From contig NC_068989.1 in NCBI RefSeq assembly GCF_001194135.2, forward strand, positions 81,754,273-81,818,272: DNA of 64,000 nucleotides, given 5' to 3'. Positions 1-64,000 of this stretch are shown one piece after another. Origin of the DNA: Octopus bimaculoides (lineage: Eukaryota). The notes beneath the pieces were generated by a model. It made no database searches. It worked only from the letters and a program-made list of their open reading frames with translations, and was not told the origin of the DNA. The translations under genes were made by a program, and so were the position numbers. Position 1 is the first letter of the stretch; every line of letters starts with the position of its first letter.

Positions 1-299
1 GTATGTANNNNNNNNNNNNNNNNNNNNNNNNNNNNNNNNNNNNNNNNNNNNNNNNNNNNNNNNNNNNNNNNNNNNNNNNNNNNNNNNNNNNNNNNNNNNN
101 NNNNNNNAGGGGTAAGAGCTCTCTAAACTTTGCCCAGGCTATATACATACATATATATATATACATGATTTGATTTTTGATACAATCTAGTTACAGCTTG
201 TGAGCTGTGGCCATGCTGGGACATCACCATTTGGTGTTGCTACATAATTTTACCTCACTAATTCTTTTTAGAAATTGACATCTGGTGCATGAGGGAGTT

Positions 300-1330
300 T
301 GATTCCACTGCCCTCATCTGCCATCCTGGTGTCAAGTTGGTTCATTGGAACACTTGACAGTAACAGGTACAGTTTCATTTTGAAGACACCTACATCCACC
401 ATATGCAGGTCTCTCAGGTCCTTTGGGAGGATATTGAAGAGCTGTGGTACCCTGAAACCCAGGCTGTTGCAGTATCTTGTCCTAATTTGTAGTCCTTGAT
501 ACTATGCAGTGGCACCCTGTTCTAGTATTTGTGTAACTCTCGATGCTAAAGTTTGGGACAAGTCCTTCCTGGATCTTCCAGATGTATATTATGGCATATC
601 TTTCTCGCCTAGGCTCTATGGAATAGAGACTTAATCTTTCGAGTTTTTACCAGTAACTTATATGCTGCATAGAAGCTATCTTCTTCATGTAGTAGCTTCA
701 TTGGATTGCCTCAAGTTCTGCAATTAATTTGACACTGGTTGGTGACTATAGCTGAGAGCAATAGTCAAAGTGGCTTAGTCCAAGTGTCTTCCAGAGGACT
801 ATCATGGTTTCCTGATCTCTTGTTCTAAAAGTTCTAAGACTCCATCTGGTCTGCCGCCTGCATTTCATTGCCAACTTAGCAACATGCACATGGAAGGATG
901 CATCATTACTCATGTAGATGCCCAGGTCTCACACTGACTGTGTCTCTGGGATTGCAATCCCTCCAGGTCCAGTGTATTCAATTGGTATTGCATTTAGTTT
1001 TGCATGCTGATAACACAAGGCTTGAAACTTTTCAGCATTAAACTGCATGCTATTCTTTTCAGCCCACTTGTATATTCCATTCAGCTCACATTGCAGGTGC
1101 ATAGTGTCTTGAGGGTTCTGTATCACCTGTGAGACTGCATAACTTGTGATCATGGCTCTGTGTGTGGTTGAGGGCATATCTGAGAGGGCCATTATGAACA
1201 GTAGTGGTCCCAAAACAGTGCCTTGCGGAACACTGCTCACTATTTGTGTGTCATTGAATGTGGCCCCATTGGCTACTACCACCTGACTGCTATCCTTCAG
1301 AAAGTCATGCAGCCATTCTCCCCCACACAC
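300..1330 (-). mobile_element. Decayed LINE (CR1/L2/Jockey-group) RT and C-terminal fragment
   Basis: SSVPQGTVLGPLLF, MQFNAEKFQAL and downstream PQLFNILPKDLRD-type motifs, with stops and deletions. Confidence 0.85.
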
Positions 1331-1639
1331 ACTTTGTATATAAAGGGAGGTGAGATGTACTGATGAAAATGAAATGAGAAGGGAGAGTGTAGACTGAATG
1401 AGAGGTTAAAATTAGGAGAGAAAGAGACAGCGAGAGAGAAGTGAGAATAGATAAAGGAAACATTAAGTAGCATCCAAAACTTTGGTATCAACTTAATTTG
1501 CTAAAATTCTTCTTCTCACAGACTATTAATAGTAAGGAAAAGATTTGGGGGCAAAAGATGATGACAACAATCATGACAACAACAATGATGATACCAAATG
1601 TGGTTTGAAATAATTTACGTTATAATTTGTAAGTTTTTT

Positions 1640-2370
1640 TGCCTTGTTTGCTTTGTGTGAAGAAGCAATGTCCATGACCTTCGAAAGCTCTCTAAGATTG
1701 GTGAGTTTGATGCCATTAATGATTTATTAAAAACAGCTACAGGTCCACATCTGGAGAAAAGAAATGAGTTGAGAAAAAGCTCCACATGGCTTATGTCCTA
1801 AGGAGACAGGACTGGGAAATAATGGTTAGTGTGAGACTGAGAAAGTTGGATGTACCAAGAGTGATGAGAAATGGAAAGGTGAGTAGGCTCAGAGAATCTG
1901 AGTAGTGGATGTGTTACATCCGTCAGCTCTGAGGAACAGAGGCCATTACAGTAATAAGAGACAGTGAGAGGAGAGAGCACACCTGTGGACCAGAAACTGT
2001 AGTGTGTCTGTTAGTGATTTTATGTCAATCAGTCAAGTAGCTCTTCTTTGGACATAGTCCAAGACGCCTGTGTGCATAGAAGCTTCCCTGTCTCAGATGT
2101 TGGGGGCAGTACTCCTATGTGGGTTCCTTATAAGCCTTATAGTGTGTTGTCATCCTAAATCTCTTCCTTATTATTTGTAGTCAGTGAAAGGAAAAAACTT
2201 GGGGGTTGAAATATTTTTTTTGGCTCTGACGAGAAGAGCCATTCTTGGATGTGGTCCAAGCTATGCTAAGGATATGACTAGTGAGGCCCAGATTTAGAAT
2301 GACTGTGAGGATTCTAGCTGAGCACTGCTCATGTTTAGTGGGATGCAGTGAGTTGTGCCTCATTCATATG
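1640..2370 (-). mobile_element. Decayed LINE 3' fragment (second CR1/L2-type family)
   Basis: YYCNGLCSSELT...RFSEPTHLS...HYFP motifs typical of LINE ORF2 C-termini. A related piece lies at about 17070-17170 (+). Confidence 0.65.
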
Positions 2371-2565
2371 AATAGTGCTTCAGGGTTTGTTTTTTTCTTA
2401 TTGTTAGGTTGGCATAACCAACTTTGTTGAACATTTTAACAACAACCAGAATCTCATGTCAGTCATAAATTACAATCGTAGGACCAGACTTCATTCTATA
2501 AGTTTTACAGAAAGTTCAGATGCATGAATAAAGAACCTAAACAATAGAATATCAAAAGAATTTAC

Positions 2566-2664
2566 CATTTCAGAAATAATCAAATTGATGTAGACCAACC
2601 ATTCTTGAATTTTCGTGTTATCATCTGCTTGTAATAAAATTTGGTTGTTCTGTATATCTTCCAG
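2566..2664 (-). CDS. ARHGAP12/15/27-like: RhoGAP gene, PH-domain exon 3 (C-terminal helix)
   Basis: atgcttacag acceptor, LEDIQNNQILLQADDNTKIQEWLVYINLIISEM (conserved PH helix Trp), GTAAAT donor, phase 0-0. Confidence 0.9.
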
Positions 2665-3441
2665 CTGTAAGCATATAATTTGATGAATTATTAAAGCAAT
2701 TAAGGTACTTGATAATATACAGAATAGTGCTGGTAGACATAACTATCCACATATCGTTACAGCACTATCATTTTGCTATACAGCACTAACACATTAGTAT
2801 ATAGTACTATCACATTAGTAATGTATATTTATGATCTTATTAATATCTTTTAGACAAGAATATCAAATTATTTGCGTATAAAGTACTCTTTTGGTATCCT
2901 GGAATCAGATTTTTCCATATGACTTAGGGTTAAGGCCAGGAAAATGTTAGTCATCTGCAAATGCACGGTTTTCTTATTGTGAACCCATTCTGTCTTACAA
3001 GTTCAATTATATTTTTGCAAGATAAGAAAGTTAATTTGCGGAAAGAGGATCATTTCTTTATGTAGATTCACAGCATATGCTCAAAGCATGTAGAGAGCAG
3101 ACAAAAGGTTAAATCTGTTGAAAGAAACTGGTCATAAATTATCACTTTTATTTAGAAACATTTGAATGTTTTCCATTCCTTTTACTCATGGTTTGTTCAG
3201 TATCTGGTTGTTGTTATAGGTTATTTCAGGGGTAGCCATATTTACTATCACTTCAACTTCTATTGTATGTTCAACATATAAAAAAAAAATGCCAGCTATA
3301 CAGTTGTATCAGATTTAGTAGTGGAAACTGATAGAGACTTGGATGGTGGTCAAAGCAACTATCATATTCTGTAAGATACATGAAAGTGACTTTTATGAAC
3401 CATCTGTTTGAGGTAAAGAAACAATGCTGACAAAAACTTAC

Positions 3442-3625
3442 AAGGAGAACATTCTTCTTGCTTGAGATATCTTTTGAAGCATGAGAACACTTGGCTCCAC
3501 CAAGGAATATAATTTGTTCTGGATTTCCATTTTTGGCACCAGGTCCGACTGCAGCAGCACGTTGATCTTTGTAAAATGCAATATTGGAACCAAATATCTT
3601 CACATATGTTTGACTCCACTTTTTC
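3442..3625 (-). CDS. ARHGAP12/15/27-like: RhoGAP gene, PH-domain exon 2
   Basis: ctctctacag acceptor, KKWSQTYVKIFGSNIAFYKDQRAAAVGPGAKNGNPEQIIFLGGAKCSHASKDISSKKNVLL, GTAAGT donor, phase 2-0. Contains the KDxSSKKNV motif of this family's PH domain. Confidence 0.93.
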
Positions 3626-3785
3626 CTGTAGAGAGATTAGTGGAAAAAATACTGACATTCTAACTCGTGTTAGCATGGAAAGCAATGTAAAACAATGAAA
3701 AACTGGCATCAAGTATTCCAAAGCTGAATACCAGTACGAAAACACAACACTACATTTGCTACCCATAGTAGCAAATCAATTCATC

Positions 3786-4192
3786 GAGTGGCTGTGTGGT
3801 AAGTAGCTTGCTTACCAACCACATGGTTCTGGGTTCAGTCCCACTGCGTGGCACCTTGGGCAAGTGTCTTCTACTATGGCCTCGGGCCGACCAAAGCCTT
3901 GTGAGTGGATTTGGTAGACGGAAACTGAAAGAAGCTCGTTGTGTATATGTATATATATATATGTATGTGTGTGTATATGTTTGTGTGTCTGTGTTTGTCC
4001 CCCCAACATCGCTTGACAACCGATGCTGGTGTGTTTATGTCCCCATAACTCAGCAGTTCGGCAAAAGAGACCGATAGAATAAGTACTAGGCTTCCAAAGA
4101 ATAAGTCCTGGGGTCGATTTGCTCGACTAAAGGCGGTGCTCCAGCATGGCCGCAGTCAAATGACTGAAACAAGTAAAAGAGTAGAAAGAGTA
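3786..4192 (+). mobile_element. tRNA-type SINE family A, full length
   Basis: Head gagtggctgtgtggtaag...gggttcagtccc, CORE-like accttgggcaagtg, internal TA/TG microsatellite, tail gactgaaacaagtaaaagag. More than 12 copies in the window. Confidence 0.9.
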
Positions 4193-4214
4193 TTAGTTTA
4201 CAACAAAACAGCAA

Positions 4215-4580
4215 TAGGCGTCAAGCACTTGCAGCCAACAGTGCTCTCTCTGAAGAAATATAACTTCTAAGTAGAGTCCATCAAGGAACTGTATAGGGAC
4301 CACTGCTGTTTGTGGTGGCTTTCTCAGACATGCTTTCAGTCATACAGTCAGCTACTATTACAGTTATGCTGACAATACAAAAGTAAGACTAGCAGAGGAA
4401 AACCCTCATGATAATACAAAATTACAGCAAGACCTAAACACAATATAGAAGTGAGCTGAAAAAAAAAAAAAAAAAGGCAGTTCAATGCTGAGAAATTCAA
4501 AGTACACTACTATCAGCCCACAAATAGATTGCAATCAGAATACATACGACCAGTGGATATTGCAATCCCAGAGTTACAAT
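4215..4580 (+). mobile_element. LINE RT fragment (same family as 300-1330, opposite orientation)
   Basis: Degenerate VHQGTV.GPLLF / YADNTK / QFNAEKF motifs. Confidence 0.7.
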
Positions 4581-4585
4581 CACAG

Positions 4586-4706
4586 CTATCGTTCTCTTTT
4601 GCCGAACCACTAAGTTACAGGGACGTAAACACACCAGCATCGGTTGTCAAGTGATGTTGGGGGGGACATAGACACACAAACATACATATACACACACATA
4701 CATACA
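4586..4706 (-). mobile_element. SINE A fragment
   Basis: Reverse complement of the family A 3' half. Confidence 0.8.
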
Positions 4707-4726
4707 GGAAATAGTGCAATACTAAC

Positions 4727-4782
4727 CCAACTTTTTTCCCATTTTCCATAATTTTTGTTTTGTTTAAGATTCCCGTCTTGTT
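4727..4782 (-). CDS. ARHGAP12/15/27-like: RhoGAP gene, PH-domain exon 1
   Basis: tttctttgcag acceptor, NKTGILNKTKIMENGKKV-G(G), GTTAGT donor, phase 0-2. Matches the family motif GxLNxTKIxENGKKVRK. Confidence 0.9.
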
Positions 4783-5559
4783 CTGCAAAGAAATTCAAAA
4801 AATCTTTTAAGAAACAAAAGGAGCAAAAAAGAAAAAAGATTGTGTAATCAAGACTTCAGAACAGTTATAGAAATTGAGCTGTTAATCTCAAGTAGGGAGA
4901 CAATATTAGAAAACTTAGGTTTTGATCTCAGACATGTAAAGAGTGAAACCATCTTATATGACTTTACAACATTAATATACATTTAATATATATCAATATA
5001 CATCAATATAAATTGAGTTGTTTCTTTATTACTTTCAGTTTTTTGAATAGCAACCATGCTCAGATACTTCCTTCAAAGGTTTTATAGCTGATTACCCTGA
5101 TACTAGTACTTTATCTGGGACTTATTTTATCAAGCTCCATTTGTCAAATGGTAAAGTTCTCCTTGTAATAAAAGTATGTAACTTGCATAGAATTCTACAA
5201 GGTAGTTCTGTTTGATGCACAAATTCATCAGCAATCCATTATCGATATAAACATGTGCATAAACAAATATATGTATGAATAAACAACATATATACAATAT
5301 ACATGCACACACATATATATATCATTAAATCCTGTGAAATCATCCAACATGAGCTAGACAATTTCAGAGGGTCTGATGAGTTGGAGGACTTCATGGACCT
5401 TTGATGACTGCTTTGCCAAGGCATCTACAGTTGGATAACCTTTATAATGTCAGCCACTTCTCAGAATGTATTAGGTGCTTTTTTCTCTTTATATCAAGGC
5501 TCCAGCACTGGTGGGGTTGCCAAGTAATTTGCAAGACAAAAAAACATCCCTTGATTGAG

Positions 5560-6790
5560 TGAAATGAAGTAAAGAGGAAGATGACTTTATGCCAGGTGTT
5601 GTTGTAGTGCAGATATATGGCTACTCGGCACTATATAAGGTGGCTAGGAGGAGACGGGGTGATAAAGATGGTGGTAACAAGTGTCAGCATGTACTCTCTA
5701 TGCACAAGAGGATAAGTAAAGAGAGGAGCACAGAAGATCGGGAAGGATGGATGGGTAAGTCAGCCAGAGTGTGAGAGGAGATGACAGATAGTTAGAGATG
5801 GTGGTAGAGATGAATGTAGTGAACGGTGAATACAGAGTGGAGGCATTGTTGATGGTAAATAAGGATTCAGGAGAAGATGATAAGAAAAACAGGCAGCTCA
5901 GGAAGGTGGAGGTGATGAGTTGCAGAACAAAAAGCAAACAGAGCAACAGAATAACAAACTGTAGATAGATGAGAAATAAGGAGGTTATGTGTAGGGCGAG
6001 TAAAGAAGTAATGGTGGTGGGTAAACAGATGTACAGTGACAGGGATAGAGACCAGTGGTAAATAGGAGTGGATATAGTGAGTGGCAAATAAAGGTGGGGT
6101 GGGAAATCAATAATAAATATGGCGATCTTTCAATACCAGTACCAAATATCGGCCTTTTCCGTAAAAAGTGTCTTCAGCGATCTTTACCAAAGATCGGCCT
6201 TTTTCATAAAAAGTGTTGGAGGGAAAGAGGGAAATGGGTTAGGGTTTTAGGGTTAGGGTTAGTGTTTAGGGTTAGGGTTACAGTTAGGGTTACGATTACG
6301 GTTAGGGACGGAATTCCCTAACCCAAACCCTAACCCTAAAACCCTAACCGTAACCGTAACCCTAAACCCTTCAAACCCTAACCCTAAAACCCTAACCGTA
6401 ACCCTAAACCCTTCAAAAGAAATTGCGCTCTCTGTATCTCTTTTGCTTTTACGACGTCGTTTCCCTCTTTCCCTCCAACACTTTTTACAGAAAAGGCCAA
6501 TCTTTGGTACTGGTATCGAAAGATCGCCGTAGATATTGGATGGGGCTAATAATGATATATGGAAGTAATAAGACGTAGCTCAGGACAAGATAACTGTCGG
6601 CTCAATGAAAAACAAACAGGCAAGAGATGATGTCGTGTATGAGGGATGAATCTCAAAAGGAAGTGGTAGCAGAAAAAGGAGACGAAATATGTAGTCCTGC
6701 TCTCATGTAATTACAGAAGCTGGATGGTGCAATAATTAGAAAAACGATGGCAAGATGGGTGACGGAAAAATGAGTCATTTTAATACTACA
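5560..6790 (-). mobile_element. Decayed LINE endonuclease-region fragment, interrupted by the element at 6120-6529
   Basis: Degenerate ORF (FFLSSSPESLFTINN..., TYPSILPD) resembling the APE region; sequence of the same character continues on both sides of the insert. Confidence 0.45.
6120..6529. mobile_element. Fold-back MITE-like element with internal head-to-head TTAGGG/CCCTAA arrays
   Basis: Long TIRs (tggcgatctttcaataccagtaccaaa... / ...tttggtactggtatcgaaagatcgccg), TA on both flanks, degenerate telomeric repeats converging on GAATTC at 6311-6316. Confidence 0.8.
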
Positions 6791-7157
6791 CCATTACCCC
6801 AACTTCCATATGTATTTTATCTTGTTTAATTACTGCAACGTTATTATAATGTAGATAGTATACCATATTTCATTACTGTAACTACTATACCATATCTAAT
6901 TTCTCTAACCGAATCCAACTAATTCTAATTCATTATATGAACCTATGAAGGAGTATCTATATAGTTGATCAGGTTAGCAAAACTAGCAGCTAAATCTCCC
7001 TCACATCATAGCTCATTACCTTGAAAAGGGAGACATTGAATGATGTGACCTCAAACATATCTGCTAAAAAACCAAAATGATCATGACTTGAATGTATTTA
7101 ATAGACGGCTCCGTATACTCAGGATTGACCTGGGGCACAACAACAACAACAACTCAC

Positions 7158-7208
7158 CTTACAAATATCAAATGCTGTTCCCATTAATGGCTGCACTTTC
7201 TCAGGACT
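7158..7208 (-). CDS. ARHGAP12/15/27-like: RhoGAP gene, 51-nt exon preceding PH domain
   Basis: ttattttag acceptor, SPEKVQPLMGTAFDICK, GTGAGT donor. Phase 0 end joins exon 4782. Confidence 0.7.
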
Positions 7209-7998
7209 CTAAAATAATTTTTTAAAAAAACAGAAAAAAAGAACAAATTCAGAAATGTAATTCTCTACAAATGATGCCAGATCTTAGTAGATCAGGTATC
7301 AAATGTTTGGTAATCTTATATTTGGAAATATAACATTCTGTTTTTGAAATGGCTTAGTTAGTTAATGAGTGAGTGAGCAAGTGAGTAAGAGCGAGAGAGC
7401 GAGCAAGAACAAGAGCAAGAGAGAGAGAGAGAGAGTGGATTAGGTGAAGGGGGTTAAACTGGGTGACAGATTAAATCTACCGTTCTTAAATTATTATATC
7501 ATTAAAATTTTGTGAATATGATGAAGCTAGACTGAATGATCTAAGTTTCTCTAGGTTGTTGTCTCACACTTTAGAGTTTAAGGAATTAAGGGGCGATTTT
7601 TAGAATTCTACGGACCCATTCTGATTAATATTTACAAACCAATTCTTTATGATTTTTACATGTTCAGACAATTGTGCATGTGTACATGTGCGTGTGTCTA
7701 CTTTACTAGAACTAAAACAGAAGAGAAAGACTTTTTCAGTCAAGCTAATACTGCACCTTAGATTGCCACTTAACTTTATGTACCCTCACTCTCATACCAT
7801 ACATTAACACGTGGTTTTAAGAGGTGCAACCCAAAGGACTTTAGAGGGGAAACATCAGTCCATTTGTAAATTCTGAATAACTATTTACAACATCACCAAG
7901 CTTAATGCGTGTGTATATACATGTATATATATTATATATATAGTTCAAATTTACAGAAAATAAATGATGAAGACAAGTGATGGAACAACAAACAGGTG

Positions 7999-8095
<97 letters not shown>

Positions 8096-8124
8096 AACAC
8101 AAAGTGTGTGTGTGTGAGAGAGAA

Positions 8125-8485
8125 AGAGGACCTTGCAAGATTCTTTAAGTTAATAAGTAGCATTCATGAATCAACCCAATTCAATATGGTAATGAATGAA
8201 TGAAAGGGAATCCTTTTCTGGACATTCTAATAAAGAAAATGAGACAGTTGTAACCAACTTCTACTGCAAGAACACAGATACACACCAATACTTAGATTTT
8301 AAATCTTACCACCCTTCCCACAAGAAAAGAAACATATCATTCAACTTGGCAAGCTGTTTATGCTGAATAGTTACAGACACAAATAGATGAGGTAAATGAC
8401 TGGTAGAACTAAATATGTTCCCTCATAAACAGAAATATCCCAAAATGCTAATAAATTATGCCATAACCAAGGCAAAAGAAATCCT
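8125..8485 (+). mobile_element. Penelope-like retroelement RT C-terminal fragment
   Basis: EDLARFFKLISSIHESTQF, FLDILI, TNFYCKNTDTHQYLDFKSYHPSHKKRNISFNLA, QKYPKMLINYAITKAKE. Confidence 0.7.
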
Positions 8486-8830
8486 GATCTCTGCCTTATC
8501 GAGAAACACTCTCACTGAGGGTGAATACCAGAAAAAGATATGTTTTGTCGTGGAAATCAGTGGCCCACTGGACACCATGTGGTTAAAAATATACAAGAGG
8601 GAAAGGACAACTATGGGCTATTGATAAAGAATTTGCAAATCCAGAAGCCAAGACACACTTTCAGTTTCATACCTATTATCAATGGAGTAACAGGGTACAT
8701 ACCAACCTGTCTGGGGAAAAATATAGCTGAACTTGGGTTCTGAGGGGCAAAATGCAAATCCTTAATTTATACACTATAAATGATCACACTATCTGGGACT
8801 ATAAAAATCTGTGAGACCTTAAAATTTAAA
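8486..8830 (+). mobile_element. RLE-type (R4/Dong-like) non-LTR retroelement C-terminal fragment
   Basis: PDL...KKICFVVEISGPLD...FSFIPIINGVTGYIPTCLGKNIAELGF...IKICET, a restriction-like endonuclease tail pattern. Confidence 0.6.
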
Positions 8831-9789
8831 GGATGATAAACAAAATGGGGCTTTTCTTCACAACCTTGCTACCAAGCAGGTGGCCAATCAAAATTTCTTC
8901 CAAATCAAAAGGAGAAAGAGGACAGACAGACATACAGACATACATACATACATTTGTAGTAAAGAAACATGGCACTATACACTAGTGGCAGTAGGTGGGT
9001 AATTTTTTGGTTTGAATATTTCAAGAATCTCTCACAGTGCCAGTAGCTCAGACGACAAAATTTGAATCTTATTGTCCACACTGTCAAAAGTACTACAATA
9101 TCATTAGATTTACAACAACTTAGTATTAAATTGGAAACCATGCCAGCATGGAAAGCGGACATTAAACGATGATGACGATGATGATTTATAAGTTATAAAT
9201 TAAGGAGTGGTTTTACAAAATATGCCATATGTCAGCTGGAATATCACTGAATGTAATATATACAAGGTGAAGCACTAGATAATTTGACATAAGTGAGTAT
9301 TACAGAATAAAATGCATATCATGTGTAACACAGAATGTTGTTTATGTGACATAATGTTGCACACAATATGGACCATAGATGTCATGTAATATGGTGTATA
9401 GACAGGAGAGGACACAGTATAATGTATGTAACTTGTAACAAGATGGCCGGGAGCAGAATATGATATGAGGTGACACAGAATATTATATATATTTAGGTGC
9501 ACTGCATACTGCAACTCATATGACAGGAATTCCATATATTGTATAATCTAGCTGGGGTGTCATATACCATGATATAGTAGCTTGGCATTCTCAAATATAT
9601 TAAAAAGTCCTGGACTAAGTAAGTAGATTTATTCAATATTGTGAATCATTATGGAACTGGTTTCATACACTACACAAATTGATAACTATATTGATTTGTA
9701 ACTTGACGAATAGGAGTCTCACAACAGCTCGTCCATAAAACATTCAATTTACACCAGAAAATACAGAATATTAGCTGAAATTTTCACTC

Positions 9790-9965
9790 AGTTCATCATC
9801 ATTGTTTAACGTCCATTTCCCATGTTGGCATGGGTTGGATGGTTTGACAGGAGCTGTCCAAACTTCAATTGTCTTGTTTTGGCATGGTTTCAATGGTCGG
9901 ACGCCCTTCCTAACACCAACCACTTTCCAGAGTGTGCTGGATGCTTTTTATGTGCCACCTGCACA
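9790..9965 (-). mobile_element. SINE-like family B ((GAT)n tail)
   Basis: catcat-gtttaacgtcc-ttccatgttggcatgggttgga and gcccttcctaacaccaaccact motifs shared with many copies. Confidence 0.8.
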
Positions 9966-11244
9966 TTGCAATAACTTGATTTTGATTCTTACCAACAACA
10001 GATAAAAAAATAATTTACAGAAATATAGTAGATAAACACCATGGAATATAGAAAACACTTAAAATCAATAATGTCCCTTGTAAAAACATGAATACTACAA
10101 ACTTCCATTAGCCATTCAATATAAGGTTAATGATTCAATAAAACATTGCAACAAATGCTAAGATCAATCCCACTGGTAAGTTGTCACAGCTAGTAATACA
10201 AGAAACAGTATTGATAAACAGTTATTGCCTGAGAGTACAATTTCAAGATATTTGGTAAACTAATGAAATAATGCTGTTTTGATCAAATACAAAGGAAGGT
10301 AGAAACAGCCACTAAAGAATTCTGAAATCAAGAAATATCTAATACAAAATAAAGAAATCAACTTTAAAAAATAAAAGATATTTATGTTGAACAAAAAGAA
10401 AAAGTAAAACTGAATCAATTAGAATATTGAAAATGCAAGTAAGAGAAAATTATTGGCGTTAAGTGAAAATAGGAAAGATGGCAGAGCAATATATGTTCAG
10501 GTATGTTGACAGAAAGAACTTGTTGTTCAAGTGAAGAGTGGGAAAGGAAGGAAATACAGAGAAGTCTTTTAATTCAATCAATTTGATTAAAAGATGAAAA
10601 ACACCACCAAAAAAAAAAAAAAAAAAAAAAAAAACAGAATTTGGAAAAATAATGTAAATATAGAAAAATAAATTGAAGTCAAGACTGATTTCTTTATAAG
10701 CAAAAGACTGGATTATAAGAGAGGGTATGCATAACATTGCAGTGGTATTCCATGACTTTCCAAATGCGATTTGCAATCTGACTAAAATAAAACTATTTCA
10801 ACTGAGAATTGGAACCAGATGAAAGATACATGTCATAGCACAAATAGTCTGAAACTGTTTGTTCTGGTGATCCTGTTGTCTGCTAGAAGATGGTAGGGGT
10901 TCGCGCTCCAGCATGCAATATATACCGGGTACGGATTGCATCAATAAGCAGCTGGAGGAGGCTCTTTCTGATGCTAAAAATGGTACTAAAGTCAAACAGC
11001 CATATTGATGTGGTGATAAACATTACTTCTCAGTATAGTTACTACTTTCATTTCTTATAGAAATTTTCTAACTAGCTATTTTGCTTGTTTATATATATAT
11101 TTAATGTCCATTATCCATGCTGGCATGGGTTGGACAAAATATATATGTATATACATACATACATATACTATAAACATATATGTAATCCTGTGTAAACACA
11201 CACACATACGTGTGTGTGCGTATAAAACAGGCAAAAATAACGGG

Positions 11245-11644
11245 TTACTCTTTACTCTTTTACTTGTTTCAGTCATTTGACTGCAGCCATGCTGGAGCAC
11301 CGCCTTTAGTCGAGCAAATCGACCCCAGGACTCATTCTTTGGAAGCCTAGTACTTATTCTATCGGTGTCTTTTGCCAAACCGCTAAGTTATGGGGACGTA
11401 AACACACTACCATCCGTTATCAAGCAATGTTGGGAGGACAAACACAGACACACAAGCATATACACAAACATACATATACATATATATGACGGGCTTCTTT
11501 CAGTTTCCGTCTACCAAATCCACTCACAAGGTTTTGGTTGGCCCAAGGCTATAGTAGAAGACACTTGCCCAAGGTGCCATGCAGTGGGAATGAACCCGGA
11601 ATCATGTGGCTGGTAAGCAAGCTACTTACCACACAGCCACCCAT
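11245..11644 (-). mobile_element. SINE A, full length
   Basis: Reverse complement of 3786-4192. Confidence 0.9.
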
Positions 11645-12041
11645 GCACTTATATAGAACTATAGACGTTTACTTATTCATTATAGGCATACAGCTGTCTC
11701 AGATATTCACTTGGGTATGCTCATGGCTCAATAACATCAAGCAATCAATTGAATAACTGATAACATAGGGAACTGCCATCCTAGCTATCTTCTTCAAGCT
11801 GAAACAAACCCACAACGAAACTGATTTGTTCACCACATTCCTTATATATATATATATATACACAGATAGACAGACAAACAGGTAGATAAATATAACATTT
11901 GATGTACACAGTACAAAGATATGACCTATTAATAGTTTCTTATTTTGGAGATGCGGGTCCAGACAGGTTTTGTAACAGGTTTTATGGGAACTTGGATCTC
12001 AGTGTATTTATACATATAAATATAGGTGTACACACATACAA

Positions 12042-12096
<55 letters not shown>

Positions 12097-12097
12097 G

Positions 12098-12134
<37 letters not shown>

Positions 12135-12229
12135 CACTACATATGTATATAGACACAATATGGTAATTACAAAGTATTTCCCTGGTGAAGAAGATACAAC
12201 CCAATAAAGGTTAGTATTTAGTGATTTTA

Positions 12230-25163: not shown

Positions 25164-25330
25164 TAACCCTTTTGCGCCCTGATTCCTCTGTCAAATGTAA
25201 TGCTTATTTATTCTTATTGTTTTGAATTAATCCTGCATTATCTTAGAGCTGTGAGATTTTGATGATGTGATTAGAATGATATCGTAGAGTTGGTGTCAGA
25301 GGCTGTATCCAGCCAGTGTAAATGCTAGAG
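25164..25330. mobile_element. piggyBac-type MITE, one end decayed
   Basis: ttaa|cccttt terminus and internal similarity to 44692-44909. Another partial copy ends aaaggg|ttaa at about 20342. Confidence 0.6.
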
Positions 25331-26689
25331 TTGAGACATAAGTGTCTACTATTTGGGTGATGAAGTTTGGAATGGTCCACGATTGCAATAAATTATTATT
25401 TACTAGAGCTTAAATGAACTTGATCTCAGTTGATGGTTGTAAAAAGAACTTTCTTTAAAATTCAATAAATGGAATGTTTGATAAATCAGATTTTCATTGG
25501 TATGTAAAAATTAATCTACATGTAAGTTTGTAAATTAATATTTTCATAACATTTCTGAACATATTCTAATGTTAAATTTGTGACATAAGGTTTGCATTAG
25601 AGATGTAGTGACATATTTTAGAAAACTTCAGATTCAATTAGCTGGTTAATCCTGGAATTAACCTAATTCTACAAGTTTTTAGTTTGATATTAAATTTTGT
25701 GTGGTCTGCTTTTATTTGGGTCTGGGATTCAATTTTATTTTGAACATTTCAGTCTTTTACTCTTTTGCAATAAACCAAAAGATTAACCAGAAATATACGG
25801 TAATTTAATGAATTTTTTGAGGATGTTAAATTAATCTTTTCCTGCGTCCATTAGAAGTTTACGCAAACAATTTCATCTCAGATGGTTGAACCTTGTGAAG
25901 AGAAATCCAAAATGAGTGGCATGCTGCTGTTCTGCAAAGGATCCATCCAATCTATGGAACAATGGATCCATAAAGGAAAATGATTCCCGGCTAATGAATG
26001 TATATGTGTTGTAATTTCTCTGTCTATATAATGTCAAGTCATTTCTGTGTGTACATGTGAAGCCATCTGCATAATGATCAGTTCAGTGTAATGTCTGATA
26101 ATGGTTATTTAATGTTCTGCTACCTTATCAAACCATTCTTTTAACACACAGTAAACTCACCATGTTAAATCCACTGTCTTTAACAGTAATTATATTGAGT
26201 GGTTAGATTTCCCACTTGTTTAGTTGCAACAGTCAACTGCCAACTCTGCCGTAGTTGTATGTAGTTCTGTGTGTGTGTTATATCTGAGTTCTCTTGGTGT
26301 GTATGTGTCTGTGTGATTGTGTGTATGTACACAAAAAAACAAAAAATAGTTGACCTATGAAAAAGCTCAATTAACCATTTATGTCAAAGAAGGAGAAAGC
26401 TGTTGATTCTTCATGCTGGTTTGACTTGTCAGATTCGAAAGGGAAGGAGCTACATTTTTGTTCACACATTAAACAACCGGTATGTAGTTGGTGGCCTTTA
26501 AGTTGTATTGATTACACTCGGTGTAACCATGGCAATAACCGATTTCTACAGTGACCACCACTAGAATATGTAAACACTTAACACAGAATTAACAACCTAA
26601 ACTAAATAGATCTTTGAAGGCACTGTATATGAAAGGTGTCAAGAAGGGTGTGGTGGCATAGAGGTTAAGTAGAAGTGAGTTACATTGTT

Positions 26690-26990
26690 GTCATCATAAT
26701 CATCATCATCTTTTAATGTCTGTTTTCCATGCTGGCATGGGTCGGATGGTTTGACAGGAGCTGTCCAGCTGGTGAGCTGTACCAGACTCCAATTGCCTGG
26801 TTTGGCATGGTTTCTGCAACTGGATGCTCTTCCTAATGCCAACCACTTTACAGAGTGTAGTGGGTGCTTTCTTATGTTGCACTGGCACGAGTGCCTTATA
26901 CGTGGTACTGGCCCAGATATCTTATACATGACACCTCATAGATGGTACCTCATACATGGTACAGGCATAGGAGTTTATGTGACACCAGCA
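26690..26990 (-). mobile_element. SINE B
   Basis: Family B motifs with an expanded internal module array. Confidence 0.8.
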
Positions 26991-28430
26991 TGGTAGCTTT
27001 TTACATAATACTGGCTGCATTAAACATACCTCGCTATAGATATGTTAATTAACACCTTGTGTCCTTGGATAAGGCATTTAATTCAGTTTCCCTAATTAGA
27101 TTAATTAGGGACCCTTTTTATACATTACTAGTACCCCCTACAGTGTTCCTTATCCTAATTCTGGAGAAGCAGAATGCGAATACTTGTTCTATGACCTTAT
27201 AAAGAAATATTCTTAAATAAATTGAGCAGCTATGTGTGAAAGGGACAGAGTATTTGTGCAAGGTCAGTGTGCAATGATGTTGTTTTATGGTTTTGAATGA
27301 AACCTTAGTGAGGATGATAATTGTCTCTTCAAAGTTATTTCAGTTGCAGTTTTACTCACAACTCATTTTCATAACTGAGCGAATGTTTGTACAGAAGAGT
27401 GGGTCTTTAAATATGAATGTTGTATAGTGTGTCTCATTGTAGTGAGGTGTGCACATGTCTTTGTCGCATTCTAATGATAGCAATGTATCCTTATTTCTTG
27501 TGCCACACTGTCTTTGTGACGTTGTGTACACTGGTTTTGATGTCACATTCAACCATGGTTTTCCAGGCAAGTTGGTATCAAAAGGGTGAATGAGATTTTT
27601 GGAACAGCTATCTGAATAAGTCATTAAAATTAGACATGTGGAAACTACCAGAAATGCCTCACATTTTCTAATCTCTCTCTCTCTCTCACTCACACACACA
27701 CACACAAACACTCATATATATGTGTAACATAAAGAATATTGCATCACAAAGATTGGATAGGATTGGTATTCCATGCTAAGAGAAATTTCAGCCCTAGTCA
27801 TTCATACTATCTTTCTGCTGACATTCTGCACTAAACACTTCATCCGGATCTTCCCAGAACTAGAACACACTGGAATTTCACACATCTGTATGATTGCTAT
27901 AAGAAACCTATTATAGCCATTGATGGTTCTGTTTAAATTTCTAAGCACTAACACCAAACTTAAGATCTCTGTACACTATGATAATGCAACACGACATATG
28001 AGGTAGGGTGGCGAGTGGTGTCTGCAAATATGCAACTCTCCAGGCATGTGTTTAGACATGTGTTTTTGAGTTTGTATTATATATATAAACATTAATTAAA
28101 GCTTACACATGTCTATATATACGTCTCTGTATGTGTGTATACATGCATCTGTAACGCGCATGTGTATGTGTGTGTGAGATTGTTACTCCCACCACTTCTC
28201 ATTGTCCTTTAGAATTCATCAGTGATTAATAAGATAAAACTATTTTTAATAGGATTATCAGCCTCTTCAAATGTGATTAATAACTTAATCTCCCTCCAAG
28301 GATAAACTTCAAACCAAAATCATTTTCCTTCCATCCGTTTTGGCTCTTTAAAAGATTTTCCTGGTTATTTAACAATTTAGTTTCATAATTGCCTTATGTT
28401 TTATGTTGACTGATAACACTGTTTCTGCAG

Positions 28431-28693
28431 TTCGTTGGAAGACATCGTACTGAGCAGTTGCTAACTCTGTACTACACTCATGGCTAATAATATTGACAAT
28501 TATGGATATGGGCCTGCTCCTTCTGGCTGGATTTACCCTCAATTCTACCCAAATAATTATGTCAACTATCACGCAAATGCTTACATCTATGGGCAGAATT
28601 TCTCCCCAGTTCCCTATTGTAGTGAAACTTCTGTTCATAGCAACTGGCAATCTCCTGATTTAGAAGCAGTTTCTGAAAAACCAAGTGGAATAT
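28431..28693 (+). CDS. Probable alternative start exon of RhoGAP gene (5' UTR 28431-28479, CDS from ATG 28480)
   Basis: gtttctgcag acceptor, in-frame TAA upstream of ATG, 71 codons MANNIDNYGYGPAPSGWIYPQFYPNNYVNYHANAYIYGQNFSPVPYCSETSVHSNWQSPDLEAVSEKPSGI, then T|GTAAGT phase-1 donor compatible with exon 31372. Confidence 0.7.
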
Positions 28694-28934
28694 GTAAGTA
28701 GACAACTACTGGGAAATTCATATGCACATGTTCATAGATACATACATGTCTGTGTGTGCATATATGTACGTATGTATGTATGTAATGTATGTTTGTATGT
28801 ATGTATCTGTGTATATGTATATGTATGTATGTATGTATAATTCAAAACAGTTTGATGTGACCCCATGCAACTTGAAGCTTTGTAAGCTTTTTAGAGAAAT
28901 CTAGCTTGTCAGGCTCAGTTAGCTGAACCATATT

Positions 28935-29262
28935 ATCATCATCATCATCATCATCATCATCGATTAACGTCCATTTTCCATGCTGGCATGGGTTGGACAG
29001 TTCGACTGGGGACTGGGAAGCCAGGAGGCTGTACCAGGCTCCAGTCTGATCTGGCAGTGTTTCTACAGCTGGATGCCCCTCCTAACGCCAACCACTCCAA
29101 GAGTGTAGTGAGTGCCTTTTACATGCCACCGGCACAGGGGCCAGAGAAGGCTGGCAACGGCCATGATCAGTTGGTGCTTTTTATGCGCCACCGGCACGGA
29201 AGCCTGTCAAGGCGGCACTGGCATTGGCCACGTTCGGATAGTACTTTTTACATACCACTGGC
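28935..29262 (-). mobile_element. SINE B
   Basis: (CAT)n then cgattaacgtccattttccatgctggcatgggttgga. Confidence 0.85.
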
Positions 29263-30713
29263 ACAAGAATCACAACTACAATTTCCATTTGATTTTGATT
29301 TTGATGTACATTCACACACACAGACACACACACACTCACACACACACACTCACACACACACACTCACACACACACACACTCACACTCACACACACACACA
29401 CACACTCTTNNNNNNNNNNACACACACTCACACACACACACACTCACACTCACACACACACACACACACACACTCTTTTATGTATACGTTCATTATGTTA
29501 CCCACTGTTGTGAGAATTCAGTCTCTTCCTTTCATGTGTGATCCTCACCCGTCACAATTTTACAATATTCTCTATAACACTGTGTTGTTACTCAGAGTAC
29601 TGCCCCTCACCAATCACAACTCTTCAATATACTCTATGAAATACTGTTGTTATCCACAGTACAGTCCCACACCCCAAACAGTCAGCTCCAATGTTATTTG
29701 CTTTCCATATGAGTTTAACTGTTATTGTGTGCAAATCATCTGTTAATGTTGGTTATGTGCCTCTGCCTTATGCTTAGTGTAAAGTTATAAACAGTTAGCA
29801 AACAACTCAGAAAGAGCAGCTTGTGAAGAACAAAGTACAATGATATGGTATTAATTTAACACTAGTAAAGAGAATGGAGTGTCATGATGTTTTGGATGTA
29901 AATGTTTCTGATGAAAAAAAAGGGAATACAGAGAAAACTTGGGGGAAATGGAGACAGAGAGAAGCGGAGAGAATAGGACAAGAGCTAACATGGTACAGAG
30001 AGACTGGGCATTTTTTATTTACTTAAAATTACACGTGATATGCAGAGTAATAATCATTAGACTAAATGACATTTTGTGGAGAGAAAGTCAAGAGAGGCAA
30101 GTCTGAAATAAAAATCAGTTAATAATTGAATGAAGATTTATCTGCAGATGTGAGTCTGATCTTTAGTAATGCTGGGACAACTCTGAGTATGCTTCAGTCT
30201 TATTTGACCTCCTCAACAAAACACTCTCATCTGTAATTATTGAGCATAAGCTGACTGTTAGCTTTATAGAATTTCAATGAATATTGACAGGTTGGCAACT
30301 TAAATGAAAGACTGATAGGAAATTCTCTATGAAAACATAAAGTGGATGCTATTATAGCAAATTAAAGATTAATTAAAATTACAGCTGGAATGAAGGAAGA
30401 ATGTCATTAACTTTAATGATTAATTTGGGTGAAGAGAGACAAGGAGGATCACTGTGTGTGTGTGTGTGGGGGGGGGGGTGCTTGTGTACACGCGCGTGTG
30501 TGTATGAAGGCCATGATATCTGAGTAAGCTAAGTAGGCAAGTCTTACCAGATTAAAGCTATAAAAAGTAGAATACTGTTTCAACAAGTCATGTCTATTTG
30601 ATGCCCAACATGAAAAATGAGTACAAAAACCATGATAAGGAGAAAGAGGAAATGATTTCCAATGCTTTATACAAATACTAACCTAATTATTTGTGTATAT
30701 ATGTATGTATAGT

Positions 30714-31081
30714 GGAGGCGCAATGGCCCAGTGGTTAGGGCAGCGGATTCGCAGTTTCAATTCCCAGACCGGGCGTTGTGAGTGTTTATTGAGCGAAAAC
30801 ACCTAAAGCTCCACAAGGTTCAGGCAGGGGATGGTGGCGAACCCTGCTGTACTCTTTCACCACAACTTTCTCTCACTCTTACTTCCTGTTTCTGTTGTGC
30901 CTGTATTTCAAAGGGTCAGCCTTGTCACACTGTGTCACGCTGAATATCCCCGAGAACTATGTTAAGGGTACACGTGTCTGTGGAGTGCTCAGCCACTTGC
31001 ACGTTAATTTCACGAGCAAGCTGGTCTGTTGATCAGATCAACTGGAACCCTCGACATCGTAAGCAATGGAGTGCCAACAAC
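30714..31081 (+). mobile_element. tRNA-type SINE family C
   Basis: ggaggcgcaatggcccagtggttagggcagcgg head, caacaac tail; close copy at 48968-49410 (-). Confidence 0.88.
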
Positions 31082-31371
31082 ATGTATGTATATAAATACA
31101 TGTGCGCGTGATGGCCCTGTAGTTAAGAAGTTTGTTTCCTAACCACATGGTTTTGGGTTCAGTCCCTCTTTATCACCTTAAGCTGGTCTCTTCCTCTATT
31201 GCTCCAGATAGAAACTGAAACAGCCCATCATCTTTATATATATGTGTGTATGTATATATGTGTACATGTGACATAAGTATAAACATGTTTAATGAAACAC
31301 ACCTCAGTTTAATGTTAGAAAAAAACTATGTTTCTGCCAATATTATGACACTTTTCATTTGTTCTCCTCAG

Positions 31372-31551
31372 CTGATACAACGTTCGGTGCTCTCCTGAAG
31401 GATATTTGCAACAGAGATAACTCCGCAGTGCCAAACTTTGTAAAATTATGCATCAAGAGTATTGAAAACCGAGGACTTAAACAAGACGGTCTGTACCGAG
31501 TTAGTGGTAACCTCGCTGAAATACAGAAGCTGCGTCTTTCAGTAGACAACA
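31372..31551 (+). CDS. ARHGAP12/15/27-like: RhoGAP domain exon 1 (arginine finger)
   Basis: ttctcctcag acceptor, DTTFGALLKDICNRDNSAVPNFVKLCIKSIENRGLKQDGLYRVSGNLAEIQKLRLSVDN, GTAAGT donor, phase 1-1. Catalytic GLYRVSG intact. Confidence 0.97.
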
Positions 31552-31819
31552 GTAAGTACATTATTAGTTCATTTATTGCACTAACTGCTTCTGGTGATAA
31601 CAGTAAGAAGCTGTTAGTGCAATAATCTGATAATCTAGCTTAAATGGTTTTCACATTTATTCTATAAACAGCATAAGAAGTTATTTTTGTTGTTTTTTGG
31701 GGTTTGTTTATGCAATATTTTCATTATGATAATTATTCCACTTCTCTTTACCCTTTGCCAAACTGTGTCCTCCTCTAAACACCCTCATATTATCCACTTG
31801 TACCCAGTTGTGGTTGTAA

Positions 31820-32030
31820 TCCATCATCACCATCATTTAATGTCTGTTATCCATGCTGGCATGGGTAGGACATATGGACAGAAGCTGATCAGCCGAAGAG
31901 CTGTCCCAGGATCCAGTTGTCTATTTTGGCATGGTTTCTATGGCTGGATACCCTTCCTAATGCCAACCACTTTACAGAGTGTACTGGGTGCTTTATATGT
32001 GGCACTGGCACGGGTGATTTATAGGTGGCA
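31820..32030 (-). mobile_element. SINE B
   Basis: Family B motifs. Confidence 0.75.
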
Positions 32031-32149
32031 CTTCATGACCCTTACCACTACCACCACCATATCTCCCATTACTACCGCCATCGATACCACTCCATGAACA
32101 CCAACTGCTAATCAAGGAATATGGTGACTCATCTATTAACGTTTATTTA

Positions 32150-32350
32150 TTACCAAATAAGTGGCAAGCTGGCAAAAATGTTGGTGTGTGGACCAAAGGC
32201 TTAGCATCACTTCAAATGCAGCTGAGGTCGCCTTTGCCCTCCATCCTTTTGAGGTTGATAAACTAAGTGCCAGTCGAATACTAGGGTCGATGTAATCAAC
32301 TATCCCCCTCTCACTAAATTTTAGGCCTTGTGCTTATAGTAAAAAAAGGA
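32150..32350 (+). mobile_element. SINE-like family E
   Basis: gaggtcg.ctttgcc.t.catcct..gaggttgataaa..agt.ccagt core, also at 35015-35212 (+), 61140-61265 (+) and 61290-61460 (-). Confidence 0.7.
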
Positions 32351-32857
32351 TTGGGTGACCCCCTTCGGTCATGAATGACCATGGGATTGCAGCTATAAAG
32401 TTTCCCCTCCGAGGTACAAGTCCTGGCAAGGTTGTTTATGGAAGACCAGCAGTTGCCCATGCATACCAGCCTCCCTTCTCCATTCCACCGATGTTATCCA
32501 AGGGAAAGGCAAAGGCTGATACAGCTTGGCACCAGTGACATCACAATTGATTCTACAGCTGAGTGTACTGGAGCAACATGAAATAAAGTGCCTTGCTCAA
32601 GAACACAACACACAGCCTGGTCCAGGAATCGAACTCACAACCTCACGGATTGTAAGCTCAACACTCTAAACACCGAGTCATGCGCCTTCACACAATAAAA
32701 TGGATTATTACCAAATAAAAGACATTAAAAAAAAATCTAGTTTTGGTGCCAGTTGAGCCTTCTGCCCCTGCCCACCCTTCCATCTGTATATTTTTGAGGA
32801 TAGTCAACTTAACTTCACCTTCCCACTCACTATTCACAATTTTCTTAATTATTTTTA

Positions 32858-33227
32858 AGGCATGGTTGTGTGGAAAGAAGTTTGCTTCCTAACCACATGG
32901 TTCTGGGTTCAGTCTCACTGTGTGGTACCTTGGGCAAGTGTCTTCTTCTATAGCTCCGGGCTGACCAAAGCCTTGTGAGTGTATTTGAGAGATGAAAACT
33001 GAGAGAAGTTTGTGTCTGTGTTTGTCCCCCACCACCACTACCACCACTTGACAACTGGTGTTGGTTTGTGTACATCCCCATAACTTAGCAGTTCACCAAA
33101 AGACAGAATAAGTACCAGGCTTTAAAAAAATAAGCCTTGGGGTTGATACATTCAACTAAAGATTCTTCAGAGTGGTGCTCCAGCATGGCTGCAGTAGAAT
33201 GACAGAAACAATTAATGATAAAAGAAT
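32858..33227 (+). mobile_element. SINE A
   Basis: Family A head to tail. Confidence 0.88.
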
Positions 33228-33381
33228 TAAGCCTATGCGGCTTGTCTTGCACATATCCTGACCAATTCTATTTTTGTTGTCTTTTGGTGAAACGAAGGCG
33301 CCATATTATCATTTATTTATTTATCTAATTATTTTGTCTGAACTGACTTTAATTAATTATTTTTTTTGTTTTTCATTTCAG

Positions 33382-33522
33382 TTAATGCTAACAGTCGATT
33401 CAATTTGGATGATGAATGCTGGGATATTCACACATTAACTGGGGCCCTGAAACTCTTTTTCAGAGAACTGAAAGAGCCTTTGATTCCATTCAATAAGTTT
33501 GATAAACTAATGGAAATTGTCA
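33382..33522 (+). CDS. ARHGAP12/15/27-like: RhoGAP domain exon 2
   Basis: tttcatttcag acceptor, NANSRFNLDDECWDIHTLTGALKLFFRELKEPLIPFNKFDKLMEIV, GTAAGT donor, phase 1-1. Confidence 0.97.
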
Positions 33523-35291
33523 GTAAGTGACTTTTTCAGTTGTATTATTGTTTTTTATATCATGGTGTATTATTTGATTAATTTTAATTCTGCATTAACA
33601 AGCTAAGTTGAACAGAATTTGGGTAATTGATATTTAGGACATAACACTTGCATAATCTACCTTATTTTACCAATTCTACTACTTCCTTTAATAACTATAT
33701 GTCCTCTTCTTGTATGTATGCATGTGTGTATGTTCACTGGTTGTAAAAATGATCTCAGTGATGTTGTTTGCAAAAGGGTCCAAGTTGTGTGATAGACGGA
33801 GAAATTATTACCTCATTGGAAAACCACTAGCACTGCTGACAGGCTGCAGAAAATTCTGTCCCAATATACTTTCATGTGACCCATGCAAGCATAGAAAAGT
33901 AGATGACATTAAAATGATGGTGGTGGTGAAGATGAAGATGATCATACATCATCATCGTCTTTGTTTTACATCTGCTTCCTATGTTGGCATAAGTTGAGTG
34001 AGTCATCGCAGTTTGATTCGGTCATTATTCTGAATTATGACTTTGGGGCCAAGTTTTGTTCATATGTTCTTTTTTTGGCATGGTTTCAACAGCTGGAGGC
34101 TCTTCCTAAACCAGCCACTTAAATGATCATATTGAATTCATTTTATTGTAGCAACAGCACTGGTGGAGTTCTCTTGTACCCCACAACACAAGAGATTCTT
34201 CATTGGTCTCAGTGGTTCTCAGCCATTTTTCACCTATGGACCCATTTGATTCCTATTTCTTTGGGGTGGACCCTCATAGCCATTTGATGTTTAAGAAAAT
34301 CCAATTCTACTTTTATAATGAAATGTTATTAGGAACTGTGTAAAGAAAGACTGTTAAAACATTTTGTGCATTGCAGAAGTATAACCAATTTATTGCATTA
34401 GTTTTAACAACAAAATTTTATATGAATCCCCAGGGGTCAATTGGGCCCTTGTTGAGAACCACTGGTCTATATTGTCCTCATTCATTATGAAGTCAACAGC
34501 TTGGGTGATTGGAAACAATGAATGAAAGTTAGAGGAAGGCAGAAGCAGATGAGAGTGGGGGGGTGCAGAGTCATTGGGGCGATTGTAGAAAGAAGGAGAA
34601 ATGAGAGAGAGAGAGAGATGCAATCCCACCATTCAAGCCGTAAAAAGGAAGGAAGAAGAAACTTCTCTCTCTCTCACCACCATCTCCTATTTCAAATCAT
34701 GAGAGATTTGTCTAAGAAATAAAGGCTTGACCTCAACATCAGCCATCATACAGAGGAGAAGGACCTACTGACCATCCTAACCAAAAGAATACGGTGCTGT
34801 TGGTGGTGATGGTAATGGTGAAAACATCACAGCTTTATTATTATATGTTGCTGAGTAATCTCCTGCTATCAAGAGTTCTTGAAGAACACAGTCTGATAAT
34901 TTCACAGGCTTGAAATGGGTTAACTGAATCACTTCTTACATACTTTTCCATTTTGTTAGACATCACAGTCATCATAGTGAAAGAAGAAATTGTTTTTTCT
35001 CTGTCTTTTATACTTAGAGCACCAGAAAATGCCTTGTAATATTTAGTTATGGTTTTTTTTTTTACATTCTGAGTTCAAATCCTGCTGAGGTCAATTTTGT
35101 CTTTCATCCTTCGAGAGTTGATAAAGTACCAGTCAAGTACTGGGGGTTGATGGTATTGGCTGATCCTCCTCACTTCAAAATTACTGGCCTTGTACCTAAA
35201 TTATAAAAATAATTCATTTCTTTTCTTGTTTCTGTGCTTTGCTATTTTCATTTGTAGTCTTTAATATTTCCTTTTAACATTGTTTTCACAG

Positions 35292-35406
35292 AAGCAGAAA
35301 GTGCTACAAAACGTGAAGAGAATTTAAGGAAATACAAAGAAATTATTCATAGCTTTCCCAAGTGCCACTTTGAGACACTTAAGATGCTGCTTCAACACCT
35401 TCTAAG
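35292..35406 (+). CDS. ARHGAP12/15/27-like: RhoGAP domain exon 3
   Basis: tgttttcacag acceptor, AESATKREENLRKYKEIIHSFPKCHFETLKMLLQHLL-AG, GTCAGC donor, phase 1-2. Confidence 0.95.
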
Positions 35407-35591
35407 GTCAGCATATTACTTTTTTATTTGATGTGTAACTTCTCTCTACAAGTTATTAAGAAATACACTGACCTAACCAAAATGAGGTTATCAAAAACTG
35501 TTGACTTAAAATATTTGAAATCTGAAATTTAGCTATAACTTAAATGTTCTTCATTTCTGGAGCCAGTTTTGTTAAATCTTTTGTCTCTTAT

Positions 35592-35975
35592 CCTTTATTT
35601 TTTTACTTGTTTTAGCCATTGGACTGCGGCCATGCTGGGGTACTGCCTTGAAGGGTGTTGTTAAATCAACCCCAATACTTATTTTTAAATTGGATACTTA
35701 TTTTATTGGTCCCTTTTGGCATACAGTTACAGGGGATGTAAACAAACCAACACAATTTATCAAGCACACACACACACACACACTCACATGTGCGCACACA
35801 TACACACACACACACGTCGAGCTTCTTTCAGTTTTCATTTGCCACATCCACTCACAAGGCTTTGGTTGGCCTGAGGCTTATAGTTGAAGACACTTGCCCA
35901 AAATGCCATTGCAGTGGGACTGAATCCAAAACTATGAGGTTGGGGAAGCAAATTTCTTAGCATGCAGCCGCATCT
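35592..35975 (-). mobile_element. SINE A (diverged)
   Basis: Reverse complement of family A. Confidence 0.82.
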
Positions 35976-36078
35976 GCCTAATTTCTGTTACGATATTTTC
36001 ATTCTTTGTATATCTTTCTATTGTATATTTTTCAATTTTTCAGTATTCACATCTAACAAATTCATATTTCCATTTCAG

Positions 36079-36247
36079 AGTAATAAAATTATCTGAACAC
36101 AACCGAATGCTCACTCAAAACGTGGCTATTGTCTTTGGACCAACATTGATGTGGCCAGAACGGGAATTACACAATCTTGCCATTAGTATCACCTACCAGA
36201 GCCAAATTGTCCAATTTCTTCTTCAAAACTATGCAAGCATCTTTTGA
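36079..36247 (+). CDS. ARHGAP12/15/27-like: RhoGAP domain terminal exon
   Basis: catttcag acceptor, VIKLSEHNRMLTQNVAIVFGPTLMWPERELHNLAISITYQSQIVQFLLQNYASIF*. NRM..N.AIVFGPTL motif; TGA at 36245-36247. Confidence 0.97.
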
Positions 36248-36923
36248 TACAATAACTTTGTAAAACCTGTCTAAGACTGGCCATAACCTGTTTTTTAGGT
36301 TAATCTTTTTGGCTGACATGACCCAACCATTCCAGCTTCTTTTCATGACAATACAGATTTGTGCAACATTTGTGTTTACATGGGGTGTAATATTGGAGGG
36401 AACTGTCTTTATTCTTGACAACACACACACAAAAAAAAAAAGGAAAAAAAAACCCTTTGTTTTCTCCAGAAAGTTTTGGACCAAAAAAAAAAGCAAAAAA
36501 AACCTATACAGTTATATCGAGTTCATTTACCTGAAAAGCAATTTTTTGTTTTTTTTTTAGTTGAAAATATTTCTTGGATATTTTTTTTTGTTTTGTTTTT
36601 CAGGTGTGTTAAAGTTGCTAAATTATATTTTAATTACGGAATTTAAGTCAACATTTTAAAAATTCTTCTAGCCATTCCTCAATGGTATTTTCCTGTCTTT
36701 TATTATTAAAAATTTATTTTTGTATTTTCTTTTTCGTCTAAGGATATAGTAAATAATTTTATTTCTTCTTTATTTAAAATTCTGCGTAGAGACTTGCTGA
36801 AGACTGTAAGCTGATTGGCTTGCTGTGGAAGGGAGATAACCCTGGCTGTGTTCTTTATTGGATTTTGTGGTGATGCGTGGACAGGCAGCTGATAGCGAGA
36901 CCATGTGTATGCATATATGTATG

Positions 36924-36964
<41 letters not shown>

Positions 36965-37497
36965 CATAAAATGACAAAATATTGTGTACACAATCTATAG
37001 CACTTCTATTTCCATTTTGTCATTTTATCAAATCTTTACAAACCAGATGCATATATATATAGACAGATAGATATATATGCATTAATGCACTTGTGTGTAT
37101 GCACATATATATATGTTATATATGTGTATGGGTGCATGTTTGTGAAATCCCAGACACACATGCATGACATGCATTATAAGTTAGTTGTTTTACAGCTATT
37201 GTTTAGCTCTAGATCAACTTTGATCAAAAGCATTCCAGTCGTAACCATCCCCACTCCCCTTTTTTATACTTAGGACTGCATTGTCCGATGCTTCCTTCCA
37301 GATTTATGATGGTAGGATGTGATTTTGAGGGAATTTGGCTGCTATTACTTGCAGGTCGAGTGACTGCATAGAGCCCCCCTCCTACTCCCTCGATTTGCCA
37401 GTCTTGTTGCTCTGTTTGAAAGTGATTGATATTATTCAGTATCTTGAGATAATATCATAAATGAGCTTCTCATAAGGCAACACTATACAACTACAAC

Positions 37498-37590
37498 TTT
37501 TCACATACTTTACTTCACATATTATACTTCACATATTATACTTCACATATTATACTTCATATACTCTACTTCATATATTCTATTTCATAT
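37498..37590. repeat. 14-bp tandem repeat
   Basis: Unit ttcacatattatac, about 6 copies, decaying outward. Confidence 0.88.
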
Positions 37591-38713
37591 TAAATTCCAT
37601 AAGGTTTTCTATAAGATCTTTTGCTAGAATTACAACTTACCAACCTGTAAACTATTTCAAACACTCAAAACCTGCTGTCTTTTGATTAATTAGCATGTTT
37701 AAATTTATGTAATTCATCAGCTTATGTCTGTTCTTCTATTTCTAAAAAGCTACTGAACCATTCCTTTCAAAATATATTTCCTCTTGTACATATGTTTAAA
37801 TGCAAATGTGTAGATGTTTAGTGTACCTACCTCTGTTTGTCGCTGATCTTACTTTAAAGTTAAATCTCCCTATATTTCTATGTGGATGCAATGTCAAAAC
37901 TTTGGGTTGATTGCTGTCCATATCTCTGAGCACACAGTCTGTATATTCACCGATATATATATATAGACAGAAATACTGCCATATATGCACCTCTTATACA
38001 GATAAATAAATACTCATATAAACATGACTGTTTACCTGCACAGAGACATATTTTAGACAAGCTCCAACTTTACCACACATACAGACATAATATTAAAGAC
38101 ATATTTATGTACACATGTATGTTCTATGAATGTTGATTCATAGACACGTGTATGGTGACATGGGTATATTCATATACACATGTATGTTGTCTGGCTATGT
38201 AAAGTATAATAAATTTTGGATGGCATCTTCCACATTCAGCCCGTGTTTCAATTTGATTTTCGTCTTACAGTAAAATTTCTTCCATGATGGAAGTCAGCTG
38301 CTCCATGATCAGTCTTTCTCTGTTCACTCATTAATCTTTCATCATTTACTGGGAGCTAGTGAACTTCGTCTGTCATCAATCTCTTGATGACTGAGTTTAT
38401 TCTAGTTTTTATGTTTAAACTGATATTCTTTTTTTACCCTCAATCAAGGAGCATTTTCATTTTTTTTTATCTTGTCTTTTGGCATCCCCAAATAAAATTA
38501 TCAGATTTAAGAGTTTCCTGATGTAAAATATGATTGATGTCTGCTGATGTCCTCCATCTTGGAGTGTTGAGCGTTCAAATTGCAAGGCACTATCCTTTAT
38601 TCTTCTTTATTCCAATTTTCTTTATAACTTAATCATAGTATGTGTGTATGAGAGTGTGTGTGTATGTATATAAATATATATACACACATATATAGATATA
38701 TACATACATATAT

Positions 38714-38767
<54 letters not shown>

Positions 38768-39369
38768 NNNNNNNNNNNNNNNNNNNNNNNNNNNNNNNNN
38801 NNNNNNNNNNNNNNNNNNNNNNNNNNNNNNNNNNNNNNNNNNNNNNNNNNNNNNNNNNNNNNNNNNNNNNNNNNNNNNNNNNNNNNNNNNNNNNNNNNNN
38901 NNNNNNNNNNNNNNNNNNNNNNNNNNNNNNNNNNNNNNNNNNNNNNNNNNNNNNNNNNNNNNNNNNNNNNNNNNNNNNNNNNNNNNNNNNNNNNNNNNNN
39001 NNNNNNNNNNNNNNNNNNNNNNNNNNNNNNNNNNNNNNNNNNNNNNNNNNNNNNNNNNNNNNNNNNNNNNNNNNNNNNNNNNNNNNNNNNNNNNNNNNNN
39101 NNNNNNNNNNNNNNNNNNNNNNNNNNNNNNNNNNNNNNNNNNNNNNNNNNNNNNNNNNNNNNNNNNNNNNNNNNNNNNNNNNNNNNNNNNNNNNNNNNNN
39201 NNNNNNNNNNNNNNNNNNNNNNNNNNNNNNNNNNNNNNNNNNNNNNNNNNNNNNNNNNNNNNNNNNNNNNNNNNNNNNNNNNNNNNNNNNNNNNNNNNNN
39301 NNNNNNNNNNNNNNNNNNNNNNNNNNNNNNNNNNNNNNNNNNNNNNNNNNNNNNNAATATACTATATTT

Positions 39370-39443
<74 letters not shown>

Positions 39444-40212
39444 ATAAAACTGTGTGTGTGATGTGAGCATGTTTGTATTGATATATGTATGTTCTTGCAT
39501 GTATGTCCTATAGACTCGCACGTATGTGTGTGTGTGTATGTATGTATGTATGTATGTGTGGTAGTGACTACTAAATGGTTAGTCTTATCTGATGTGACAG
39601 TATTTACAGTCTTTGCTTCTGTCAATTCCAACAAAGTGAATGGAGACTTTGAAATAGTTCTCACTCATTAAATATGTCAGTAATTAACAGTAAATTAATA
39701 AATTTCCATAATTTGTTGATCAAATCAAGAATATGAATTATCAATTTTTTTTTCACCCCATGTTCCTTCATTTTATTGTAAAAGCATCCCTCCCCCCACC
39801 TTTTACTAACAGTTTCCATGTTGACCTTGTTGTTATGTGGTAAAAAAATAACAATAACAGTTGTGCCTGGAAAACAGATAAGTTAATATTTATTGACATT
39901 AACATATTTGATGACCAACCAATCTTTTTACATATGCTTTGTCATAAATTGTCAAAAAAGAAAAAAAAAATGGGAAAATACCAAGAAAAAACATTTTTAT
40001 TAAAAATGAATAAATATCTTGAAGTATCTAAAAAAAAACAAAGAAAAACCATCAAAAGTTGTTTTTATTGTTGTTATTGTTATTGTCAAAGAAATGTAGA
40101 AAATATTAATGCAAGGTAGAACTACTATAAATCACATATTTTTCCCATTTGACTGAGGGGGCTTCAAAAAAGTGGGTGGTGTAGTTTTAATGGTATGGAA
40201 TGGTGGCTTAAA

Positions 40213-40315
40213 GCAGTGGTTCTCAACTAGGGTCCATATGGCCCTTGTTGGGGATCCATATAAGATTCTGTTGTTAAAAAGTATGTGCAATAAATTGATT
40301 ACACTTCTACTATAC
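40213..40315 (+). mobile_element. hAT-type MITE end fragment
   Basis: cagtggttctcaac terminus; reverse-complement copy at about 34370-34466. Confidence 0.6.
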
Positions 40316-40434
40316 GCAAATTATTTTAAGAATTTTTTTTTTTGATAAAATTCCTAATATGTATATATATATATGTGTGTATATGTATATATATGTATAT
40401 ATAAATGTGTATATGTATATATATATATATATAT

Positions 40435-40603
40435 TGGCGTTAGAATGAGTGGTTGGCATTAGGAAGGGCATCCAGCTGTAGAAACTCTGCCAAATTAGAC
40501 TGGAGCCTGGTGTTGCCATCCGGTTTCACCAGTCCTCAGTCAAATCGTCCAACCCATGCTAGCATGGAAAGCGGACGTTAAACGATGATGATGATGATGA
40601 TGA
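40435..40603 (+). mobile_element. SINE B 3' part, followed by TA/TG tract to about 40900
   Basis: Core plus (GAT)n tail. Confidence 0.85.
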
Positions 40604-40755
40604 TATATATATATGTATATATGTATCTATAAATGTGTATATATATATATATATGTGTATATATATATATATATGTGTGTATGTGTGTGTATATATATGT
40701 GTGTATATATATGTATATATACATGTGTATATATGTATATATATATATATTTGTG

Positions 40756-40898
<143 letters not shown>

Positions 40899-42115
40899 TT
40901 GAAAAAATGAGTAGAGGTGGGTTGGTGGGGTGATAATTTATATTTTAATAATGTTTACAGTGAGTTAGTCTGTTTATGAGTTTCAAGCTTCAAATAGCTG
41001 TTTTCAAACTGAAAAATGTATGTTTTACTGGTTGTTTAAATAGCAAAATACTGAGATAGTAAAAAAAATATGAAAAAAAAAATACAAGAGCATGTCTGTA
41101 GAAGAAGATGAAGAAAAAAAGGGGGGGAAAATTAAATAAATATAAAAATAGTAATTGAGAACATAGGGGGAAGGAGAGTTAGGTAAATCAAAAAGAAAAA
41201 GAAAACAATATTTTGGAGTGGTCAATATTATTAACTTGTCAGAAGATGACCAGTGGGATGCCTGCTGATTTCAGGTCACCTATTCATTCTGTTCTCACAG
41301 GTAGTATGATGTGCACACATACATACACATACATATATGATACTGTACAGAGAACTTTTTTTATATTATTCTACTACAGTATGCTCCGTTGGATGTGTAA
41401 TGTCAATGTGAATACCCGTCAGAGNNNNNNNNNNNNNNNNNNNNNNNNNNNNNNNNNNNNNNNNNNNNNNNNNNNNNNNNNNNNNNNNNNNNNNNNNNNN
41501 NNNNNNNNNNNNNNNNNNNNNNNNNNNNNNNNNNNNNNNNNNNNNNNNNNNNNNNNNNNNNNNNNNNNNNNNNNNNNNNNNNNNNNNNNNNNNNNNNNNN
41601 NNNNNNNNNNNNNNNNNNNNNNNNNNNNNNNNNNNNNNNNNNNNNNNNNNNNNNNNNNNNNNNNNNNNNNNNNNNNNNNNNNNNNNNNNNNNNNNNNNNN
41701 NNNNNNNNNNNNNNNNNNNNNNNNNNNNNNNNNNNNNNNNNNNNNNNNNNNNNNNNNNNNNNNNNNNNNNNNNNNNNNNNNNNNNNNNNNNNNNNNNNNN
41801 NNNNNNNNNNNNNNNNNNNNNNNNNNNNNNNNNNNNNNNNNNNNNNNNNNNNNNNNNNNNNNNNNNNNNNNNNNNNNNNNNNNNNNNNNNNNNNNNNNNN
41901 NNNNNNNNNNNNNNNNNNNNNNNNNNNNNNNNNNNNNNNNNNNNNNNNNNNNNNNNNNNGCATGGAAAGCGGACGTTAAATGATGATGATGATGATGATA
42001 TGTATGTATATTCTACTATATATATATACCATATGTTACATAAGGTTGTCCATCATTTTTTCAGTATGTGAAGAAATGGCTAAATATTGGCCCTGTTTAT
42101 AATTATACCATATGT

Positions 42116-42167
<52 letters not shown>

Positions 42168-42477
42168 TAGATAGATAGATATAGATATATATATAGATAT
42201 ATACATACATACACACGCATTAATACTATATGCTATATGTTTGTGCCTATTTACAGCTAGATGGACTGGACCACATGAAAGATAATTGTCTTATTTAATT
42301 GATCAAAGACTTAAATGGCCACAGGAAACAAATCTCCGACCATTTAATTGCATCTCCATTTCTCTATCAATTTCACACTCCGAGATTCAGATCTAAATAA
42401 ATTTGCTCCATGAGACTTCAGTGGTTATTTTTCGACATGTAGCTGAATATATCACATAGTGTATCATTTGCCTTCTG

Positions 42478-42876
42478 TCTTTGACTTGTTTCACTCATTT
42501 TACTGTGGTCATGCTGAGACACTGCCTTGAAAAATTTTAGTTGAACAAATGCAGCCCACCACTTACTGTTTTTAAAGCTTGGTGGTTATTCTATCAGTCT
42601 CTTTTGCTTAACCACTAAGCTACATAGACACTAACACAACAACACCAATTGTTAAGCTTTGGTGGGGAACAAACTCAGACACAAAGACATACACACACAC
42701 TCATAAATATATATACTATGAGCTTTTTTCAGTTTCTGTCTACCAAATCCACTCACACGGCTTTGGTCAGGTTGAGACTATCATAGAAAGCTATCCAAGT
42801 AGCCACACAGTAGCACTTAACCTGAAACCATGTGGTTGGGAGGTAAACTTTTTATCACACAGTCATGCCTGCACCT
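42478..42876 (-). mobile_element. SINE A (diverged)
   Basis: Reverse complement of family A. Confidence 0.78.
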
Positions 42877-42879
42877 ATA

Positions 42880-44350
42880 TATATACGTAAGTGAGGTTGT
42901 GTGTGTGTGTAAACCTGCATAACTTCTGAAGTTCACAAGCGATTTTCTCCAAACTGGGAACTTAGATTATTTATGTACCAGAGATGGTTTTAGACTCTTA
43001 AAATGTTTCACATAACAAGTAACGAGCCCCCTGGGAGCAGAAATACACTTTCCTGAGTTACATTGAGAAGGGAGGTAACTTTCAGAAATTGATTGTCTCC
43101 CTTATATCCATTAGTCAAAAAATTATCGCAGTTTCAATTGGCTGTGTGAAAGAGCAATACTGACTCCAGTACTGTAAGTAAAATTAATGAGCAGCTGCTG
43201 CAGTACCTTCCCAGCAGTCCTCACATCTATAAGTCACTTGATACAATCCCAGATTCAGAAGAGGTGATAAACTATCCAACAGAATTTCTCAATTCATTGG
43301 AGCCTCCAGGACTACACAGATTAGAATTTACAGTGGGAACTCCAGTAATGTTATTGAGGAATTTGGATCCTGGTGGTAAAGAAGATGATATCACATGTTA
43401 TTGAGGTCAATATTCTCTCTGGATGTGGAAAAGATTTTCATACCCAGAATTCCTCTCATTCCATTGGGAGCAGAAATTCCTTTTTTATTCAGAAGAGTGC
43501 AATCTCCTGTTCGTATCAGCTTTGCAATGTCTATCAATAAATCCCAGGGTCAAACACTGTTCATGGTAGAACTTCAGTTGGAAGAGTCATGCTTCTCACA
43601 TGAGCATTTAAATGTTGGCTGCTCTCGAGTGGGATGTAAAAAAAAATCTTTTCGCATTTGTTCCACAAGGGAAAACAAAAAATATTGTTTACCAAGAGAA
43701 TTTGTAGGATTTACTACATCCTACAATGCACTATGGTATCCACTGCTCTTTGTGGATGGTGAAGATGGATACCATTTTGGCATATTCTCCAATTACTCTC
43801 ACCAACAACGTGGTCAGCCAATAAGCCTTATTACTACATATTCTCAGTTTATGTTTCTTATTCTACAGCCACACCAGCAATCCAATGTCAACCCTTCGCC
43901 TTCTGCATCATTTCAACAGGTCACTTCCCCATTGCTGTCTCCCATTGCAGCTCCCATTTATATACAATATCTCCATTACACCTGCAGCCCCTTTCTGGAA
44001 TGGACCCATTTACGTACAATCTTCATTACACCAACATCCATTTGACTGTCAATAATACAATGGGTTATGTTAGACACTGACCACCGCAAAGAAGAGTATA
44101 TCCACTGATAGCTTTTCAGTGCATTCAAAAATCACATATACCCCACCCCCAATTGTCCATGACAGGTTAGGGCCTGGAATCCTCCAAACAGATGCATGAC
44201 ATATCACTTAGATGAGTTAGCCCATCATTTACTCCACAAATGTTTTGTTGTCAATGCTGCACTTTCCCATATCACATGTTTCAACATAACTGTAATATAT
44301 GCACAAACTATACCATTTTAATCCCAAGCAGTGCTGGGTATCTCTGCTAG
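42880..44350 (+). mobile_element. Rearranged Helitron remnant with intact 3' end
   Basis: YPTEFLNSLEPPG, VMLLRNLDP, FIPRIPLIP, FAMSINKSQGQT, SRVG. Hairpin ccca..tggg and CTAG at 44347-44350 followed by T. Confidence 0.88.
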
Positions 44351-44691
44351 TATAGTATAAATATTTAAATATCATCATTATCTTCTCAAATTCTGCTGCA
44401 TTTCACATGAAGTTTTTGGTCCTTTTAAGTTGTCTTGCTGTATAAGTTGACCTACCATTTTTTGACTAAATTTTAATGTCAAAAATTCGACTCATATGCT
44501 GGAAATATGGTATCACAAATGTGTTGTTCTGCATGTAGTGTTTAAGCAGTAAGTTTTCCCTAAAGCGAGAAATCACAGGTTCATATGGAATAATACATTT
44601 CAGCTCCTAACCTGAACACAATTGCTGACTTGTCTCTTTGTGTCATTACAAGGGGATGGAGTCTCCCTGAATTAAATGGGTTAGTGTTTAA

Positions 44692-44909
44692 CCCTTTAGC
44701 ATTTGAACTGGCCATATCCAGCCCAAATATTCTATCTGGTTATTGTTCAAACCAGCCATATTTGACCTCTCACACCAATGCTACAATCTCATTCTCAAAA
44801 TAAGCAATTACAACATCAAAATTTCAAAGCTATGAGATAATGCATGATTAATTCGAAACTGTGAATAAATAAGCACTACATTTGACAGAGTAATCTGGAT
44901 GTTAAAGGG
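44692..44909. mobile_element. piggyBac-type MITE, complete
   Basis: TTAA|CCCTTTAGCAT...GATGTTAAAGGG|TTAA: terminal inverted repeats and TTAA duplication. Confidence 0.85.
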
Positions 44910-45094
44910 TTAAGTATAGTTTATGAGGAGGCAGTCTAATTACATGTTTTTCTTCATAAAAAATGACTATTTTCTTGGTGGTCAGACCTACACTTCTAGG
45001 TAATTTAAGGTAAGTTGACTTAAGTGTCCACAGTAATTATACAATAAAATAGAATGCAAACTCCTGACTATTTTTCCAGTAGACATGTGATACA

Positions 45095-45260
45095 TCCGTG
45101 GTACCTGTGTTATATCAGTGGTAGTTCGGTTATACTAGTGGTGCTTGAGTTACGTCAATAGTACTTGTGTTATGTCAGTGGTAATTGCCTTATGTCAGAA
45201 GAATTTGGAATACATCAGTGGTACCTAGGTTACATTATTGGCATTTGTATTACATTAGGT
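45095..45260. repeat. Degenerate about 20-bp minisatellite
   Basis: Iterations of agtggtac.tg.gttat.tc. Confidence 0.7.
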
Positions 45261-45342
45261 AGTATATAATTTAAAAGGAATAAATTCATTGAAATTATAC
45301 AAAGAAAAATAAGACAATTGTAAACTTTCTCTATGAATCAGG

Positions 45343-45348
45343 TTTATT
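45343..45348 (-). terminator. Candidate polyadenylation signal of alpha-tubulin
   Basis: AATAAA on minus, 14 nt past the stop codon. Confidence 0.5.
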
Positions 45349-45361
45349 CATGACAAAAAAT

Positions 45362-46507
<1,146 letters not shown>

Positions 46508-46731
46508 TTAGAATTTCAGTAAAGAATATTTTAACAAAATGAAATCTTATTTTTAACAATAAAATTTATAGCAGGGCATCATTTGATTACATATTAACAA
46601 TTATAAATTAGGAACAATTATAAATTAGTAAATTGAAGGAAGTGGCTGAACCATTTAAGTATTCAAAATGGATACTAATTTTATGTTTAATTGTGAGTTT
46701 TCGTAGTTTAATTAACCAAACAATCAGATTA

Positions 46732-47022
<291 letters not shown>

Positions 47023-47149
47023 TCAATTAACAAAAAATAAGAAAATGAGCTAAAAAGAGTGCTTCTATAGAGTTGAGTGAACTGCTAGAAATATCAGCCA
47101 AATCTCTCTCAAAAGACATGTTACAAAGAAGGACTCATTGGTTAGTGTT

Positions 47150-47400
47150 GAGACATTTCTACAGAAAATGAGAGAATAATGAAGGTGAGACTGGTAGGAG
47201 TTCACTAAGGCTCTGTACTCGGTCTCCTATTCATCATAGTCATCCAGGCCATAACACACGGATTTAAGACTGACTGCCCTTGGAAACAACTTATAGTGGA
47301 ATCTGTAGAAAAGATATTCCAAATGTGGAATCAAAATCTGTAATCAAATGACCTTGAAGCTAACTTAGCAAAAATCAAAGTTCTAGTAGGCAGGAAAACA
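47150..47400 (+). mobile_element. RTE LINE RT fragment in tubulin intron 1
   Basis: GVH.GSVLGLLFIIVIQAIT and DLEANLAKIKVL motifs. Confidence 0.7.
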
Positions 47401-47485
47401 GATAGGACTTTAGTCTTTTTTGGAAAAATGGTCCTGCTCAGTATATAGGAAAGATATTGATTGAAATTCATCAGTGCATGAGTGC

Positions 47486-47998
47486 ATGAGTGGCTGTGTG
47501 GTACGTAGCTTGCTTACCAACCACATGGTTCCAGGTTCAGTCCCACTGTGTGGCACCTTGGGCAAGTGTGTTCTACTATAGCCTTGGGTCGACCAAAGCC
47601 TTGTGAGTGGATTTGGTAGATGGAAACTGANNNNNNNNNNTCCAGGTTCAGTCCCACTGTGTGGCACCTTGGGCAAGTGTGTTCTACTATAGCCTTGGGT
47701 CGACCAAAGCCTTGTGAGTGGATTTGGTAGATGGAAACTGAAAGAAGCCCGTCGTATATATGTATATGTATGTATGTATGTGTGTGTGTTTGTGTGTCTG
47801 TTATTGTTCCCCCCCAACATCGCTTGACAACCGATGCTGGTGTGTTTATGTCCCCGTAACTTAACGGTTCGGCAAAGGAGACCGATAGAATAAGTACTAG
47901 GCTTACAAAGAATAAGTCCTGGGGTCGATTTGCTCGACTAAAGGTGGTGTTCCAGCATGGCTACAGTCAAATGACTGAAACAAGTAAAAGAGTAAAGA
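47486..47998 (+). mobile_element. SINE A (10-N gap with duplicated overlap)
   Basis: Near-consensus copy. Confidence 0.9.
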
Positions 47999-48104
47999 GA
48001 GTGTATGTGTGTGTGTGTGTGTGTGTATTGTATGTGTGCTGTGTGTGTGTGTGTGTGTGCATGTATATGTATGTGCATGTCTATACATACATACAATTTA
48101 CAAT

Positions 48105-48400
48105 TTGTGTAAATGTGAAATCCCAAAACGTGAGTTAGTCTTACACCCACCATCAAATATGGACTTCTTGTTTCAGAGAGTTTTCGAAGATAAAGTATTT
48201 TCATGGAAAGTATACAATGTTAATGATATTATACAATCCATAAGAGAAGCATGCCAAGAATTTGATGACAATAAAGAATTCTGTGCTAAAATGTGTTTTG
48301 TTTGAAGAAGCTAGACGACAAGAATGTGTAAATATTGGAAGACAATAATTTGAGTAATTAAGATTGCCTCGGTTGCATTTTGAAAGCTCAAATATTTATA
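48105..48400 (+). mobile_element. Tc1/mariner transposase C-terminal fragment
   Basis: PPSNMDFLF...KVFSWKVYNVNDIIQSIREACQE...RQECVNIG pattern. Confidence 0.6.
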
Positions 48401-48967
48401 TTTTCTTTATCTACTTGTGATAAGTAGGCCATCATTATTGTAACTTAATGAAACTATTGTAATGATTATAAATTTCTATTATCTCAAAGTTTGGATTTTT
48501 ATAAACCCTGTACACCTGTTTATGCATCAGTGCATGTGTACGTGTGTGTGTGTGTGTGTGAGTTGCATGTGTGCTTTGTGTGTATGTGCATGTCTATACA
48601 TACATACACAGTCATCCAGGCCATAACGCAGAGATTAGCTTGTGTAGGTATGGCTATATGTATGTGCGTGTTCGCGCGCGCACTCACACACACACAAAAC
48701 CGAGCAGTTTGTAGTTACCTCCCTTCACATTCAGGAATTCTGCTAAGTCAGCTTTACTTTTTCTCCCTCCACTGTCAACAGAATACATACCAGTTATGTA
48801 CTGAGGTTGAATTAATCGACTATATTCTTCTTTCCCAGTCTCTGAGAAAACGAGGTCACTCGGTTTTCTAAAAATCAGTCCCTATCATCTTGGGAAAGGC
48901 TTCACCGGATGATGACGTGTTGGTCATAGGATGGTTTCGATTGTAGGGTTAAAAAAATTTCTGTTGG

Positions 48968-49410
48968 GTTGCTGTTGGCACTCCGTCGCTTACGATGTCG
49001 AGGGTTCCAGTTGATCCGATCAACGGAACAGCTTGCTCGTGAAATTAACGTGCAAGTGGCTGAGCACTCCACAGACACGTGTACCCTTAACGTAGTTCTC
49101 GGGGATATTCAGCGTTACACAGTGTGACAAGGCCGGCCCTTTGAATTACAGGCACAACAGAAACAGGAAGTAAGANNNNNNNNNNNNNNNNNNNNNNNNN
49201 NNNCTGACCCTTTGAATTACAGGTACAACAGAAACAGGAAGTAAGAGTGAGAGAAAGTTGTGGTGAAAGAATACAGCAGGGTTCGCTACCATCCCCTGCC
49301 GGAGCCTCGTGGAGCTTTAGGTGTTTTCGGTTAATAAACACTCACAACGCCCGGTATAGGAATCGAAACCGCGAGTCCGCTGCCCTAACCACTGGGCCAT
49401 TGCGCCTCCA
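48968..49410 (-). mobile_element. SINE C
   Basis: Reverse complement of 30714-31081; gap 49176-49203 with overlap duplication. Confidence 0.88.
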
Positions 49411-50624
49411 TTCTGTTGGGTAAGATGTTAATATTTTGCACTGTGAAGAGGTTACTACCAACTATAGTGTAGCTAGGGAGAGAAGGTGAGGGATCGTTCC
49501 GCCCACGCAACGCTTTTATGTCTCGGGCAGCACACATTCGAGCTATGTCACTGAGCATCAGAGGGGATGGATGGTAGAATTGGTAAAGGATCAGACAACA
49601 TGTTTTGGTCAGACTTTCGGATTATTTTGAAACTTTTACTTGTTTCAGTCATTAGACTGCGGCCATGCTATGGCACTGCCTTGAAGAATTTTGGTCGAAC
49701 GAATCGAACCCAGTTCTAATATTTTTTAAAGCCTGGTACTAATTCAATCGGCCATTTTTGCCAAACAACTAAGTTATGTGAATATAAAGGCATACCACTG
49801 GTTGTCAAGTGGTGGTGGGGATCACACACACACACACACACACGTTGGTGTCCTGACTAGCTGTCGCAACACCCCAGGCTCTCCACCTCCCGCGCTAATG
49901 CTGTAAATATTTTGGAGTGTCAAATTTTTTTAAAGAGCTCTCCAATTTTTCCTGGTTCGGTGTATCATTGAGGGAGTATTCGTAAGTCCATTTCGAGCAT
50001 TTATTTATTTTTTACTTTTCTTTCTTCATGTTCACACTGTTTACTTTTATAAATTATGTTCTTTAGAAGAACGTTCATGACTGGTATATCTTTAATTACA
50101 AGTCCGTTACCTAAAGTTGTTCTAATAATATAAAATTGTTCAGTCCCAGAAGTGAAGGTATATAGCGTATACAAACATACCTATCTTGCTTTCTACATTT
50201 CTGCAAATACAAAACGGCATACTTACCTAAGTATGCCCCCGCCAACTTTGTTTCGTCATAACTTGCAGAAAAATGGAATACGCTTCATATGGTATAAATC
50301 GGAATATTGTAATTAGTTGTGAAAAATTTCCCCGTGAGTAGAGAAAAAAATTCACAAGAGTCGGCTTATTTCCTCATAACTTTCAGAAAAAGAATAGATA
50401 TTTTTTTAAGAAATTTTCTGCAAATGCCTCTCAGATTGCTATTATATCGGAATTTGATATGAAAAACAAAATATTGGTGGGCTCACATACACCACATCAC
50501 ATATAGCCATCAAATGAAGCATGAAATTTCGAAAAAAAACTTGTGATGTGTGCCAGTATGTACGTGTGTGTGCTCACCATAAATTCCGATTTAATCTGAA
50601 AGATATTCCTAGAAAATTTCATAT

Positions 50625-50990
50625 AGGCATAGGAGTGGCTGTGTGGTAAGTAGCTTGCTTACGAACCATATAGTTCCGGGTTCAGTCCCACTGCGTAGCA
50701 CCTTGGGCAAGTGTCTTCTACTATAACCTCGGGCCGACCAAAATCCTTAAAGCAGCTCGTCGTGTATATATATGTGTGTATGTTTGTGTGTCTGTGTTTG
50801 TCCCCCCACCATCAATCACTTGACAACCGATGTTGGTGTGTTTACGTCCCCGTAACCTAGCGGTTCGGCAAAGCTGAACGAGAGGATATGTACTAGGCTT
50901 ACAAAGAATAAGTCCTGGGGTCGATTTGTTCGACTAAGGGCGGTGCTACAGCATGACCGCAATCAAATGACTGAAACAAATAAAAGAATA
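50625..50990 (+). mobile_element. SINE A
   Basis: Family A head to tail. Confidence 0.88.
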
Positions 50991-51439
50991 TATATATATC
51001 TATATACTTTCCCGTCGAAGGCGTTCTGCTTTTGCCGATCGACCTGCACAAATAATTTGTTTATAGTGATCAAAGGCATGTGCCGTACGTTAGCTCACGC
51101 CTTCGTTTACCCGAACAGGTGCACAGCGCATCAGGTGTCGAAGTGATAGCAGAGCGACGTAAAAATGAAGTGTTTTGCTCAAGAACACAACGCACCACCG
51201 AGTCTAGGAACTGAAATCAAGACCTCGCGAGCGTGAGTGCAATAGTCTAACCACTAGGCCATGCGTCCTCCCATACCCATTTATACACATATTCATGTTT
51301 AGACATACAATCAGATCAAGAAGCGTTTTTCACTGATTCCTTGATGAAACAATTTGCAAGTTACAAAATTTGAAATATATAGAATAACATGCCCTGCCGA
51401 ATTAAAACGCGTCAAGGACTTCTTACAATTTTCTAAGAC

Positions 51440-51501
<62 letters not shown>

Positions 51502-51828
51502 ATTTAGTGAAGGTGCGTGACTTAGTGGTTAGAGTGGTTACACAGATGATCGCAAGGTCGTGGTTGTGATACCCAGACCGGGTGGTGTGTTGTGGTTCTT
51601 GAGCAAAACATTTCATTTCGTGTTGCTGCCGTCCACTCAGTAATAAATGGGAAACCCTGCGACGGACTGGAGTCTCTTTCAGGGGCAAATGTTGGCCTTT
51701 TCCTTGTAGACAGCAGGGTAGCATCATTCGGAAGCTACATGCAACATACCCGTCTCTAAATGGGATGTACTGGACGACACTGCTTCCTCTCTATTCAATA
51801 GTGCACCCTCAGATTTACAGCGATACAC

Positions 51829-52043
51829 TTACTCTTTTACTCTTTTTTTTTCTTTTACTTGTTTCAGTCTTTTGACTGTGGCCATGCTGGAGCACCACCT
51901 TTAGTCGAGCAAATCGACCCCAGGACTTATTCTTTGTAAGCCTAGTACTTATTCTATCGGTCTCTTTTGCCGAACCGCTAAGTTATGGGGGACGTAAACA
52001 CAGCAGCATCGGTTGTCAAGCAATGTTGGGGAGACAAACACAG

Positions 52044-52076
<33 letters not shown>

Positions 52077-52244
52077 CATATATACGACGGGCTTCTTTCA
52101 GTTTCCGTCTACCAAATCCACTCACAAGGCTTTGGTCGGCCCGAGGCTATAGTAGAAGACACTTGCCCAAGATGCCACGCAGTGGGACTGAACCCAGGAC
52201 CATGTGGTTGGTAAGCAAGCTACTTACCACACAGCCACTCCTAC
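51829..52244 (-). mobile_element. SINE A, near consensus
   Basis: Reverse complement of family A. Confidence 0.9.
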
Positions 52245-52557
52245 ACTTATTAAAAACTCCATTCTAGTATTAATACAAATTAGGGGTGACCACCCAGAAT
52301 ATTCTGAAGCACTCCACCAGGCACCAAAATCCGATGACGGGCCTCAGATGTAAGGAAGCGTATTGTGACTAGCGATGTATAAAAACATTTCATAATCTGG
52401 TCAATACAGTAACATACACACACACAAACACGTCTATGTATATAAGTATATTTTCTAGTAATTGAGATCCGCAGACACCTATCAATTTGCAGATCTATTC
52501 AACCCTACGTGGTCACATTAATTAAATTATAATATACCACAGGTAAAATAGACTTAC

Positions 52558-52560
52558 CAT
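52558..52560 (-). CDS. TUBA: alpha-tubulin exon 1 coding part (ATG only)
   Basis: Plus-strand gacttaccat = ATG|GTAAGTC on minus. An intron straight after the ATG is the canonical alpha-tubulin architecture; joining gives MREC. Confidence 0.85.
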
Positions 52561-52734
52561 ATCTGCAGTTTAATTTACTCTAGTTGAAGGTTCTAGATGG
52601 TTTCTGTGACTTGTCTGGGTTGTTGCACACAGGTAAAAATACAGGTGGCGCACACGGATTGAATGAAGCTGCTCAATAGGACTTAATGTGATCCGGCATG
52701 AGTCAGTTATGGCAAAAAACGGCAAACATTAAGC

Positions 52735-52743
52735 TTTATTATA
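52735..52743 (-). promoter_or_regulatory. Possible TATA box of alpha-tubulin
   Basis: TATAATAAA on minus, about 180 nt upstream of the ATG. AT-rich background lowers specificity. Confidence 0.35.
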
Positions 52744-53326
52744 TGGAAACCCACTTACCCAAACCCCCACCGTCACAGTTGCTGAGGAGATGGTAGCGGT
52801 GGTAACGGGGATGGGTGTGGTTTGATTGACCAGTGGATGATGGCAGCTCGACAACTACCCGCCCTCCTGCGTCAATGTAGATATATGCAAATAACAATGT
52901 CAGTGTGTGTGTGTGTAAGCGAAAAGCCAGTTTATTTTACTGTTAGAACACGTTGTTTGAGTGTGTGTGTGAATGCATGCATATATGTAATTATGTATGC
53001 ATGTATGTATGTAACAAAACACACACATAGATGCGCGCGCACACATACACACACACACACACACACATCTTAATGTGTGTGTATATATGTACATATCTAA
53101 TTTCATGTGTCCACATGCTTCTGGCCTTTGTCCAATAAGATCTCCCCGCATTTTCTGTTTGAACTAAACACGCACCTGTGCGTGCGTGCGTATGTATGTA
53201 ATGCCAAGGTAGACAAGTTATAACAAGTTGTCACCTGACAGTTGCAGAGCAACATATACTTGTTGGCGTCCCTCATTCATCCCTCTCTGTCCCTTCTACT
53301 TTAGGATTGTTGGCTCTCTGTTGGGG

Positions 53327-53339
53327 GTTACCTAGCAAC
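53327..53339. promoter_or_regulatory. RFX X-box motif upstream of alpha-tubulin
   Basis: GTTACCTAGCAAC fits GTNRCC-N(0-3)-RGYAAC exactly. Weaker matches at 53411-53424 and 53804-53817. Confidence 0.55.
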
Positions 53340-54456
53340 AACAACAACAGCAACGGGGTATACAGAGTTCTCCTAAACAACACACTTCTTCACATTCATA
53401 TGCACGCAATGTTTGGTTAGCAACGAGATGTTTTATATTAATGATTGGCGAAATAGCTTAAGCAAGTGGTTACATGTATCAACCATTGTTATACATTCTC
53501 ACACACGTCGCACGTATATATATTTTAAGCACACACACACACATTTAGTGTACATAATAAGGGAGAGAGTTTAAGGGAGAGAGTTTAAGGGATACAGAAG
53601 GAAGTGAGGAGCTTACGTGTGTGTGTGTGTGTACACCGGATTTGTGTGTTCTACACATACATAGAAACACACACACACACACACACACTCTCTCTCTCTC
53701 TCTCTCTCTAACACACATACACACACACAAGTCAAGTGTATAAGAAAAGTAATTTAAGGTTGACAAACCCCGGTTGGGGGTTCGAATTGTTTGTTGGCCA
53801 ACTGTTGCCATAGAAATAGGATCAGACAAACAACATTTAAAGACTACGTTCAGATCAATGCTAGTCAAAGTTAGCAATCGTGAAACCTCCTGGGACTTAG
53901 TGAGGGTGGGGTGGGGACAGTGAGATTAGTAGAATTTTTAATAAATTATGATATTAATTGTTATTGCTCCCTTAATCATTATGCTGTATACCAATCCTTT
54001 CCCAGAGAAACAAAGGTATATAGATGCAGGCATGGTCGTGTAGCTAAGAAGCTTGCTTACCAACCATGTGGTTTTGGATTCGGTCTCATTGCGCAGCACT
54101 TTCGGTGAGTGTCTTCTACTATAGCTCTGAGCCTATAGTAGAAGACACTTGGTTGTTCTGTGTGATTTTCTTTTTTTTTTTTTTTGTTTTTCTTAAGATT
54201 GGGTGTTGTGTTCTTCACCAAAACACTTCATCTCACGTCGCTCTTCGATCACTCCGGCGCCTGACATTTGGTTACACCGTGCACCTATTCAGGTAACGTT
54301 GATTTGATGGAGCGAGTCAGCTAATGTACGGTACATACATTTGATTACTACAAACAAATCATTTGTGCAGGTCGTTCAGCAAACACTGAACACTCATCAT
54401 ACGTCGTCTTGGATTTGGATGCGAGATGCCATCATATACACACACACACACACACA

Positions 54457-55667
54457 CAGAGGGCGCGATGGGTAAATTGTCGCCGTTTTATATTTTTAAT
54501 TTCGCGCATGCGCATGTTTTTGTATTTGATTTTGTCGACTACACAGTTTAGTAGGGTCAAGTTGGACAACTTCTGTGAGAGAAACAACACCATGACACAG
54601 TTCACTCAGCCAGAAATTTGGAAACGACATGCTGTACTGCAATACGAACAATTCAGAGTGTTAGAGTGTCAATCTGAGGACAGTGCAGAAGATTAGGAAA
54701 GAGATGGATGAGTCTAATGGTGATTACGAAGGTACAACAGCTCGGAAAACTCATTCTGATCGTTCTGATAATAAAAGTACTCCCGAATTTGTTAGTGAGA
54801 TCCCGCCAAGTCAATCAGGTCCATCGCCAGGGACATGGCAGTGTCTGGGTTTCTTTTTAGGCAGGTAGTGCAAGAAGACATTTGGTATTCCTCATACGAG
54901 ATAAGAAAGGACCAATTTTTATCTTAAGCCATCAAGGACAAGAGGAAAGACTGCGCTACAAAGCTTTTGAACAAATTCAAGCATCCCTTCCAACCGATCA
55001 TACTTTGGTCTTTCTCAGACAAGAAAATTTTCTGTCAGGATCAGATGGTGAGCACACAGAACAACCATTGGCTTGCCGTGTCCCCAAAACATGTACCGAG
55101 AATGATAAAAATCAAACATCCAGTCAACATCATGATGTTTGGAGAGATCACTATTGATGACGACGTTATGCCTCCATTCATCTTCTCATTCGGCCTCAAA
55201 CGCAACTCGGAGGCCTACATCAAGTGATTGGAGGAGGTAGTACTGACCTGGGTCAAGAGGGTGGCTATTGGAACACCCTTTGTCTGGCAACAGGATTCTG
55301 CACAATGTCATACAAGCAGGAGAACTCCTAACATCTGGCCACCTAACCCCCCAAAACTGTAACCCCTTTGATTATTATGTATGGGTCCCAGTTGAGTGAC
55401 AGACAAAACAAAACTCCTTGTAACACCAAAGATGAACTGAAGGCAAGGATTATGGCAGCATTCACCAACTTAAACAAGGAGACCATCCAGAAGAGTTGCA
55501 GGAGATGCTGAAGTCGTGTGGAGGCCGTGGGTGAAGCCAATGGCGACTTTATTGAATAAATTTACTCTTTAGTATGTTAAGATATTTTAATGTAATTTTG
55601 GTAAATATATCTGTTAAAATGAGATGTCAGTGTTTTTTGCGTAATTTAGACGACAATTTATTCACAT
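54457..55667 (+). mobile_element. Decayed mariner/maT-type DNA transposon 1
   Basis: PAKSIRSIARDM, WSFSDKKIFCQD, VWQQDSA.CH, IWPPN motifs; partial TIR (gggtaaattgtcgcc / gacgacaatttattc). Confidence 0.85.
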
Positions 55668-55672
55668 ACATA

Positions 55673-57645
55673 CAGGGTATTCCGAATTTATACGCATACA
55701 TACAGAGTATCCCGAAATTTAGGCAACCGAAATTTCAGGCTTTAATAACAACCAATAAATGTGATAAGATATGAAAATTATACATCATTATAAAAGCTTA
55801 GTGTGTTTTCATTTTGTTTCAGACTAAACAAATTCAGATTTATAAATTATAGAATGGCTATAGACCGAAATGCAATTGTAAGAACGACCGTGCGAACCAA
55901 AAGGAGAAATGGTGGCGAATGGAAAACAGGCTCCTTTTTTAAACGCGTCACACGGTCGACACAAAATATAATATGTTATAATATACTATAACATAGAGAA
56001 CTAAGAAGTTTGCCAGGAATGACAAGATAGGAACGCAAGCGATAAAGATGAATAACAGTAAGATTTATTGTAGCATTAAACTGTATGTCTGTGTGTGAGT
56101 GAATGCGACATATTAAAACACAATATAAGACAGGCCGTCATGTAAACAAAAGAGTGTGTATACAAATGTATGTATGTGTATGTAAGAGTTACAGAGTATA
56201 GATAAGAGTCAGTAACACGGATAAGGAAATACCAGTTCTGTTGAGGTACACAGTTCGATTGTAGGTCTGTATGTAAGAAGTTAAGGTTAAGGCAGAGCTG
56301 TCATTTGTCGTGATGTTGAGGCTTCTATGCCTGGCCGGATTCTTAATACAGATGGGTTCTAGCAGGTGTCGAATTCTGGCTGTTATTTCGTGGTGAGGCG
56401 ATTCACACAAACAGGGTTGAGAAGAGAAGCTGCGGTTGCTTGTGTACGTGGAAAAGTCATGTTGACGCTGGCGGCGATGCTTGTAGTACGTAGTTGAACG
56501 ATGCTGGTGATGTCGTCGCTGGAACTAGCTGGTTGGTTGGTGCTGTGTTACGCGTGTGTGGTCAACGACCAGATCTATGAGGATCTGAGCCGCGACGAAT
56601 TGCCGCGGATAATTTAGGCTATTTATAAGAAAATAGGGGCTCCAGAAAGCATTAGAAAAACACTCTATCACGTGACCTTATTAGTGGCTACGGTTGGTCG
56701 GTTTGCGTCCTGGCGGCAAATGGAGTGGAGACAATTGCCGCGTAAATAAAAGTCAGTCAGGTGATGACACAGCAGGCGGGAATAAGTTGTTTTCTGCTAC
56801 GCTCGCATTTGTTTATATATATACCGTGAGAGAGGTAGTTTCACTACACAATCATAACCCTACACAATCATAACCCTCCACGAAAGTAATACAGCTATAA
56901 CAAAAAAGCTTAAAATCAATCGAATAACAGACTGGAAAATTATCCAGAAATTTCAATAGACTGGTTCCACCGCTGATCGACTTGGACATGGCCGAAAAAG
57001 AAGTGTACGGAACCCTCAGCTTCTCAAAAGTACCAGAGAAAAGACATGGCAAAATCCTCGTCACAACAAAATAAGCCGAACATCGATGTATCGAGTGCAG
57101 AAAGAGGATCTCAAGACACATCCCTACATGATGATCCGCCGTCATGAGTTCACGCATGTTTATAAGGCCATGAGACTGGAGAGAAGTCGTCTTATCCTGC
57201 GTCAGATTGCTGAAGGTACCCTGGACAACCTAGTGTTCACTAGTGAAAAGAAATTTGACATCGAACAGACACCAGAATGACTTTGGAGTGTATTTGATCT
57301 GTCGAGAATATCGAGAGTAGACTCGTAAATCGACGTCAAAATTCAGTCAGCTGTGGCTTGGGCGGCTGTGAGAGCTACTGGAAGGTTTCCCCTTGTTTTT
57401 GTGCCCTCGGGTGTTAAAATTAACACCCAGCGATACATTAGCGACATTCTGGAAGCTGAACTGCTTCCCCGAGCAAATGAACATTTTTAAAGCACACCTT
57501 GGAGCCTCCAACAGAACTCAGCACCATCTAACAACTCCAAACAGATACAATACTAGATTCAGAAAGACATTATGTCATTCATAGGCAGGAAGGTTTCACT
57601 TTCAAGAAGCCCCGATCTCAACCCCTTGGATTTAATGTGACAGTC
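55673..57645 (+). mobile_element. Decayed mariner/maT-type DNA transposon 2, interrupted by solo LTR, 3' truncated
   Basis: TA|CAGGGTAT terminus, MAIDRNAI|ITLHES rejoined across the insert, LVFTSEKKFDIEQ, KINTQRYISDIL, SPDLNPLD. Confidence 0.82.
55877..56848 (-). mobile_element. Solo LTR (972 bp), probably Gypsy-type
   Basis: TGTA...TACA ends, 4-bp CAAT duplication (55873-55876 and 56849-56852), TATAAA at 56627-56622 and AATAAA at 56069-56064 on minus. Confidence 0.75.
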
Positions 57646-58685
57646 CAAGGTCGACAGGAAGCGGTCCAGCTTCCTAGGGCTAAATAGCAGCAGTATGATT
57701 CCCTTATTGGGACTGTCACATTAAGTTGACAGTATACAACTGCTTTATGCATATACGTTGTATAGTTAATTAAATATTTTGAAAGTAAAAGGGTTCTGCT
57801 TTGCGATTCTTTAATAATGATACGGCGAGCTATATAAGTTAGGAATAGTTAATCTAGGAACTCCCTAGCTGACTGGTGTTGGTGTGAACGGCTGTTATAA
57901 TGAAGAAAGCTTCTTGTGAAAATAGGGCTCAGTTACAAACGGAGGAAATTATAAGTGAGATAGGGGCCACTAGATAGATAGAGAGAGAGAGGTATTTAAA
58001 TTAGGAATACATAGAAGACAAAGGATAAATATAAGTTGAAGCTACTAGATAAACAGTGAAAGCTTATGTAACATTAGTGCGTTCCGTCTTGTCAATTGTC
58101 CATTATTATAGACAATTGTTACTGTTGCAGTCAATAATCCGTTAACGGTTTGTGTGCTATCTCGCTGTACGCTTTAAGTAGATATTCATGTTGATAAAGA
58201 TAATTAAGTCAACGGACTTAATTATCTTCACCAACACAAGTTTTGTGTCATTATTCCTGGTAGTATCTGTCCTTCAGTCCCGACCCCTCAAAAAACAGCC
58301 AAGCTGACGACTGAAACTATACTTTTAGACATGTTCCTTCATATCGCCCCCCCACCCTCAACAGAGAGCCAGGTGTTCCAAGTTCGGGAGTGGAAGAAAG
58401 GACCTACAACGTCTGGCGAATCTCACCCATTCTTCAAAACTGAGTGGCGCTCACCTAGCTGCGCACTTAAGTAAATCAATTTGTGTTCCTTTTCCCTTTG
58501 TTAAAAGAGCTTAGGTAGACATGGTTCCATCGGCGGATGCTGTCACGGGCTCTGTTTATGGAATCAATGAAGAATTGGTGCGTGTTGTCCAAATGACGTG
58601 TGGATGTGTATGTTTAGAAGTTTGGGAGGAATGATTTCATAGATTCGAAATTTCAAAAATGTGATTGTTTATTTTTAGAACGACA

Positions 58686-59336
58686 TTATCCTGCAGCCTT
58701 GGAGCGGACCGATTCCCCCGACGTGCCGCTCTGAATGACATAATCTGAAGGGGCCTTGACGCAGCTGGTTTCCCGTCTTAACTTGAGCCAGCAGGTTTCG
58801 ACCGCGGTGACGATAAACTCCCCGGCGAGATAACCCTTTTGCCAATCAAGGGGGGCAGTTANNNNNNNNNNNNNNNNNNNNNNNNNNNNNNNNNNNNNNN
58901 NNNNNNNNNNNNNNNNNNNNNNNNNNNNNNNNNNNNNNNNNNNNNNNNNNNNNNNNNNNNNNNNNNNNNNNNNNNNNNNNNNNNNNNNNNNNNNNNNNNN
59001 NNNNNNNNNNNNNNNNNNNNNNNNNNNNNNNNNNNNNNNNNNNNNNNNNNNNNNNNNNNNNNNNNNNNNNNNNNNNNNNNNNNNNNNNNNNNNNNNNNNN
59101 NNNNNNNNNNNNNNNNNNNNNNNNNNNNNNNNNNNNNNNNNNNNNNNNNNNNNNNNNNNNNNNNNNNNNNNNNNNNNNNNNNNNNNNNNNNNNNNNNNNN
59201 NNNNNNNNNNNNNNNNNNNNNNNCAGTAAGTGTTGCTGGCCATTCTCCCGAGTAACGCCATCGCGATTACCGCTGGGTACGCTCGAGCACCCCTCATGTT
59301 CTGGGGTGTGTGGCCCTTCGTCCCCTCCCCATCCAT
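58686..59336 (-). other. GC/CpG-rich island with possible ORF broken by a 362-N gap
   Basis: gaagATGG start (MDGEGTKGHTPQNMRGARAYPAVIAMALLGRMASNTY...), after the gap ...TAPLDWQKGYLAGEFIVTAVETCWLKLRRE...KAAG*, and AATAAA at 58668-58673. Frame across the gap is not established. Confidence 0.3.
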
Positions 59337-59974
59337 CTTCCGCTGTTTTACACCTCCCTTTTTTCCTTGTCTTTCGTTTCATTTCTATTATCTTTTCTTT
59401 GCATTTAAGCGATCTAATAAAATATAACTTGCAATTCTCTCTAAAAAAAAAAAAAAAAGAAAAGTATCTGATTCGAGGTAACTTGGCAGTTATTTTTAGC
59501 ATATCGAACCTCGTTTCCTCCTTGGTTCGTAAAGAGTTCAATTTGTTAACTTGATTACCTTGGTTACCACTGTTGGTTACGTGGTTACCATTGCTAACAA
59601 CTTAGTCAATATGTAAACCGAATTAGTCATATTAAACAATAGTAGTAGTGTTTAGTGATAGCGGTGGTGGTGATGGTGGCGATAATGATGGTAGCAGTGG
59701 TGATGGTGTGTACTGATGATGATGATGGTGGTGGTAGTGAGAATGATCATTATAGTAGTTATGGTGTAGTGATTAAGTAGCGGGTGTGGGAGTGGTATCA
59801 TCTGGTGACGGTGGTGTCCACAAAAGTGAAGATAGTTGGTAGCAGGTAATAGAGAAACCATGTCTTATAAACAACTACGAAACGGTTTCAATTTTCGTCC
59901 CGGTTTTCCATTCAAAACACTAATAGGTATGCGAAACGTATGAATATCACAGCTTAGCAGTTCTACCTTTAAAG

Positions 59975-60335
59975 TACATAACCAAGCTTACTTCCTAACC
60001 ACATGGTTCCGGGTTCAGTCCCACTGCGTGGCACCTTGGGCAAGTGTCTTCTACTATAGCCTTGGGCCGACCAAAGCCTTGTAAGTGGATTTGGTAGACG
60101 AAAACTGAAATAAGTCCGTCGTATATAATACACACATATATATATATATGTGTGTGTGTGCGTGTGTGTGTGTGGAAATCTGTGGGTATGTTTATTTGTA
60201 GCGGTTCGGTAAATAAGTTACGACGGAACAAGTACTAGGCTTACAAAAAATAAGTCCTGGGGTCGATTTGTTCGACTAAAGGTGATGCTCAAGCATGGTC
60301 GCAGTCAAATGACTGAAACAAGTAAAAGAATAAAG
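59975..60335 (+). mobile_element. SINE A
   Basis: Family A; a more diverged variant follows at about 60540-60875. Confidence 0.85.
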
Positions 60336-60995
60336 TAGTCGCATAAGTGGTAGATGATGATGATGATGATATGATGATGATAATTATGATGATGATGGTG
60401 GTGGTGGTGGCAGAAAACTAAGAATTAAAAATGACTTAGGCAGGATTTGAACTCAGAACAAATAAATACCACATTCCCTCACAGTATTTTTAATGCTGAC
60501 AGTTCATAATAATAATCAAACTTCACAAAAAGCAACACGCAGACATGGTTGTGTTCTTAAGAAGTTCGCTTTGCAACTACGTGGTTTCGGGATCGTTTCC
60601 AGTTCGCTGCAGCTTGGACCTCCGGACCTTGCGAGTAAATTCGGTAGACCGAGGCTATGCGGGAGCCCGTCGTGCACACGTGTGCGCGCGTGTCTGTCCA
60701 CCGCAGCGTGACAACCGGTGCTGGTTTGTTTACGCCTCGTCATTTGGCGGTTCGGCTTGAGAAACCGATAGAATGAGTACCTGACATATGTACTGGGATC
60801 GATTTGTTCAACCTAAACCTTTTGATGCGGTGCCCCAGCGTGGCCACAGTCCAATGACTGAAACAAATCAAAAGAAATAGAATTTCCGCTTCACTCTGCC
60901 ACCACCACCACCACCATCATCATCATAATCATCTACCACTTATGCGACTACTTTATTCTTTTACTTGTTTCAGTCATTTGACTGCGACCATGCTT

Positions 60996-61037
60996 GGGAC
61001 GGCTATGAGTGGAAGGCCTTCCACTCATAGCCATCCC
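60996..61037. repeat. 42-bp loopless palindrome
   Basis: gggacggctatgagtggaagg|ccttccactcatagccatccc, one mismatch in 21-bp arms. Confidence 0.95.
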
Positions 61038-62442
61038 GTTTTTTTTTTTCAGACTCTGTGTATTTGTACTATTCAATGTGCCCTTCACTTTTTAAAAAGG
61101 TAGGTTATGATTTGAAAGAGATTTGTCAGTTACTTTTAGCAAATACTAGTCCCCTCTCTTAAAATTCCAGGCCTTGCGCCAATAAATACCAGTCAAGAAC
61201 TAGGATCGATGTAATCGTCTGCCCAATCCCCCCCCCTCCAAAATTGCAAGTCTTGTACCTATATTAGTTTCAAATTGTGGTACATGGCTAGTGATTTCGG
61301 GAAAGGGGTAAGTCGATTACATCGACCCCAGTAATCAACTGAGACTTATTTTAACGACCCTGAAAGGATGAAAGACAAAGTCGACCTTGGCGAAATTTGA
61401 ACTCAAAGCTGTTGAGCATTTTCCCCGGCGTGCTAACACTTTTATCAGCTCGCTGCCTTAAGGGCCTTGTAACTGTATGAGAAAAGGATTATTTGTAAGA
61501 CAGTTGACTTGCGAGTAAGTATTATGAAATAGTTTTTTGTTTTTTTTGTAAAAATATTTTACTGGTAATTGAACTGTGGCCATGTGCAGGGTTTAGCCTA
61601 GCATATCAACCTCAAAACTTAATATTTATTTTACCTACGTATATTTATCGACATGCTATGCTACAGTACATAAACAACCAGTTTCAAGAGGCATTAACGT
61701 AAACACACTCACACACGACGGGCTTCCATACAGTTTCTGCTTGGCAAATTTCACTCAAATGATTATTAAACTTGAGGCTTTAATTGAAGATAATTGCCGC
61801 AAGTGCTACGCAGTGGGATTGATCACAAAACCACGTGGTTTCCAAGCACAATTCTAAATCATAGTTACAGCCACACCTATACTGCTGGTCCTTTTTTAGA
61901 ATCCACAACTCAGTGGGTCAGCTGCTATGCTCCGTGCATTGGAACAATAGATTCAAGTTTAGTCATATGAATAGTCTTCTCGTTAAAATAAGCACGTGAT
62001 GCAGCGTATCAAGTATTGTTAAATATTTACCAACGTAAACTTTACTCTAACAGAATAATATATATGGGTTATATCTAATGAATAGCTTCTTAGATTCTAA
62101 GTCAGGGTTCGAAACCGAATCTACATTTTTCTACCAGTTCCTTTCCTATTATTCTCAGCATTAGTACTTAAACATCTATGAGACTCAACTGCCACACTTG
62201 GTTAAGTTCTAATGTGTAAGTTAACATTTTAAGGTTAAGCATGGTTCAGGCAGCTACGAGCTGGAAATCCTTTGTCGGCAGGGTGGCCGTCTTACTCTGA
62301 AAAATCATGAAATCTTAAGGCATCTGTAATTTAGGTCGCGGCTTGGTGAAAGGCAGCATGACAGTGCTTTGAAACTAGCGGCCGTCTATTCTCCGAGAGA
62401 GACAGAACAGTCCAATTCAGATGTCTAGAAGATTTCCTAGAG

Positions 62443-62613
62443 ATGTCCCGATCACTACTGCAAGTGAAGTATCGAAACTGCATTTTAATTGCACAGGAGA
62501 ACTGTTTGAGAAAAGCGCATAGGAAATCAATGTGCAAAAACCTGGAAAACCAGCTCAGAAGTGTCCAATTGCCTGACAAGTACCAATGGAATTTTTCTGT
62601 TGTGCTAATGTGG
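62443..62613 (+). CDS. Unrecognised gene, exon A
   Basis: MSRSLLQVKYRNCILIAQENCLRKAHRKSMCKNLENQLRSVQLPDKYQWNFSVVLMW then GTATGA donor (phase 0). The true start could instead be the internal acceptor ttaattgcacag|GAG at about 62497. Confidence 0.5.
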
Positions 62614-62682
62614 GTATGAAATAAATACAGCGGATCATATAAAGTTATATCTAGTGATTCATTGCACTAACAGATAGTGTAG

Positions 62683-62780
62683 GATGTCCATAGTTTAAAC
62701 TGGTCGGTATACACACAGATCGGCTCCGGCGCATGTTATGCGATTGCTGACAACTTTCCTACAGAATTTATGTATATCTG
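62683..62780 (+). CDS. Unrecognised gene, exon B
   Basis: CTAAC branch-like motif then gtgtag acceptor, DVHSLNWSVYTQIGSGACYAIADNFPTEFMYI-TG, GTAAGT donor, phase 0-2. Confidence 0.55.
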
Positions 62781-63014
62781 GTAAGTTTTTTTTCTTTACA
62801 TTTAACCTTTGTATGTTTGTATAACTTGTCAAATTCAATTACATGTAACTTGCAGAAAGACCACCCTCTGCTAACACCTTGATAATATTTTCCTATTTGA
62901 TTCCTAATTCTAATAATTTTTATATTTTACGTTTAATTATCTCTTTGTATAATAGTAATTATCTCTTTGTATAATACTTGCTTAGTAAGTATTGCTTTCA
63001 TTATTTTATCACAG

Positions 63015-63133
63015 TCATAATCTCTCTTTTTTAAACAAACATCACGGTAGTCCAACAACAGAGGGAGAACAAGTTTGTCAAGTTTTACCATCCCCTCAAA
63101 GCAACACAGAGATTTCAATTCAGCACTCCTTCT
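63015..63133 (+). CDS. Unrecognised gene, exon C (gene continues beyond window)
   Basis: ttattttatcacag acceptor, T-HNLSFLNKHHGSPTTEGEQVCQVLPSPQSNTEISIQHSF-T, GTAAGT donor, phase 2-1, in frame with exon B. Confidence 0.6.
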
Positions 63134-64000
63134 GTAAGTTTTGCAGAGTGTGAGCGAGAGAACATTGCAAACAATGAATGAAATAAACATGAAATGAAAA
63201 ATCGTATAAATAAAAGGACATTACTACAGATGTATATACTCCCGACTTTGTTGCCTCATGACATCCAGAAAAATGGATACTTTTAAACAAAATTTTCTAC
63301 AAATACCACTTAGATGTTGTGGCTTCAGAGTATATAGGGATTTATGAGAAAGAATTTTTCCGAGGGGGTGGAGAGAAGTGTTTTGGAAAATTCACATGAT
63401 CTGACTTTTTTCCCTGATAACTTTCAGGAAGATGGGTATCTTTCAATGAAAATTTATACAAATCCCTTTCAAACGGCATAGATTACGATTATAAAGAAAT
63501 TTATGGGGAAAATTTCTCCAGGGATTTTCCTCAATTTTTTTTTTAAATCACAGCCTTCGGAATAATGAGTGGGGGTGGGTGTGGGGAATCTTTATATGAA
63601 AAACGTTTTGTAAACATTTTTTCTTACACTCTGTCCCTCATCATCCCACTCTAGATCTATTTTGGCTAATTTTTTTTTTTTTTTTGCACTTCAAAACCAT
63701 GAGAAGAGCATTTTCGGTAATTTTTTAATTTTTTATTGCTAATAATCTCAGAGGGAAAAGTGAGTGATTTAAGGGCGATTTGGCTGTTGTTTCAAACATA
63801 TCCAAAGACACCCCTCCTCGTTTCTTTATCACTCTGGCATGTATTGATGTTTTTTAATATTTCCCCCCATAAATACATTTATATGCTATAAAAAGAAAAA
63901 TTTAAGAAATTATGAATTTTTTGCAACCCCTCTCCCTGCCCCCTGTTTAGAAATTAAAATATTGGAGAGACTGAGAAGGTCAATGCTGGCATTTATCCAC

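What the first reader, a model, noticed from the sequence alone, without database searches (positions are those of the whole stretch)
28431..28693. Hidden alternative start exon predicting a PH-less GAP isoform with a novel Tyr/Asn/Pro-rich N-terminus
Inside the 8.9-kb intron lies a non-repetitive exon with an acceptor, an in-frame upstream stop, an ATG, 71 open codons and a consensus GTAAGT donor in the exact phase needed for the first GAP exon (...KPSGI-S-DTTFG...). It cannot serve as a cassette after exon 22461 because that frame hits TGA. The predicted protein lacks the PH domain and upstream regions and instead has a low-complexity aromatic N-terminus (YGYGPAPSGW, YPQFYPNNY), a composition associated with prion-like or condensate-forming regions (inference).
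Basis: partly seen in the sequence, partly recalled or inferred. Interest (0 to 1): 0.72.

Follow-up and report, generated by a model that had tools for sequence, protein, structure and literature searches.

The report
Annotated alternative start exon of octopus ARHGAP15
The "hidden" exon is really there, but it is already in NCBI's annotation as the first coding exon of isoform X2 of an Octopus bimaculoides Rac/Rho GTPase-activating protein, a common kind of short isoform, so the finding is largely ordinary.

Summary
Read as a cassette after 22461, it gives IRWKTSY*.

It is not hidden. Splicing 28480-28693 to the four RhoGAP exons translates exactly to RefSeq XP_052826782.1, [quoted passage not shown] (272 aa). 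The window is GCA_001194135.2, chromosome CM046609.1.

The first 57 residues have no detectable homologue among 1.84 billion representative proteins, and AlphaFold2 predicts them to be disordered. The last 14 residues (SPDLEAVSEKPSGI) are not novel. They reproduce the pre-GAP motif conserved in ARHGAP12/15/27 (RPxLxxLxEK-G-x-I-K) at the homologous position. This argues for a real coding exon rather than intron noise.

The prion-like or condensate idea is untested. The biased stretch is only 47 residues long.

Side finding: the PH-domain exons of this gene lie on the opposite strand, in a 19.4-kb block between two gaps of exactly 100 N. RefSeq annotates them as a separate 170-aa gene. This is probably a scaffold misorientation that splits one 450-aa PH+RhoGAP gene.

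Transcript support and conservation in other cephalopods could not be tested here.

The parts
28431..28693 (+). Alternative 5' coding exon (263 nt) of the ARHGAP15-like gene. It is the first coding exon of RefSeq isoform X2.
   Evidence: The chain 28480-28693 + 31372-31551 + 33382-33522 + 35292-35406 + 36079-36247 translates exactly to P0001 (XP_052826782.1).
28411..28430 (+). Acceptor-like site (tgataacactgtttctgcag), about as good as the gene's constitutive acceptors. Whether it is used is unknown.
   Evidence: splice-site table.
28462..28464 (+). In-frame TAA upstream of the start codon.
28480..28482 (+). Start codon of isoform X2. It is the first ATG in the exon; context CTCATGG, with no purine at -3.
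28480..28620 (+). Tyr/Asn/Pro-rich segment, residues 1-47: 9 Tyr, 8 Asn, 6 Pro and 1 charged residue. Predicted disordered, with no homologues.
28651..28693 (+). Residues 58-71 (SPDLEAVSEKPSGI). This is a copy of the conserved pre-GAP motif RPxLxxLxEK-G-x-I-K of ARHGAP12/15/27.
28694..28699 (+). GTAAGT donor, phase 1.
31372..31551 (+). RhoGAP exon 1, shared by both isoforms (begins DTTFG; contains the arginine finger in GLYRVSGN).
33382..33522 (+). RhoGAP exon 2.
35292..35406 (+). RhoGAP exon 3.
36079..36247 (+). RhoGAP exon 4, including the TGA stop.
22339..22461 (+). Canonical exon that the alternative exon replaces. It ends with the same motif (RPTMESLEAKGILK) and in the same phase 1.
19752..19887 (+). 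Canonical linker exon (PTQEDS...). RefSeq X1 extends it upstream to ATG 19674, through its own acceptor.

Best explanation
Exon 28431-28693 is a genuine alternative 5' coding exon of the Octopus bimaculoides ARHGAP15-like gene, a Rac/Rho GTPase-activating protein of the ARHGAP12/15/27/9 group. Transcripts that carry it start translation at ATG 28480 and splice from 28693 to 31372. They encode a 272-aa protein with three parts: a 57-residue disordered Tyr/Asn/Pro-rich head, the exon's own copy of the short conserved segment that precedes the GAP domain, and the complete catalytic RhoGAP domain.

The PH domain and the linker are left out. The short form should therefore keep GAP activity but lose PH/phosphoinositide-dependent targeting.

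Shown here: the anatomy, the identity with RefSeq isoform X2, an intact GAP domain, predicted disorder of the head, and the motif match.

Inferred: that the exon is transcribed, either from an intronic promoter or behind a non-coding leader exon; that it is translated; and that losing the PH domain changes localisation or regulation.
For: - The spliced product is identical to XP_052826782.1, isoform X2. From general knowledge of NCBI's Gnomon pipeline, extra isoforms are normally built from transcript alignments. This was not checked here.
- The ATG is the first in the exon, has an in-frame stop upstream, and its ORF reaches a consensus donor in the one phase that fits. About 0.05 such ORFs are expected by chance per intron and phase.
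- Residues 58-71 match the family's pre-GAP motif at the homologous position. The PSSM score is 11.6 bits. Only 2 chance hits occur among 72,276 six-frame 10-mers of the window, and 0 of 200,000 shuffles reach the score.
- HMMER independently extends its alignments to the solved structures 6GVC (ARHGAP12) and 3BYI (ARHGAP15) into these residues.
- The composition is unlike that of chance ORFs in the window: few K, L, F, I or R.
- The RhoGAP domain is complete (Pfam E = 2e-44), all invariant columns including the arginine finger are present, and AF2 pLDDT is above 90.
- Precedent: a human ARHGAP15 short isoform from an intronic LTR32 promoter lacks the PH domain and keeps the RhoGAP domain (bioRxiv 10.64898/2026.05.19.726397). 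Many vertebrate ARHGAP12/15/27 models have RhoGAP only.
Against:
- Apart from P0001 itself, residues 1-57 have no genuine homologue among 1.84 billion representative proteins; the three other hits (P0123-P0125) are repeat proteins that score through many short matches. No other cephalopod ARHGAP15 appeared in the searches at all, so conservation is untested.
- The Kozak context is weak (C at -3).
- The exon has a good acceptor, which a true first exon does not need. That leaves room for cassette use.
- AF2 confidence for the motif segment is only about 54.
Confidence: 0.72

Rival explanations
1. Frame-breaking cassette ("poison") exon. The exon is included between 22461 and 31372 in canonical transcripts and introduces a premature stop (IRWKTSY*). 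This yields either a target for nonsense-mediated decay or a truncated protein without the GAP domain. On this reading the 272-aa isoform X2 is only the longest downstream ORF picked by the annotation pipeline and is hardly translated.
For: - The acceptor is as strong as those of the constitutive exons.
- The 263-nt length is not a multiple of 3.
- A TGA falls 8 codons into the exon in the canonical frame.
- The Kozak context is weak.
- The exon structure of the RefSeq mRNA could not be seen.
Against: A non-coding cassette would need two coincidences. It would need a 71-codon ATG-initiated ORF ending in the right phase; the chance of 71 stop-free codons at this base composition is about 1-2% (my own estimate from base composition, not a tool result). 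It would also need the family's pre-GAP motif at the homologous position (p about 1e-4 to 2e-3).
Confidence: 0.15
2. Chance intronic ORF that is not expressed. The RefSeq model would then be a prediction artefact, for example an ab initio extension of a weak alignment.
For: - ORFs of this size next to GTRAGT do occur by chance. One example lies on the minus strand at 27624-27360 (88 codons).
- There are no homologues for residues 1-57.
Against: - Expected number is about 0.05.
- The motif match at the junction.
- The atypical composition.
- An independent annotation pipeline chose the same exon.
Confidence: 0.05
3. One reading: the Tyr/Asn/Pro-rich head is a prion-like, condensate-forming domain that gives the short GAP a new mode of localisation.
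For: In the first 47 residues, 26% are aromatic, 66% are Y/N/Q/G/S/P and only 1 is charged. The region is predicted disordered.
Against: - The stretch is only 47 residues. From general knowledge, known prion-like domains are usually 60-200 residues.
- N+Q make up only 21% of it.
- It has no homologues or repeats.
- No predictor or experiment was run.
Confidence: 0.07

Closest known systems
RefSeq XP_052826782.1, rho GTPase-activating protein 15 isoform X2 [Octopus bimaculoides]
   Same: Identical over all 272 residues. It has the same start codon, the same 28693^31372 junction and the same downstream exons.
   Different: Nothing differs at the sequence level. It is an automated model with no published characterisation that I could find.
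Human ARHGAP15 short isoform driven by an intronic LTR32 promoter (bioRxiv 10.64898/2026.05.19.726397)
   Same: An internal start within the gene yields a protein that lacks the N-terminal PH domain and keeps the intact RhoGAP domain.
   Different: The human promoter is a retroviral LTR. Here the exon and about 2 kb around it are single copy in the window and no transposable-element origin is evident. The octopus exon also adds 71 new residues, including a second copy of the pre-GAP motif.
GAP-only models of vertebrate ARHGAP12/15/27/9
   Same: Examples are P0035, P0053, P0091 and P0093, which Pfam assigns RhoGAP only. They share the same domain loss.
   Different: Their N-termini are unrelated to the octopus head, and most are uncharacterised automated models.
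Alternative 5' exons that each end in the same structural motif (resembling mutually exclusive duplicated exons)
   Same: The canonical exon 22339-22461 and the alternative exon both end, in phase 1, with an RP/SP-x-[LM]-x-x-[LV]-x-x-K...G-I motif before the same acceptor.
   Different: There is no DNA similarity between the two exons (p = 0.55), and pairwise protein similarity is weak (p = 0.075). Duplication is therefore not shown. It could be an old duplication or convergence.
Prion-like low-complexity domains of FUS and hnRNPA1
   Same: Aromatic-rich, charge-poor and predicted disordered.
   Different: The octopus stretch is far shorter (47 residues), is not G/S/Q-dominated, and has no repeat structure. 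Membership was not established.

Membership tests
RhoGAP domain proteins (Pfam PF00620) | Domain match above Pfam's gathering score | tested here: met
   P0001 residues 92-244, 151 bits against a cut-off of 24.5, E = 2.3e-44.
RhoGAP domain proteins (Pfam PF00620) | Catalytic arginine finger and other invariant residues present | tested here: met
   R114 (in GLYRVSGN), K155, R159 and N225 are invariant columns across 40 family members including P0001.
ARHGAP12/15/27/9 subgroup | Closest relatives and closest solved structures belong to this subgroup | tested here: met
   the best named hits are ARHGAP15, 12, 27 and 9; best PDB matches are 6GVC (ARHGAP12, E = 1.6e-57) and 3BYI (ARHGAP15, E = 9e-55).
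ARHGAP12/15/27/9 subgroup | PH domain N-terminal to a C-terminal RhoGAP domain | tested here: inconclusive
   Isoform X2 has no PH domain. PH exons exist in the window (Pfam PH E = 1e-10), but on the minus strand in a block bounded by gaps. Joined in silico to the GAP exons they give an in-frame 450-aa PH+RhoGAP protein.
ARHGAP12/15/27/9 subgroup | Conserved pre-GAP segment RRPxLxxLxEKGxIKDxVFG | tested here: met
   The canonical exon has RPTMESLEAKGILK (23.9 bits). The alternative exon has SPDLEAVSEKPSGIS (11.6 bits, background about 3e-5 per position)..
Alternative first coding exon / alternative-promoter isoform | Own ATG with an upstream in-frame stop, and a donor in a phase compatible with the shared exon | tested here: met
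Alternative first coding exon / alternative-promoter isoform | Transcription start or leader exon, and junction reads | not testable with these tools
   No RNA-seq, CAGE or mRNA records were available. The only indirect support is the existence of the RefSeq model.
Alternative first coding exon / alternative-promoter isoform | Reading frame conserved in related species | not testable with these tools
   No cephalopod orthologue appeared in any collection. One search failed for technical reasons.
Poison (NMD-inducing) cassette exon | Premature stop or frameshift when the exon is included between constitutive exons | tested here: met
   IRWKTSY* after 22461; the exon length of 263 nt is not a multiple of 3.
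Poison (NMD-inducing) cassette exon | Actual use of the 22461^28431 junction | not testable with these tools
   No transcript data.
Prion-like / phase-separating low-complexity domain | Long biased core (about 60 residues or more) rich in N/Q or G/S/Y | tested here: not met
   the biased stretch is residues 1-47, with N+Q at 21%. Residues 48-71 are ordinary or motif sequence. PLAAC and PAPA were not available.
Prion-like / phase-separating low-complexity domain | Predicted intrinsic disorder and depletion of charged residues | tested here: met
   pLDDT 37-54 for residues 1-70, with no secondary structure before residue 61; 1 charged residue in 47.

The most novel reading that the evidence does not exclude
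The head (residues 1-57) is a lineage-specific coding sequence, possibly born de novo, that octopods grafted onto a Rac GAP. The same exon would have acquired, by old duplication or by convergence, its own copy of the structural segment that caps the GAP domain. The aromatic-rich disordered head would then retarget the PH-less GAP, for example through multivalent aromatic contacts or phosphotyrosine docking.
Probability: 0.08. Interest if true: 0.5.

Novelty: already known. Interest (0 to 1): 0.17.

Why it matters
For the finding itself, little. A PH-less short isoform of an ARHGAP15-type GAP made from an internal start is an established pattern, and this one is already in RefSeq.

Two by-products are useful:

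1. The alternative exon carries its own copy of the conserved pre-GAP segment. This is sequence-level evidence that the short isoform is under protein-level constraint, and it marks that segment as functionally required next to the GAP domain.
2. The locus shows a probable scaffold misorientation that splits one PH+RhoGAP gene into two RefSeq genes and gives isoform X1 a spurious N-terminus. That is worth correcting for anyone using this octopus gene set.

Tried and rejected
- Word-indexed protein search with the 94-residue junction peptide. It returned nothing, although P0001 contains the query, so this is a limit of the index and not evidence of absence.
- Exact-protein contig look-ups for P0001, P0126 and P0122. 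None is on record, because only the longest product per gene is held and the older assembly is absent.
- Exhaustive HMMER search with the 71 residues. The only other hits were three repeat proteins (bacterial FG-GAP-like, a Cys-rich repeat protein and one other) that score through many short matches. I rejected them as spurious.
- Metagenome scan: no relative found.
- Exon-duplication origin. DNA local alignment between the canonical and alternative exons is no better than shuffles (p = 0.55). Pairwise protein similarity gives p = 0.075. Duplication is not demonstrated.
- Microsatellite origin of the Tyr-rich stretch. There is no tandem repeat inside the exon; (TATG)n starts 70 nt after the donor.
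- Pfam scan of the 72-residue head: no family.
- Literature search for the assembly method. It gave no direct source, so the statement that 100-N gaps mark scaffolder joins rests on general knowledge.

Full report
**1. The observation**

- A pyrimidine-rich tract and ctgcag end at 28430.
- The exon 28431-28693 is 263 nt and has a 49-nt leader without any ATG.
- An in-frame TAA lies at 28462.
- ATG at 28480 is followed by 71 open codons plus one base.
- A GTAAGT donor lies at 28694.
- The leftover T joins CT of exon 31372 to make Ser, giving ...KPSGI-S-DTTFG.

If the exon is read after exon 22461 (phase 1), it gives IRWKTSY and then TGA. The intron it sits in (22462-31371) is 8,910 nt.

The exon is single copy in the window, whereas six other intron segments are interspersed repeats. 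It contains no tandem repeat.

As a chance check, I counted every ATG-initiated ORF of at least 60 codons that runs into a GTRAGT donor. This is the only one on the + strand of the 64-kb window. The minus strand has seven: two in a tubulin gene, three in a microsatellite, and two chance hits. That gives roughly 0.05 expected per 8.9-kb intron in one given phase. The signal is suggestive but not conclusive by itself.

**2. What it is**

A search with the predicted spliced product returned a protein that is 99% identical to my approximate query over its full length. It is P0001, 272 aa, NCBI [quoted passage not shown], accession XP_052826782.1. It starts MANNIDNYGYGPAPSGW... and contains ...KPSGISDTTFG.

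Concatenating 28480-28693, 31372-31551, 33382-33522, 35292-35406 and 36079-36247 translates exactly to that protein plus a stop. The window is identical to GCA_001194135.2, chromosome CM046609.1, at about 81,754,273-81,818,272.

So the exon is real as an annotated feature and is not hidden. From general knowledge of NCBI's pipeline, additional isoforms are normally built from transcript alignments. I could not open the mRNA record to verify this.

**3. The protein**

Pfam finds only a RhoGAP domain, at residues 92-244 with E = 2e-44. All invariant family columns are present, including the arginine finger R114. The closest solved structures are the GAP domains of human ARHGAP12 (6GVC) and ARHGAP15 (3BYI).

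AlphaFold2, run with a 40-sequence alignment, models the GAP domain at pLDDT above 90. Residues 1-70 score 37-54 and have no secondary structure before a short helix at 61-64.

The first 47 residues hold 9 Tyr, 8 Asn, 6 Pro and a single charged residue. This composition is unlike chance ORFs of the window: only microsatellite translations are as rich in Y/N/P, and almost none are as poor in K/L/F/I/R.

An exhaustive HMMER search of 1.84 billion representative proteins with the 71 residues found only P0001 and three repeat proteins that score through many short matches. A metagenome scan found nothing.

**4.

The last 14 residues of the exon are not novel. In the family alignment, SPDLEAVSEKPSGIS lines up with the conserved segment RRPxLxxLxEK-GxIK that precedes DxVFG in ARHGAP12/15/27/9. 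Compare ARHGAP12 RPTLQAVREKGYIK and the octopus canonical exon RPTMESLEAKGILK.

I built a position-specific matrix from 19 distinct family sequences, excluding the octopus protein.
- It scores SPDLEAVSEK at 11.6 bits.
- Among 72,276 stop-free 10-mers of the six-frame translation of the window, only four reach that score: the canonical exon, this exon and two chance hits.
- None of 200,000 shuffles of the 71 residues reaches it at the homologous offsets.

HMMER independently starts its alignments to 6GVC and 3BYI at residue 58 or 59, inside this exon.

Both alternative upstream exons therefore hand the same short structural element to the GAP domain, in the same splice phase. That is hard to reconcile with a non-coding intronic exon and is the best evidence here for protein-level constraint.

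How the motif arose is open. The two exons share no DNA similarity (p = 0.55), and pairwise protein similarity is weak (p = 0.075).

**5. How it most likely works**

My best reading (about 0.72) is that this is an alternative 5' coding exon. It would be transcribed either from a promoter inside the 8.9-kb intron or behind a non-coding leader exon. It gives a GAP-only isoform that keeps catalysis and the pre-GAP cap but lacks the PH domain and linker.

ArhGAP15 is reported to be regulated in a PIP3-dependent manner and to restrain Rac (PMC4829101). Loss of the PH domain should therefore uncouple the short form from phosphoinositide-dependent recruitment. This is an inference.

A direct precedent exists in humans. 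An intronic LTR32 promoter drives a truncated ARHGAP15 that lacks the PH domain and keeps the RhoGAP domain (bioRxiv 10.64898/2026.05.19.726397). Many vertebrate family models are also GAP-only.

**6. Rivals**

- Poison cassette exon (about 0.15). The acceptor is as good as the constitutive ones, the length is not a multiple of three, and inclusion after 22461 stops translation after eight codons. The annotation pipeline would still report the longest downstream ORF. Against it: a non-coding cassette would need both a 71-codon ORF in the right phase and the motif match.
- Unexpressed chance ORF (about 0.05). Comparable chance ORFs do exist, for example on the minus strand at 27624-27360.
- Prion-like or condensate domain (about 0.07, as a refinement of the main reading). 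Only composition and predicted disorder support it, and the biased stretch is 47 residues.

**7. The PH domain and the assembly**

No PH exon lies on the + strand. Five exons on the minus strand (17866-17768, 7208-7158, 4782-4727, 3625-3442, 2664-2566) encode an N-terminal region plus a PH domain. RefSeq annotates them as a separate 170-aa gene, XP_014787043.2, which ends in a seven-residue tail, MWTCSCF, from 1750-1730. In the chromosome record the two genes sit head to head.

Several observations point to one gene split by the assembly.
- The block that holds the PH exons (108-19513) is bounded by two gaps of exactly 100 N.
- The last PH exon ends in phase 0, and exon 19752 starts in phase 0.
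- Joined, they give an in-frame 450-aa PH+RhoGAP protein with the architecture of other molluscan ARHGAP15 proteins.
- No GAP exons follow the PH exons on their own strand within 10 kb.
- RefSeq isoform X1 (313 aa) starts at an ATG 60 nt after the gap and reads through the acceptor of exon 19752. Its first 26 residues look artefactual.

I conclude, by inference, that the block is probably misoriented in the scaffold and that one gene has been split into two models.

**8. Verdict**

It is wrong on "hidden", incomplete on the N-terminus, and unsupported on the prion-like idea. The feature is already known as an automated annotation and belongs to a common kind. Interest is low.

Neither the transcript data nor the cross-species comparison that would settle the remaining doubts is accessible with these tools.

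Noticed in passing
window 108-19513, minus strand; exons 17866-17768, 7208-7158, 4782-4727, 3625-3442, 2664-2566: The N-terminal and PH-domain exons of the same ARHGAP15-like gene lie on the opposite strand, in a block bounded by two gaps of exactly 100 N (8-107 and 19514-19613). RefSeq annotates them as a separate 170-aa gene, XP_014787043.2. Joined to the GAP exons they give an in-frame 450-aa PH+RhoGAP protein. This is probably a scaffold misorientation.
   Followed up: yes
window 19674-19751, + strand: RefSeq isoform X1 (XP_014782149.2, 313 aa) starts at an ATG 60 nt after the 100-N gap and reads through the acceptor of exon 19752. Its first 26 residues (MSCVCIHPVTLIIEKPLSHVCYFSIQ) are likely intron sequence. 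In the same way, the PH-only model ends in a seven-residue tail, MWTCSCF, from 1750-1730.
   Followed up: partly
window 45365-47022, minus strand: An apparently intact alpha-tubulin gene lies convergent with the GAP gene. It has at least two exons (47022-46732 and 46507-45365), ends in EEEGEEY and matches Pfam Tubulin and Tubulin_C. It is annotated as a 451-aa product in the NCBI record.
   Followed up: partly
window 13757-15765, + strand: PIF1-like helicase ORF fragments (Pfam PIF1 E = 2e-28; Pif1_2B E = 2e-11) are interrupted by the 156-N gap. From general knowledge this is typical of a Helitron-type transposon remnant. A similar-looking ORF at 43150-44042 gave no Pfam hit.
   Followed up: partly
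window 932-1405, minus strand: Reverse-transcriptase fragment (Pfam RVT_1, E = 2e-7), probably a retroelement remnant.
   Followed up: partly
window 23719-23944, 24290-24617, 26687-26912, 28932-29257, 31124-31261 and other places in the window: A short interspersed repeat family is present in about 5-10 copies in the window. Its translations recur as ...FNV.FPCWHG.DGLTGAVQ.../...HAGMGWT.... One copy starts about 240 nt after the alternative exon's donor. The exon itself is outside the repeat.
   Followed up: partly
window 22462-23250 and 28763-28838: Microsatellites directly follow both alternative donors. A roughly 0.8-kb CA-rich tract after exon 22461 gives long His/Thr ORFs. A (TATG)n array of about 19 copies starts 70 nt after the alternative exon's donor.
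   Followed up: partly
window 27624-27360, minus strand: An 88-codon ATG-initiated ORF ends at a GTRAGT donor-like site and resembles nothing. It is a useful example of how long chance ORF-plus-donor combinations can be in this sequence.
   Followed up: no
searches: No ARHGAP15 orthologue from any other cephalopod appeared in the protein collections. The next best hit after O. bimaculoides is a gastropod protein at 52% identity. The absence of homologues of the 71-residue head therefore says nothing about conservation within cephalopods.
   Followed up: no
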